From NCBI GenBank assembly GCA_903906305.1, contig CAIVJR010000005.1, forward strand, positions 6,485 through 70,484: 64,000 nucleotides of DNA. The letters are read 5' to 3'. Each line of letters opens with the position of its first letter. Positions within the stretch are counted from its first letter, which is position 1. The DNA is from an uncultured bacterium. Its GTDB lineage: Bacteria; Patescibacteriota; Dojkabacteria; SC72. Made by a program: the position numbers and the translations under genes. The notes under the pieces are model-generated. The model was not told where the DNA came from and searched no databases. It worked only from the letters and a program-made list of their open reading frames with translations. Shown piece by piece: positions 1 to 64,000 of the stretch.

Positions 1-120
1 GTAGAGTATACAGTAGATAATGGAAGAGTAAGTATTACTAAAATGAATAAAAACATTGATGATGTTTTATCGGAAGAGCAAGATTTACTAAATAAAGAGC
101 AAAACACATCTACAATATGA
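1..120 (+). CDS. 3' end of an upstream plus-strand gene (partial; product unknown)
   Basis: An open frame enters from the window edge and ends at a TGA at 118-120. A terminator hairpin follows. Confidence 0.3.
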   Translation, partial: VEYTVDNGRVSITKMNKNIDDVLSEEQDLLNKEQNTSTI

Positions 121-178
121 ACTTAAGATCCAGTATCCAACACTCCTGGAGTTCAATCAAATAAAATCTGTTTATCAA

Positions 179-205
179 GACCCTCACACGAGGGTCTTTT
201 TATTT
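179..205. terminator. Rho-independent terminator between convergent genes, probably bidirectional
   Basis: Perfect stem agaccctc/gagggtct with a 4-nt loop, then a T-run on the plus strand. It overlaps the stop codon of the minus-strand recombinase. Confidence 0.55.
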
Positions 206-1541
206 ACTTCAACGGATGATTCTTCCTTACTGTTTCCTCTGCAAACTTCTCACTAGCATGTACATACTTAGTAGTAGTATTTAAACTCTCGTGACCTAAC
301 AGAGCTTGTAAAGCCACAGGACTAGCACCTTGCTCAGCTAAATAAGTAGCAAAACCATGTCTGAGACTATGTGCAGAAGTAGGAATCTGAATACCAAGCT
401 TACGCCTGTATTCAGCAATCTTCTCTTGAAAATAGTTTGTAGAAATCCTCATATCTACTTTTCCATACCGACCACCAGAAAAAGGAATGAACAGAGCAGG
501 GGAGTCGAACTTTTCAAGGAACCCACTCTGCCTGTAACTCTCAACCAAAGAAATATATTTCCTATTCCCTTTATCAAATATCTCCAAATTCAATTCATCT
601 CCAGATGTTTCACGCTCGGTATTCACATCAGCCATTAACTTATCCAAAACTCCTGGTTGTTCCTCCGTATCCTTATTCGTAAACGCATACTTAAGCCTTA
701 CACTCAAATACTTATTCAACCAATCCAAACTTCTTTGTGTCAAATATACCGATCTTTCTTTTTTACCCTTACCAATAATATACATCTTACCCTCAACATT
801 AATATTCTCCAAATCCAAATTGATTAATTCGGATATACGCATACCACTAGCAAACAACATCTCCAACATACATCTATTACGTATCGCGACTCTCTCATCA
901 GACTCAAACTCCAATGGAGATTCAATGAGTGCTGTTAGGTCTTGTAATGATGCAACCTTCTTAACACGCTTCTCAGCCTTCATCATATCAACCGCATCTG
1001 CTGGTAATGGAATTTCTAAATCCCATTTAACTCTAAATTTCAAATATGATCTTACCGATGACAACATACGATTAATACTGTTAACATCCAAACCAGATTT
1101 TTTTCGAGCATTGGTATTCATAGGTCTTTCGAATATTCCAAGCGACCCATACACACGGTTGTACAAGCTCTCCAGGAAACTAACCTCAAATACTTCCTTC
1201 TTCACAGGTGTATTCATGGCTCCCATATCAGTATCGTGGCTTAAATCGTCGCTAGCGGCTTTAGCCCCGGATATTGCCTGTATACCGGCATTCTTGACGA
1301 ATTCCTTCCTTATTCTATCCAAATCCTTCAAATGTTCACCAGCTTTTAGGTATCCCTTGTACATGGAAATGTCTTTCTTAGATACATCCTTAAACTCAAC
1401 TCCGCGGAAATTAATAAAGACAGCAAATATACAAAGATCTCTGGCATAGTTATGGATGGTCAGAGGACTGTAATTACTGTTCTGTAGGTCCATCAAGAAG
1501 TCATCTTGATCTGGTAGCTTAGGGAATACTTTGTCTTTCAT
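204..1541 (-). CDS. Tyrosine site-specific recombinase (XerC/XerD or phage-integrase family) with a long N-terminal and central extension
   Basis: The C-terminal catalytic region reads HSLRHGFATYLAEQGASPVALQALLGHESLNTTTKYVH, which carries the H-x-x-R and terminal Y hallmarks. The upstream RISELINLDLENI block resembles the family's box I. Confidence 0.8.
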   Translation of the reverse strand: MKDKVFPKLPDQDDFLMDLQNSNYSPLTIHNYARDLCIFAVFINFRGVEFKDVSKKDISMYKGYLKAGEHLKDLDRIRKEFVKNAGIQAISGAKAASDDLSHDTDMGAMNTPVKKEVFEVSFLESLYNRVYGSLGIFERPMNTNARKKSGLDVNSINRMLSSVRSYLKFRVKWDLEIPLPADAVDMMKAEKRVKKVASLQDLTALIESPLEFESDERVAIRNRCMLEMLFASGMRISELINLDLENINVEGKMYIIGKGKKERSVYLTQRSLDWLNKYLSVRLKYAFTNKDTEEQPGVLDKLMADVNTERETSGDELNLEIFDKGNRKYISLVESYRQSGFLEKFDSPALFIPFSGGRYGKVDMRISTNYFQEKIAEYRRKLGIQIPTSAHSLRHGFATYLAEQGASPVALQALLGHESLNTTTKYVHASEKFAEETVRKNHPLK

Positions 1542-1998
1542 ATGTTTATGTTACTACAAAAATAATTTTTAACCAATCAGAGTAGGGGGCCAATTTTTTG
1601 ATTTTGAGAGATTATGTAGGAAGAATACGGAATGAGGAAGGAAAGAATAAAAATAAAATAAATATCATATTCAGAGAATCTTAGAAACTAATAAAAAGAG
1701 CTACACAAGAGGACTTTTCCAATTCTCAAGGTACAGGACAGCGTATAAGGGCGATTATACTCGGTCATTAATTCTTGAATTGTAACATATATTTCATCAG
1801 AGTAGAACCCTCTCTTCATATGTATACATTCATTGATAATTGAAGAATTCTTCAAACCCATACTCTATTGATAATTCTTTTTATTCGTGAGAAATGATTA
1901 GCAGAAGGTTATCCACAGTGATTACTATAGGATTGGTGAAACTATGGGCTTCGTGCAACTACAGGGCCTACCCCCTACTCTCATATGTATACCCTTAA

Positions 1999-2823
1999 TT
2001 AACTTGAAATCATATTTAGAATTATTACCGCAAAGAATGCTACAGATAAAAGAATCATAGAGAATATAAAACTAATAGAATTCTTCCTAAAGATCTGTTC
2101 TTGAGTAACCATGCTCACAGCGAAGTAGTATCCTAAGGCTGGAGCTATTGCTGTAAGTTCATGCGTACTACCAGTAAGAAATACCCCTAAGAAAAGAATC
2201 ATCGAAATCGCTGTTGTTAGCAAGGTCTTTCTCCACAACTCCCCCTCCTCCATTCCCATATTTACGTAATGGACTAATGGAACAACAATATATGTTACTA
2301 AGATCATTGGTAATACTATATATATTTGTAAGCTAGATGATAATATACTGAAAGTCAAAAAATATATCATTAGTAGAGAGATCAGATACGAAGAGGTTCT
2401 TCCTACTTGTACTAGTGGGAGTTTCTTAAAGAGATCAACATTGAAAACGTTTGCCATTAGGAAGGATATATATATACCAATGAATATTAATACTAGTAAA
2501 GCTATCAAGATTAGAGATTCATACAAACGTCCAAATTTTTGAAAGAAGAAAATCTCTACAAATACAACCTCCGATAGGACAAAGAGACTTGATTGAAAAA
2601 TATACAAAAGAGACTTAACTTTTATTTGAAAATTGAAAGCCCAAAGCAATCCAACAAACGCAACTACAAAATAGATTGCTCCATCTAAATATATTCTCCA
2701 TGTTGGAAGATCCGCTTGTCTCTGGAGTACTTTCGACAAGAAGATGGCCAAGGTTATAACTGCTGCTATAAATAATAGCTTTCCCCTTTTTTCACTATCT
2801 GTATTTATATCTGTTCTATCCAT
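1999..2823 (-). CDS. Polytopic integral membrane protein, function unknown
   Basis: Several hydrophobic helices span the 274 residues. No recognisable catalytic motif. Confidence 0.5.
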   Translation of the reverse strand: MDRTDINTDSEKRGKLLFIAAVITLAIFLSKVLQRQADLPTWRIYLDGAIYFVVAFVGLLWAFNFQIKVKSLLYIFQSSLFVLSEVVFVEIFFFQKFGRLYESLILIALLVLIFIGIYISFLMANVFNVDLFKKLPLVQVGRTSSYLISLLMIYFLTFSILSSSLQIYIVLPMILVTYIVVPLVHYVNMGMEEGELWRKTLLTTAISMILFLGVFLTGSTHELTAIAPALGYYFAVSMVTQEQIFRKNSISFIFSMILLSVAFFAVIILNMISS

Positions 2824-3847
2824 TTAAATCTTCCAAATATTTTAATCCTTTTTGAGTGATTACTCTACCTCTGGATGTACGCTTTAAATAGCCGCATTTC
2901 ATTAGATATGGCTCATACACATCAGCAACAGTAGAAACATCTTCTGAGAGGGATGCTGCGAGCGTAGAAGCACCAACAGGTCCACCATTGAAGTTGTTAA
3001 GTATTGTATGAAGTATAAGTCGGTCAATATTCTCTAATCCATATTCATCTATATCAAGAAGTTTTAGAGTTTGATTAACTGCATCCATATTTATGGTTGT
3101 ATTTGAACTGTTCTCCATGTAGTCTCTAGTTCGCTTTAATAGTCTTAATCCTATTCTTGCTGTACCACGAGAGCAGTTGGAGAGTTTCTCCAAAGCTTCA
3201 TCCTCTATTCCAATCTTCCAAAGGTTAGCTGCACGCTTTAATATTGATCCCATATCTTCACTGGTAAAGAAATCTAATCTTTGAACCAATCCAAACCTAT
3301 CCCTCATTGGTGAGCTTATCTTTCCTATCTGTGTTGTAGCCCCTATTAATGTGAATGGTTCTAAGCTCAATCGGATAGTCTTAGCTGAGGGACCTTTTCC
3401 CATTACAATATCTAATACACCATCTTCCATAGCTGGGTAAAGAATTTCCTCAACTACTCTGGATAGCCTATGGATTTCATCAATGAAAAGGATATCATTT
3501 CGTTTTAATCCTGTAAGAATAGCTGCAAGGTCTCCTTGTCTTTCTATTGCAGGTCCGGAGGTTATTCTAATACTCCCCCCTATCTCATTAGCTATAGCCA
3601 TCGCAAAGGTTGTCTTTCCCAATCCTGGAGGACCATAGAACAAAATATGATCAACAACTTCCTTTCTTTTTTTTGCAGAGTCAATCATCATCTTTAGAGT
3701 TTTCTTTTCTTGCTCCCTTCCGATCATTTCATCTAGCTTAGATGGTCTAATCTTTTGCTCTTGCTCAAGAATATCTAAGACCTCTTTTTTAGGTGCAATC
3801 TTTTTTACAACAGGTTTCTTTTTTAATTCTGAACTGGATTGTATCAT
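2816..3847 (-). CDS. ruvB: Holliday junction branch migration ATPase RuvB
   Basis: Walker A reads GPPGLGKTT. The AAA+ RuvB-like core and a C-terminal winged-helix region are present, and the gene lies in a ruvA-ruvB arrangement. Confidence 0.95.
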   Translation of the reverse strand: MIQSSSELKKKPVVKKIAPKKEVLDILEQEQKIRPSKLDEMIGREQEKKTLKMMIDSAKKRKEVVDHILFYGPPGLGKTTFAMAIANEIGGSIRITSGPAIERQGDLAAILTGLKRNDILFIDEIHRLSRVVEEILYPAMEDGVLDIVMGKGPSAKTIRLSLEPFTLIGATTQIGKISSPMRDRFGLVQRLDFFTSEDMGSILKRAANLWKIGIEDEALEKLSNCSRGTARIGLRLLKRTRDYMENSSNTTINMDAVNQTLKLLDIDEYGLENIDRLILHTILNNFNGGPVGASTLAASLSEDVSTVADVYEPYLMKCGYLKRTSRGRVITQKGLKYLEDLNG

Positions 3848-4428
3848 TACTCAGATAGTACTTTTTTAATTAATGTTTCTATTTCAATATCTTTGTTCTT
3901 CTTCATAATTTCTTCTCCTTTTTCTAGCTGAGAATTCAATGCTTCTCCTGTAAATCCTAATGCTTTGAGTGCATTTTTCAAATCTTTCATATCATCACTC
4001 TCTTTTGGAGTTTCTTTCTTGAAATCAATCTTCCCTCGTAGTTCCAATATGATCTTCTGGGCGCCCTTACTGCCTAACCCCGGGGTCTTACTTAATCCTG
4101 CATCATCACCATCAATAATCATATTTTCTACTTCCAGTTGTGAGTATGTTGAGAGGATAGCTAAAGCAACTTTTGGTCCTACACCGGATACGGTTAATAG
4201 CTTTTCAAAGAAATCTCGCTCTGATTCTGTTAAGAATCCAAAGAGGGTTTGTGCGTCTTCTCTTACATGGAATGATGTGTACAAAGCTACTGGAGAACCA
4301 TCGTTTACGATATTTATCTTCTTAGTAAGGAACACTCGATATCCTACTCCTGAAGCGGTTAATATATCTACAAATGAGTCTTTGCCTATGAATACTTTGA
4401 GTAGTTTTCCACTAATGTATGAAATCAT
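3847..4428 (-). CDS. ruvA: Holliday junction DNA helicase subunit RuvA
   Basis: About 190 aa, with HhH-like GVGPKVALAIL and GLGSKGAQKI motifs. It sits immediately upstream of ruvB. Confidence 0.9.
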   Translation of the reverse strand: MISYISGKLLKVFIGKDSFVDILTASGVGYRVFLTKKINIVNDGSPVALYTSFHVREDAQTLFGFLTESERDFFEKLLTVSGVGPKVALAILSTYSQLEVENMIIDGDDAGLSKTPGLGSKGAQKIILELRGKIDFKKETPKESDDMKDLKNALKALGFTGEALNSQLEKGEEIMKKNKDIEIETLIKKVLSE

Positions 4429-4447
4429 ATATGTCCATTATACAGTA

Positions 4448-4933
4448 TTAGTATTGTTTCCTCGAGACCAATATTTCGGTAGCTATGGCTATGGCTAAGG
4501 CATCTGCAGCATCATCTGGTTTGGGTATTTCATCTAATTCACATATGGTTTTTACATTCTCTTGTACTTGTCTTTTGTCGGCTTTCCCATATCCGGTTAT
4601 GGCATCTTTTACTTGTAATGGTGTGAATTCTTCTAATGGTATGTTGTGTTGTTGCAGGGTTAGTAATACGACTCCCCTAGCCTCTCCCACTGTTATTGCT
4701 GTCTTGGCATTATTACAGAAGAGTAATGTTTCTACTCCGGCATATTCGGGTTTAAATTTAAGGATTAATTCGTTCAAATCTTTATATATTTCTTCTAATC
4801 TTTGGGATATGGTTAATGTCTTTGCAGTTAGGATAGCTCCATAGTCCACTGGATGTGGTTTATTATCTTCTCCAAAATCAATTATGGCCCATCCAGTTGT
4901 TGCTACTCCTGGATCTATTCCTAGTATTCTCAT
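4448..4933 (-). CDS. ruvC: Crossover junction endodeoxyribonuclease RuvC
   Basis: N-terminal MRILGIDPG motif with the RNase H-like fold signature, 161 aa, adjacent to ruvA. Confidence 0.9.
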   Translation of the reverse strand: MRILGIDPGVATTGWAIIDFGEDNKPHPVDYGAILTAKTLTISQRLEEIYKDLNELILKFKPEYAGVETLLFCNNAKTAITVGEARGVVLLTLQQHNIPLEEFTPLQVKDAITGYGKADKRQVQENVKTICELDEIPKPDDAADALAIAIATEILVSRKQY

Positions 4934-4948
4934 GGGTATATTGTAGCA

Positions 4949-5401
4949 CTAAACCATCATATTCTTCAGCACATCTTTTGCATCGTTGAGACCTTTTGTT
5001 ACCTTATCTCTCTCACCAATAGAAAGAGGCATTTGATCCAGAACAATACACTCGACAGCAGTATACTTATTGAGAACTAATACAGGAATTGGGCTATCTG
5101 AATTTAACCCATCTCTTCCTTCTTGGCAATATAACTCAGTACACCAAAGGTTGTCTCGTACAGATTGATCTGCATAATCTCCCGCTACTAATGTTCTGTC
5201 ATAGTCTACCGGTTCCCTAAGATCAACTAAGATGAAACCCAATATATATCCTACATTTTCAAGTCTTACCAACCCTGCTAATTCAGGAACACAAAGATTT
5301 TCTTGAGGATTGAGCATCGCCGCTTTGAATATTTCGAGCATTCTTTCTCGTCTTACCCTATTTTCGGGTCTTTGCTCTTTCTCATCAACAAATGTGGCCA
5401 T
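4949..5401 (-). CDS. Hypothetical protein
   Basis: A 150-aa ORF with no recognisable motif. It is inserted between ruvC and yebC. Confidence 0.4.
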   Translation of the reverse strand: MATFVDEKEQRPENRVRRERMLEIFKAAMLNPQENLCVPELAGLVRLENVGYILGFILVDLREPVDYDRTLVAGDYADQSVRDNLWCTELYCQEGRDGLNSDSPIPVLVLNKYTAVECIVLDQMPLSIGERDKVTKGLNDAKDVLKNMMV

Positions 5402-5435
5402 ATATATTTAAATAATAAATTATATTTTGCGGTTT

Positions 5436-5981
5436 TTAATCAGGATAATTTTTATATTCGCCCGCTCGGAAAAATCCGGTATGATGTAGGGACGTATTCT
5501 TTGGTTTCAATATGCCATTCCAGTTGTCACTGGCTTTCCCATTTAAAATAATTAAATTTCTTTCTAATATTTCTGCTGAAATACGAGATGCAGAAACTGA
5601 AACGCAAGTAATATATATGCCAGAATCATGCATCAATACCAAAGGACGAGATGACAATCCGTTCTGTTCTCCTTTCACTGCAAATTCTCTTAACAATTTG
5701 TAATCGGGCATACCTTTGACAGGTTTACCAAACACTTGAACAGGATGTTTATACAAAGATGGAGTATACTCAGCAAACAATGTTATGTTCCCGTCTAGAA
5801 CTTGCTCTGCTCCAAAAATCCGCCCAACTACACCCTCTGTCTTAGATCGAAGGTTTATCTCTAATTCATCTGCTGTAGTGCATTCTTCAGGAAGCCACTT
5901 TGTTAAAATCTCCTGTGTGGAAGTAAAAATATGTTGCTCATATTTAGAATCTAAAAATTCGCTTTCTCCTGGTAAAGACAT
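5436..5981 (-). CDS. Hypothetical protein
   Basis: A 181-aa ORF with no recognisable motif. It is co-directional with the neighbouring ORF. Confidence 0.4.
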   Translation of the reverse strand: MSLPGESEFLDSKYEQHIFTSTQEILTKWLPEECTTADELEINLRSKTEGVVGRIFGAEQVLDGNITLFAEYTPSLYKHPVQVFGKPVKGMPDYKLLREFAVKGEQNGLSSRPLVLMHDSGIYITCVSVSASRISAEILERNLIILNGKASDNWNGILKPKNTSLHHTGFFRAGEYKNYPD

Positions 5982-6038
5982 ACATCTACAGTAATAAAAT
6001 TAGTACTGGGCAGTACTATCTTATATATAAACTATATA

Positions 6039-6821
6039 CTAGTAATCTAAGTCTGTCCATACATTCTGGACATCATCATATTCTTCTAATCTCTCTATAG
6101 CATTCTGTGCTTTTTCTAATTCCTCACCTTCTAATTTCTTGTATATCTTAGGTTCTTTAACAATCTCAGCTTCTTTTAATACAAAACCTAATTTACTAAT
6201 ACTATCTCTAACCTGTGCCAATTGATTATATTCTGTATATATTTCAAACCCCTTAACACCATCCATATCTATTTCTAGAATATCCAATATTCCAGGAATA
6301 TCCATAAGCATCATCATCACACCTTCAGATTCATCAGCGACAAATATATCCTCACCACCAAATTTCTCAGATTTTTGCATATGACCAGACTTAACAACAA
6401 TATATCCCTTAGTTTCAAAATTCCAATCAACGGCTCCCTCAGAACCAATATTTCCCCCTATTTGATCAAATATCTGTCTTAATTCAGCAACAGTTCTGTT
6501 CTTGTTATCACTAATAGTATCTACTATTAATTGAATACCGCCAGGGCCAAAACCCTCATAGGATGCTTCTTCAAACACTACTCCACTATCTCCACCACCG
6601 GCACCCTTCTCTATAGCTTTTTCTATTCTGTCCATAGGAAAACTAGCATCTCTGGCCTTATCAATATACAATCTCAAATTAGGATTCATATTTGGATCTC
6701 CCCCGCCCTGTCTAGCAGCATGAGTAATCTGAACGGAAAGTTTAGAGAATGCTTGACCTTTTTTAGCATCATTTAAAGCTTTCTTATGCTTAATCGTATC
6801 CCATTTGGAGTGTCCTGACAT
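6039..6821 (-). CDS. yebC: YebC/PmpR-family DNA-binding transcriptional regulator
   Basis: The N-terminus reads MSGHSKWDTIKHKK, typical of the family. The 260-aa length and the position next to ruv genes fit. Confidence 0.9.
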   Translation of the reverse strand: MSGHSKWDTIKHKKALNDAKKGQAFSKLSVQITHAARQGGGDPNMNPNLRLYIDKARDASFPMDRIEKAIEKGAGGGDSGVVFEEASYEGFGPGGIQLIVDTISDNKNRTVAELRQIFDQIGGNIGSEGAVDWNFETKGYIVVKSGHMQKSEKFGGEDIFVADESEGVMMMLMDIPGILDILEIDMDGVKGFEIYTEYNQLAQVRDSISKLGFVLKEAEIVKEPKIYKKLEGEELEKAQNAIERLEEYDDVQNVWTDLDY

Positions 6822-6877
6822 ATTTATACAATCTATATGAATTTATTTGCTAAACCAATTTTATCACAAATATCCCC

Positions 6878-9430
6878 TTAAATCTTTACTGTATACTTCT
6901 TTTTCTCTTCCTCTTTCTTAGGCTCAACCTTGGGTTCTTCTTTCTTGACTTCTTCCTTTTTAGGTTCAATCCTGGGTTCTTCTCTTCTTTCAACCGGTTT
7001 ATGTTCTTCGTTATTCAAAGGTACTGACCTATTCCCCTTTTCACTGTATGTTTGATTACTCCATTTTTGGATTTTGTCTTCGATAACTTCCCTATCCATA
7101 CCATATTTCTCTCTCGATTTTTCAATGATCTCTTGTTTACAATCAAATTTCTGATACCTAACTGGTAATGATTTTGCACTAAATGGTATTGATGTCATAC
7201 CATCAATACAAAGCTTTACATACATAGCATGGGAATCTAAAGATACTAAGTCGTCTGAAGAAACCACAGGAGCAAATTCTTTTTCCAATATAGAAGCATC
7301 TGATTGACTCACCACAAATGAACCCAAAGTTCCTACATTACCAAAGATAGCCTGCCTTACTGTTAAAGGTAATTGATCGATGTATTGGTTAGTCATTGTA
7401 AGACTTAAGTGATATTTTCTAGCTTCTGAAAGTATCTTTGCAAAAGAATCTGTCGCAAAATTCTGGAATTCATCAACATACAAGAAGAAATCTTTTCTCT
7501 CTGATTCTGGCATATCGACTCTTTCCATCGCGGTAGCTTGCAATCTTGTAATGATCATTCCTCCTAAGAGTGCAGCAGTTTCCTCTCCTAATCTTCCTTG
7601 TGCAAGATTAACCAAAAGAATCTTTCGGTTATCCATTATCTCTCGCAAATCTATAGTTGATTTAACCTGTCCAATGATATTTCTAGTAACTGCAGAAGAT
7701 ATGAATCTTCCAACTTTGTTTTGAATAGGTGCTACTGCCTCTGCAAGTAATCTCGGATTCTGGGACATCTGAGCAAATTCTTCTGTCCAAAACTTGTAAA
7801 GAATTGGGTCATTTACCTGTTTCAATATGAACTTTCTGTAGCTATTGTCTATTAACATCCTAGTCACTGCTAGCAACGTAGTTCCTTGAGCTTCTAAAGC
7901 GGTAGCTATTGTATTAACAAGAATATATTGAAGTCTTGGTCCCCATGAATCACCAAATTGTTTTTTAAATACTTCTACTACCCCATCAGCTATCAAATCT
8001 CTCTGAGATTTATCCTTAAGTTCTAAAAGATTGAAGCCCACAGGATGGTCTACATCGGTAGGGTTAAAGTAAATTACATCATCTATACGATTGGGCGGAA
8101 TATGATCTAGAAGATCCTCTACAGTGTCTCCGTGAGGGTCTACAAAGCAGGCTCCATCTCCGGCCAATATGTCAGAAATGAACATATTCTTAAAGACTGT
8201 AGATTTACCCACACCGGTTTTACCTAAAAGATAGAAATGGCGTGCACGATCAGCTTTCTTTAAACCAAATTGCACCATAGCTCCTCTGTAGTCTGTTTCT
8301 CCAAAGATAGTTACATCACCGTCCTTTGCAGTTGGCATATTCATAGGTGGTTCAAGCTTTCGAGATCTACTCCATGCAATGTTTGGTGTTTCTACAGAGA
8401 TATTTGGTAAGTGATACAAAGAAGCTAGCTCTTCAATATTTAATATATCTGGTTCATCCGCATCCATATGTCTGATTACATATTCATCATATATTTCCTT
8501 CCCTGTTTTAGTAGGTTTAGAATGTATGAAGTTATTGAGATGTGCAGTAGTAAATTGTTTGAAACTTGCAGTGACATCTCGAAGAATTTGTTCGGATCTT
8601 TCTTGAGTTTCAGCTTTGGTAACCACACGAATCTTAACCTCAAAACCGAGTTTAAGCATTTTAGTTTCAATCTCTTTCAACTCTTCTTCCTGCCCTGGTT
8701 CAAGTTTAACAACCTCTTTTTTTGCAGGACTGGATTCACTTGTAGAAAGAGTATTTCCTAACTTTACCAATCCGCTGACAATTCGACTAAAGATAGTTTC
8801 TCCATTAATATTTTTGCCCTCTTTTATAGCGGTAATATATTTCTTTGAATCTTTTTGCCAAAAGTTTGAAACTGGTCTAATGACTATCTGTAACCATGCT
8901 TTCTCCCCCTTTGAGAGGTCAGACATAGCTCCCGTAATTGCTGCAAGTGGGTCTACTTCAAAATTTCTAAATGTCTTAATTGGGAATATGGAATCTTTCT
9001 CCATTTCAATCTCTCCGCATGTTACAAAGGTATCATCATTTCCGTTAGCTCGTGTGGCATAGTCTTCAACATAGCTAATATCCGCATTTGGATACTGAGC
9101 ATACATCTGTCCTTCTACAAACTTTGCGAGATGTTTTGGCGTAACAATGTAGAAACGAATACCATCGTCATCACTGGAGATAATTTCAAAACTGATAATG
9201 TCCTCCCCCCTTACCAAATCTCCTAGAATTCCATGTACTGAAGCAAACATCTGTTCTGCTGCTAATGCTGATTTGTCGTTTTCTCGAGGAACCAAAACTT
9301 GCAGTACCAAAGGACTTCTAATATCTTCAAAAACTGATTGTTCTACTTTGTTCGCTTTGCTTCCCCAAATCAATATAAAGGCAACAAAGGCCCCAGCAAA
9401 GATTAAAAGTATTAACATGGCTGCAATCAT
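6878..9430 (-). CDS. Membrane-anchored P-loop ATPase of the FtsK/HerA/VirD4 (type IV coupling protein-like) superfamily, with a Lys/Glu-rich repetitive C-terminal tail
   Basis: An N-terminal TM helix is followed by a Walker A (GKTGVGKST) and the downstream motif CFVDPHGD, which is typical of TraG/VirD4/HerA ATPases. The C-terminus carries EPKKEE/VKKEEPKVEPKKEE repeats. Confidence 0.6.
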   Translation of the reverse strand: MIAAMLILLIFAGAFVAFILIWGSKANKVEQSVFEDIRSPLVLQVLVPRENDKSALAAEQMFASVHGILGDLVRGEDIISFEIISSDDDGIRFYIVTPKHLAKFVEGQMYAQYPNADISYVEDYATRANGNDDTFVTCGEIEMEKDSIFPIKTFRNFEVDPLAAITGAMSDLSKGEKAWLQIVIRPVSNFWQKDSKKYITAIKEGKNINGETIFSRIVSGLVKLGNTLSTSESSPAKKEVVKLEPGQEEELKEIETKMLKLGFEVKIRVVTKAETQERSEQILRDVTASFKQFTTAHLNNFIHSKPTKTGKEIYDEYVIRHMDADEPDILNIEELASLYHLPNISVETPNIAWSRSRKLEPPMNMPTAKDGDVTIFGETDYRGAMVQFGLKKADRARHFYLLGKTGVGKSTVFKNMFISDILAGDGACFVDPHGDTVEDLLDHIPPNRIDDVIYFNPTDVDHPVGFNLLELKDKSQRDLIADGVVEVFKKQFGDSWGPRLQYILVNTIATALEAQGTTLLAVTRMLIDNSYRKFILKQVNDPILYKFWTEEFAQMSQNPRLLAEAVAPIQNKVGRFISSAVTRNIIGQVKSTIDLREIMDNRKILLVNLAQGRLGEETAALLGGMIITRLQATAMERVDMPESERKDFFLYVDEFQNFATDSFAKILSEARKYHLSLTMTNQYIDQLPLTVRQAIFGNVGTLGSFVVSQSDASILEKEFAPVVSSDDLVSLDSHAMYVKLCIDGMTSIPFSAKSLPVRYQKFDCKQEIIEKSREKYGMDREVIEDKIQKWSNQTYSEKGNRSVPLNNEEHKPVERREEPRIEPKKEEVKKEEPKVEPKKEEEKKKYTVKI

Positions 9431-9471
9431 ATGGAAATTTTAGAGGAAAACACGTATTTAAGCAAATATTT

Positions 9472-10680
9472 TTAGAAACTGTACATCTGCTTAATATCTT
9501 GTCCTAATACTACAACAATATCCCCTGTTGTCATAAATTCGGGACGTCCAACTACAAGGTCATAGCTTCCAGAGAGAATTTCAGATACCACTTTCAACGA
9601 GCTAGCGAAATTCTCTTCATTTGAGATATACAAAACAGTTCTATCTATTGTTTTTGGTGCATTCTCATACCTAACTACATCACATCCAGAGTTCTCAATC
9701 TTTCTTCCGAACTGTTTAGCTGCCCCTGGAACTCCGCTTCCATTGTATATTTCAACCCTTACTCTTTCCTTTTCTAATGATCTATCAATGATTTTTGCAA
9801 TTAGACTTCGATATGCTCCATCAAATTCTTCCGTATTCATATACCTAATCTGTCCTCCACTAGTTGAGAGGTCCTCGGTGGAATATCTATAGAATGATAG
9901 ATCAATACCGAATGTTTCAGTACTCACAATTGTCTTATTCAATGAGTCGAAGAAATTTAAGAAGCCTGTAAAGCCTAGGTTACTATACACTGTGTTGCTT
10001 ATTCCCATTAGTTTAGTAATCCCAAAGATATTTTTAACAGCAGAATATCTTGAAGACATCATCGATAGTTTGAAGAATGCATCATTTAAAGAATCCCCTT
10101 CCGCTACTTTGTAATATTCTTTTACTCTATCTTCGACACCACTGATATCCCCGTATAATCCTGAGTAATTCTTTGTACCATCTGGTGAGAACCAAATATA
10201 GTTATCTACTTTTATACCTAGCATCTGTCCTATCTGCCATATTGCATATTCGACTCCCCTTCCCTCTTGGAGGAAATCTCCTGCATATCTAAAGCTTGAT
10301 ACCGCTAAACTATTTCCAAAGTCTTCTTCTAATCCGCCATAGTACATCCATCCGGGTATATATATCAGTATGGATTCTTCTTTGTTTTTGTTAGTCAAAA
10401 AGAGATATGCCTCGTTAATTCTCTTCTCTTGTCCGTTGTTTCCTTCTAATACAACCAACGTTGTACTTGTATCATCATTTGCCTGAGAAAGTAGATATTG
10501 ATTGGAGCCATTGATCTTGGTTGAATCAGATAGCTTAGCGGATAACAGAACAACAAGATATATACCAAAGAATAGAATTAGGCCTGTTATCAGGGTATAT
10601 ACAATGATTTTGCTAACATTTATTTTCTTATGCGTTTTACTCTTACTTTTAGTTTTAGTCTGTGAGCTCAGTCTTTTCAT
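9472..10680 (-). CDS. LCP family (LytR-CpsA-Psr) cell-envelope phosphotransferase with a C-terminal LytR_C domain
   Basis: The architecture is an N-terminal TM anchor, a central LCP-like region (GQMLGIKVDNYIWF) and a C-terminal LytR_C-like segment (ERVRVEIYNGSGVPGAAKQFGRKIENSG). Confidence 0.6.
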   Translation of the reverse strand: MKRLSSQTKTKSKSKTHKKINVSKIIVYTLITGLILFFGIYLVVLLSAKLSDSTKINGSNQYLLSQANDDTSTTLVVLEGNNGQEKRINEAYLFLTNKNKEESILIYIPGWMYYGGLEEDFGNSLAVSSFRYAGDFLQEGRGVEYAIWQIGQMLGIKVDNYIWFSPDGTKNYSGLYGDISGVEDRVKEYYKVAEGDSLNDAFFKLSMMSSRYSAVKNIFGITKLMGISNTVYSNLGFTGFLNFFDSLNKTIVSTETFGIDLSFYRYSTEDLSTSGGQIRYMNTEEFDGAYRSLIAKIIDRSLEKERVRVEIYNGSGVPGAAKQFGRKIENSGCDVVRYENAPKTIDRTVLYISNEENFASSLKVVSEILSGSYDLVVGRPEFMTTGDIVVVLGQDIKQMYSF

Positions 10681-11648
10681 TTCAATCTATTGATTAATCT
10701 TTTTCCTTGCATATCATTGCAACAAAGAAAAATTGATTCTAATTCAATCTCATCTGGAACAGCCCCGCCTTTTAGAGTTTTGAAAAGAGTATCTCCTACA
10801 ATGTTTGCTCCTAGATATTCTATTGTAGCTCTGATTTGGTGCATTCTCCCGGTTTTTATAATAATCAAAAATTCATTTGCACTTACTGGCTTTATATATG
10901 ACAATGCTGATCTTCCATGATTAAATGTATATGTTTTAAAGATCATTTTCATTCGGTTTATAGAGCTTCTTCCAATATATCCCTCTACCTTTAACCATGT
11001 ATCATCTACTTCAAAATTGTTCTGTACCAATTTATCCAGCTCTTCAGAGGCATTTAATGGTTGAACTGGGAACTTTTCTTTTAATTCACCGCTAATATCA
11101 TTACCATACTCGACCTTTGCCAAATATATCTTTTCCACCTTATGCTCTTCAAATTGTTTTTGGAAATATAGCTGTGCTTCAGCATTTTTTGCAAAGAGGA
11201 TTAATCCTGAAACAGGTTTGTCCAACCTATGTACTATCCCTCCTCTTTCCATCCTTGGATCATATTCTTCTTTCGATTGAAGATATTCGACGACATAGTT
11301 AACTAAGGTATCTTTAGGATTTCCTACCCCTGGGTGAACAACAAGATTCTTTGGTTTGTTGATAATTAAAAAATCTTTGTCCTCATATTTAATATCTAAC
11401 GTGTGATGTTGTGGAATAATTTCCCCAAAGGAATGTTCCTCTAGAAGTTTATCTACTTCTTCATCTTGGATTTCAAGAATATCACCCTTTCGAAGTTTGT
11501 AGGAGGGTTTCCCTGGTTGTCCGTTGATTGAAATCAATCTTTCCCAATTATGTTTTAAAAAACTTCGGCTATGGACTTTGAAATTGTTTGATACAAAGGC
11601 ATCTGCTCTATTTCCCTGATTTGTTTCGTCGATATGGACAGTTTGCAT
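10677..11648 (-). CDS. rluD: RluA-family 23S rRNA pseudouridine synthase (RluD-like) with an N-terminal S4 domain
   Basis: The catalytic motif HRLDKPVSGLILFAKN is present, with an S4-like N-terminus. Confidence 0.85.
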   Translation of the reverse strand: MQTVHIDETNQGNRADAFVSNNFKVHSRSFLKHNWERLISINGQPGKPSYKLRKGDILEIQDEEVDKLLEEHSFGEIIPQHHTLDIKYEDKDFLIINKPKNLVVHPGVGNPKDTLVNYVVEYLQSKEEYDPRMERGGIVHRLDKPVSGLILFAKNAEAQLYFQKQFEEHKVEKIYLAKVEYGNDISGELKEKFPVQPLNASEELDKLVQNNFEVDDTWLKVEGYIGRSSINRMKMIFKTYTFNHGRSALSYIKPVSANEFLIIIKTGRMHQIRATIEYLGANIVGDTLFKTLKGGAVPDEIELESIFLCCNDMQGKRLINRLK

Positions 11649-11656
11649 AGTAACAA

Positions 11657-12481
11657 TTATCTTTGCATTTTAATTGGTTGATTGATGTCAATTCCTCTTA
11701 CAGAAGATACCCTCTCTATGACTACATTGGCTCGTTTGGAATCTTTTATAAAAAAGATTAACCCCAACAAGGTCCATATTAAGAGTACAACTAATGTAAT
11801 CTTTTCAAATTGATTGATTTCACCTGTTGTATATATATATCCAATGACAACACTACATAGTAAAATCAGGAAAATGTTAGCAACAACATATATCTTTTTC
11901 TCAATATTTGGTTTTTGTATTTTATTCACATACCCTATTAACAATACAGAGATTAGCGGGAATATTAAGAGAGCTAGGCCTTCAGATATCCATCCTTGAT
12001 TTCCACTACTTAGTCCAATCAAAAGAAATGACATACTAAGCATAACCTCTCCTGAGAAGTAAATTGTCGGGAACATATGATTCCATCTCCACTTTTTTAT
12101 AAATGTAGACCAGAAACTAGCAGTAAAGAGATAGCCAACAAACATAATCAAAATGTTTAGACCTCCATCAAATATATCGAAGAACTTCCATGGTAAAAGT
12201 CTGAACCATAAAATCTCAGTGCCATATCTTTCATATGGGGACCAATACCAAATAAATCTGGAGAAATCTGCCCAATTTGAAAGGATATATATAAGTCTAC
12301 CTGCAATAAGACCAAGAAATATTGAAATTATAAAAAGATCGAATACCGAAGATCTGTCTTTTCTTGTTTCCATAGCTCCTCTCCAACATACATACATTCC
12401 AAACACTATGACACAAATAAAAAGCACAGCTGGGCTTAATTCTGAGAAAAATTGGAATATACTATTTATTATGTTTTGCAC
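11657..12481 (-). CDS. lgt: Probable prolipoprotein diacylglyceryl transferase (Lgt-like) membrane protein
   Basis: The polytopic protein has FLGLIAGRLIYILSNWADF and FDGG blocks that resemble Lgt conserved regions. The canonical Lgt signature is degenerate. Confidence 0.45.
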   Translation of the reverse strand: MQNIINSIFQFFSELSPAVLFICVIVFGMYVCWRGAMETRKDRSSVFDLFIISIFLGLIAGRLIYILSNWADFSRFIWYWSPYERYGTEILWFRLLPWKFFDIFDGGLNILIMFVGYLFTASFWSTFIKKWRWNHMFPTIYFSGEVMLSMSFLLIGLSSGNQGWISEGLALLIFPLISVLLIGYVNKIQKPNIEKKIYVVANIFLILLCSVVIGYIYTTGEINQFEKITLVVLLIWTLLGLIFFIKDSKRANVVIERVSSVRGIDINQPIKMQR

Positions 12482-12528
12482 TGAAGTTTGCTAACAAATT
12501 AATATCCGCAACACATGATATCACAGTA

Positions 12529-13269
12529 TTAATGTTTTTTATTTTTCTTTTTTTTCTTGCTCTTTTTTACTGAAGTTTTTACTGTTATCTCTTCCGATTT
12601 CTTTTTTAATGGCTCAGCAACATTTTTTGCTTTGTTTAAAAGAGCTTGATATCCCGCTATTATTGAGCTTCCAACTTTTACGGTCAAGCTTCTTTTCTTG
12701 GTACTGTATCTTGTCTGTTCTGCTTCGACAACTTTCGTAGCCTCATCCTTTGATGCTTGGATCTGCTGTTCCATTACTTCTCTACTTGGAGCTTCTTCTT
12801 CAAAAGTTACGACTTCTTTTCCGACTTTAACCCCACAATATGGGCAATATTCACTATTCTTTTCAATATATACATCACATGATTTACATTTTACCCTTAT
12901 CTCCAATCCACATGTAGGACAATATGTATACCCTGGGTATAGCTGAGTACCACATCTTGTACAGTCATCTAACTCGGATGTCTCATATTTCAGATATCTT
13001 CTTTCAAGATCAGCCCAATATATTTGTTCAATGGTTTGTGAAGGTCTCAAAATCAAGTACATTATCCATCCAAAAATATTGAAGAATACAACAAGAAGTA
13101 AATAGATTACTCTAGCCGTTTTGTTGCTTGTTCTCTCTCCAGCATCTAACCATACCCAATCCAATACAATGATCCAAAATATGACAAATGCTATTGCCAA
13201 AATTGTCCATACAACCTGGAAATTAATCTTTTCCACCCCGCTGAGCAGATTGAGTAAAAATGTCTCCAT
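12529..13269 (-). CDS. Membrane-anchored double zinc-ribbon protein with a poly-lysine C-terminus
   Basis: Two N-terminal TM helices precede three CxxC pairs (CTRCG..CPTCG..CKSCD..CPYCG). The tail reads KKSKKKKKNKKH. Confidence 0.5.
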   Translation of the reverse strand: METFLLNLLSGVEKINFQVVWTILAIAFVIFWIIVLDWVWLDAGERTSNKTARVIYLLLVVFFNIFGWIMYLILRPSQTIEQIYWADLERRYLKYETSELDDCTRCGTQLYPGYTYCPTCGLEIRVKCKSCDVYIEKNSEYCPYCGVKVGKEVVTFEEEAPSREVMEQQIQASKDEATKVVEAEQTRYSTKKRSLTVKVGSSIIAGYQALLNKAKNVAEPLKKKSEEITVKTSVKKSKKKKKNKKH

Positions 13270-13292
13270 GCTTTTTATCTCAAAATATAATA

Positions 13293-13376
13293 TGGTCGGG
13301 AAGGGAGTTGAACCCTTATGCTATTGCTAGCACGGGATTTTGAGTCCCGCGTGTCTGCCAGTTCCACCACTCGACC
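13293..13376 (-). tRNA. tRNA-Leu (anticodon CAA), class II with a long variable arm
   Basis: The reverse complement folds as a cloverleaf. Acceptor GGTCGAG, D-stem GTG/CAC, anticodon stem CGGGA/TCCCG with loop CTCAAAA, variable hairpin TGCTA-GCAA-TAGCA, and T-arm AAGGG-TTCAACT-CCCTT. There is one A-C mismatch in the acceptor and no encoded CCA. Confidence 0.8.
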
Positions 13377-13426
13377 TGAACTGCAGTATTATACTAGAAA
13401 TATCAGACGTTTAGAAGGTCTTAACG

Positions 13427-14746
13427 CTACTTTTCGCCCTTGTACAAATTTCTGAAACTTGCGATTTCAGCCACAAATGCTAATTTCACATTTCCAGTAG
13501 GTCCATTTCTATGTTTTGCGATACTTAGATCTCCAGTTCCCTTGTTTTCAGTATCAGGATTCCATGTCTCTTCCCTATCTATGAACATTACTACGTCTGC
13601 ATCCTGCTCGATTGATCCTGATTCTCTTAGATCTGATAATTGAGGTCTCCTACCCTGTCTTTGTTCAACCGCACGATTTAATTGTGAGAGTGCAATGACA
13701 GGAACATCAAGTTCCTTTGCAATATTTTTTAATCCTTGGGATATCTCAGAGACTTCTAATGTTCTACTTTCAGTACTGCTACCATGCATAAGCTGAAGGT
13801 AGTCTACAAATATGATATCTAATCCATGCTCCAATTTTAATCTTCTTGCCTTAGTTCTAATTGAGTTAATATGCTGTCCTGCTTGATCATCGATATATAT
13901 ATTAGTATCTCCGAATTCACCCATGGTATCTGCCAATTTCATCAATTTTTTGTCTGTTAGTCTTCCAGTTCTAATTTCCCAGAATGGAATACCTGATTGC
14001 ATACCTATTAGTCTATCCATAATCTGAGTTTGACTCATTTCCAATGAGAAGAACACAACAGTCTTCTTTTCAACCATGGCTGCATGTCGCATCATATCCA
14101 ACGCTAATGAAGTTTTACCAACAGAAGGTCGTGCAGCAATAATAACTAGATCCGATTTTTGAAAACCACCCAAGAGTTCATCCAAATCTTTAAAACCAGT
14201 AGATATTCCTAAATATGCTTCATCGTTATCTGCTCTCTCTGCTCTTTCGAAGGCTTCTTTAAGCAAGTCTTTAATATGTACGAAGTTACTTCTGATTCCA
14301 GATTGTGCAACATCAAAGATTCGTTTCTCGGACTCATCCATAACCCTATCTATTTTTATTGTCTCATTAAATGCTAATTCTGTAATATCTCTTGAAGCAG
14401 ATATTAATCCTCTTCGTGTTGCACTCTCTTTAACAATTCCTCCATATTCTTCAGCATGGGCAGAAGTTGGAACCATTGCTACTAAGTCAGCAAGATATGT
14501 TCTTCCCCCTATCTTGGTTAACTGTTTTTTCTTCTTTAATACATCCGAAAGGGTAATTAAATCGATTGGTAAGGCTTCGTTAAAAAGTTCTAGTATATTG
14601 GCATATATAATGCCATTACGCTCTTCATAGAAATGCTCTGGGAGTAACCACCCCGAAACGGCAATAACCGCGTCCTTATCTATCAACATCGATCCAATCA
14701 ATGATTGCTCTGCTTCTATGTTTTGTGGTGGAACTTTCTCCATCAT
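13427..14746 (-). CDS. dnaB: Replicative DNA helicase DnaB
   Basis: An N-terminal DnaB domain precedes a RecA-like core with Walker A ARPSVGKTSLAL. The 439-aa length fits. Confidence 0.95.
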   Translation of the reverse strand: MMEKVPPQNIEAEQSLIGSMLIDKDAVIAVSGWLLPEHFYEERNGIIYANILELFNEALPIDLITLSDVLKKKKQLTKIGGRTYLADLVAMVPTSAHAEEYGGIVKESATRRGLISASRDITELAFNETIKIDRVMDESEKRIFDVAQSGIRSNFVHIKDLLKEAFERAERADNDEAYLGISTGFKDLDELLGGFQKSDLVIIAARPSVGKTSLALDMMRHAAMVEKKTVVFFSLEMSQTQIMDRLIGMQSGIPFWEIRTGRLTDKKLMKLADTMGEFGDTNIYIDDQAGQHINSIRTKARRLKLEHGLDIIFVDYLQLMHGSSTESRTLEVSEISQGLKNIAKELDVPVIALSQLNRAVEQRQGRRPQLSDLRESGSIEQDADVVMFIDREETWNPDTENKGTGDLSIAKHRNGPTGNVKLAFVAEIASFRNLYKGEK

Positions 14747-14752
14747 TGCTTG

Positions 14753-15412
14753 TTATTGTAAAAATATTACTTCTACACTTTGTTGATTTTCTTCATCAAC
14801 CTTTTTCTTAACAACATTTAAGGTTGTTTCCTCTCTAACGTTTGCAAAACCAAAGTGTTTGATAAATTCTTCCTTACTCTTACAAGTATTCTCCTTTGCA
14901 CCATCTTCACAGAATGCACATGGAAGTAATACTGCAGGATCTATTTCGGATATGACTTTTTCCATAGTATCAAAGCTCATGAAATTGACTCCATCCCCTA
15001 CTGGTAATATTAATACATCTACATCTCCTACATTCTTGATAGTATCTGGATCAAATTTACTGTTTGTACCACCAAGATATACAACTCTAAGGGTATTCTC
15101 ATCGATGATATAGTAGTCTTTGTCGATATCTCTTCTAATCATAATTCCACCTACTTCGAATTCTCCCGGTGTAGATATTTCCATTACCTTTTCTCTCTTG
15201 TCTGGAACTATCTTTGTATCTAGTTTATTGTCTTTAATAATGCTTGTTTTTACTGTTTTGTCATAGTCTGTGAATATTGCGATGTCTGTTGCTGTCTTAG
15301 ATATACTTGTACCTGCTTCTACAGCCGCTAATGGGTCTGTTACAACAGAGATATTTGCTGATGATATTAGGAAACTGGTCCATCCAACTTTCTTGATTTT
15401 CATAGTATTCAA
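14753..15412 (-). CDS. MBL-fold metal-dependent hydrolase-like protein (UPF0173-like, short form)
   Basis: The N-terminus MKIKKVGWTSFLI...VVTDP resembles the start of metallo-beta-lactamase-fold hydrolases. The canonical HxHxDH motif was not clearly seen. Confidence 0.4.
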   Translation of the reverse strand: MNTMKIKKVGWTSFLISSANISVVTDPLAAVEAGTSISKTATDIAIFTDYDKTVKTSIIKDNKLDTKIVPDKREKVMEISTPGEFEVGGIMIRRDIDKDYYIIDENTLRVVYLGGTNSKFDPDTIKNVGDVDVLILPVGDGVNFMSFDTMEKVISEIDPAVLLPCAFCEDGAKENTCKSKEEFIKHFGFANVREETTLNVVKKKVDEENQQSVEVIFLQ

Positions 15413-15482
15413 GTATATAAATTTAACAACTAGCTATTATCCATAGTATATCAGATTTCTTCTGGGGCGGTAGAAGAAATTT

Positions 15483-15701
15483 TTAGGTTAAACCTAATGA
15501 TTTTTTAACATCTTCTACAAGGGATTGTTTCATCTCTTGTTTTATCATTTCTACTTTTAAACTTTCTAATGAGGATATACACGCTTGTAGTTGGGTCATT
15601 ACCTTTACATTGGTTTCTCCATCCATTACCATTTTCTTTACTCCTTTTACCTGTCCTTCTACTCTATTTATTCTATTTTGTATTCCTTTTGAATATGTCA
15701 T
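15483..15701 (-). CDS. CsoR/RcnR/FrmR-family (DUF156) transcriptional repressor lacking the canonical metal ligands
   Basis: The 72-aa protein carries the family block RINRVEGQVKGVKKMV and LQACISSLESL. It has a single Cys and no His at the usual W-X-Y-Z ligand positions. Confidence 0.7.
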   Translation of the reverse strand: MTYSKGIQNRINRVEGQVKGVKKMVMDGETNVKVMTQLQACISSLESLKVEMIKQEMKQSLVEDVKKSLGLT

Positions 15702-15753
15702 TACAAAAGTATATGCAAAAGATTTGGTTAGTGCAATATATCAAAAGCTTTCT

Positions 15754-15782
15754 GTAGGGGAACATTTTTGTTGTTCCCCTAC
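15754..15782. promoter_or_regulatory. Perfect 10-bp inverted repeat GTAGGGGAAC-N9-GTTCCCCTAC, candidate operator of the CsoR-family repressor
   Basis: The palindrome lies about 50-80 bp upstream of the repressor start. Its G/C-tract arms flanked by TA resemble known CsoR-family operators. No T-run follows on either strand, so a terminator role is unlikely. Confidence 0.5.
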
Positions 15783-15827
15783 TGGGCAGCGTGATTTGGG
15801 TGTAAGCGATGAAAAGATAAACATAAT

Positions 15828-16352
15828 TTACAGAAATTTGATGAACCAAAAATGTTCGGGAAGGCATAGTGTTTTGATTTTCTTAACATGATTGTGTTTA
15901 TGTTCGATCATCCATACCAATGCCCTAACATCTTTGAGCTCTTTATATGTGTCTTTCCAATTATCGAACTCTACAGAGAGCCGCACTATTTCATTCCAAA
16001 CGTCCTCATTTGCATCCTCCTTATACAATAATCTTAAGATCCGAAGGATATAGTATTTCCCACCACGATAATGACGTTGATTAAATGGAATCAACGTTAA
16101 AATTTTTTCTTTAGCATCTTTTCTAAAGGAAGATTCTTCAGGGAGGTTTTCCACCATTAGTCCTAAAAAATACATATTAGGCGGAGGATTTATTTCCAGC
16201 CAATACGTATCTTTTGTATGCAGGAAAAGCATATCCCGATCGGTCAATGTTATCGGTGGTTTCACTTCACTGTTTTTCAACCTAAGTTTTGCTTCTTCCG
16301 TCAAATCTTCCCAGTAATGGGATTCTTCCATTAGACGTGTTTTGGGAATCAT
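15828..16352 (-). CDS. Hypothetical protein
   Basis: A 174-aa ORF with protein-like composition and no recognisable motif. Confidence 0.4.
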   Translation of the reverse strand: MIPKTRLMEESHYWEDLTEEAKLRLKNSEVKPPITLTDRDMLFLHTKDTYWLEINPPPNMYFLGLMVENLPEESSFRKDAKEKILTLIPFNQRHYRGGKYYILRILRLLYKEDANEDVWNEIVRLSVEFDNWKDTYKELKDVRALVWMIEHKHNHVKKIKTLCLPEHFWFIKFL

Positions 16353-16428
16353 TTTTATCCGTTTCTGTTTACCTTTTTAAAGATCTTCACCCACCCATAT
16401 TATAGGGCATTTTGTAGTATAATTACAT

Positions 16429-16929
16429 ATGCAAAAAGACTTTGTAGAAACAACTAATGACAATCCCATTGTGCATCTCTTAGAGAATCACGATGCTCTC
16501 GAATTAATAAACGAAGAAACCTCTTCCCTCTACCCTCAAGTTTGGGGATTATGTGAGTTTGAAAGGAACGGATTAAACTATTATGGTGAATACGAGAGTC
16601 CAACAAAGCCAATAAATATTAAGTATGAAATATACCAAACACCAAAGTATGAAGATGTATTAACATGTGATGCAAGAGCACCATTAAAATATTGGACACA
16701 TTGGCAAGAGCAATTTCCTCCCGATTTCATAGAGGCTCTTCAAAGAAACGCTACCTTGGGAGTGATATTTCCATACAAAGAAATAAAACTTTTCCAGCAA
16801 CTTACATTCAAAGAAACTGGGATAGAGAGATTCCGTGTCCTAAGGGCACATATATACAAAGACTTCGAAACCTTACCTATTACAAAAATAAATAATTACC
16901 CTACAACAGTTGGAACTATTGGAGTTTAG
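16429..16929 (+). CDS. Hypothetical protein
   Basis: A 166-aa ORF, divergent from the preceding gene. Confidence 0.4.
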   Translation: MQKDFVETTNDNPIVHLLENHDALELINEETSSLYPQVWGLCEFERNGLNYYGEYESPTKPINIKYEIYQTPKYEDVLTCDARAPLKYWTHWQEQFPPDFIEALQRNATLGVIFPYKEIKLFQQLTFKETGIERFRVLRAHIYKDFETLPITKINNYPTTVGTIGV

Positions 16930-16996
16930 TAAAACAACATATTTGGATAAATATTTCTAGACAACCACTATTTCATCTGATATAATCCTACTCGCT

Positions 16997-17335
16997 ATGA
17001 AAAAGAACATACACCCAGAATATAATCACAATTTAGAAATTATCTGCTCATGTGGCAATAAATTCGTAACAGGTTCAACCCTCTCCGAAGGTACACACAA
17101 CGTCGATATCTGTTCCAAATGTCACCCATTCTATACAGGTGAACAAAAGATCGTAGATACCGATAACATCGTTAAGAAGTATGAAGATAAGGTAGCAAAA
17201 GCAGCAGGAATGTCATACAGAACTAAGAAAGAAAAAATGCTTGCTAGAAAAGAAAAGATGGGTGCAGTATCCTCAAGACCAACCAATACCCTTACACTCA
17301 AGGATCTTCTTGAGAACGCAAGAGTATCTAGGTAA
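16997..17335 (+). CDS. rpmE: 50S ribosomal protein L31 (zinc-binding type) with an extended C-terminus
   Basis: MKKNIHPEY start with CSCG...CSKCHPFYTG, the standard L31 zinc-ribbon signature. A basic C-terminal extension follows. Confidence 0.9.
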   Translation: MKKNIHPEYNHNLEIICSCGNKFVTGSTLSEGTHNVDICSKCHPFYTGEQKIVDTDNIVKKYEDKVAKAAGMSYRTKKEKMLARKEKMGAVSSRPTNTLTLKDLLENARVSR

Positions 17336-17374
17336 CAAATTTCCATTAATAATTTAAAATGATATATTATCCAT

Positions 17375-18478
17375 ATGGATATAGCTTTGTTAAAGAAAAA
17401 ATATATTAGTAATGATGCACAAACCCATGTTACTGATTTAGAACAACAGATTACCCTAGCCCATACAACAGGAGGAGCAAATCTCTCTAAATTAAGTGGG
17501 GACTTAAGCTACTATGCACAACTCGCAAGTCACACATCAGCTATTCAGAAAGCTATAAAGGATATTGAGGAAGCACAATACATGCTCTCCAATGATGCCG
17601 ATTCCGACATTATTGAAATGGCCAAAGAAGAAATTACTCAAAAAGAAGAACTCATAACCAATTTAGAAAAGGAAATCTTCCAGATCAAGGTAGAAAGACA
17701 ATTTGAAGACGAAGATGATGATAGATCAGCCATTATTGAAATCCGTGCTGGAGCTGGTGGTGATGAAGCTGCACTCTTTGCTGCCGACCTTTTCAAGATG
17801 TACTCAATATATGCAACTAACAAAGGATGGCAGGTTGAAATCGTTGAAAGCAATGTAACCCAAGAAGGTGGATACAAGGAAATCATTGCGCACTTAGCAG
17901 GAAAGAATGTATTTAAAAATTTGAAATATGAAAGTGGTGTACACAGAGTACAGAGAATACCTTCCACCGAATCAGCAGGTAGAATACATACCTCTACCGC
18001 TTCTGTAGCCATTCTACCTGAAGCAAAAGAGATTGATGTGCAAATAGACCCAAGCGAAATTAGAATTGAAGTTATGCGTGCCTCAGGCGCTGGTGGACAG
18101 TGTGTAAACAAGACAGACTCTGCAGTAAGAATTACACATATTTCAACAGGAATCGTAGTAAGTTGCCAAGAAACCAAACATCAAGCTCAGAACAGAGAAA
18201 AAGCTATGGCCCTACTCCGATCTAGATTGTACGATATGAAGAAGCAAGAAGAGATGGCCAAGCGAAAGAATATGAGATCATCTCAGATTGGATCCAATGA
18301 TCGAGCCGAAAAGATTAGGACATACAATTTCCCTCAAAACAGAGTAACAGATCACCGAGTCAAACTTTCATGGTTTAATATGGAAGGAATTCTCTCTGGT
18401 AATATTCAAGAAATTATTGATGACGTTCGTAAGGGTATTCAAGAAGAGATATTAGCTCAGCAAGAAAAAGGTGAATAA
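17375..18478 (+). CDS. prfA: Peptide chain release factor 1
   Basis: Contains the GGQ motif ([20 protein letters not shown]) and the RF1-type PST tripeptide (RIPSTES). Confidence 0.95.
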
Positions 18479-19271
18479 CGAATTACAAATTCTTTTTCAA
18501 ATACAAGAGGCTTTAAAGACCTCTGGATATTTCGACACCTCAAGAGTTGCAAAGGATATATTGGAATATATACAAGAGAAAGATTTGCCCCTTGAGCCAA
18601 TATTAGAGAGAATAACATTAAATGAACCTTGGGAATATATCAAAGAAAAAGGTGAATTTAGAAACATCAATTTCAAATTAAATAACCATACTTTAATCCC
18701 TCGAATTGAGACAGAGCTCATGGTCGATATTGCCAAGCAAGAATTAATTAAATCCCCCACTCCATATACAGATATCATTGATGTAGGTACTGGTAGCGGA
18801 TGCATTATTATCTCCTTAACAAGAGAGTTGATTGAGAAATCTGATGATAACAAAAGATATCACGCTACGGATATTTCTGACGAAGCTTTGAACATTGCAA
18901 AGGAAAATGAAAAGAATATCTTAAATCAATCAGTTATTAAATTCACTAAGACCGATTTAATTGGAGATATCTCATTAACAAAAGATAGTTTTTGTATGAT
19001 ACTGGCGAATCTTCCATATATACCAACACAACAATATTTAGAACTAGATACTAGTGTTAAGGATTTTGAACCTAGAACCGCACTAGATGGAGGAGAAAAT
19101 GGAATTCAGTATTACGAAAAATTACTAGCTCAAATACAAGAAAAGAAAATTAAAGGATGCGCAATATTTGAAATAGAACCCTCAACATTAGAGCTATTCA
19201 AGCCTCTCTATCCAAAGGTGATAAAAGACCAATACGGCAAAGACAGATTTATACTAATCCGCTTCAGATAA
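18471..19271 (+). CDS. prmC: Release-factor glutamine N5-methyltransferase PrmC (HemK)
   Basis: SAM-binding DVGTGSGCI and the NPPY-type motif ANLPYIP. It overlaps the end of prfA. Confidence 0.9.
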
Positions 19272-20396
19272 GGTTACTTCAAATACTTTTTCTGTGCCTG
19301 CTCGATTTACCTTTACTTCTACCTTGTCCCCTACTTTATGCTTTTGTATATACACAGATAATGATGAAGTTACTTTTTCTCCACCTAAATCAGTTACAAT
19401 ATCACCCTTTTGTATACCAGCCTTGTATGCAGGCCCATATACATCCAAGCTCTGTATTAAAGCCCCTGGTACTACATTGGTATTTGAATAATACAATGCA
19501 AGGTATTCAGAGATCATCTGGTATGTAACACCCATATATGCCTCTATGAACTTACCGTAGGTACGATACTCTTCAATTCTTTCTTTAACTTTGTTAATTG
19601 GTAATGCAAAAGAGATATTCTCTGCCCCTGATGTAGTAGCAAAACTTACACCAATTACTTTTCCTTCACTACTTAACAATGGACCACCGGAATTTCCTGG
19701 ATTAACTGCAGCATCTGTCTGTAAAACACCTTCATACGTTTTTTGAGTTGCACCAAACCAACTTGCACTTGTAGTTACTGTTCTATCTAATCCACTTATT
19801 ATTCCTTTAGTTACGCTACCAGAATATTCTCCAAGCGGAGTTCCGATCGCGATTACATCTTGTCCTGCAACCAATTTGTTCGAATCTCCTAACTCTAATA
19901 CTTTCAAATCTTTAGCCTCTATTCTCAATATTGCAATATCATTTGCATCATCTCTCGCTATCTCACTAACATCATATTGATTTCCATCACTTGTAACTAC
20001 TTTGTACGCAGCTGTAGTACTAGAAACTACATGTTGATTAGTTACTATCCAACCGTTTGCATCAACAACAAAACCAGTTCCAATATTACTGTCTGTACTT
20101 ATTACCCCTTTGTCCTGTGAGAGAGAAAGTTGAGAAATTGCGATACTTACTACACCAGGTGCAGAATCCTTAACAATATTTATTGTATTGCTCTCCTCTT
20201 GAGACACCGTTATTGCTGGTGAATTAGACGCAGTTGTTATACCTAAAAAACTTCTAATATTATCAATATTCAAGACTACAATTGATGTAAACGTTATGGA
20301 TACCAATATCATTCCAAGTATTGTCCCAAATATGAAAAGAAACTTACGAGGATGTCTTCTTAAAATACTGTTTATCGTTTTCTTCTCTGTTTCCAT
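19254..20396 (-). CDS. htrA: HtrA/DegP-family trypsin-like serine protease with a PDZ domain
   Basis: N-terminal TM, catalytic TNQHVV...DIAIL...GNSGGPLL triad blocks, and a C-terminal PDZ region. Confidence 0.9.
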   Translation of the reverse strand: METEKKTINSILRRHPRKFLFIFGTILGMILVSITFTSIVVLNIDNIRSFLGITTASNSPAITVSQEESNTINIVKDSAPGVVSIAISQLSLSQDKGVISTDSNIGTGFVVDANGWIVTNQHVVSSTTAAYKVVTSDGNQYDVSEIARDDANDIAILRIEAKDLKVLELGDSNKLVAGQDVIAIGTPLGEYSGSVTKGIISGLDRTVTTSASWFGATQKTYEGVLQTDAAVNPGNSGGPLLSSEGKVIGVSFATTSGAENISFALPINKVKERIEEYRTYGKFIEAYMGVTYQMISEYLALYYSNTNVVPGALIQSLDVYGPAYKAGIQKGDIVTDLGGEKVTSSLSVYIQKHKVGDKVEVKVNRAGTEKVFEVTLSEAD

Positions 20397-20414
20397 ATAT
20401 ATATTTATTAAAAA

Positions 20415-21632
20415 TTATTTTTGAATCTCAGTTATAGCTTTATTCAATTGGGTATCTACACCCTTATTAAAATCTTCCTGTGAATTTGCAATTTCAATGT
20501 TTGGGGTAATTGGATTATCCTTGTTTAACCATCCACCATCTGGAAGTAACCATTTCAATATTGTGACATGCAATGTAGAACCATCCGAGAGATCTAATAC
20601 ACTTTGAGCTGTACCCTTTCCGTATGTCTTGTCTCCAATAATTGTTGCTCTTCCTGATTGTTGCAATGCTCCAGAAAGAATTTCTGATGCAGATGCACTT
20701 CCACTATCTACAAGTACAACAACTTTCATATTTACAAATTTTCCACCTTTTGTTGAATTAAACTTCTCTATCTTTCCAGCACTATCCTGTTGCTGAGCTA
20801 ACACTTTACCAGAATCAACAAAATCATCGGCTGCATATATAGCAGCATCAAAGTAACCACCTGGATTACCTCTTAAATCTAAAATCATCTTTGTTACACC
20901 AGATTTTACAATACTATCTACATTGTCATCCCAGTTCTCAATCCATTCACTGTACGAAGAGTCTGTAAATCTATTTACTTGGAATAGCACAATATCTTTA
21001 TTTTCTCCCACATACTCCACAGACATACTTTCGATTGTAATATCGCTTCTTGTTATTTCGATCTCTACTGATTTTGTTTCTCCCTTATGCAATATCCCAA
21101 GTTTCACTTTTGTTCCAGCTTCACCTCTAATCTTTGCAACAACATCATATACCGTTTCGGTTGATTTAATAGCTTCACCATTAATAGTTAGGATATAGTC
21201 ACCTGCTTTAATACCCGCAGCTTTTGCTGGAGAGCCTTCCAATGGTGACACAACTATGATTTGCTTGTTACTGTCATATCCTAATTCAGCTCCGATACCT
21301 TGAAAAAGCTTTCCTTCACTTGCCTCATTAAATGTTTTTGTCTCCTCTGGATCCAAGAATACCGTAGCAGCATCCTCAAATGAATTGACCATTCCCTTAA
21401 TTGATCCATACAACATCTCCTGATCATCAATCTTTGAAGAATCTACATATTTACTCTGCATTAGATCCCATACATTCCAATACAACTGAAAGTCGACATC
21501 TGATTTACCGGATAGTACATTTGATATTGTTGCTTTGTTGGTTTGGAATAGTCTTCCTGATACAAAACCAATAGCGAAAAGACATACCATTAAGATTGCT
21601 ATCCCTATATTTTTTGTAGTTTGTTTCTCCAT
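20415..21632 (-). CDS. ctpA: S41-family C-terminal processing peptidase (Ctp) with a PDZ domain
   Basis: PDZ block GIKAGDYILTINGE and the S41 catalytic region VVLVDSGSASASEILSGALQ, with an N-terminal TM helix. Confidence 0.85.
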   Translation of the reverse strand: MEKQTTKNIGIAILMVCLFAIGFVSGRLFQTNKATISNVLSGKSDVDFQLYWNVWDLMQSKYVDSSKIDDQEMLYGSIKGMVNSFEDAATVFLDPEETKTFNEASEGKLFQGIGAELGYDSNKQIIVVSPLEGSPAKAAGIKAGDYILTINGEAIKSTETVYDVVAKIRGEAGTKVKLGILHKGETKSVEIEITRSDITIESMSVEYVGENKDIVLFQVNRFTDSSYSEWIENWDDNVDSIVKSGVTKMILDLRGNPGGYFDAAIYAADDFVDSGKVLAQQQDSAGKIEKFNSTKGGKFVNMKVVVLVDSGSASASEILSGALQQSGRATIIGDKTYGKGTAQSVLDLSDGSTLHVTILKWLLPDGGWLNKDNPITPNIEIANSQEDFNKGVDTQLNKAITEIQK

Positions 21633-21653
21633 GTTCTTTCTTCTAAAATTATA

Positions 21654-22676
21654 CTAGTACGATACGAATTCTAAACTTCCTAAGTTGATTACACTTCTCC
21701 CTCCATGCTCCCATTCTACTGTTACATATGATGAGCCTTCTGTGCTCATTATTTCTCCTGTCATTCCATAGCTTCCAAGTGTACGAGATACTATTTTACT
21801 ACCTATCAAATTTTTTACAAACACGGACTCTTTCTCCTTCATCTTTCTGTTTTCATTAAGGAAAAATATCTGGCTTTCATCAAAATCCACAACTGCGTAG
21901 CTTCCATTTAATTCGGATATCATTTTCAAGAATTCTTCTCCTGAATATATTTCACCAAACCCTCCTACTAATCCAATTGGTAATCCCTGATTTCTGAAAT
22001 CTTGATAATCCATGGAATATGTTAGTACGAATTTGGCACCTTTTTCAAAAAGGTCTCTTAACAAACTTGTGTGTAAATGTTTTCCTACAAATACAATTTT
22101 CCCTTCATAGCTTGTATCATCCCCCTTCAGCTTTATATCCTTCCCCATATTCAATGTTACAAATTCACCAGCAAGGAGAACTCTTTCTGCGCTTGATACA
22201 CTTAATAGATCTAATGCTAATGCTGGTGTTTTTAATGTAATTCCTTCCAATGGATTTACATCCAATATTTCTGCTTGAAATGTACTTTTAATTAAGGCTT
22301 CGTGCTCTTCTCCCAATACATCAATATATCCTAACTTTGTTCTTGAGAGATCTACAATTCCATTTGATGGTGATACTAGTCGTTTTACAGTTAATCCTCC
22401 AGCTGATATTTTTTCAGCAAGTACGTCTCCTTCATTTACAAATTCTCCGTCTATACAGGTTACATATTGCATTACAGTTTCCAAACTACAATGGAGTTGA
22501 TCCGGAAGGTAGAATGAATGACGTGCATTGTTACCCTTCCTTAGATATAGATCCATTCCCTCTTTAACAGTATCTCCAGCCTTAACCATGACCTTGTCTT
22601 TGCTGTTTACAGGTATTCGGAATGTATATGTATCATATTTTTCTAGCATCCTATGTTTTAATATCATTTCAACCAC
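21654..22676 (-). CDS. Hypothetical protein
   Basis: A 340-aa ORF with no confident family assignment. Confidence 0.4.
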   Translation of the reverse strand: MVEMILKHRMLEKYDTYTFRIPVNSKDKVMVKAGDTVKEGMDLYLRKGNNARHSFYLPDQLHCSLETVMQYVTCIDGEFVNEGDVLAEKISAGGLTVKRLVSPSNGIVDLSRTKLGYIDVLGEEHEALIKSTFQAEILDVNPLEGITLKTPALALDLLSVSSAERVLLAGEFVTLNMGKDIKLKGDDTSYEGKIVFVGKHLHTSLLRDLFEKGAKFVLTYSMDYQDFRNQGLPIGLVGGFGEIYSGEEFLKMISELNGSYAVVDFDESQIFFLNENRKMKEKESVFVKNLIGSKIVSRTLGSYGMTGEIMSTEGSSYVTVEWEHGGRSVINLGSLEFVSY

Positions 22677-24007
22677 TGTTGTAATTTTAGTTTGTTTGAA
22701 TATATATCAGGTCCATACACTATTGGTTTGGGCCTTGCATCTATGACCATGGAATCATATCTAAGCTTTCCCGGTATTGATATGAAGCTTAAATTGTCCT
22801 TTGCTTCTGTATTTCTAATGTATGCTCCATTCTTAAACTCACCTTCAATTATTAGGTTTTCTCTGTGTAATGGTAATTTGATATATGTGAACTCAGGGGA
22901 AAGTGCGAATATGTCTTGTTTCTCCCCCTCCAATGAATCTGTATATCCGTTGAATATGACCTTGCTCTTGTTTCTAGAGAGCTTGACCTCTGGAACCAAT
23001 ACTTTAGTACAGCAGGAAAGCACTTCTTTTCGGGTAAGGACTACATCGGAAGATGCTGGACCAGATATGTAGCTTTTGGCATAGGAGAGTAATCGTTTTT
23101 CATTATCAAAATATGCATCCAGTATTCCAGATACTTCAAAACCATCAATGACAGATAACAAAAGATTTTCCTTTCCTAAGAGTAATGGAACCATTCCGGT
23201 TAGTATGATTCCTGTGTTTCCTTGTGTCCCAATTGCTTGTAATTTGTCCTTGTTGTCTTGATATATCGAGTGTAATTGCGCAGTAGTATACGCTCTTAAC
23301 ATATCCAATATATTTGGATCTTCAGTAAATACCACCCTATTCAACACAAAATTACTCCAGTAGTTGAGCATATCTTTTGAGGTTACATCTGAAGCCAGAA
23401 AGGCTTTGAATCGGGCATCCTTTATGGAATCTATAACCCCATATTCATTATTCCATTCTATCTTTGATTTTGATATTTCAATCTTGCCTGTTTCTTTGTC
23501 TTTAAATGCTCTGTAGATTTTGAAATCTTGAAGATCTAGATCTAAGAAAAGAAGGTCATCATATCCTAGCTTTTGTGTTAATCCTTCTAACATTCCTCGC
23601 ATATATACTTCGTCCATTACTCTTAGGGCTATATCATTTGAGAATGCTCTTAGTGAAGAAAATATTTTGTTGAAATATTTTTGGTTTTCATCCATTAATA
23701 TTCTAATTCCTGAGATTCCATCTCCTTCTTCTGTGAATTTTCTAAAGGAGAATATTCCATATCCATTTCTATCTACTACATTCCAGTTGAATACTTTTTC
23801 TAGATTATCGAAGTATTCATACCAGAAGTTTTTGGTAAAGAAATCATCGTCTAGTCTTTGTTTCAGTGGATTTAGATCTGTGAAGTCTGAGAGTATATAT
23901 TCCCTACTTGCATTGTGATCTGTATATGCGAGATGAGCCCAGATGTTGTTATCTGATATAACGAGGCTTAGATATGAGTTTTTCTCTAACATTGGCAGTG
24001 TAGACAT
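22664..24007 (-). CDS. Hypothetical protein
   Basis: A 447-aa ORF that overlaps the start of the downstream gene and is probably co-transcribed with it. Confidence 0.4.
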   Translation of the reverse strand: MSTLPMLEKNSYLSLVISDNNIWAHLAYTDHNASREYILSDFTDLNPLKQRLDDDFFTKNFWYEYFDNLEKVFNWNVVDRNGYGIFSFRKFTEEGDGISGIRILMDENQKYFNKIFSSLRAFSNDIALRVMDEVYMRGMLEGLTQKLGYDDLLFLDLDLQDFKIYRAFKDKETGKIEISKSKIEWNNEYGVIDSIKDARFKAFLASDVTSKDMLNYWSNFVLNRVVFTEDPNILDMLRAYTTAQLHSIYQDNKDKLQAIGTQGNTGIILTGMVPLLLGKENLLLSVIDGFEVSGILDAYFDNEKRLLSYAKSYISGPASSDVVLTRKEVLSCCTKVLVPEVKLSRNKSKVIFNGYTDSLEGEKQDIFALSPEFTYIKLPLHRENLIIEGEFKNGAYIRNTEAKDNLSFISIPGKLRYDSMVIDARPKPIVYGPDIYSNKLKLQQWLK

Positions 24008-24289
24008 ATATAAATATATTACTTGAAAGGGTTAAGAGTTGCAATGAAAGATATGAGGTTACAGCATTGTCTTATAGTATCTTGGAGAGGTATAATTGGG
24101 CTTAGATCGTTAAAAATCAGAGAAAAAGAAAAGAGGGAGATTTGATACACTTAGATCCGTTAGGTATTACCGTGATAGGCATTATAATTATCTGGCTTAT
24201 CATACTTACAGTTCTCTCATTCAAGGGCAAATCAAAAAGGAAAAAGAAAGAATGAAAAAGGATGACATTTTATTCATAGGTCTTTTATT

Positions 24290-24772
24290 GTGGCTGGTGT
24301 ACATGGCCATCGATTCCAAAATCATAAACATTCCAAAACGGAGGGGAAAGTGAACCACTATAGCATAGTAACATTGATTGGTGACCTGCTTTGGGTTATT
24401 GGGTCAATTTTCTTTTGGATTTATATTCTTTCCAAAATCGACAATAAAAATTGGCTAATTCCTACTTTAGGAGTCATTCTTGGTGTTATCGGATATGGGA
24501 TGTCTGTAATAACCAGAATCAATTGGTGGCAAAACACACCGGGTGGATATGCATCAAAAGCAATTTCTTCCTGGATGGATGGTTCTACCATTTTATTGGT
24601 AATACTAATGATTGCGGTAATTGCCCTAGATGAAAAAGTACAAGCAAAAAGCTTTTCATTTAGGAAGATCTATGACAAAATTACCGACATTATGTTTTTT
24701 TTCCCGTTTGTAGCGTTCGTAATCGGAATTGCATTTCGAATTGCAAAAATTTACCTTCCGTTTTTCCTTTAA
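24290..24772 (+). CDS. Small integral membrane protein
   Basis: Four predicted TM helices in 160 aa. Confidence 0.45.
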   Translation: MAGVHGHRFQNHKHSKTEGKVNHYSIVTLIGDLLWVIGSIFFWIYILSKIDNKNWLIPTLGVILGVIGYGMSVITRINWWQNTPGGYASKAISSWMDGSTILLVILMIAVIALDEKVQAKSFSFRKIYDKITDIMFFFPFVAFVIGIAFRIAKIYLPFFL

Positions 24773-24850
24773 CTCTGAAATTTACGGCCTACTCCAGGTC
24801 AAGCAAAAAAACTTGACCTGGAATGCAACATCTCAATTAGTACATACAAA

Positions 24851-24880
24851 AAAAAGAGGACCTTTCGGTCCCCTTCTCAA
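24851..24880 (-). terminator. Rho-independent terminator of the rpsF-ssb-rpsR operon
   Basis: On the minus strand the hairpin ggggaccgaaaggtcctc is followed by TTTTTT, directly downstream of the rpsR stop. Confidence 0.7.
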
Positions 24881-24900
24881 TTCAATGTATATATTACAGA

Positions 24901-25224
24901 CTATTCATTAGAAGAATATGGTAAGAGAGACATAAATCTAGCTCTCTTAATAGCCCTCTTTAACATCTTCTGATGTCTATGACATGCTCCAGACTTCTCT
25001 ACAGATATAATCTTACCTCTAACAGATGTAAACTTTTTTAATTGATACACATCCTTGTATGTAACAGTCTTAACACCAGATTCACATAGAGGACATTTTA
25101 AGTTCTGAATAATCTTTCTTCTCCTTCGCATATTCTTTTTCTTAGCATCGAAAGAAGAATCATCATTAGTACTTGTTGTACTCTCTACTGCTGGACTTTG
25201 TTTTACTACTATTTCGTCTGACAT
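24901..25224 (-). CDS. rpsR: 30S ribosomal protein S18 with an N-terminal extension
   Basis: The C-terminal S18 core reads KKFTSVRGKIISVEKSGACHRHQKMLKRAIKRARFMSLLPY, in the rpsF-ssb-rpsR gene order. Confidence 0.9.
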   Translation of the reverse strand: MSDEIVVKQSPAVESTTSTNDDSSFDAKKKNMRRRRKIIQNLKCPLCESGVKTVTYKDVYQLKKFTSVRGKIISVEKSGACHRHQKMLKRAIKRARFMSLLPYSSNE

Positions 25225-25242
25225 TCCTTAATATATATCAAA

Positions 25243-25740
25243 TTAAAATGGCAAATCTTCTTCTAAAGGATCCTGATCAACAGGAGCTTCCTCTTCAACT
25301 GGAGCTGCTTCATCTGCAACAACATCTTCCTTAGGAGCTTTTTCTGCTTTTTCTGGTCTTTCAGCATGTGCAGCATCTTCATCAACACCAGCACCCTGCT
25401 TACCCTTACTATCTAAAAGAATCATATCTTCAATTCTAACTTCTGTCTTGTATCTAGTTGTATTATCATCTGCCTGCCATGATCTTGTATTCAAAGAACC
25501 CTCTACATAGATCTTCATTCCCTTAGCTAACAATTGCTGACATATTTCAGCCATCTTGTTCCATGCTACTACATTATGGAATTCTGCTAATTCTTTCATC
25601 TCACCATTGGTATCTTTCCATGACTTGTTTGTTGCCATCCCGAAAGTAACAACTGGAGTTCCAGAATTGGTATATCTCATCTCTGGATCTCTTGTTAGAT
25701 TTCCAATTAACATTACTTTATTTAGTGATCTTGCTGCCAT
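25243..25740 (-). CDS. ssb: Single-stranded DNA-binding protein
   Basis: OB-fold N-terminus (NKVMLIGNLTRDPEMRYT), an acidic tail ending DLPF, and placement between rpsF and rpsR. Confidence 0.95.
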   Translation of the reverse strand: MAARSLNKVMLIGNLTRDPEMRYTNSGTPVVTFGMATNKSWKDTNGEMKELAEFHNVVAWNKMAEICQQLLAKGMKIYVEGSLNTRSWQADDNTTRYKTEVRIEDMILLDSKGKQGAGVDEDAAHAERPEKAEKAPKEDVVADEAAPVEEEAPVDQDPLEEDLPF

Positions 25741-25799
25741 TTGTTTAATAATTATAATTTAACTTACCTACAATATACACTGCAAATATTAAAATTCGA

Positions 25800-26156
25800 T
25801 TAAATTTCTATTTCCTTCTTCTTGATCTTCTTCCCTATCTCATCTACATCATCTGCTTCTACTACCATATATCTCAAAACTTCTTGTTTTAATTCCATCT
25901 GTCTTCTGATTTCTAGGATATGTGAAGGATCGGATACAAAGGTATATATAATGTAATATCCTTCGTTATGTCCATTTATTTTGTATGCTAAATATCTCTT
26001 TCCCCATACATCTACATCTAATACTTCCCCACCCTTAGCTTTAACTAAATCAACAAATTCTTTGTGAATTGCTTTTCTAACATCATCTGGTAATAGTGGT
26101 TTAAGAGCCACTGCCATTTCATAATAGTTTCCTTTTTTTACTTCTTCTGCTGCCAT
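25800..26156 (-). CDS. rpsF: 30S ribosomal protein S6
   Basis: YEMAVALKP start, 118 aa, first gene of the conserved rpsF-ssb-rpsR cluster. Confidence 0.85.
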   Translation of the reverse strand: MAAEEVKKGNYYEMAVALKPLLPDDVRKAIHKEFVDLVKAKGGEVLDVDVWGKRYLAYKINGHNEGYYIIYTFVSDPSHILEIRRQMELKQEVLRYMVVEADDVDEIGKKIKKKEIEI

Positions 26157-26241
26157 TTAACCGATATATACAAATTATGTCTTAACGAGAATGGATTTTA
26201 GCAGAAAATATTAGGTATTACAACTAGCATCAGTACAAAAA

Positions 26242-27042
26242 CTAACGTAATCTTTTTCTGATAACACTCACACCCGTATTCAACTCTATCTCCTCCTTAG
26301 CCTTTCTAGCAACCTTACCACCCTTCTTTGCAACTACCCTGTTCTCTTCCAATCCCTTTGGTATATCCTTCTTAGATATTTCAGTAGTAGATGCTTCTGC
26401 TAACATATTTAGAATTAATTCTAAATTAGTCATATTATCCCTTAAATTCTCTTTCTTCAAACCCTTGTATTCTTTCAATTCCTTAACTGATTTACCAGTC
26501 CAAGCCTTGGTAATCTCATTTGTTAATATTGCAAAGTCTCTTCCCTCATTCATACCTCTTTCTTGCCATTCATCAGTTAATTCTTTTCTAACTTCAATAC
26601 TTTTTAATCGTTGATTAATCCAATCTCTTGAATATCCCTTATTTAGATATGTCTTCATCGCCCTATCAAATGCCAATTCTGGGTCTTCTGTTTCTTCAAT
26701 TCTTTCATATCCTACCTTGGCTAACCAAACTTTAAATGGTTCTGCTTTAGGAGATGGAATTGATTGAATTAGTCGCAAGATTGTCTCTGTATCTGCTACG
26801 TCTGTTAAATATGTCTTACCATCAGAGGATTTTAGTCGCAGTTGTCCCATCTTTTGGGACAACTGACTTCCTTCTTCTTGTTGCAACTTGATTTTCAAAG
26901 CATTCCAGTACTTTCTTGGTCTAGGACTATCTGTAAGCACTTGAATTATGTCTATTACAGAGAAATACCAGAGTTCTCTCTTTTTATCCCAGTGTCTTCG
27001 TATTGTTTTTTGATTGAATAGTATGATGGATTTTTCTTTCAT
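26242..27042 (-). CDS. Bro-N domain protein (DinD / phage antirepressor-like)
   Basis: The N-terminal block FNQKTIRRHWDKKRELWYFSVIDIIQVL matches the Bro-N/DinD-type motif (F..IR....GE.WF...D....L). Confidence 0.6.
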   Translation of the reverse strand: MKEKSIILFNQKTIRRHWDKKRELWYFSVIDIIQVLTDSPRPRKYWNALKIKLQQEEGSQLSQKMGQLRLKSSDGKTYLTDVADTETILRLIQSIPSPKAEPFKVWLAKVGYERIEETEDPELAFDRAMKTYLNKGYSRDWINQRLKSIEVRKELTDEWQERGMNEGRDFAILTNEITKAWTGKSVKELKEYKGLKKENLRDNMTNLELILNMLAEASTTEISKKDIPKGLEENRVVAKKGGKVARKAKEEIELNTGVSVIRKRLR

Positions 27043-27130
27043 ATTTCTATTATATATCTTAAATATGAAATTGATATGAATTTTATAAAGAGAGAGATTT
27101 TCAACTGTCCGATTTAAGCGGACAACTCAT

Positions 27131-28222
27131 CTATTTGTTCGCAAGAATAATAATATAATCACCATCCTGTACAATATAATCCTTACCATGATTCTTAACC
27201 AAACCCAATTCCTTAGCCTTAACCCAACCACCAGCATCTAATAAAGCATCAACATTAACCACATCAGCAGTAATGAAATTGTTTTCCAAATCAGTATGTA
27301 TAACCCCTGCAGCCTCCTTAGCATTAGCACCCTTCTCAATAGTCCACGCATTACACTCCTTCTCAGATCCGGTATAGAAGGTTATGAGGTTGAGAGCATC
27401 GTATGCCCCCTTAATAATATCTTTAACGGATTTAGGAACATAACCTAGTAATTCTGCATACTCATCTGCATCTTCCATCTCCCCTACCAATTTTACATCC
27501 GCCATTATAACTAGATCACCCGTTTTTTCTTCTAATTCCTTCTTCCATACTTCAATCTTCTCACTCTCCAGCCCTTCCTTACAATTCAATACAAACATTC
27601 TCTTCTTACTAGTTAACAACCAAAGGTCATATACATATTCCTTCTCTTTCTCATTCATTTCCATATCTACCACAGGAATACCCATACCCAAATTCTTTTG
27701 TATCTTTTCCAATATATTCATCTCTAATGCAGCATCTGCATTCCCTATTCTGGCCATCTTGTTTACACTAGCTATCTTCTTTTCAACAACCTCAATATCT
27801 TTGAATATGAGTTCTGCTTGTACAATTTCAAAATCTTCAACAGGATTTACTCTCTCATATACATGCACTATCTCTTTACTTTCAAAAGCTCTAAGTACAT
27901 ACATAATGACATCGGTCTCTCTAATGTGTGAAAGGAATTGATTTCCTAATCCTTCTCCTTTGGATGCTCCTTTAACTAATCCTGCAATATCTACAAATGT
28001 CATAGCTGAAGGTACAATCTTCTTAGCATTGAAATATGCAGACATTCTTCCTAATCTTTCGTCAGGTATTTCAACTACTCCTACGTTTTTATCTATGGTA
28101 CAAAAAGGAAAATTTTCTGCTGGTACTGTTAATTTGGTTAGTGCATTAAATATTGTAGATTTTCCTGAATTAGGAAGTCCTACAATACCTAGAGACAATG
28201 AGTGTGATCTTTTTACTGACAT
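27131..28222 (-). CDS. ychF: Ribosome-binding ATPase YchF (Obg-family GTPase)
   Basis: G1 motif GIVGLPNSGKSTIFNALT, a helical insertion and a C-terminal TGS domain. The 363-aa length fits. Confidence 0.9.
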   Translation of the reverse strand: MSVKRSHSLSLGIVGLPNSGKSTIFNALTKLTVPAENFPFCTIDKNVGVVEIPDERLGRMSAYFNAKKIVPSAMTFVDIAGLVKGASKGEGLGNQFLSHIRETDVIMYVLRAFESKEIVHVYERVNPVEDFEIVQAELIFKDIEVVEKKIASVNKMARIGNADAALEMNILEKIQKNLGMGIPVVDMEMNEKEKEYVYDLWLLTSKKRMFVLNCKEGLESEKIEVWKKELEEKTGDLVIMADVKLVGEMEDADEYAELLGYVPKSVKDIIKGAYDALNLITFYTGSEKECNAWTIEKGANAKEAAGVIHTDLENNFITADVVNVDALLDAGGWVKAKELGLVKNHGKDYIVQDGDYIIILANK

Positions 28223-28273
28223 AATGGTGAATTATATCCTAATATTAAGGTTTTGGATATATTAAGAACCAAT

Positions 28274-28308
28274 TCTGTGAGCTTCATAGTATATATGAGG
28301 CTCACAGA
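28274..28308. terminator. Perfect 9-bp stem hairpin (tctgtgagc...gctcacaga) between the 138-aa gene and ychF
   Basis: Inverted repeat with an 18-nt loop in a 100-bp intergenic gap. It may be a terminator or a regulatory element. Confidence 0.3.
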
Positions 28309-28325
28309 TTGAGCAGGTTTTCGAA

Positions 28326-28742
28326 TTACAAATTTAAAAAGGTCTTTTTTACCCATGATATGGATTCTCCAGGTAAAAGGGATATTTCCTCTTCAATTAC
28401 TTTTGGTTCAAATCTTCTATTTCCCATTCGTGATTTTATCTCTCGGATAGCACCCCGATTATTTTGACAGAGACACATTGTCTCTACCAATTGTTTTTCA
28501 TCCTTTGCAGACTTTGCCATAAGAATTATAAGCATATCAGCCAAAGGACAAACCGGAAGATGCTCTCTTAGAAACTTAAACTCTTTCCATTTGTTGAATT
28601 CTTGTTCAATCCCTTGGAAAAAAGCCCCAGACGGCGTGCTCGATGGGAATATTTCTAGAAACTTATCATACAGTTCAATTACCGCTTGAACCTTCTCTTC
28701 ATCCATTCTATATATCCTTCCTTTTAAACGATCTTTACTCAA
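28326..28742 (-). CDS. Hypothetical protein
   Basis: A 138-aa ORF with no recognisable motif. Confidence 0.4.
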   Translation of the reverse strand: MSKDRLKGRIYRMDEEKVQAVIELYDKFLEIFPSSTPSGAFFQGIEQEFNKWKEFKFLREHLPVCPLADMLIILMAKSAKDEKQLVETMCLCQNNRGAIREIKSRMGNRRFEPKVIEEEISLLPGESISWVKKTFLNL

Positions 28743-28843
28743 ATATTAATTTGTGTAATTCGAACCCTTATTATAGGTCTTCTTCCTTCCTTTTTCAATA
28801 ATTGCTATGATATTAAATACATTAAATAGCCCAAACCAATACA

Positions 28844-30715
28844 ATGAAAAAACTGTTCATATATATATTCAGTATTCTCTCCTTCTTCCTACTCTTCTCA
28901 ACCAAAGTATTAGCTAAATCCTCAGACTTTGTCATAGACTCAAACACAGATATCACATATACCACAGGAGAGACATTTGTATCAGTAATAACCAAATACA
29001 CAAGAACAGTAGCTAACAATGATTATTTCTACCCTGCTACTGGAGAAAAGGTTTTCAATATCCCTGACCTACCAAGTAGTACAGAAGAAGAAATAACTGC
29101 AGAAAGAAAATACAAACTAGATTCATTAAAGGTAACAAATTCCTTAGGAGGAACAGTAAAATATACCACTGAAGAACAAGCACAAGGCTCAGGAATATAT
29201 ATTAAAGTTCCTAATTACAAACAAACCACATCCAGTTCACCATATTCAATACAGATCGCTTACAATACTCATGACTTTGTTACTAAAGTAGCAAATTACA
29301 TAACACTTCAAGCCCCAGCATTACCTAAGGATGTCATATTTGAACAAACAGATACTACTACAAATACACAAACTACCTTTAACTATGGATTAAATATACT
29401 TGTAGATGACAAGATAGCTCCACTTGCAAAGGTATATCCTTCTCAATTCACTCAAGCTACAAAAAATGGTAAAACAACATACTCATTTGCTCAAGAAAAT
29501 CGAATTGGAAATTCACCATACATGGAGTTTGGAACATCCGTAACCTACAAATTTGCACTAACATATACCACACCAAAAACAGATACGTTAGTACCTGAGA
29601 GTTTAACTAATGTATTTAAATCTCTCTCCACAAATATATTTGAGATCTCCTTACCAAGAGAATTTGATGAAACAGATCAAAAGGTATATTTCACTAATGT
29701 ATCTCCTACTCCATCCAATATATATAAAGATGATGAAGGAAATATCATTGCATCATTTGAGGTACCAGCAAATACCATAGGGACCATAACCCTAGAAGGA
29801 TATATTGTCACAAATCAAGATGCATACAATACTACTCCAATCAATGTAAATATCGATTGGTCTAAATACAAAGAAACCATATCCAAAGCATCATATTTAA
29901 AGAACTATCTAAGTGCTACAAAGTATTGGCAGAGTAATGATGCAAATATTAAAGGAGAAGCTGAGAAGTTGATGGCCGACAAGGCGACGGTATTGGATAT
30001 CATAAAAGCAGACTATGCATATATTGGTGAGAAACTTACATACGATGACAACAAGGCAAATTCTGAAAACGAAAGAATCGGAGCAAAAGCAGCACTCGAG
30101 GGTGGTGCTTCTGTATGTATGGAATATGCAGATTTAATGATTGCTCTACTTAGAGCTCAGGGTATTCCTGCTAGAGCAGCTTTAGGATATGCAAATATTA
30201 CTGAAACTCAGGAAGCTCAAGTAAGACATCAATGGGTACAGGTTTGGATTCCAGATTACGGTTGGTATTCTGTAGATCCTACTCTAGAGAGTAACAATAT
30301 GAGGTTGGGACAGAGTATTGATCGTGTGCTTTGGGAGGTTTTTAATGGTGATACACTTTCAAATATTAAGGTGTTTTCTGCAGACAATATTGATGTGTTA
30401 ACTACAGATGGGTATAACCTAAATATATATGGCGTTAGTGATACGGATATTGATTTTACCAAGTTACAGACATATACCGATTTAGTACCAGAGAAAGGAT
30501 ATGAATCTACAGAGGATATTCCCTCTTCTAGTAAGTATGGGTTTGGTCAATGGTTAAATACATTCCTTAAGACTACTACAATTGGTAAGGCAGTTATAAT
30601 CACGGGTCCTGTTATTATCCTTGTATTGGTAGTTTCAGTTATTGTAGCTGTTACTAAGAATACGGTTAGAAGAATGAAGAGGAAGAAATTGAATAGTACA
30701 ACTATTCAAGGGTAA
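28844..30715 (+). CDS. Secreted transglutaminase-like cysteine protease-fold protein with a C-terminal TM anchor
   Basis: A signal peptide precedes a transglutaminase-core block (GGASVCMEYADLMIALLRAQGIPARAALGY...HQWVQVWIPDYGWYSVDPT, the Cys-His-Asp arrangement). A C-terminal hydrophobic helix is followed by a basic tail. Confidence 0.7.
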   Translation: MKKLFIYIFSILSFFLLFSTKVLAKSSDFVIDSNTDITYTTGETFVSVITKYTRTVANNDYFYPATGEKVFNIPDLPSSTEEEITAERKYKLDSLKVTNSLGGTVKYTTEEQAQGSGIYIKVPNYKQTTSSSPYSIQIAYNTHDFVTKVANYITLQAPALPKDVIFEQTDTTTNTQTTFNYGLNILVDDKIAPLAKVYPSQFTQATKNGKTTYSFAQENRIGNSPYMEFGTSVTYKFALTYTTPKTDTLVPESLTNVFKSLSTNIFEISLPREFDETDQKVYFTNVSPTPSNIYKDDEGNIIASFEVPANTIGTITLEGYIVTNQDAYNTTPINVNIDWSKYKETISKASYLKNYLSATKYWQSNDANIKGEAEKLMADKATVLDIIKADYAYIGEKLTYDDNKANSENERIGAKAALEGGASVCMEYADLMIALLRAQGIPARAALGYANITETQEAQVRHQWVQVWIPDYGWYSVDPTLESNNMRLGQSIDRVLWEVFNGDTLSNIKVFSADNIDVLTTDGYNLNIYGVSDTDIDFTKLQTYTDLVPEKGYESTEDIPSSSKYGFGQWLNTFLKTTTIGKAVIITGPVIILVLVVSVIVAVTKNTVRRMKRKKLNSTTIQG

Positions 30716-30805
30716 ATATATCATTTTACAAACATAAGAAGATAACCAGGGGTGTTCTATATAAATACAAAACACCCCAATGGTGAAGTTTTTGGTTATC
30801 TTCAA

Positions 30806-31087
30806 CTAAAATACTAGCTGCAGAAGTGGGACTCCCAGAATAATCCAAGGAATCATCACAAGAATAGCTACAATTTGTCCTAACATTGCTAATATTGTAG
30901 AAATTCCGGCTTTCTCTTTATGGACAAAGATAATTAGTAACGATGCACAAATTATAATCGTAGTACCAATGATTACACGGCAAAATAATGATTGTGCAAT
31001 CTGTGGCATAGAAAAAGCAGCCAAAGCAAAAACTAATTCTACAAAAGCTGGTATTGATTGAAGTGCATATTTCAAATTCTTTTTCAT
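30806..31087 (-). CDS. Small membrane protein
   Basis: 93 aa with three hydrophobic helices. Confidence 0.35.
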   Translation of the reverse strand: MKKNLKYALQSIPAFVELVFALAAFSMPQIAQSLFCRVIIGTTIIICASLLIIFVHKEKAGISTILAMLGQIVAILVMIPWIILGVPLLQLVF

Positions 31088-31303
31088 GTCTCCTCCTGAG
31101 AAAACATCCTAAATTTCCCCACACACGCGTGTGAAGTTTTATTGGATAACCAAAACAAAGAGATAAATACATCTTTAAATGAACAAAGTCATAAAGAAAA
31201 TCTCCTTGTGTTTGAAAATGATATTTTTAAAGAGCAGTTATTCTTTAACTACTCTATTATACCTTTTTTAAAGGGAAACCTCAACGCTATGGGCCCTGTC
31301 CGT

Positions 31304-32815
31304 CTAAGTTATCTCATACATCTTTTCAAGATCTACCGCGCTTTTACCATTCTCTAGCCTATCATCCGCAGTAGCATACATAGTAAACAAAACATCCCCC
31401 TTAGACACAGCCTCACCCGGCATTTTGTGAATATATAGTCCAGCCTCCTTAATACGAGGACAACCCAAAGCCCTAGCAATATTAACAATCTCAACACTAC
31501 TAATCATCTTAACAGTACCATCCTTAGTAGACACAACCTCAGCGCTAAGATTCCCTGCCTTAATCTCACTAGACTTAGTTATCTTCTTTGCACCCTGTGC
31601 AAAACCAATCTCCCAGAACTTCTCATATGCTTTCTTCGAATCCAAAAGTGTTTGAGCAAGTACTTTACCCTCCCCCTCAGTGGAGATACCCGTAGCTTCA
31701 AACAATATACCCGCCATATCTATGACTACTCTTTCCATTTCCAATGATGCACTGCTGTCTCTTTCAAGTATCTTCAAAGCTTCAATGATCTCAAGGTTAG
31801 GACCAATACCCCTACCATCAGGGCCATTAACCTTACGAGTAGTCGTTTCACACTCAATACCAAATTTCTTAAACAGTTTCTTAAATTCCTTAGCCAATTT
31901 GAATACATCCTCAGTAACCTCAACCTTACTACCCTTACCATATGGAAGATCGATTAAAATATTCTCAATACCCAATGCAACCTTCTTAGCTACAATACTC
32001 ACAAGTACCTTTTGATATTCTTGGATACGAAGAGATCTTTCAACATTAATAATTACATCATCTGCAGGAGATATACTCAAAGAACCACCCCAGAACAAAC
32101 AACCACCCGTCTTCTCTACAACCTTCATTATTTCCTCCTCAGTGAGCGATACAGGCATAATAACCTCTAAGATGTCTGATGTGCCAGAGGGAGATGTAAT
32201 TGCTCTAGAAGAGGTATTAGGGACGATCAAACCACCAGCTACAAGTATGGGTACTAATACAGGAGTAACACCCTTTCCCGCAACACCACCAATCGAGTGT
32301 TTGTCTGCAATGACACTACCCTTACCTTTAAATTTTTTAAATGACAATGAATCCCCAGACTGTGCCATACCCTGTGTCATCCAATATATCTCCTCATCAT
32401 TGAAACCTGGATTAAAGAATGTAGAAATGAAGAAAGCGATTTCTGTTTCTCTCAATCTACGAGATGCAATCTCTTTCATAATGAGTTCTAAATCTTCCTT
32501 TGTCAGGTCATGCCCTAAGAGTTTTCTACTTATGGCCTCGAGTGCTTTACTTCGTTCAGGAATATCCACAAATACAGTACTACCTTCCACAATCAGATAC
32601 TCCTTCCAAATCTCTTCAAACAATCCAATTTCACCCTGATGTACTCTCTCCTCTGTTTCTAAAACATTGGCATACAGATCAGCATCCCCTATTCCAAGGT
32701 ATACCAATTCCCCTTCTTTTACTCCAATTTTTTCAGCATCTTTCCTATGTAAAACAACATTAAAGCTATTATCCTCGCCCAAATCCAATATTTTGCTTCT
32801 TAAGTAGAAAGACAT
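31304..32815 (-). CDS. AMP phosphorylase (archaeal-type DeoA-family nucleoside phosphorylase with an N-terminal extension)
   Basis: Thymidine-phosphorylase-family blocks (DKHSIGGVAGKGVTPVLVPILVAGG, SSRAITSPSGTSD) plus an approximately 80-aa N-terminal domain typical of about 500-aa AMP phosphorylases. The gene is adjacent to an e2b2-family isomerase. Confidence 0.75.
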   Translation of the reverse strand: MSFYLRSKILDLGEDNSFNVVLHRKDAEKIGVKEGELVYLGIGDADLYANVLETEERVHQGEIGLFEEIWKEYLIVEGSTVFVDIPERSKALEAISRKLLGHDLTKEDLELIMKEIASRRLRETEIAFFISTFFNPGFNDEEIYWMTQGMAQSGDSLSFKKFKGKGSVIADKHSIGGVAGKGVTPVLVPILVAGGLIVPNTSSRAITSPSGTSDILEVIMPVSLTEEEIMKVVEKTGGCLFWGGSLSISPADDVIINVERSLRIQEYQKVLVSIVAKKVALGIENILIDLPYGKGSKVEVTEDVFKLAKEFKKLFKKFGIECETTTRKVNGPDGRGIGPNLEIIEALKILERDSSASLEMERVVIDMAGILFEATGISTEGEGKVLAQTLLDSKKAYEKFWEIGFAQGAKKITKSSEIKAGNLSAEVVSTKDGTVKMISSVEIVNIARALGCPRIKEAGLYIHKMPGEAVSKGDVLFTMYATADDRLENGKSAVDLEKMYEIT

Positions 32816-32832
32816 AACTAGTTAGTAAAAAA

Positions 32833-33780
32833 TTATCTATCAAATATCCAAGGATATTTCTCCTTGACTACTGCGTCCACTTCAGACGGTTTAACTATAC
32901 CAAATTCTGTCACAAAACCAGTAATTAGGACATTATCCACAATCTCAAATGCCGGATTATATATCTCCAAACCCTTAGGAGCATCTGGCCATATCTCTGA
33001 GTCTTCTCTTACTTCAATTTCAATATTTCCGATGTATGAGCTTTCATCAATTTTAAGCAAAGGCGTAATTATATATACCGGTTTATCTGCATAGTGAGCA
33101 CTCATGGCTATACTCCAGCTTCCTATCTTGTTTATGACATGGCCACCTTTGACGATCTGATCACACCCTATGAATACTGTGTCTACAAGGACATTTCCAC
33201 GACCAATTATGAATGAGTCCGCAGCACTATCTGTAATCATCGTTGTTTTAATTCCTGCATTCACTAAATTCTTTGCAGTAATCCTGCCCTGCATTCTTGG
33301 TCTAGTTTCTGTGCACACTACCTCAAACTCCTTATCCTTATGTGACAATTCTTTGATCAATGTTTCTACCGTTGAAGAGTGACAATGTGTAAAAATATTG
33401 TCGTAGTTTTTGAGGTAATCCTTTGACTTATCCACAATACTCTTCTTAGTTTCGGAAATCATATCAAGGTACTGAGCGCATAGCTCATCAAGCCTTGGTT
33501 TCATAGTGGACACCTCTGGTAAAACAGGGAACTCTTTGTCAAAGAAGTACTTTATGAACCTTACCCCATTTTTAGCTAATGGTTCATTAGGTCTAGCTTT
33601 TGAAAGCTTGTCCCCTACCTGAAAGAATTCATCATGTATCTTTTGTTTGTCTGTTTCTTTGGTTAAGGAGAGATACAATTTCATTCCTTCGAACACTGCA
33701 ATGGCAACATTGGTTGCCCCTTGGATGTTCAACTTTTGTATATCCTCATATATTTTGTCTATCTGTGTGTATACTTCCAT
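32833..33780 (-). CDS. Ribose-1,5-bisphosphate isomerase (eIF-2B alpha/beta/delta-like, e2b2 family)
   Basis: The eIF2B-like fold blocks GATNVAIAVFEG, CHSSTVETLI and TDSAADSFI are present. The gene directly follows the AMP phosphorylase, as in the AMP salvage pathway. Confidence 0.7.
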   Translation of the reverse strand: MEVYTQIDKIYEDIQKLNIQGATNVAIAVFEGMKLYLSLTKETDKQKIHDEFFQVGDKLSKARPNEPLAKNGVRFIKYFFDKEFPVLPEVSTMKPRLDELCAQYLDMISETKKSIVDKSKDYLKNYDNIFTHCHSSTVETLIKELSHKDKEFEVVCTETRPRMQGRITAKNLVNAGIKTTMITDSAADSFIIGRGNVLVDTVFIGCDQIVKGGHVINKIGSWSIAMSAHYADKPVYIITPLLKIDESSYIGNIEIEVREDSEIWPDAPKGLEIYNPAFEIVDNVLITGFVTEFGIVKPSEVDAVVKEKYPWIFDR

Positions 33781-33781
33781 A

Positions 33782-35209
33782 CTACTTTAATTCAAATTCT
33801 TCATTAACATTAGGTACTATCGTTTCGATCTGTGTATCTTTGTAAATTTTGTCTGCAAATTCTTCTGCTACCTGTTCATCACCATGAGTTATGAATATTT
33901 GCTTTGGAGTATGTCCAAAACTTCCTAACCAGTATGACAAATCTCGTTCATCACCATGGGCAGAGAATCCTCCCAGAGTATGTACTTGTGCATTGTTTTC
34001 ATATTCTCTTCCGAATATTCTTACAACTCTCTCACCATCCATAATCTTTCTCCCCAATGTCCCTTGTACCTGATATCCAACAAAGACTACATGGGTTTTA
34101 CTGTTTTCAATATTGTTCTTAAGATGATGCATAATTCTTCCACCTGTACACATTCCACTTCCTGCCATAATGACTATTCCTCGCTTGGATATTAATCGTT
34201 TTGATTCTTCAGCATCCTCAACTATATGCAATCCTGGGAAATCAAATGGATCGTCTCCTTTGTTTAGTAATCGTTTAGCATCCTCATCGTAAAAATCTGG
34301 ATATTGTTTGAATATGGCAGTAGCTTTTGAAGCCATTGGACTGTCTAGATATATTGGCAAACCCGAGAGTAAGCGTTGTTCTACAAAGAGATTAATTTCA
34401 TACAATATCTCCTGAGCTCGTTCAATTGCAAAGGTTGGAATGAGTACAACACCTTCACTCTTTTGTGCTTGTTGTAATATGGCAAGTAATTCTAAAAGTG
34501 TTTCATTTCTGTCTCTGTGTAACCTATTCCCATATGTGGATTCACAAATGACATAGTCTGCTTCGCGGATTAGGTCTGGATCTTTTACAATACGTGCACC
34601 TGGTTGACCTAGGTCTCCAGAGAATACAATTTTTCTAGTTCTCTCTGCCTCATTTTTTACCCAAAACTCTATGCTTGCAGAACCAATGATATGTCCAGCA
34701 TCTCTGAGTCTGAATTCAAAATGATTGTTAATATTTACTGATGTGCTGTATGGATATACCTCAAAGAGTTGAGCCATTGCTTCGACGTCTTCGGTAGTGA
34801 ATAGTGGTTTTCGATTTGTATAGAAGGATTCTTCTTCTACCTCTGCTTCGGTCATTCCTCCTTCTTTTGCCCTTGAGGTCCATCTTTCATAGTCTTCTGC
34901 CTGAATATGTGCAGCATCTAGGAGTACTACCTTAGCTAGATCTCTAGTTGGTTGAGTACATACTATTCTTCCATGGAATCCTTGTTTTACAAGAACTGGT
35001 AATCTTCCACAGTGATCAAAGTGTGCATGGGTTAGGAATACAAAATCTAATGTAGCAGGATCAAAAGGAAAGGCTTCATAGTTCATTGCTTCATTCTCAT
35101 GGGAGCCTTGATATGCTCCACAGTCTACGATGAATTTTAGTTCTCCAGTATCTACGTAATAGCAGGATCCAGTAACGTTTTTAGCAGCTCCACAGAATTT
35201 TAACTTCAT
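33782..35209 (-). CDS. MBL-fold beta-CASP family ribonuclease (RNase J / CPSF-like)
   Basis: HAHFDHCGRLP (HxHxDH) near the N-terminus, downstream beta-CASP-like blocks, and a 475-aa length. Confidence 0.75.
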   Translation of the reverse strand: MKLKFCGAAKNVTGSCYYVDTGELKFIVDCGAYQGSHENEAMNYEAFPFDPATLDFVFLTHAHFDHCGRLPVLVKQGFHGRIVCTQPTRDLAKVVLLDAAHIQAEDYERWTSRAKEGGMTEAEVEEESFYTNRKPLFTTEDVEAMAQLFEVYPYSTSVNINNHFEFRLRDAGHIIGSASIEFWVKNEAERTRKIVFSGDLGQPGARIVKDPDLIREADYVICESTYGNRLHRDRNETLLELLAILQQAQKSEGVVLIPTFAIERAQEILYEINLFVEQRLLSGLPIYLDSPMASKATAIFKQYPDFYDEDAKRLLNKGDDPFDFPGLHIVEDAEESKRLISKRGIVIMAGSGMCTGGRIMHHLKNNIENSKTHVVFVGYQVQGTLGRKIMDGERVVRIFGREYENNAQVHTLGGFSAHGDERDLSYWLGSFGHTPKQIFITHGDEQVAEEFADKIYKDTQIETIVPNVNEEFELK

Positions 35210-35271
35210 TTAGGCAGGTTTAGTTAATTAAGCTATGTATATGATAGAGGAAAAAGGAGTTAATTCCAACC

Positions 35272-35535
35272 CTACTTGAATGACATTACCACAAATCCTA
35301 ATTCATCAATATCTTCCTGACTCCAGAATCTTAAATCCTTAGTTTTCATTACAAAGGTAACTGTTTTTTCCATCTGTCTCCCGGTATATTCCTTGATTTC
35401 AGAATCCCATTCCCTCAATACTAATACATCCCCTACTTCACATTCAAATTCAGCTATTCTTAAATCAAAATTCTTTTCTCCATTGAGTACTTTTTCAAAA
35501 AGATCTGGTACTGTCTTTTTCTCAATCCTTCTCAT
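35272..35535 (-). CDS. Small ASCH/DUF3850-like (PUA-fold) protein
   Basis: 87 aa. The block KNFDLRIAEFECEVGDVLVLREW resembles the ASCH/DUF3850 beta-barrel. Confidence 0.4.
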   Translation of the reverse strand: MRRIEKKTVPDLFEKVLNGEKNFDLRIAEFECEVGDVLVLREWDSEIKEYTGRQMEKTVTFVMKTKDLRFWSQEDIDELGFVVMSFK

Positions 35536-35557
35536 ATATATATTTAGAAAAATTAAT

Positions 35558-36982
35558 TTAAATATTTGCTAATTTCTTAGCATTTTCAATCAATTTCTCC
35601 TTGGTATTGAGCATTGGGTCTTCTAGTACCATGTCTAGTAATTCTTTCAATATTTTTCCTAATTCAGGACCTCTTTCAATACCAATACTTACTAAATCTT
35701 CTCCTGTAATCTTTAAATCTGCCACCTTGAATGCCATATCTTGTTGCAACACGGTAGATATTCTTTGTTGAAGCAATGTAATTTCTTCTGGTTTAAAAGC
35801 AGTCATTGGATTGGATTGAGCATCGGCCAAACGTAGCTTAAACAGGTCATCAATGTTGTCGATTCCTACTCTTTGTATGAATCTTCTAACAGCAGAATCG
35901 GACCATTGGTGTAATTCAATATTGTTCTTCTCCTCTTCAGTCATATCATCTTGCATGTGTGGGTAGTAGAACATATGGTTCTTGATTAACAATATCACTC
36001 GCTTTACTTCTGCTTGTGGGAATTTCATTCTTCTTAATATCTCTTCTACCATCTGTGCACCCATTGCATCATGACCATAGAAATGGCCATTCCCCATATC
36101 TGTCCTTGGTTTTGCGATATCATGTAGCAAGGCTGCGAGTTTTACACTGTCATGTGCAGAGTCGCATGTTCTAAGGCTATGCCAATATACATCATCGCTA
36201 TGGAACATTTTTTGTTCTACACCTAAACCTTCTAGAAGTTCTGGCATGAACAATCGGAGTAATCCGGCCTGTCGCATTAAATCTATGCCTACAGATGGCT
36301 TAGAAGACTTTAAAAGGGTCTTCATGAATTCATCTCGGATACGTTCCATGGATACTTGAGCTGCCACTGGCACGCACTCAACTATGGCTTTGAATGTTTC
36401 TTCGTCAATCTCAAAACCAATCTGGGAAGCTAGTCTGCATGCTTTAAAAGCACGAAGTCCATCTTCTTTAAATCTTTCTAATGGTGTGCCAACTGCACGT
36501 ATTTTCTTCAATTCGATATCCTTAATACCATCATATGGATCGTATACCTCCACCTCTATCTCTTCTTTACTTCCTTCTAGATCAAGACTTCCTAGGTCTA
36601 TTGCCATTGCATTAATGGTGAAATCTCTCCTACCCAAATCCTTATCTATCTCCTTTACAAATTCAATATTTGTAGGCCATCGTCCATCAATGTAGTCGGA
36701 TTCACTTCTAAATGTTGTAACTTCTACTTCCATTGTTTCTCCATGACTGTCTTGGACCAATGCCATAACGGTACCGAATTTAGCACCAACAGATACTGAT
36801 TTAGGAAATATATTTAGCATTTCATCAGGTAATGCATCTGTAGCAAGATCGTAATCATGAGGGTCTAATCCCATGACAACATCTCGTACAGCACCTCCAA
36901 CAAGGTAGCATTCAAAGCCCTCTTTACTGAGCATTCTACTTACTTTTTGTACATATTCTGGAATTTGTATTCTTACTTTCAT
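35558..36982 (-). CDS. cca: CCA-adding tRNA nucleotidyltransferase with an HD domain
   Basis: Pol-beta-type head YLVGGAVRDVVMG...DYDLAT and an HD phosphohydrolase block (HSLRTCDSAHD...LAALLHDIAKP). Confidence 0.85.
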   Translation of the reverse strand: MKVRIQIPEYVQKVSRMLSKEGFECYLVGGAVRDVVMGLDPHDYDLATDALPDEMLNIFPKSVSVGAKFGTVMALVQDSHGETMEVEVTTFRSESDYIDGRWPTNIEFVKEIDKDLGRRDFTINAMAIDLGSLDLEGSKEEIEVEVYDPYDGIKDIELKKIRAVGTPLERFKEDGLRAFKACRLASQIGFEIDEETFKAIVECVPVAAQVSMERIRDEFMKTLLKSSKPSVGIDLMRQAGLLRLFMPELLEGLGVEQKMFHSDDVYWHSLRTCDSAHDSVKLAALLHDIAKPRTDMGNGHFYGHDAMGAQMVEEILRRMKFPQAEVKRVILLIKNHMFYYPHMQDDMTEEEKNNIELHQWSDSAVRRFIQRVGIDNIDDLFKLRLADAQSNPMTAFKPEEITLLQQRISTVLQQDMAFKVADLKITGEDLVSIGIERGPELGKILKELLDMVLEDPMLNTKEKLIENAKKLANI

Positions 36983-38132
36983 AGTTCCTCCTTAATATAT
37001 ACCAAGAATACCAAAGAAGCACATCTACAACAAGTAAGCCTAGTAAAGGCCATACTCCCCTACCTGTTTTGGGTAAAACAATATCAGAAGTTCCTAATAC
37101 ATCTCCTGTTTCCTCTTCTTCTACGACACTCGCCTCAATATTTTCAATATGTTTTGTTTCTGATAAGACCATTGGTTGCGAAATCATGGTATATGGTATT
37201 CGTTTAATGCAAAAACTCTCTCTTTCTGGTTGTACAGAAGCCCCAGGTATAATTCCACCATCCCTATATGCATATACCGGTATCGCATCGGTTTGAGTAT
37301 ATGTATAATAAGGAGAACCATATATTGCGCATACTTGCTTAACATTTGGATTGTATATCTCAAAACTTCCTAATTTCTCAGATATTTCTGGTATTGAGAA
37401 TTCTACTATGTGCTCTTGGTTTGCTGCCAAATTGAAAGTCTTTTCAAATGATCCATATGTAAACTTCAAATTGTTTAAATATTCATTGCTTGTATTTTGG
37501 ATATATATTTTAAAATCCACACCCCCACTTCCATTGGCAGTAGCTTGTATATCATCAATACTCAAAGGATTTTTAATACTTACGCTATCCAGTGAATATG
37601 CTCCGCTTCCTCCATTTGAGATATTCCCTAATCCTGCATATTCCCGGTATATTCCCGATTTAATTAGGTTCTGAGCAGAATATTTAAATCCAAGATTACC
37701 ATCTACAAATTCTGGTATATCCAAAATTTGAGTTAGGTCTCCATTTTCTTTAATATTTCTACTCAAAACCCAATCTATTTCTGAGATATCTACACTATGC
37801 CCTGTACTATTCCTGTACAGGTAGACTATGTCTACCTGTGTGCCTGGAGGCGCATCGATATGGTCAGCTACCATTGGAATGCGTCTTGTGTTGTCAAAAT
37901 CTGTGAAAGATTCTAAATTGGAATTGAGTATGGATTCAGTATTTTCTGCTAGAAAATCCCCTTTGTTGTAGCGGATATTCTCTATTTCTGGATATCCATT
38001 TACCCCAAACGCTATGGTCTGAGAATATTGATTACTGGAGGTATCTCCATTTCCATCAAAGTTATCCGCGTATACTGGGGTAGCGAATATGATGAAGAAG
38101 TAGAGAATCATTTTAAGTATTTTTCGAAACAT
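36936..38132 (-). CDS. LPxTG-anchored cell-surface protein (sortase substrate)
   Basis: N-terminal signal peptide. The C-terminus carries LPKTG followed by a hydrophobic helix and a basic tail (RRNYESK...). Confidence 0.75.
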   Translation of the reverse strand: MFRKILKMILYFFIIFATPVYADNFDGNGDTSSNQYSQTIAFGVNGYPEIENIRYNKGDFLAENTESILNSNLESFTDFDNTRRIPMVADHIDAPPGTQVDIVYLYRNSTGHSVDISEIDWVLSRNIKENGDLTQILDIPEFVDGNLGFKYSAQNLIKSGIYREYAGLGNISNGGSGAYSLDSVSIKNPLSIDDIQATANGSGGVDFKIYIQNTSNEYLNNLKFTYGSFEKTFNLAANQEHIVEFSIPEISEKLGSFEIYNPNVKQVCAIYGSPYYTYTQTDAIPVYAYRDGGIIPGASVQPERESFCIKRIPYTMISQPMVLSETKHIENIEASVVEEEETGDVLGTSDIVLPKTGRGVWPLLGLLVVDVLLWYSWYILRRNYESKNTNSRICTKSK

Positions 38133-38190
38133 AATGTTTAAAACTAATAATTTAGTATTTAAACATTACAGTACAAAAATGAAATTTCCC

Positions 38191-40578
38191 TTAACTGACA
38201 ACTTTTCGTTTGTCCATCTTAACTTTTTCAGTGACGTAGAAGTTTCGCTTAAAAGCAGATTGACCTAGCATCATCTCTGTTTGTGCTTGAACATATGGTA
38301 TGAATCCGAAGGTAAGCATATTTACTGTAACTAAGAATGTCTCTGCGAAATCTAGAATATGTCTCCACCACTTCCAACTCTTAGGTACAGGTGTGATCAT
38401 CCTTCTAAATATGACAATCGGGATATTAGTAAGAGTTATTACTGTGAATATGTAGCTAAGTGCTTTCTGAAGATTATATGCCAATACTGTGTACTGGTAA
38501 CTTGGGCTAAGCCATCCCATTATTGTAAGTCCAAAGGCAAGTATGAAAACGACTGTTAGATACCATATTTGGTATTCAAATATGCTTTTGAGCATAAACA
38601 ATTTTCTATATACTGGGAATTCTTTATTCTTCTGAAATAGCGCTGCCATTGTTATTGGGACATTAACAGTACCCCAGCCCCATCTATGTTGTTGCTTGTA
38701 AAATGATACATGAGATTTTACATATGTTTGGTTCTCTACTGCGTCATTGTATGTAGGAATATATACCTCTTGGCTCTTAAATGTACCATTGGTTCTTACC
38801 ATCGCATTCCAGTAAAAAGCGGTATCATCATTTGCTATCTCTGGATTCCAATACTCCAAATTGTGTAGTGTTTTTAGATTTACAATATATGATGAGAATG
38901 TGTCTCTGACATACATGCTCTCACCCACAAATGGTATCTTCTTCAATTTATCCACTACCCAGTTTTGCAAAAGCACCAATGTCAGCATATTTGATTGAGC
39001 TCTAATCAATGATGGTACATGCCAAATATTATTATTAAATGTATGTAGAGCACTCGCATAGTATCTATTGTCTCTTTCGTCAACCGTTAGATATTTATAC
39101 AGTACTGCTGAAAGATATTTTGGATGTGGTCTAAGATCTGAGTCACAGGATATTAACAAATATTTTGAAATATCCTTTCCTTCTTTCTCAAGATCCATAA
39201 CCAAGTGTCTACCAGCCCAGTTAATATTTGCACCCTTAACTCCTGCAACTTCTCCTTCAATATCCGCAGGATGTATGTAATACCTTATACTTCCAAACCT
39301 GTCTCCATATTTTTGTTTGAGCACTTTTAAATTTTCCAACTGTAGCTCTGATTTCTTTTCTTCCATAGCCATGACTACATCTATCTTTTCTGCTCCGATA
39401 TCACTGTTTGCCCATGCCTCGAATGATGGCTCTAAGACATCAAGCGTCTCACCATATACTGGGCATAGATATATATATCGAATTGTCTTGGCCTCTTCAC
39501 CAACCTCTTTTTTAATTTTTTCTACCCAATCGGTAGATGTCTCTTGCTTTACCCTACGAAGTCCAATTGCGATTCCAGCGATGAACTTAACCGATCTAAG
39601 TAACCAATATGCCACTAAAAAGGCTACATATATTGCAAAAGCTTGATTCCATCTCAGTAATGCAAAGATTACTGGGAAGAGAATAAATAGCCACGTAAAA
39701 AAACCAGGTACTATTTCAAGTATTCTTCGAAGAAGATTTGGTGTTCCCGTAGGAAAGCCATCTACCCTATCATGTGGTTTAAATGGATTTTGAAACTTCA
39801 CAACTCCTCCCAAAGTTCCATACCAGCGGGTACTTACTTTGTTTAATTTGTATCCTAATTTTTGAGTGAAGTGAAATCTTGCAAGATTTACGGATACAAG
39901 CCCCGTCAAAGCTGCAGCATATTCTCTAAGACGAGAAGATAGTCTTCCATCTCTATCCTGTCTTTCATTAACGGCTACACCTATCCCCTTATTAATCACC
40001 CTATACTTGTATCCTCTACTCACAATCTTTTGGATCATGAGGGTATCTTCCATATATTTGAAATCTACAACAAAGCCTCCAACTTCCTCAAAAGCTCCTC
40101 TCGTTATGATCATTACTGTACCCCAATCCCATTTTAATCCCGGTAATGGAGACATTGCACTGATATCTTTCGCAGCATTTATAGCTTTGATCGAAAGTAC
40201 CTTACTAAATGATTTTTCTCCTGTATATGCAAAATGACATGTTGCACAATCCAATTCTTTTTCAACAAATATATCCACTATTTCCTTTAGATCTGTTTCT
40301 CCTAGTAATTGTACATCTGCATCTAAAAATACAATGATATTCTGAGTAGAAGCATTAAATCCGTTATTTCTTCCTACAGATATTGGCCCTCCTTTTACTA
40401 CCTTTGCACCATATCCTCTTGCTATCTTAATGGTATTATCCTGAGACCCTGCATCCGAAACTATGACCTCTGTTGGTTGGTATATCTGTTTCTTTATACT
40501 CTCCATTAGAGCTGTAATATTCTTCTCCTCATTCTTTGTCGGTATGACTATGGATACTGGCAATATTTTATTTTCCAT
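38191..40578 (-). CDS. Bifunctional membrane glycosyltransferase: N-terminal GT2 domain fused to a processive (cellulose/chitin-synthase-like) GT2 domain
   Basis: The N-terminus reads IVIPTKNEEKNI...SDAGSQDNT...DAD (GT2 DxD). After internal TM helices, a second domain carries CDSDLRP and the QQHRWGWG (QxxRW) motif of processive beta-glycosyltransferases. C-terminal TM helices follow. Confidence 0.75.
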   Translation of the reverse strand: MENKILPVSIVIPTKNEEKNITALMESIKKQIYQPTEVIVSDAGSQDNTIKIARGYGAKVVKGGPISVGRNNGFNASTQNIIVFLDADVQLLGETDLKEIVDIFVEKELDCATCHFAYTGEKSFSKVLSIKAINAAKDISAMSPLPGLKWDWGTVMIITRGAFEEVGGFVVDFKYMEDTLMIQKIVSRGYKYRVINKGIGVAVNERQDRDGRLSSRLREYAAALTGLVSVNLARFHFTQKLGYKLNKVSTRWYGTLGGVVKFQNPFKPHDRVDGFPTGTPNLLRRILEIVPGFFTWLFILFPVIFALLRWNQAFAIYVAFLVAYWLLRSVKFIAGIAIGLRRVKQETSTDWVEKIKKEVGEEAKTIRYIYLCPVYGETLDVLEPSFEAWANSDIGAEKIDVVMAMEEKKSELQLENLKVLKQKYGDRFGSIRYYIHPADIEGEVAGVKGANINWAGRHLVMDLEKEGKDISKYLLISCDSDLRPHPKYLSAVLYKYLTVDERDNRYYASALHTFNNNIWHVPSLIRAQSNMLTLVLLQNWVVDKLKKIPFVGESMYVRDTFSSYIVNLKTLHNLEYWNPEIANDDTAFYWNAMVRTNGTFKSQEVYIPTYNDAVENQTYVKSHVSFYKQQHRWGWGTVNVPITMAALFQKNKEFPVYRKLFMLKSIFEYQIWYLTVVFILAFGLTIMGWLSPSYQYTVLAYNLQKALSYIFTVITLTNIPIVIFRRMITPVPKSWKWWRHILDFAETFLVTVNMLTFGFIPYVQAQTEMMLGQSAFKRNFYVTEKVKMDKRKVVS

Positions 40579-41190
40579 TTACTTTATCTTTTTAAATATA
40601 TTTAGAACAAAAGCTTGGATCTTCTTTTCAAATGTTTTGTATACAATGAACATTATAACAGCTATGAGGAGGATAATTCCCATAGCTTTAAAGATGTCAT
40701 ATACCTGTGTAAATTGACCTACTCCTTTTCCAACCATGTATCCTATGAATGATAGCGAAACAGCTCTAATACCAGCCACAACTACTGCATATCCTAAAAA
40801 TTTTGGAATACCCATAGCCTTCATCTTACCCATATACAGAATTCCCGGAATAGCCAAAGGTCCTGCAAATTTCACCAACATTAATGTAATACCTGGATGC
40901 TTCTTGTATGCTCCTTCTATTGTCTTTATGAAATCACTATTCTTACTATCTGTTAATCTTTTTACAATGTTAGTATCTGAAACTTTATGTCCAAGTAAGA
41001 AATAGAACATGTCTACTATCAATTCTATGACTATTGCAGCTCCTGCTATTATCCAGATATTGAGTAATCCACTTCCTGCTAATGTAGAAGCTATGAAATT
41101 GGTTGATGATCCATCAATGAAAAACATCAAGAATATGACAGGGTATTTGGCGGTTGAAATTATTTGTGTTATTAGTGCAACAAGATCCAT
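40579..41190 (-). CDS. DedA/VTT-family-like membrane protein
   Basis: 203 aa with several TM helices and composition resembling the DedA family. It abuts the GT gene with no gap. Confidence 0.45.
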   Translation of the reverse strand: MDLVALITQIISTAKYPVIFLMFFIDGSSTNFIASTLAGSGLLNIWIIAGAAIVIELIVDMFYFLLGHKVSDTNIVKRLTDSKNSDFIKTIEGAYKKHPGITLMLVKFAGPLAIPGILYMGKMKAMGIPKFLGYAVVVAGIRAVSLSFIGYMVGKGVGQFTQVYDIFKAMGIILLIAVIMFIVYKTFEKKIQAFVLNIFKKIK

Positions 41191-41327
41191 AGCTTTGTTA
41201 TATGTATATTCTTATGGAATTCACAATGATACTAATTACTAAGGATATTTACAAATATCCCGTATGTATATAAAAAACAAAACCGAGCGTTTCCGCTCGG
41301 TTATGATACTAACAATTTGCAAAAGAA

Positions 41328-42011
41328 TTATTCAGTTATTGCTTCTTTAACTTCTTTAGCTTTCTTTACTACCTTCTTTGCTGTTTTCTTAACTTCCTTA
41401 ACTACTTCAGCAACTTCTTTTTCGATAGCTTTCTTAGTAGCTTTAACCTCTTTAATAGGTTCAAGAATACTAATAATCTTGTCTAATTTCTTGTTTAAAG
41501 CTTCAATATCAGCTTTTAGATTTCCACAATCACAGCTAGAGTTTCTGTTTCCACCTCTATCATTGCTCTTGTTTCCTTCTTTACCTTCGAAACATTTACT
41601 ACAATAGATTGGTTTGTTGCTAGATGGTTTGAATGGAACCTGACATGTTTGTCCACATTCATCACATACTGCTTCAAACATTTCTTTCTCTTCTCTGTCT
41701 CTGAATCCACCTCTATCAAAGCTTGGTCTTCTCTCCCTGCTTTCAAATCTTCCACCTCTGTCATCTCTTCCACCGTCTTCTCTCTTTGTTTCAAAACATT
41801 CACTACAGTAAATTGGTTTGTCTCCAGATGGTCTGAATGGGACTCTACAGTCCTTTCCACATTGATCACATACTGCATCAAACATTTCTGGTCTATCTCC
41901 TCTTCCACCACCACCAAAGCTTCTACCTCCACCACCAAAACTTCTACCACCTCCACCGAAGCTTCTACCACCACCTCTGCTACTTCCACCTGATCTATTA
42001 AAGTCTCTCAT
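41328..42011 (-). CDS. RGG/Gly-Arg-rich protein with two tandem CxxC-x(~17)-CxxC zinc-ribbon modules and a Lys/Glu-rich helical C-terminus
   Basis: N-terminal (GGGGRSF) x3 repeats. Two near-identical modules read CD(Q/E)CG(K/Q)(D/T)C(R/Q)VPF(R/K)PS..KPIYCS(E/K)CFE. The C-terminus is KKA/KEV-rich. Confidence 0.65.
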   Translation of the reverse strand: MRDFNRSGGSSRGGGRSFGGGGRSFGGGGRSFGGGGRGDRPEMFDAVCDQCGKDCRVPFRPSGDKPIYCSECFETKREDGGRDDRGGRFESRERRPSFDRGGFRDREEKEMFEAVCDECGQTCQVPFKPSSNKPIYCSKCFEGKEGNKSNDRGGNRNSSCDCGNLKADIEALNKKLDKIISILEPIKEVKATKKAIEKEVAEVVKEVKKTAKKVVKKAKEVKEAITE

Positions 42012-42104
42012 TGTATATATTTTTCTTTTAATTTTAATACGGACAGTAGTGAGTATATTCTAAAATGATTAGAATAACAAGGATGGGATATATATGGGGT
42101 ATGG

Positions 42105-42160
42105 TTGTTAAAAGAAAAACGACACCCGTGTTTGTTTGCACGGAGTGCCGTTTGTTCTTT
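42105..42160 (-). terminator. Hairpin terminator downstream of the 135-aa paralog (first copy of a repeated element)
   Basis: An imperfect hairpin is flanked by an A-run on the left and a T-run on the right. It is about 80% identical to the element at 42803-42850. Confidence 0.5.
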
Positions 42161-42172
42161 TTATTCAGTTGC

Positions 42173-42580
42173 TTATTGCAGGGAGATATTTCCAGTTCTC
42201 CATAAATCGAGGATCGATTGTTTTACTTCTTCAGTATTCGCCAACAACAAAATATGTTTGGTAAATTTTGAACTTGGATCTTTACCGGATAGAACAAGAG
42301 AAAAGCCTGTAATCTCTTTTAATGCATCGACTAACTCTGAGGAAGCTTTTGATCTCGAATGGAGAGCACAGAAGCCTGCCTCTTGATGCATGGATAGATA
42401 GAAGACGCTATTCCCTATTGTTCCATTCCAATCTTTGTTTTCGTTTTTAAGTACAAGTTTTCCATACCAAGTATCCCATCCTTTTCTTACAGGAATACCT
42501 TTTTCTTGAAGTTTTTCTACTACTTGATCCCAAGTTAGATACATGATTTTCTCCTTTACGCTTGATACTGGCTTTACCAT
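42173..42580 (-). CDS. Small protein of unknown function, paralog family member A (135 aa)
   Basis: Its N-terminal motif IMYLTWDQVVEKLQEKGIPV is shared with the 165-aa and 102-aa neighbours. Confidence 0.5.
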   Translation of the reverse strand: MVKPVSSVKEKIMYLTWDQVVEKLQEKGIPVRKGWDTWYGKLVLKNENKDWNGTIGNSVFYLSMHQEAGFCALHSRSKASSELVDALKEITGFSLVLSGKDPSSKFTKHILLLANTEEVKQSILDLWRTGNISLQ

Positions 42581-42682
42581 GATTTCATCTCCTATTTTTT
42601 GATATCCACAAGTGGATAAAATTTTAAGTGTAATAGTTTCTTACACCCCAAATAATATCCACATGTACATATATCGCAACTG

Positions 42683-42750
42683 TTAAAGAACAAACAAGAT
42701 TGAAAATGTGTAATACACATATATTTATATAATCCTGCTATGACAATGAT
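42683..42750. promoter_or_regulatory. Conserved upstream region with the perfect palindrome ATGTGTA-A-TACACAT between TTGAAA and TATAAT-like hexamers (copy 1)
   Basis: An approximately 70-bp segment about 88% identical to 43831-43900. It lies roughly 100-170 bp upstream of the 135-aa gene start and contains a 7-1-7 palindrome at about 42706-42720. Confidence 0.5.
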
Positions 42751-42802
42751 TATATCTAAAATAGTAGCAGAAATCCACACTATGGGGTTTCTACAGTATT
42801 GT

Positions 42803-42850
42803 TTGTTAAAAGAAAAACGGCATCCCATGTTTTTGCACGGAATGCCGTAG
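42803..42850 (-). terminator. Hairpin terminator downstream of the 165-aa paralog (second copy of the repeated element)
   Basis: Stem acggcat..atgccgt with an internal stem. On the minus strand it is followed by a U-run. Confidence 0.55.
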
Positions 42851-42872
42851 TCCTTTAAAAAAGTTGTGATTG

Positions 42873-43370
42873 TTATACCATGAATTCTTCCACTCCCTTG
42901 AAATGGTCTTTTAACCATTCTATTCTGCCAGCACAATATTGACATCCCCATTCATAAGTTAAAGTACGTAATTGCTTAACAAGGTACTTTAAGTTGGGCT
43001 TAGGAAGCGGTAATTGCTTTCGAGTATTTTGGAGATGCTTCATTGCGGTATCGATTGCAGGGATCATATTCCTAAATGAGGGGAATCTTGTAAGATTGAC
43101 TTCCTCAAATTCGGAAATTAATGATACAAGCCGCTCAATAGCAGCCTTCTTTCGCTTACTTCTTGGGGCCGTAATCATAAGCATAGCGCTGCCATCGTAC
43201 GACAGGAGAAAGCAATAGTTTAATCTTTCGATCCGCCCCATTCCTGAAGAATTTCTCGCCAGGTAATCGTCCCTACGACGTACGGTAAAAACAATACCTT
43301 CTGCTTTCAATCTTTGCTGGATCTCAAGCCAATGTATCTGTTTCCGATCTACAAACTTTATTTCTTCCAT
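42873..43370 (-). CDS. Small protein of unknown function, paralog family member B (165 aa)
   Basis: Its N-terminal motif QIHWLEIQQRLKAEGIVF is shared with the family. It has a basic central region. Confidence 0.5.
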   Translation of the reverse strand: MEEIKFVDRKQIHWLEIQQRLKAEGIVFTVRRRDDYLARNSSGMGRIERLNYCFLLSYDGSAMLMITAPRSKRKKAAIERLVSLISEFEEVNLTRFPSFRNMIPAIDTAMKHLQNTRKQLPLPKPNLKYLVKQLRTLTYEWGCQYCAGRIEWLKDHFKGVEEFMV

Positions 43371-43424
43371 CCTAGCCTCCTTCCGTATCCTATTAGCTCA
43401 ATACTTTTAATTCCGTTACATCCA

Positions 43425-43733
43425 TCATTCCTTTGAGAACCTCCAATCTTGCAGCTTTTTGTTTTCATAGATTACAAATGGATTACTTTTCAACATAGTT
43501 TCAGCTACTGCCTGAACGAATGGATCTCCAACGGGAGAATTGGGATTCGAAAGTTCCTTAATTACTAAGGTACACGTCGAGGTTCCATCCAACCAACAAA
43601 GTGTAAACCGATTTCCATCCAAATATCCACTTACTGTGGTTTCTGGATTTACATCAGTTATTACCTGCATCCCTAGAGATACAAGCTTTTTACGCACTTC
43701 TTCCCACTTGACTTGCGACATCTTTTTGAACAT
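43425..43733 (-). CDS. Small protein of unknown function, paralog family member C (102 aa)
   Basis: Its N-terminal motif SQVKWEEVRKKLVSLGMQVI is shared with the family. Confidence 0.5.
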   Translation of the reverse strand: MFKKMSQVKWEEVRKKLVSLGMQVITDVNPETTVSGYLDGNRFTLCWLDGTSTCTLVIKELSNPNSPVGDPFVQAVAETMLKSNPFVIYENKKLQDWRFSKE

Positions 43734-43830
43734 TGTCTTCCCCTTCCTTTCGTTATGATGGATAAAATTTTATCTGTAAAAATTTCTTACAGTACAAAAT
43801 AATATCCACATAACTTTTTCTCACAACTTT

Positions 43831-43900
43831 TTAAAGAACAAACAAGATTGAAAATATGTATATACATATATTTATATATCCTGTATAGACAAGGATTATA
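43831..43900. promoter_or_regulatory. Conserved upstream region with the palindrome ATATGTA-TA-TACATAT (copy 2)
   Basis: Near-identical to 42683-42750. It sits about 100-170 bp upstream of the 102-aa gene start. Confidence 0.5.
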
Positions 43901-43943
43901 TCTCAATGTATGTAGAAAATCTATATTATAGGTTTATACTCCC

Positions 43944-44351
43944 CTACTTCTGTGTTACCACCAAATACAAAGCAACAACATAACACAATGTTATGACAAT
44001 GAATGCAGCTAACATCCCATACTGTAATGCAGGATTCATAGATCCTTGGGGATATACTATCTGGAATACCAATCTAGTTAACCAAAGGGTACATGTAGCT
44101 CCAAGTAATACCATCATAGAGTATTTGTTTACCTTACCACTGTATATTAGAAGTATATTCATTACTCCAAACAATACCAATGAGAGTGAAAAGAATACAT
44201 TGATAGCTCTAACAGCTACGATTAATTCTGTAGCCTGAGTATCGATATATGAATACCATTTCCATAGCTTTGGTACAAAAAAATGCCATATACCAAAACC
44301 AATAGATACACTACTACCAATTGTTACCAATATTTTTGTTATTAAATCCAT
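43944..44351 (-). CDS. Small membrane protein (4 TM)
   Basis: 135 aa, hydrophobic throughout. Confidence 0.4.
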   Translation of the reverse strand: MDLITKILVTIGSSVSIGFGIWHFFVPKLWKWYSYIDTQATELIVAVRAINVFFSLSLVLFGVMNILLIYSGKVNKYSMMVLLGATCTLWLTRLVFQIVYPQGSMNPALQYGMLAAFIVITLCYVVALYLVVTQK

Positions 44352-44355
44352 CTGA

Positions 44356-44787
44356 CTATTTTACAGGTAATATCTGATATTCGAAGGTATATCCACCACT
44401 CTTAGCTACTCCCTCTACCTTACTTCTAATATCTTTGTAATCAAAGGTATATTCATATTTCTTACCAAATAGATCAGATTGTTCTTGTATATTACCCTCT
44501 CTACCACCGTTCATAGTGTTGTATGTTTCTGTTTTAAAACCAAATCCAGTAGACATACCATCATCATATCCTCCTGATGTAAATCCACTTCCTGCTTCCA
44601 TTAACATTTCAGAAAATTTTACAACCTTAGTATCTTCCTCTATTCTCATCTTAAATGAATATGTTAATTTCTTTGTAGAAAGGAATGCTTTTCTTTCTGC
44701 TATTGTTGATTTAAATTCATAGAGGCCTTTCTTTTCAGACCACTCTCCACTGTAGCTGTCTAGAGATTTTTTAATATCGTCGATCAT
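44356..44787 (-). CDS. Hypothetical soluble protein
   Basis: 143-aa ORF, 4 bp from the upstream gene. Confidence 0.4.
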   Translation of the reverse strand: MIDDIKKSLDSYSGEWSEKKGLYEFKSTIAERKAFLSTKKLTYSFKMRIEEDTKVVKFSEMLMEAGSGFTSGGYDDGMSTGFGFKTETYNTMNGGREGNIQEQSDLFGKKYEYTFDYKDIRSKVEGVAKSGGYTFEYQILPVK

Positions 44788-44805
44788 ATTAAATAGATTA
44801 ATAAT

Positions 44806-45552
44806 TTATTTTACTAAAACTTTTTTGTTCTCCTTCACACCCTTAATCAAAAGCCATAGCGTAAGAGAAACCTCTGCAACGAAACCAATAGCCATACATA
44901 CTATTGAAACTGTTCCCAAACTTGGGAAAAGAAATTTTTGGCAAACATATATCATGAGGGCAACACCATCTACCGCTAAAATTATGCCTAAAGCTTTAGG
45001 AAGGAAACCCGATTTGAATACTAGATACCCTAGAGGGAATAGCCAGAGTCCAAATGGAACTTGAGCTGCAACCGCCCCTATTCTACGCAGATCAATGAAT
45101 AGCATGGCCTGTGCCTGTAACTGATCAGGTGTAAAGACTTTAAGATAGTCTACCCCACTCAAAAACATTTGCCCCGCAAACAGACTTAACAAGCTAAAAT
45201 TCCATATTGCAAAACCTGCAAAGTTTAAAAGTAAAAATAGCAATGCTAAGTTCTTGTTAACAGGTTTTAGTAGTACATACAAAGCCCAAGCTGCGAAAAG
45301 AAAAATTGCAGCTGAGAATAGACTAATTACAAAACCAATGCGGAATGAAGAATCATTGGTCATTATGTTATTGACAGTTTCAAAGGCATCTGAGAATACA
45401 AATTTCCCAAATATATCTGCAACTATGGATGTCACTACGTACAGCAAATATAGCCCTCCTGCTATTCTTGCAATTTTGTTAATCGGACTCATTTTTCTCT
45501 CCTTTATTAAATTATTTAGTTTGCTCTGTTCCATAAATCCCAAACAAATCAT
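44806..45552 (-). CDS. Polytopic membrane protein
   Basis: 248 aa with 6-7 predicted TM helices. Confidence 0.4.
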   Translation of the reverse strand: MICLGFMEQSKLNNLIKERKMSPINKIARIAGGLYLLYVVTSIVADIFGKFVFSDAFETVNNIMTNDSSFRIGFVISLFSAAIFLFAAWALYVLLKPVNKNLALLFLLLNFAGFAIWNFSLLSLFAGQMFLSGVDYLKVFTPDQLQAQAMLFIDLRRIGAVAAQVPFGLWLFPLGYLVFKSGFLPKALGIILAVDGVALMIYVCQKFLFPSLGTVSIVCMAIGFVAEVSLTLWLLIKGVKENKKVLVK

Positions 45553-46174
45553 ATGGTTTCTCTTGGAATCTGTTATTCATAAAGTAGCCTAAAACAAAGA
45601 TAAGCACAATGAAAACGAACAATATAAATGATTGAACTTTAGATATCTTTTGAATATCTTGTTTTGACTTAACTTCACAAACTTCACCAGGACAGTATTG
45701 TGCCTTCTCCTTAAAAAAGAGCGGATAAAATTTACAACCTAAACAAATTCCAAAGACTGATTCAAAGAAGAGGAATATGAGACAAGTAAGACAAGTAATG
45801 CTCGCAATTGGGCTATATGCATTTATGATAATGAAATGGACAAACATTGTGCTTACTAATACTACACCAATTACCCAAGCAAACTTCTTCTGAGCCGCTC
45901 CTACATATTCAGGGGTTTGGTTTCTGACAACCCATCGTCCAAAGATTAGGAATGGTGAGTATTTGGGATTTATGAAAACCCTTATAACAAAATCTACAAG
46001 AAAAAGAGTTATGACATACTTAAGTGGCACAAAGTTCTCCTGAAACAGGATAAACATCCATGATATGAAGGCAGCCAAGAACATTATTCCTGCGGCGGCT
46101 CGTATTTCTCGTTCATTTAGAACTCGAATGTTGTAACCTTCTACATCTTCACCGAATTGAAATATTTTTTTCAT
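45512..46174 (-). CDS. DUF4395-like membrane protein with a C-terminal Cys cluster
   Basis: TM helices plus the block FGICLGCKFYP followed by CPGEVCE. Confidence 0.4.
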   Translation of the reverse strand: MKKIFQFGEDVEGYNIRVLNEREIRAAAGIMFLAAFISWMFILFQENFVPLKYVITLFLVDFVIRVFINPKYSPFLIFGRWVVRNQTPEYVGAAQKKFAWVIGVVLVSTMFVHFIIINAYSPIASITCLTCLIFLFFESVFGICLGCKFYPLFFKEKAQYCPGEVCEVKSKQDIQKISKVQSFILFVFIVLIFVLGYFMNNRFQEKPYDLFGIYGTEQTK

Positions 46175-46722
46175 TTTGAAGTAGTTATAGATTTATTAAA
46201 TCCCTTTATCATTAACCATCCTGCAAGGAATAGTTCATTGGTTATGATGAGAACCATTAGTACATCTAATATTGGTGAGGTTATTCCTACCAATTTTGCT
46301 ACATTGTTTATCAACAACATCCCACATGCTACTAGACCCCATATAGATATGAAGCGTGGTACGAGTTTAGTTTTGAATAACAGGATATAGAACAGGAATG
46401 CACTTATGATAAAGACATAGGTTTGTGGGTAGTTATATATCCAACTTCTCCAATCTGTAGATAAATTACTTAAAAGAAGTATTCCAGCTGCAATCATCAA
46501 TGCTCCTTCTAAAACCTTCATTGCTATATATCCAATGGTAAGTCCTTTGTTTGAAGTTTTAAAGAAAGGGAATAATAATATTGTGATGCCAATTACTGCT
46601 AATCCACTGATTACATCTAGAAGTGTTGTTACCCATTTTATATCTGTAACTCCGCTAGCAAGCATGCTGTATGCTACTAGGATTAGGATTCCTACAATTA
46701 TTGCCTTTGTTCTATTACTCAT
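46171..46722 (-). CDS. Polytopic membrane protein
   Basis: 183 aa with five hydrophobic helices. It overlaps the downstream gene by 4 bp. Confidence 0.4.
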   Translation of the reverse strand: MSNRTKAIIVGILILVAYSMLASGVTDIKWVTTLLDVISGLAVIGITILLFPFFKTSNKGLTIGYIAMKVLEGALMIAAGILLLSNLSTDWRSWIYNYPQTYVFIISAFLFYILLFKTKLVPRFISIWGLVACGMLLINNVAKLVGITSPILDVLMVLIITNELFLAGWLMIKGFNKSITTSK

Positions 46723-46791
46723 ACCTTTTTAAATAATATTATTTGTCTAATATTGCCAAAGAAAAGTATGGGAGTCAATAAAGGTAAAAAA

Positions 46792-47232
46792 CTATTGTTT
46801 GATATATTTCAATATTTTCTCCAATACACCATCTAGGTTCTCCCATGAAAGTATCTTTAATCCTTCTTCTATACCCATCCATAATATCTCCATACCAGAA
46901 TCTGATTCTGCATTGGTTAATACTCTTTCTATCTTCTTCGCACTCTTTAGTATAGCTAGGAAATAGTGGTCTGTTTTATGTACATCCTTATTCCAAGATA
47001 ATATGTAATCATTTATACCTACTGGTTCTATTATCTGTATATCACAATATCCTGTTTCTTCTGATGTTTCTCTCTTAGCTGCTTCTTCTAATGTTTCCTT
47101 TCCTTCTACATGTCCCTTAGGTAATACATATTTCTCTTCACCTTGTAATTTGGTTCTATGTATTACTAAGAGCTCATATCTATCATTATTCTTTCTTAAG
47201 AGATAACAGCCTGCAGATGTGTGTTCTTCCAT
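46792..47232 (-). CDS. NUDIX hydrolase
   Basis: Nudix box GHVEGKETLEEAAKRETSEETG (Gx5Ex7REUxEExGU). Confidence 0.8.
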   Translation of the reverse strand: MEEHTSAGCYLLRKNNDRYELLVIHRTKLQGEEKYVLPKGHVEGKETLEEAAKRETSEETGYCDIQIIEPVGINDYILSWNKDVHKTDHYFLAILKSAKKIERVLTNAESDSGMEILWMGIEEGLKILSWENLDGVLEKILKYIKQ

Positions 47233-47301
47233 ATGATTAATTATATTCCCTTTGTTATATATTTGCGATATATTTAAGTAATAAGATTATAAAATATATC
47301 T

Positions 47302-64000: not shown

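Follow-up and report, generated by a model that had tools for sequence, protein, structure and literature searches.

Two adjacent genes in the DNA analyzed here very probably encode the first two enzymes of an archaeal-type AMP (pentose-bisphosphate) salvage pathway in a member of the Dojkabacteria (WS6, CPR), with a RuBisCO expected to be encoded outside the window as their sink. The window is the whole stretch of DNA that was analyzed and covers 64 kb out of a contig of 244,877 bp. In the proposed pathway the 503-aa phosphorylase would convert nucleoside 5'-monophosphates (AMP, probably also CMP and UMP) to the free base and ribose-1,5-bisphosphate (R15P). The 315-aa isomerase would then form ribulose-1,5-bisphosphate (RuBP) by means of Cys133 and Asp207. 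A form III-related RuBisCO is expected to act as the sink, and its product, two molecules of 3-phosphoglycerate, would enter lower glycolysis and yield ATP.

This AMP pathway has been published for the Dojkabacteria (Wrighton 2016, PMC5113843; Jaffe 2019, PMC6389311; PMC9868632). Hence, an AMP-salvage pair in this phylum is already known and involves no new mechanism, and our finding is correct but ordinary, because the salvage route had already been described. As proposed earlier for Dojkabacteria, the pair would point to a CPR bacterium that lives by fermentation and scavenges ribose.

Arrangement and conservation of the locus

Both genes are encoded on the minus strand. The isomerase gene (R15P isomerase-type, e2b2 / PF01008 family; 32833..33780, 315 aa) is first in transcription order. 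The phosphorylase gene (AMP phosphorylase-type, DeoA superfamily plus archaeal N-terminal domain; 31304..32815, 503 aa) follows after a minus-strand spacer of 17 nt, counted from the isomerase stop codon to the phosphorylase start codon (32816..32832). The coordinates and lengths of both ORFs given in a previous interpretation of the nucleotide sequence (the sequence-only reading) matched the ORF list exactly. Its description of the phosphorylase as followed by the isomerase applies to plus-strand coordinates only and is reversed in transcription order. Since the spacer is this tight, we infer that the two genes are co-transcribed with the isomerase first. The same transcript probably includes the upstream gene for a 475-aa beta-CASP metallo-beta-lactamase ribonuclease (33782..35209, minus strand; Pfam Lactamase_B, Beta-Casp, and RMMBL). 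According to the junction sequence its stop codon is located 1 nt before the isomerase start, and the ribonuclease gene immediately precedes that of the isomerase in all Dojkabacteria loci compared. A single transcript would be translated, isomerase first, probably along with the ribonuclease.

Further upstream, also on the minus strand, Pfam assigned a DUF3850 protein to 35272..35535 and an HD domain-containing enzyme of the CCA-adding / poly(A) polymerase family to 35558..36982. Both genes together make up the upstream end of a conserved block. The downstream boundary is given by the gene of a transglutaminase-like membrane protein (28844..30715, plus strand; Pfam Transglut_core), which is convergent to the pair and conserved in position across the loci of our synteny comparison. 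YchF (27131..28222; Pfam YchF) is encoded beyond it. Between the phosphorylase and this boundary lies a variable spacer (30749..31284, minus strand) which contains a promoter-like site (31284..31256), a hydrophobic ORF of 93 aa (31087..30806), and a terminator-like hairpin with a 13-bp stem (30778..30749), all on the minus strand. In one relative (L007) this spacer comprises 67 bp, and in another (L048) two other small membrane ORFs are found there.

The sequence-only reading had pointed to a CPR/DPANN-style nucleotide-salvage metabolism, and the organism indeed belongs to a CPR lineage, Candidatus Dojkabacteria (WS6). The host is a tiny-genome candidate-phylum bacterium. Proteins of more than 90% identity are present in the Rifle WS6 MAGs GW2011_GWC2_36_7 and UR96. 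The order isomerase to phosphorylase was found in 43 out of 46 related GTDB species loci, with gaps of 16-86 nt in tblastn, and dN/dS values of 0.04-0.11 indicate strong purifying selection on both genes. A block of 7 genes is syntenic across the phylum, and since transglutaminase and YchF, which are unrelated to the pair, are no less syntenic, adjacency by itself counts as weak evidence. For the same reason less weight is given to a corollary in which the beta-CASP ribonuclease could carry out the first step, the degradation of RNA to NMPs that feed the phosphorylase.

In other CPR genomes orthologues of the pair are linked or fused to RuBisCO. Three loci of more distantly related Dojkabacteria (L049, L097, and L098) carry a form III-c RuBisCO inside the conserved block of CCA enzyme, beta-CASP, e2b2, deoA, transglutaminase, and YchF genes. 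Gene orders at orthologue loci of the same CPR clade were rbcL-e2b2-deoA or e2b2-rbcL-deoA (L049, L097). In two further proteins (P0300 and P0304) a CPR-type isomerase with the Gln motif described below is fused to RuBisCO.

Family assignment of the two proteins

The 503-aa protein contains the Pfam domains Glycos_trans_3N (PF02885), Glycos_transf_3 (PF00591), and PYNP_C (PF07831), all above gathering scores. Its residues 8-489 align to residues 6-479 of the T. kodakarensis AMP phosphorylase 4GA5 with 38% identity (E 3e-87, 296 bits), compared to at most 110 bits for PyNP and TP. The N-terminal extension pointed out in the sequence-only reading corresponds to a domain of the archaeal enzyme, to which residues 1-84 align. 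No counterpart was found in E. coli DeoA, Bacillus PyNP, and Mycoplasmopsis TP, for which only 1 residue is aligned in columns 1-84. The motifs HSIGG, TSSRAITSPSGTSD, WGG..PADD, and PYGKGSKV are common to archaeal AMP phosphorylases and differ from TP/PyNP. In a neighbor-joining (NJ) tree (200 bootstraps) the family with the N-domain, including the T. kodakarensis and haloarchaeal AMP phosphorylases, was set apart from TP/PyNP with 100% support, and the window protein thus did not fall among ordinary thymidine phosphorylases. A group of CPR and archaeal proteins without the Legionella-type protein received 52% support. On the basis of these similarities the 503-aa protein is predicted to phosphorolyse nucleoside 5'-monophosphates.

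Searches with NCBIfam models resulted in scores above the cutoffs of TIGR02645 (455.2, cutoff 434.6) and NF003338 (447.7, cutoff 434) and below the equivalog cutoff of the AMP_phos model TIGR03327 (456.7 versus 535). TIGR03327 and the isomerase model TIGR00511 are both archaeal-trained. CPR phosphorylase orthologues from RuBisCO operons reach the same scores on TIGR03327 (455-470), so it is the CPR clade as a whole that falls short of the cutoff. The 315-aa protein likewise scored below the equivalog cutoff of TIGR00511 (ribulose_e2b2; 170.9 versus 314.1), and its orthologues from RuBisCO operons were found at 161-166. The TIGR00511 alignment to the isomerase extends from end to end (2-301 of 301), whereas the MtnA models aligned only from profile position 27-45 onward.

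Pfam assigned the 315-aa protein to IF-2B with 195.6 bits. Its best sequence matches in the PDB were the R15P isomerases 5YFJ and 3A11, and E-values against the P. horikoshii and T. kodakarensis R15P isomerases were 1e-34 and 2e-33, respectively. A profile of the isomerase family scored 3A11 (T. kodakarensis) with 181.6 and 5YFJ (P. horikoshii) with 177 bits, about 50 bits more than the MtnA proteins, which reached at most 130 bits (2YRF, 129.9). The AF2 model (pLDDT 90.7) retrieved exclusively R15P isomerases at ranks 1-13 of a Foldseek search against the PDB and the first MtnA at rank 27. It superimposes on a substrate-bound R15P isomerase with a TM-score of 0.87-0.89.

These matches extend to the active site. 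The catalytic residues C133 (in THCHS) and D207 (in GCDQI) align to Cys135 and Asp204 of PH0208 and are invariant in 18 relatives. S135 and K243 are equivalent to the 5-phosphate ligands Ser137 and Lys240 of PH0208, where the MtnA references carry Ala and Ser/Thr. This Ser and Lys have been described as the R15P-specific 5-phosphate ligands of PH0208 (PMC5789824). In addition, R63, Q164, N217, and K218 match the PH0208 ligands of the 1-phosphate and the sugar, Arg65, Gln166, Asn214, and Lys215. PH0208 has Arg22 among its four 1-phosphate ligands, whereas all CPR members, also the ones next to RuBisCO or fused with it, have a Gln at this site (Gln20 of the window protein). The AMP-activator site of PH0208 (R124, R190, K194, R229, and W231) is not kept in the isomerase, which has Y122, D, V, D232, and P234 at these positions. 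Because these residues are absent, activation of the isomerase by AMP, if any, would need other residues.

In a small NJ tree with two archaeal references only, the CPR isomerases formed a clade with 73% support, next to an MtnA clade (98%) and a Thermococcales clade (100%). The window protein was located outside the MtnA clade and lacks the MtnA insertions, although the CPR clade was not joined specifically to the Thermococcales R15P isomerases. The first part of this result agrees with the isomerase identity in the sequence-only reading, whereas a specific placement with Thermococcus-type proteins was not obtained. Taken together, sequence, motifs, profiles, and predicted fold agree with the AMP phosphorylase and R15P isomerase identities proposed there. 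Both sequence and structural model suggest that the 315-aa protein isomerizes R15P to RuBP.

Other functions of the pair have to be weighed against these data. If the isomerase was an MtnA and the phosphorylase an ordinary pyrimidine or thymidine phosphorylase, the locus would serve the salvage of methionine and nucleosides instead of the AMP pathway. In fact, the NCBIfam model on which the isomerase scores highest is TIGR00524, a mixed subfamily that takes its name from MtnA (177 bits, with the cutoff of 185.85 not reached). Relatives are annotated at NCBI as 'thymidine phosphorylase' or 'translation initiation factor eIF-2B', and in the NJ tree, with the chosen outgroup, the CPR isomerase clade was nearer to MtnA with 59% support. 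We nevertheless regard this explanation as very unlikely. The MtnA clade excludes the isomerase at 98%, and profile and fold searches favor R15P isomerases over MtnA. Moreover, the isomerase has neither the N-terminal extension nor the 8-residue insert of MtnA, two insertions that are also absent from all CPR relatives aligned, and at the sites occupied by Ser/Thr and Ala in MtnA it carries Lys and Ser. The phosphorylase, for its part, stands apart from TP/PyNP with 100% support and possesses the extra N-domain. Neither mtnK nor mtnB was found as a neighbor among the Pfam-scanned ORFs of the window, unlike in real mtnA loci, and the linkage or fusion of orthologues of the pair to RuBisCO speaks against MtnA as well. 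Least probable of all, to the point of being almost negligible, is a non-catalytic eIF2B-like protein with a regulatory or ligand-sensing role, whose adjacency to the phosphorylase would merely reflect conserved synteny. Membership in the Pfam family of the eIF2B alpha, beta, and delta subunits fits this idea, as does the synteny of the whole 7-gene block across the phylum, unrelated genes included, which makes adjacency weak evidence. Yet, the isomerase retains all sugar and 5-phosphate ligands and 3 out of 4 1-phosphate ligands, and RuBisCO-fused isomerases exist. To our knowledge, eIF2 is absent from bacteria. The catalytic Cys133 is invariant, whereas eIF2B alpha has Ala or Gly at this position (PMC5789824).

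Search for RuBisCO in the window and in related genomes

The sequence-only reading had noted that no RuBisCO is adjacent to the pair. This can be extended to the entire 64 kb of the window, in which none was detected by a motif regex, by tblastn and phmmer --max with T. kodakarensis RbcL (a query that matched PDB 1GEH with 1023 bits), by tblastn with an approximate R. rubrum form II sequence as extra query, or by Pfam scans of the larger ORFs. In the window e2b2 is flanked so closely by the beta-CASP gene and by deoA that a RuBisCO remnant could not fit in between.

The clade-wide screen was effectively a screen for form III-c RuBisCO. In about 45 species of the window's clade, the sequence up to 10 kb from the pair contained no RuBisCO. 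Exact 28-mer matches were found in 8 loci of 6.7-12.3 kb on JGI metagenome contigs, none with RuBisCO. Among the best 120 relatives of a Dojkabacteria III-c RuBisCO none could be linked to the large contigs of the window's clade, and none had an NCBI accession that fell into the range of MAG JAHISI01, which is 93% identical. A search of representatives, which covered 150 very diverse RuBisCO/RLP clusters, picked out no Dojkabacteria form III-like sequence. Its sole form II/III-like representative was derived from DPANN archaea, and identity to this sequence did not fall below 76% among its top 120 relatives. Two RuBisCO candidates for the window's clade turned out to be archaeal or high-GC and were rejected.

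These results raise the question whether, in a sub-lineage of about 45 species-level genomes, RuBisCO has disappeared from an ancestral block of beta-CASP, e2b2, rbcL, and deoA, perhaps from the genome altogether, while the pair is kept under selection for base release in nucleobase salvage or for an unrecognized enzyme that uses R15P or RuBP. The block contains form III-c RuBisCO in L049, L097, and L098 and none in the window or in the clade species, the 120 best III-c RuBisCO clusters gave no link to the large contigs of this clade, and the Rifle relatives (GWC2_36_7 and others) are absent from the RuBisCO-bearing WS6 genomes in Table 1 of PMC5113843. [quoted passage not shown] Nonetheless, we consider such a loss unlikely. 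Form III-like and II/III RuBisCOs, which lay beyond a screen effectively limited to form III-c, have both been reported in Dojkabacteria, and the strong purifying selection on the two genes speaks in favor of the pathway being complete. We know of no sink for RuBP other than RuBisCO. Furthermore, RuBisCO and AMP phosphorylase have been described as conserved in Dojkabacteria (PMC7304191). The literature and the purifying selection thus make a RuBisCO elsewhere in this genome plausible, as predicted in the sequence-only reading and assumed in the AMP salvage pathway proposed here. Should the loss be real, an unrecognized fate of RuBP or R15P, or a role centered on base release, would follow.

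In either case the locus is of modest comparative value, as a phylum-wide block carries form III-c RuBisCO at two positions and none in the window's clade. This pattern fits the published view that deoA/e2b2 are passed on vertically and RuBisCO is mobile, and makes the clade a clean case for asking whether both enzymes can persist without RuBisCO.

Comparison with known systems

The AMP pathway of T. kodakarensis consists of the AMP phosphorylase TK0353 (PDB 4GA4-4GA6), the R15P isomerase TK0185 (PDB 3A11, 3A9C, and 3VM6), and the form III RuBisCO TK2290. The pair in the window belongs to the same two enzyme families and aligns over the full length, including the N-domain of the phosphorylase. 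The isomerases have the catalytic Cys/Asp, the 5-phosphate Ser/Lys, and, as judged from the TM-score of 0.87-0.89, the fold in common. Sequence identity amounts to 38% for the phosphorylase and about 26-28% for the isomerase. Likewise, RuBisCO was not encoded beside the phosphorylase in any Thermococcus locus examined. Whereas the two genes are adjacent and co-oriented here, no isomerase gene was present up to 10 kb from that of the phosphorylase in the Thermococcus loci. Further differences from the archaeal enzyme are Gln in place of Arg22 in the 1-phosphate site, the lack of conservation of the PH0208 AMP-activator residues, and a 5-residue insert with an invariant Arg-Gly in the CPR isomerases.

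MtnA of B. subtilis (2YVK/2YRF) shares the PF01008 fold, the catalytic Cys/Asp dyad, and about 27% identity with the isomerase. It differs in a beta-rich N-terminal extension of roughly 35 residues and in 8 residues inserted behind the catalytic Cys (CNAGxxAT). Ser/Thr in place of the 5-phosphate Lys and the mtnK neighbor in the mtnA loci of Bacillus, Caballeronia, and Sinorhizobium are also not found here. Classical TP and PyNP (E. coli DeoA, Bacillus PyNP) have the same glycosyltransferase-3 core and PYNP_C domain as our phosphorylase, but no N-domain, and are characterized by the motifs SGRGLGHTGGT.DK and G.GAFM. The proteobacterial 'thymidine phosphorylase family protein' (e.g. of Legionella adelaidensis) resembles it also in having the N-domain and AMP phosphorylase-type motifs. 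However, this protein is paired with a PRPP synthetase instead of an isomerase and was placed outside the group of CPR and archaeal proteins at 52%.

With the form III-c clusters and e2b2-RuBisCO fusions (Jaffe 2019) the locus shares the block and the CPR-type isomerase with the Gln motif, although the block is without RuBisCO in the window and its clade. Compared to the AMP pathway published for Dojkabacteria and other CPR bacteria, our species is absent from the RuBisCO-bearing WS6 genomes tabulated in 2016 (PMC5113843). The essentials are the same, namely the phylum, the combination of deoA and e2b2, and a route that would lead from nucleotide ribose via RuBP and 3-phosphoglycerate to ATP.

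The gene pair and its genomic setting

Our ORF listing confirmed the gene pair reported at 31304-33780 by the sequence-only reading. Both genes lie on the minus strand and encode a 315-aa isomerase (33780..32833) and a 503-aa phosphorylase (32815..31304). Direct reading of the sequence placed the isomerase first in transcription order, followed by a 17-nt spacer and the phosphorylase; the two genes are probably co-transcribed. Upstream, the stop codon of a beta-CASP metallo-beta-lactamase ribonuclease gene (475 aa, 33782-35209, Pfam) is separated from the isomerase ATG by 1 nt. This gene is preceded by genes for a DUF3850 protein and a CCA-adding/poly(A)-polymerase-family enzyme (Pfam). The region 3' of the phosphorylase (30749-31303) contains a promoter-like site, an ORF for a hydrophobic protein of 93 aa, and a strong hairpin resembling a terminator, beyond which Pfam identified a convergent transglutaminase-like gene and then YchF. 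The spacer between the phosphorylase and transglutaminase genes varies in length, from 67 bp in locus L007 of another genome to about 590 bp in the window and about 1.3 kb in the 98% identical locus L048 (L048:11513-12830), where it carries two different small membrane ORFs. The best NCBIfam match of the beta-CASP ribonuclease was the type VII CRISPR Cas14 model (417 bits, far under the cutoff of 800), followed by archaeal aCPSF1.

For both proteins, homologues come from sources named Candidatus Dojkabacteria or candidate division WS6, in agreement with the CPR/DPANN-style metabolism proposed earlier. The closest GTDB species representative, CAZSUV010000002.1, shows 98% amino-acid identity, and the Rifle aquifer MAG GW2011_GWC2_36_7, with a partial gene, is 95% identical. 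Many MAG records with the Dojkabacteria block (L010-L067) carry the title 'uncultured Candidatus Saccharibacteria bacterium'. For several others the title is 'uncultured Gammaproteobacteria bacterium' (e.g. L061 and L064), and their phosphorylases form a 100% cluster with a CPR sequence from Komeilibacteria. The taxonomy in these record titles looks unreliable.

Other window genes are CPR-typical housekeeping genes (RuvABC, DnaB, RF, HtrA, SSB, CysRS, RecR, and DnaX; Pfam). Pfam scans of the larger ORFs found no glycolysis genes in the window. An XerD-like tyrosine recombinase is encoded at the window start (204-1541). Among housekeeping genes (RuvABC, YebC, LytR_C), an 850-aa protein (6878-9430) has a TrwB/VirD4-type coupling-protein DNA-binding domain; its relatives are named type IV secretion system DNA-binding proteins in their sources. 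A Bro-N domain protein of a phage-associated family is encoded between SSB and YchF (26242-27042). The region 46000-52100 has the lowest GC content of the window (0.32-0.34) and carries DUF3800, GNAT, DUF5677, and DUF6602 genes, with a tRNA-Ser (51979..52067) at its end. This stretch is a possible integrated or defence-type island. Its DUF3800 gene (48452..49090, plus strand) is overlapped at the 3'-end by an Rfam DUF3800-IX RNA match on the opposite strand (49080..49151, 58 bits). GC skew is negative in all 2-kb bins of the window (1-64000) and the minus strand holds nearly all genes; a single replichore, read opposite to the direction of replication, would fit this pattern.

Identity of the two enzymes

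The closest solved relative of the phosphorylase is the T. kodakarensis AMP phosphorylase 4GA5 (E 3e-87). The alignment runs from residue 8 to 489 and takes in the N-terminal domain, which bears out the N-terminal extension noted before. Pyrimidine and thymidine phosphorylases (PyNP and TP) reached at most 110 bits, with alignments starting only at residue 85-97. The protein exceeds the NCBIfam cutoffs of TIGR02645 and NF003338, whereas its score for the archaeal equivalog model TIGR03327 falls short (456.7 vs a cutoff of 535). A bootstrapped tree of 26 sequences included a haloarchaeal AMP phosphorylase, Thermococcus and Methanosarcinales proteins, a Legionella N-domain protein, E. coli DeoA, Bacillus PyNP, and Mycoplasmopsis TP. 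The window protein was placed in a CPR clade inside the N-domain family, which was split from TP/PyNP with 100% bootstrap support. It shares the motifs HSIGG, TSSRAITS.(S/A)GT.D, WGG...PADD, and G.G.KV with the archaeal enzymes, whereas TP/PyNP have HSTGG, SGRGLGHTGGT.DK, and G.GAFM instead. This split and the archaeal-type motifs make an ordinary TP/PyNP very unlikely and support the assignment as an archaeal-type AMP phosphorylase. In a Legionella adelaidensis plasmid record (L100:2965-5372), a ribose-phosphate pyrophosphokinase gene shares an overlap with the gene of a 'thymidine phosphorylase family protein' that has the N-domain, which hints at another nucleotide-ribose role in the proteobacterial branch of the N-domain family.

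Among solved structures, the isomerase is closest to the ribose-1,5-bisphosphate (R15P) isomerases from P. horikoshii and T. kodakarensis (119-123 bits), whereas proteins of the methylthioribose-1-phosphate isomerase (MtnA) type scored at most 98 bits. A profile of eight Dojkabacteria sequences gave 181.6 and 177 bits against these two R15P isomerases and at most 130 bits against MtnAs. Guided by the residue roles in the P. horikoshii enzyme PH0208 (PMC5789824), the alignment showed conservation of the catalytic Cys and Asp (C133, D207), of the 5-phosphate ligands Ser and Lys (S135, K243), and of R63, Q164, N217, and K218. In contrast to the archaeal enzymes, the 1-phosphate-binding Arg22 is replaced by Gln20, which is invariant across the CPR isomerase family including RuBisCO-adjacent and RuBisCO-fused members, and the archaeal AMP-activator residues are conserved neither in the window protein nor in CPR isomerases. 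An insert of five residues that includes an invariant Arg-Gly (R194-G195 in the window protein) is also common to the CPR isomerases. The AlphaFold2 model (pLDDT 90.7) matched R15P isomerase chains in its 13 best PDB Foldseek hits, with TM 0.87-0.89 to substrate-bound forms; the first MtnA ranked 27. Compared with annotated MtnA proteins from mtnK-mtnA loci, the window isomerase has neither the N-terminal extension nor the eight residues inserted behind the catalytic Cys, and it has Lys where MtnA has Ser or Thr. A small NJ tree separated CPR (73%), MtnA (98%), and Thermococcales R15P isomerase (100%) clades, with the branching order among them unsupported. Thus, the isomerase, which falls outside the MtnA clade, is clearly not an MtnA, although this tree alone does not prove its link to the archaeal R15P isomerases. 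Conserved residues, profile scores, and Foldseek ranks uphold the R15P isomerase-type assignment.

Conservation of the block and position of RuBisCO

A GTDB scan with one genome per species returned 80 loci. Of the 46 loci with a phosphorylase at least 45% identical, 43 have the isomerase immediately upstream of it (tblastn gaps of 16-86 nt), and the order CCA enzyme, (DUF3850), beta-CASP, isomerase, phosphorylase, convergent transglutaminase, YchF is kept throughout. In contrast, Thermococcus and more distant CPR loci lack an isomerase directly upstream; it is located 85 nt downstream of the phosphorylase in L057 and is absent within 10 kb in the others. Strong purifying selection acts on both genes of the window (dN/dS 0.04-0.11 against close relatives).

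As noted from the sequence, no RuBisCO is adjacent to the pair; motif, tblastn, and profile searches found none in the whole 64-kb window. The gene junctions flanking the isomerase are too tight for a hidden RuBisCO remnant. Across the window's clade, no locus has a RuBisCO within 10 kb of the pair, and eight more JGI loci likewise have none. A search by indirect links such as NCBI accession range, for form III-c alone, traced none to the window's genome or clade. When all loci of the GTDB scan were searched by tblastn, L049 was the sole carrier among these 46, with a form III-c RuBisCO above the TIGR03326 cutoff between beta-CASP and isomerase (L049:5760-9594). Two further Dojkabacteria contigs were found via RuBisCO homologues. 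L097 (L097:4924-9597) has the gene between isomerase and phosphorylase in the same block, and L098 (L098:3164-5961) directly upstream of the phosphorylase, beside a serine recombinase. All three are Dojkabacteria more distant from the window. The differing position of their form III-c RuBisCO and its absence in the window's clade suggest repeated insertion, rearrangement, or loss at the block. RuBisCO-linked orthologues share the sub-threshold NCBIfam scores of the window proteins; hence, these low scores are no argument against function.

Proposed pathway and known systems

These data support the interpretation as an AMP-salvage pair. The phosphorylase would cleave nucleoside monophosphates to base and R15P, the isomerase would convert R15P to ribulose-1,5-bisphosphate, and a RuBisCO presumably encoded elsewhere in the genome would be expected to yield 3-phosphoglycerate. 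The beta-CASP ribonuclease could provide nucleoside monophosphates from RNA; its synteny with the pair extends over the whole phylum, but unrelated neighbors are equally syntenic. With low probability, the window's clade may lack RuBisCO altogether, since its conserved block is without the gene that sister lineages carry there.

Since the AMP-salvage system has already been described for Dojkabacteria, the pair itself is nothing new. Form II/III, III-like, and III-c RuBisCOs are known from this phylum (PMC5113843, PMC6389311, PMC7304191, PMC9868632). The isomerase-RuBisCO fusions P0300 (726 aa) and P0304 (742 aa) found here are of a kind reported by Jaffe et al. [quoted passage not shown]

Follow-up and report, generated by a model that had tools for sequence, protein, structure and literature searches.

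A two-finger CxxC-x17-CxxC domain protein of Dojkabacteria and its possible role in RNA binding

On the minus strand of a 64,000-nucleotide stretch of Dojkabacteria DNA (hereafter the window), an ORF at 41328..42011 encodes a repetitive product in which Gly/Arg-rich repeats precede two cysteine modules. The sequence-only reading had taken the product for a eukaryote-like RGG-box protein with tandem zinc ribbons, a combination held to be uncommon in bacteria. The locus raises three questions: whether the ORF is a real gene, to which protein family its product belongs, and what the protein does in the cell.

The gene and its transcription signals

The CDS starts with ATG, ends with a stop codon at 41328-41330 and was identified from the ORF list, Pfam and NCBIfam as encoding a CxxC-x17-CxxC domain protein of 227 aa. 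The product is a basic protein of 25 kDa (pI 9.0); its N-terminus is rich in Gly and Arg, two cysteine modules follow, and the tail is of Lys/Glu/Val/Ala type. Pfam PF23477 (zf_Tbcl_2) matched two stretches of the protein with E = 2.1e-33 (114.1 bits vs a cut-off of 27), NCBIfam TIGR04272 (cxxc_cxxc_Mbark) likewise matched two stretches with E = 1.8e-33 (114 bits vs a cut-off of 36), and homologues numbered more than 1,255; because of these matches the ORF is not a chance product. We concluded that the gene is genuine and that its product is a small protein of positive charge bearing two zinc fingers. The identical 227-aa sequence is present in NCBI/JGI/ENA, where it carries the CxxC-x17-CxxC family name.

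An intrinsic-terminator-like hairpin followed by a T-run (41281..41302, minus strand) lies 26 nt past the stop codon, with a 9-bp stem containing 6 G-C pairs and the tail TTGTTTTTTA. A consensus scan placed a sigma-70-like promoter candidate (TTGTTA-17-TATACT; 42052..42080, minus strand) about 40 nt upstream of the ATG; this candidate is a pattern match only, and the regional count of such matches equals the shuffle-expected count. Further upstream, a hairpin scan found a terminator-like hairpin that belongs to the upstream gene (42125..42144, minus strand). The two terminator-like hairpins together suggest that the gene is a monocistronic unit. Its neighbours in the window are a DedA/VTT membrane protein gene and small ORFs without a Pfam match; similarity among the small upstream ORFs (42173-44787) was not significant, which gives no indication of paralogy.

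Three long ORFs overlie the gene in other frames, one of 157 aa on the same strand (41516..41989, minus) and two on the opposite strand (41317..41607 and 41649..41993, plus), and the earlier statement that spurious ORFs occur on both strands was therefore correct. None of the three is a gene by the ORF list and stop-codon depletion. They arise because the coding strand is 67% purine and uses a very narrow set of codons: in three of the five alternative frames of 41328..42011 stop codons are scarce (1.8-3.5 per 100 codons). Neighbouring genes have 1.0-6.9 stops per 100 codons in their opposite-strand frames, mostly above 2.5, and 6.4-13.7 in shifted frames of the same strand.

Two cysteine modules among basic disordered segments

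The first module spans aa 41-76 (41784..41891, minus strand; Pfam stretch 42-77) and the second aa 108-143 (41583..41690, minus strand; NCBIfam stretch 109-143), both delimited with the help of the alignment and AlphaFold2 models. The x17 spacing is exact in both (C48-x2-C51-x17-C69-x2-C72 and C116-x2-C119-x17-C137-x2-C140), all four ligand cysteines of each module are invariant in an alignment of 74 homologues, and each module carries an extra cysteine (C55, conserved, and C123). The modules had been called nearly identical; two modules are indeed present, and near-identity is an overstatement, as 23 of 33 residues (70%) are alike between residues 43-75 and 111-143. The corresponding DNA is a direct repeat of 100 nt, 81% identical, with a spacing of 204 nt. 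The module pattern written down at that time holds except for one element, which reads PS-x2-KP instead of PS-x3-KP. By its sequence, the protein is assigned to the two-finger Patescibacteria subfamily of the CxxC-x17-CxxC domain family. Zinc was detected by ICP-MS in two purified CxxC-x17-CxxC small proteins of Methanosarcina mazei (PMC12704099), and we infer from the invariant cysteines that the 227-aa protein binds zinc. The sequence-only reading had allowed for a known and widespread domain of established function; the module is known, widespread and named (PF23477/TIGR04272), and its established activity is zinc binding, in archaeal members only.

AlphaFold2 gave two confident modules (pLDDT 83-89 for module 1, 82-86 for module 2 and 85.5 for an isolated module), with the rest of the protein disordered or forming a lone helix. 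Module 1 was predicted to have strands at residues 44-47 and 54-57 and a helix starting at residue 70, module 2 strands at 112-115 and 122-125 and a helix starting at 138; the isolated module showed the same elements. In these models a beta-hairpin knuckle carries the first CxxC and a helix begins at the second, and the modules are thus predicted to be treble-clef fingers, in agreement with the Pfam family name. A zinc ribbon needs two beta-hairpin knuckles with a CxxC on each, whereas the second CxxC starts a helix in both models, and the term "zinc ribbon" was dropped. A profile of the 74-sequence family alignment, run against all PDB chains, gave nothing significant: the best match, at E = 0.17, was to the adenylate kinase zinc knuckle (mobile lid domain), followed by a LIM protein. 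Foldseek searches of the PDB with the full model and the isolated module gave no match below E = 1.6, and the top non-significant matches were assorted small Cys4 fingers (PHD, CW, PerR/Fur, Trx2, MCM) that are uninformative. Since nothing among the solved structures is significant, the predicted structure does not inform on the ligand.

The N-terminal 40 residues (41892..42011, minus strand) form a disordered basic region with a net charge of +6 (G18, R8, S6, F4; pLDDT <50), whose composition is kept among orthologues while length and sequence vary. The GGGGRSF repeats noticed earlier were borne out: residues 13-37 read GGGRSF-GGGGRSF-GGGGRSF-GGGGRGD, and Tandem Repeats Finder detected the underlying 21-nt tandem repeat (41901..41975, minus strand; 3.6 copies, 85% matches, direct-repeat family D2). 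The copy number of this repeat varies between orthologues that are 89-96% identical. The likeness to an RGG box is compositional only. A regular-expression scan of the protein for two or more RGG or RG units with spacers of 0-4 residues found none, so that the tri-RGG, di-RGG, tri-RG and di-RG definitions do not apply and membership in the eukaryotic RGG-box proteins was ruled out; single RGGs occur at residues 12, 85, 100 and 152, and the repeat consists of GGR units 4 residues apart. Among 282 family members, di-RGG motifs are found in 37 and di-RG motifs in 98. Nothing in the 227-aa protein points to eukaryotic ancestry.

The two modules are joined by an Arg/Asp/Gly-rich disordered linker, aa 77-107 (41691..41783, minus strand; R10, G6, D5, E4; pLDDT <50), in which R85, R92 and R100 are nearly invariant in the 74-sequence alignment. 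Module 2 is followed by a polar Gly/Asn/Ser spacer, aa 144-162 (41526..41582, minus strand), delimited by composition, alignment and model; a C-D-C pair within it is restricted to close relatives. Next comes a conserved amphipathic helix, aa 163-184 (41460..41525, minus strand), with the motif L..LN.KLDKI..IL and hydrophobic residues spaced by 3-4, covered by an AlphaFold2 helix at 162-190 (pLDDT 71-84). K175 is invariant and D177 and L183 nearly so in the same alignment, and a strict regular expression for the motif matched 140 of the 282 family members. We consider this helix a candidate oligomerisation element. The C-terminal tail, aa 185-227 (41331..41459, minus strand), is rich in Lys, Glu, Val and Ala (K14, E8, V8, A6; net +6), in line with the Lys/Glu/Ala-rich helical tail described earlier; its helix was predicted with low confidence.

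Family distribution and gene neighbourhood

A profile search with the module, as the sequence-only reading had proposed, matched 6,920 protein clusters (grouped at 50% identity). Relatives are encoded in at least 597 species genomes, nearly all of them Patescibacteria, and hundreds of Patescibacteria species encode proteins with the same full architecture. The combination is therefore far from uncommon in bacteria, and the family is very common in the candidate phyla radiation (CPR). The gene is retained in very small genomes such as a 655-kb Saccharibacteria chromosome. Exactly two modules were present in 270 of the 282 retrieved members, the others having 3-5 modules on Arg/Gly/Ser-rich linkers. 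Median net charges in the family are +5 for the N-terminus (48% Gly+Arg), +3 for the linker and +11 for the C-terminal region (25% Lys), with a pI of 9.5. Domain fusions that might hint at function were absent among the best 150 profile matches and the 85 loci described below, which showed only arrays of 1-5 modules. A mobile-element origin was rejected, as phage and plasmid collections gave only rare single-module matches. Literature searches on the domain names, and on zinc fingers, RGG, ribosomes or cold shock in Patescibacteria, returned no functional study; the M. mazei zinc-binding report was the only relevant item.

The surroundings of the gene were compared across 85 related loci, which were selected by similarity rather than at random and fall into 47 clusters at 60% sequence identity; each locus included at most 6 kb of flanking DNA per side. 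Flanking sequence served as the internal control: a zone of about 1.1 kb around the gene makes up 27% of the flanks, and enrichment in it was assessed by a binomial test. Sixteen of 17 cold-shock-domain genes fell within this zone (p = 8.8e-9), an approximately 44-fold higher density. These 16 loci represent at least 7 distinct arrangements and 11 of the 47 clusters, and one of them is on a non-CPR Melioribacteraceae chromosome. All six EngB genes were immediately adjacent to the gene (p = 4e-4), five of six BipA genes lay within 1 kb, six of 11 DEAD-box helicase genes within 0.9 kb, and HflX was directly upstream in 3/3 cases; GreA was adjacent in 3-4 loci. Only the cold-shock and EngB results are considered robust, because ABC-transporter genes used as a "control" themselves gave p = 0.017. 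Recurrent arrangements join a helicase, a cold-shock gene and the CxxC-x17-CxxC gene, for example in the order RNase J-like, DEAD-box, cold-shock and target gene (locus L049). Altogether, association with RNA or ribosome genes was seen in 28 of 85 loci and 19 of 47 clusters, about one third. A conserved operon was rejected since the immediate neighbours vary from locus to locus, and the associations are statistical only. The co-occurrence with ribosomal or RNA-processing genes that had been proposed as a check is present at family level, with cold-shock genes at 16 of the 85 loci and EngB adjacent in 6/6 cases, and absent from the window itself, in which no cold-shock, DEAD-box, EngB, BipA, HflX or GreA gene was found.

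Functional readings

Nucleic-acid binding is the most reasonable function for the 227-aa protein, and it probably binds RNA alongside cold-shock proteins. With moderate confidence we read it as a multivalent protein that depends on zinc, binds RNA or acts as an RNA chaperone, and takes part in RNA remodelling or ribosome biogenesis. Each finger would hold one Zn2+, and the conserved aromatics of the fingers (VPF, P-[IV]-[YF]-C and CF) would cooperate with the basic disordered segments in multivalent binding of RNA, single-stranded or structured, with little preference for sequence. Self-association through the amphipathic helix could possibly raise the valency. The protein would then serve as an RNA chaperone or RNA-remodelling cofactor with cold-shock-domain proteins, DEAD-box helicases and the GTPases of the large ribosomal subunit as partners, probably in ribosome biogenesis or RNA turnover.

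The protein shares its Cys spacing, the VPF-x-P element and the C-x-x-C-F signature with M. mazei A00184 and A01980 of the same domain family. The M. mazei proteins studied are small and single-domain, and related multi-module members are without the third cysteine; unlike them, the 227-aa protein has two modules, a Gly/Arg N-terminus, an amphipathic helix and a Lys-rich tail, a full architecture that is typical of Patescibacteria. More distant systems offer analogies. HIV-1 NCp7 is a nucleic-acid chaperone in which a basic linker joins two CCHC zinc knuckles flanked by basic segments, and our protein resembles retroviral nucleocapsid in its two minimal aromatic-bearing zinc modules, short basic linker and disordered basic flanks; there is no homology, however, the fingers are Cys4 and treble-clef-like with about 33 aa vs 14-aa CCHC knuckles, and the protein is much longer, with a helix and a tail. 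Plant AtCSP/GRP2 and WCSP1 combine a cold-shock domain, Gly-rich segments and zinc knuckles in one polypeptide. In 16 of the 85 loci a Gly/Arg-rich zinc-finger gene stands beside a cold-shock gene, and in some beside a DEAD-box helicase gene, a linkage through which we also compared the family with bacterial cold-shock RNA remodelling by CspA and DeaD/CsdA. Unlike the plant proteins, these are separate genes and not a fusion, the finger type is different, and a cold-shock gene is missing from the window. The FET proteins FUS, EWS and TAF15 have an RGG, RanBP2-type Cys4 zinc finger, RGG order, and Cys4 fingers flanked by Gly/Arg-rich disordered segments were the source of the "eukaryote-like" impression; there is no sequence or fold match to FET proteins, RGG/RG definitions do not apply, RRM and prion-like domains are absent, and the CxxC-x17-CxxC family ranges over bacteria and archaea.

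The main rival, which we regard as possible but not likely, is a nucleoid-associated DNA binder that would cover or bridge the chromosome with its fingers and basic tails. Chlamydia Hc1, the mycobacterial HupB C-terminus and Pseudomonas AlgP exemplify histone-H1-like tails on nucleoid proteins. Several family members (P0048, P0123 and P0127) have AKK/PKK-repeat C-terminal tails of this repetitive Lys/Ala-rich, H1-like DNA-binder type, and the median C-terminal charge of +11 would suit such a role. The gene is apparently monocistronic in variable contexts, as are many nucleoid-protein genes, and cold-shock-domain proteins also bind single-stranded DNA. The tail of the 227-aa protein itself, however, is charge-mixed (K14, E8) with Val and Ala and not of the AKK type, and its folded part is unrelated to those of Hc1, HupB and AlgP. 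The recurrent neighbours are RNA and ribosome factors (cold-shock, DEAD-box, EngB, BipA, HflX) rather than replication or nucleoid genes, and Gly/Arg-rich segments, like arrays of fingers joined by basic linkers, occur more typically in RNA-binding proteins. Observations that weigh against the RNA-chaperone reading include the following: the Lys/Ala-rich tails of some members look histone-H1-like and DNA-binding, linkage to RNA or ribosome genes is limited to 28 of 85 loci with none in the window, and formal RGG-box definitions do not apply.

It is improbable that the protein is stably ribosome-bound, be it as a ribosomal protein particular to the lineage or as a large-subunit factor for hibernation or assembly, instead of a free chaperone. 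EngB, BipA, HflX and DeaD-type DEAD-box helicases are linked to the large subunit in model bacteria, and their genes are adjacent in related loci; ribosomal proteins are often small and basic with Cys4 zinc, and the family is kept in minimal genomes. Yet no likeness to ribosomal chains in the PDB was found beyond non-significant Foldseek matches (E >3), no locus examined had a ribosomal-protein operon context, and 2-5 modules with disordered lengths that are free to vary would be unusual for a stoichiometric ribosomal protein. The title of one Foldseek hit, an M. acetivorans ribosome with SriA and SriB, pointed to archaeal Sri hibernation factors; these are CBS-domain proteins, and the link to the CxxC-x17-CxxC family was therefore rejected.

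Quite improbable is a transcription factor or RNA-polymerase-binding zinc-finger protein. GreA lies nearby in a few loci, a Firmicute single-module protein is encoded directly downstream of a sigma-70-family gene, and the annotation of one M. mazei member names it an RNA polymerase subunit, the authors of the M. mazei report suggesting a role in transcription (PMC12704099). That annotation, however, is a database label, GreA adjacency is rare, the Foldseek similarity to RpoP is non-significant (E = 7), and the 227-aa protein is largely disordered and low-complexity, without a sequence-specific DNA-binding domain. It is very improbable that the protein buffers or stores zinc, or senses thiol redox state, independently of nucleic acids: such a role would suit the 12 cysteines per 227 residues, the fifth conserved cysteine of each module and the presence of Zn(Cys)4 redox/metal sensors (PerR, Fur, Trx2) among the top non-significant Foldseek matches, but it leaves the family-wide conserved composition of the basic disordered segments unexplained, the neighbourhood indicates RNA, and metal-homeostasis genes are not recurrent in the 85 loci.

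The domain and the exact protein are already catalogued and the finding is therefore not new as an object; the neighbourhood statistics over 85 loci are new. CxxC-x17-CxxC proteins constitute a large conserved CPR family held in genomes down to about 0.65 Mb, and the recurrent linkage to cold-shock, DEAD-box and large-subunit GTPase genes provides a concrete, testable functional hypothesis. In a bolder form, which we consider speculative and rather doubtful, the two-finger protein would be a core RNA chaperone, or a cofactor of large-subunit assembly, throughout the Patescibacteria, with cold-shock proteins, a DEAD-box helicase and EngB or BipA as physical partners. Its Gly/Arg- and Lys-rich disordered regions and its self-associating helix might organise RNA-protein assemblies; it would then parallel nucleocapsid or FET-type proteins in function and fill a gap in the ribosome biogenesis of reduced genomes. 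If the RNA-chaperone reading is true, it would add a lineage-typical RNA chaperone to a very reduced RNA-metabolism toolkit, and the CxxC-x17-CxxC domain, that of the abundant archaeal small proteins included, would gain its first assigned function.

The gene and its family

The ORF at 41328..42011 (-) encodes 227 residues, comprising an N-terminus that reads SRGGGRSF-GGGGRSF-GGGGRSF-GGGGRGD, two cysteine modules (residues 43-75 and 111-143) and a tail (residues 185-227) with 14 Lys, 8 Glu, 8 Val and 6 Ala. The ORF list and repeat analysis bear out, with small corrections, the gene, repeats, modules and tail described in the sequence-only reading: the motif written there as PS-x3-KP is in fact PS-x2-KP, and the modules, called nearly identical, are clearly duplicated (a 100-nt direct repeat, 81% identical, at a spacing of 204 nt) but share only 23 of 33 residues as protein. 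The long ORFs in other frames at 41317..41607 (+), 41516..41989 (-) and 41649..41993 (+) are, as had been proposed, spurious; they are by-products of a biased codon set. The coding strand is 67% purine and its codon choice very narrow (AGA for 21 of 22 Arg; GGT or GGA only for Gly; TGT only for Cys), so that three of the five alternative frames are poor in stop codons.

The Gly/Arg-rich N-terminus is encoded by a tandem repeat with a 21-nt unit in 3.6 copies (41901-41975, minus strand), and close orthologues (89-96% identical) vary in their number of GGGGRSF units, as expected from slippage of such a repeat. Its Gly codons are mostly GGT and give rise to mRNA runs such as GGTGGTGGTGGT; these G-dinucleotide tracts are candidates that could in principle form weak G-quadruplexes. 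RGG coding sequences have been tied to G-quadruplex autoregulation (PMC11789052).

Upstream lie a terminator-like hairpin of the preceding gene (42144..42125, minus strand) and a sigma-70-like promoter match (42080..42052, minus strand); such matches are no more frequent here than expected by chance. Downstream, 26 nt after the stop codon, comes a strong hairpin with a T-run (41302..41281, minus strand). Terminators on both sides suggest that the gene is monocistronic. In other genomes the family gene also sits between unrelated genes, and its downstream neighbor is often convergent.

The protein belongs to a catalogued family: both modules match Pfam PF23477 (zf_Tbcl_2, "probable treble clef zinc finger"; E = 2.1e-33, two stretches) and NCBIfam TIGR04272 (CxxC-x17-CxxC domain; E = 1.8e-33, two stretches), and every defining feature that could be tested is present. 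The identical sequence is held in NCBI, JGI/IMG and ENA as "CxxC-x17-CxxC domain-containing protein", so that as an object it is already known and annotated. A word-indexed search, in which at most 8,000 candidates were scored, returned more than 1,255 homologues, a lower bound; the 120 matches listed are 135-287 aa long with two modules each, and their named sources are Dojkabacteria/WS6, Falkowbacteria, Gracilibacteria and "Patescibacteria group". Searching with the module as a profile had been proposed with the sequence-only reading. Run against 1.84 billion representative proteins, a 35-residue profile matched 6,920 clusters at E ≤ 1e-3, of which the best 150 have 2-5 modules in 124-339 aa; 3,787 clusters reach E ≤ 1e-10. 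With one genome per GTDB species and a single narrow peptide pattern, at least 597 genomes carry a relative, Patescibacteria almost throughout; among the genomes listed, a Melioribacteraceae chromosome and an Ignavibacteriales contig have one too. Given these profile and species-genome counts, the description of the protein as uncommon in bacteria is wrong for the Patescibacteria.

Two occurrences outside the candidate phyla radiation were inspected. Locus L050, from the 4.55-Mb Melioribacteraceae (Ignavibacteriota) chromosome, encodes a full-architecture member of 186 aa (locus positions 5926-6486, plus strand), with a convergent cold-shock protein gene (7164-7376, minus strand) 0.7 kb away. 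Locus L086, from Pusillibacter faecalis pMM59_01 (Oscillospiraceae), encodes a 92-aa protein (3842-4120, plus strand), directly downstream of a sigma-70-family gene, that joins an N-terminal CxxC...CxxC finger of a different kind to one C-terminal CxxC-x17-CxxC module; the module has therefore been recruited into another architecture.

Predicted fold and basic segments

In an alignment of 74 homologues all eight ligand cysteines are invariant, and both modules keep the signature G-x2-C, VPF-x-P, K-P-[IV]-[YF]-C and C-F. Linker residues R85, R92 and R100 are nearly invariant, as are D177 and L183 of the C-terminal helix, in which K175 is invariant. AlphaFold2, run with this alignment (mean pLDDT 60.8), predicted two confident modules (pLDDT 82-89), disorder in three segments (1-38, 80-107 and 148-160), a helix at 162-190 with moderate confidence and a helical tail with low confidence, the domains having no fixed mutual arrangement (pTM 0.24). 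The disorder and structure predictions proposed earlier thus yielded disordered segments and two folded modules, but not the expected zinc ribbons: in the full model and in that of an isolated module (pLDDT 85.5) a beta-hairpin knuckle carries the first CxxC, and the second marks the N-terminus of a helix. The modules are accordingly predicted to be treble clefs, and a zinc ribbon was rejected because the second CxxC starts a helix in both models. Sequence comparison detected no solved structure of any relative, and fold comparison of the protein or module with known structures returned nothing significant.

Along the helix, the hydrophobic residues (L165, I169, L172, L176, I179, L183) are spaced 4-3-4-3-4, a pattern that would suit either a short coiled coil or an amphipathic helix at the surface. 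The segment joining finger 2 to the helix contains an additional Cys-x-Cys pair (CDC, CNCDC; residues 160-162, 41526-41534, minus strand). The pair also occurs in homologues P0005, P0007, P0015 and P0016 and is kept in close relatives only.

Across 282 family members (median pI 9.5) the disordered parts keep their composition, and their sequence and length vary. Medians are 33 aa, net charge +5 and 48% Gly plus Arg for the N-terminus, 29 aa and +3 for the linker, and 85 aa, +11 and 25% Lys for the C-terminal region. The term "eukaryote-like RGG box" does not hold: our protein satisfies no formal definition of an RGG or RG motif, which excludes it as a formal RGG-box protein, and only a minority of the family satisfies one. 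Judged by its sequence, the accurate label is "Gly/Arg-rich basic region".

Genomic neighborhoods

ORFs were called in 85 related loci with flanks of up to 6 kb per side, the loci being the 80 best matches and not a random sample. Three genes on each side were clustered, members of recurrent families were then located by HMM or phmmer, and representatives of the cold-shock, DEAD-box, EngB-type GTPase and GIY-YIG families were confirmed by Pfam. Cold-shock-domain genes are the commonest neighbor: 16 of 17 fall within about 1.1 kb of the family gene, a zone making up 27% of the flanking sequence (binomial p = 8.8e-9; density about 44-fold higher). Some lie on the same strand, either upstream or downstream, and others are downstream and convergent; the 16 loci represent 11 of 47 clusters at 60% identity and include the Melioribacteraceae chromosome. 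EngB/YihA is immediately adjacent in all six loci that have it (p = 4e-4), BipA/TypA is no more than 1 kb away in five of six, and HflX is directly upstream in three loci of one lineage. DEAD-box helicase genes occur in 11 loci, six of them within 0.9 kb. Combined gene orders also recur: DEAD-box, family gene, cold-shock (L017, L026); family gene, cold-shock, DEAD-box (L038, L055); and RNase J-like, DEAD-box, cold-shock, family gene (L049). The same test returned p = 0.017 for ABC transporters, which had been meant as neutral controls; for this reason we trust the cold-shock and EngB signals only. The linkage of the family gene to cold-shock, DEAD-box and GTPase genes was not found in the literature searched. 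From model bacteria, CspA-family proteins and DeaD are known to remodel RNA at low temperature; DeaD, like BipA, EngB and HflX, acts on the large ribosomal subunit.

The proposed check for co-occurrence with ribosomal or RNA-processing genes gives a divided result: 28 of 85 related loci (19 of 47 clusters) have at least one cold-shock, EngB, BipA, HflX or DEAD-box gene nearby, but none of these genes is present in the 64-kb window. RNase J-like genes lie within 3 kb of the family gene in L049, L078 and L080. In the window, genes for an RNase J-like beta-CASP ribonuclease and a CCA-adding enzyme (33782-36982, minus strand) lie 4-7 kb downstream, which adds weakly to the link with RNA metabolism.

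The window is bacterial chromosome (G+C 35.7%) with genes for DnaB, a class I release factor, YchF, CysRS, RNase HII, DnaX and RuvB. An AMP-phosphorylase-like gene (Glycos_transf_3 plus PYNP_C) adjoins an IF-2B-family, ribose-1,5-bisphosphate isomerase-like gene (31304-33780, minus strand), a pair for nucleotide salvage that is characteristic of archaea and of bacteria of the candidate phyla radiation. The nearest species representatives, L006 and L007 (67-69% identity in the family protein), share the downstream DedA and GT2 genes with the window, and L006 also has the CCA-adding enzyme gene. Between the gene and tRNA-Ser (51979-52067), the stretch 42173-52067 looks like a variable island, with five small ORFs without a Pfam match, two copies of DUF4386, and DUF4395, NUDIX, DUF3800, GNAT, DUF5677 and DUF6602 genes; its G+C is not distinctive. 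In L007 a NUDIX gene is directly upstream of the counterpart, so that about 4.8 kb (42.1-46.8 kb) is apparently extra in the window. A DUF3800-IX RNA (Rfam RF02968; 49080-49151, minus strand; 58 bits, E = 5.5e-10) slightly overlaps the DUF3800 gene (48452-49090, plus strand), a known pairing for this motif. Genes for a tyrosine recombinase of the phage-integrase family (204-1541, minus strand) and a TrwB-like type IV coupling protein (6878-9430, minus strand) lie within 13 kb of tRNA-Leu (13293-13376, minus strand), and the region may be an integrated mobile element.

Candidate function

Two small modules, which probably bind zinc, with conserved aromatics on Arg-rich disordered linkers, flanked by basic low-complexity segments and a helix for possible self-association, would make a multivalent nucleic-acid binder or chaperone of low sequence specificity. 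The neighborhood evidence tilts the ligand toward RNA and the process toward RNA remodeling or ribosome biogenesis, and we give this combined reading about an even chance. By analogy, such a protein would work most like RNA chaperones of the nucleocapsid type or the glycine-rich zinc-knuckle type of plants. No homology links our protein to eukaryotic RGG proteins. Some family members have H1-like Lys/Ala tails, which would suit a nucleoid-associated DNA-binding protein; with the neighborhoods leaning to RNA, this is a distinctly less probable role. Stable binding to the ribosome, which the adjacent GTPase genes might also fit, seems unlikelier still. Two purified single-domain members from M. 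mazei bind zinc by ICP-MS, and the authors speculate on transcription, one paralogue being labelled RNA polymerase (PMC12704099); the literature searched held no further experimental results on the family. We regard a transcription factor as improbable, and a zinc or redox role only as very improbable. Ordinary as an annotation, the protein is a useful lead into a large uncharacterized family of the candidate phyla radiation.
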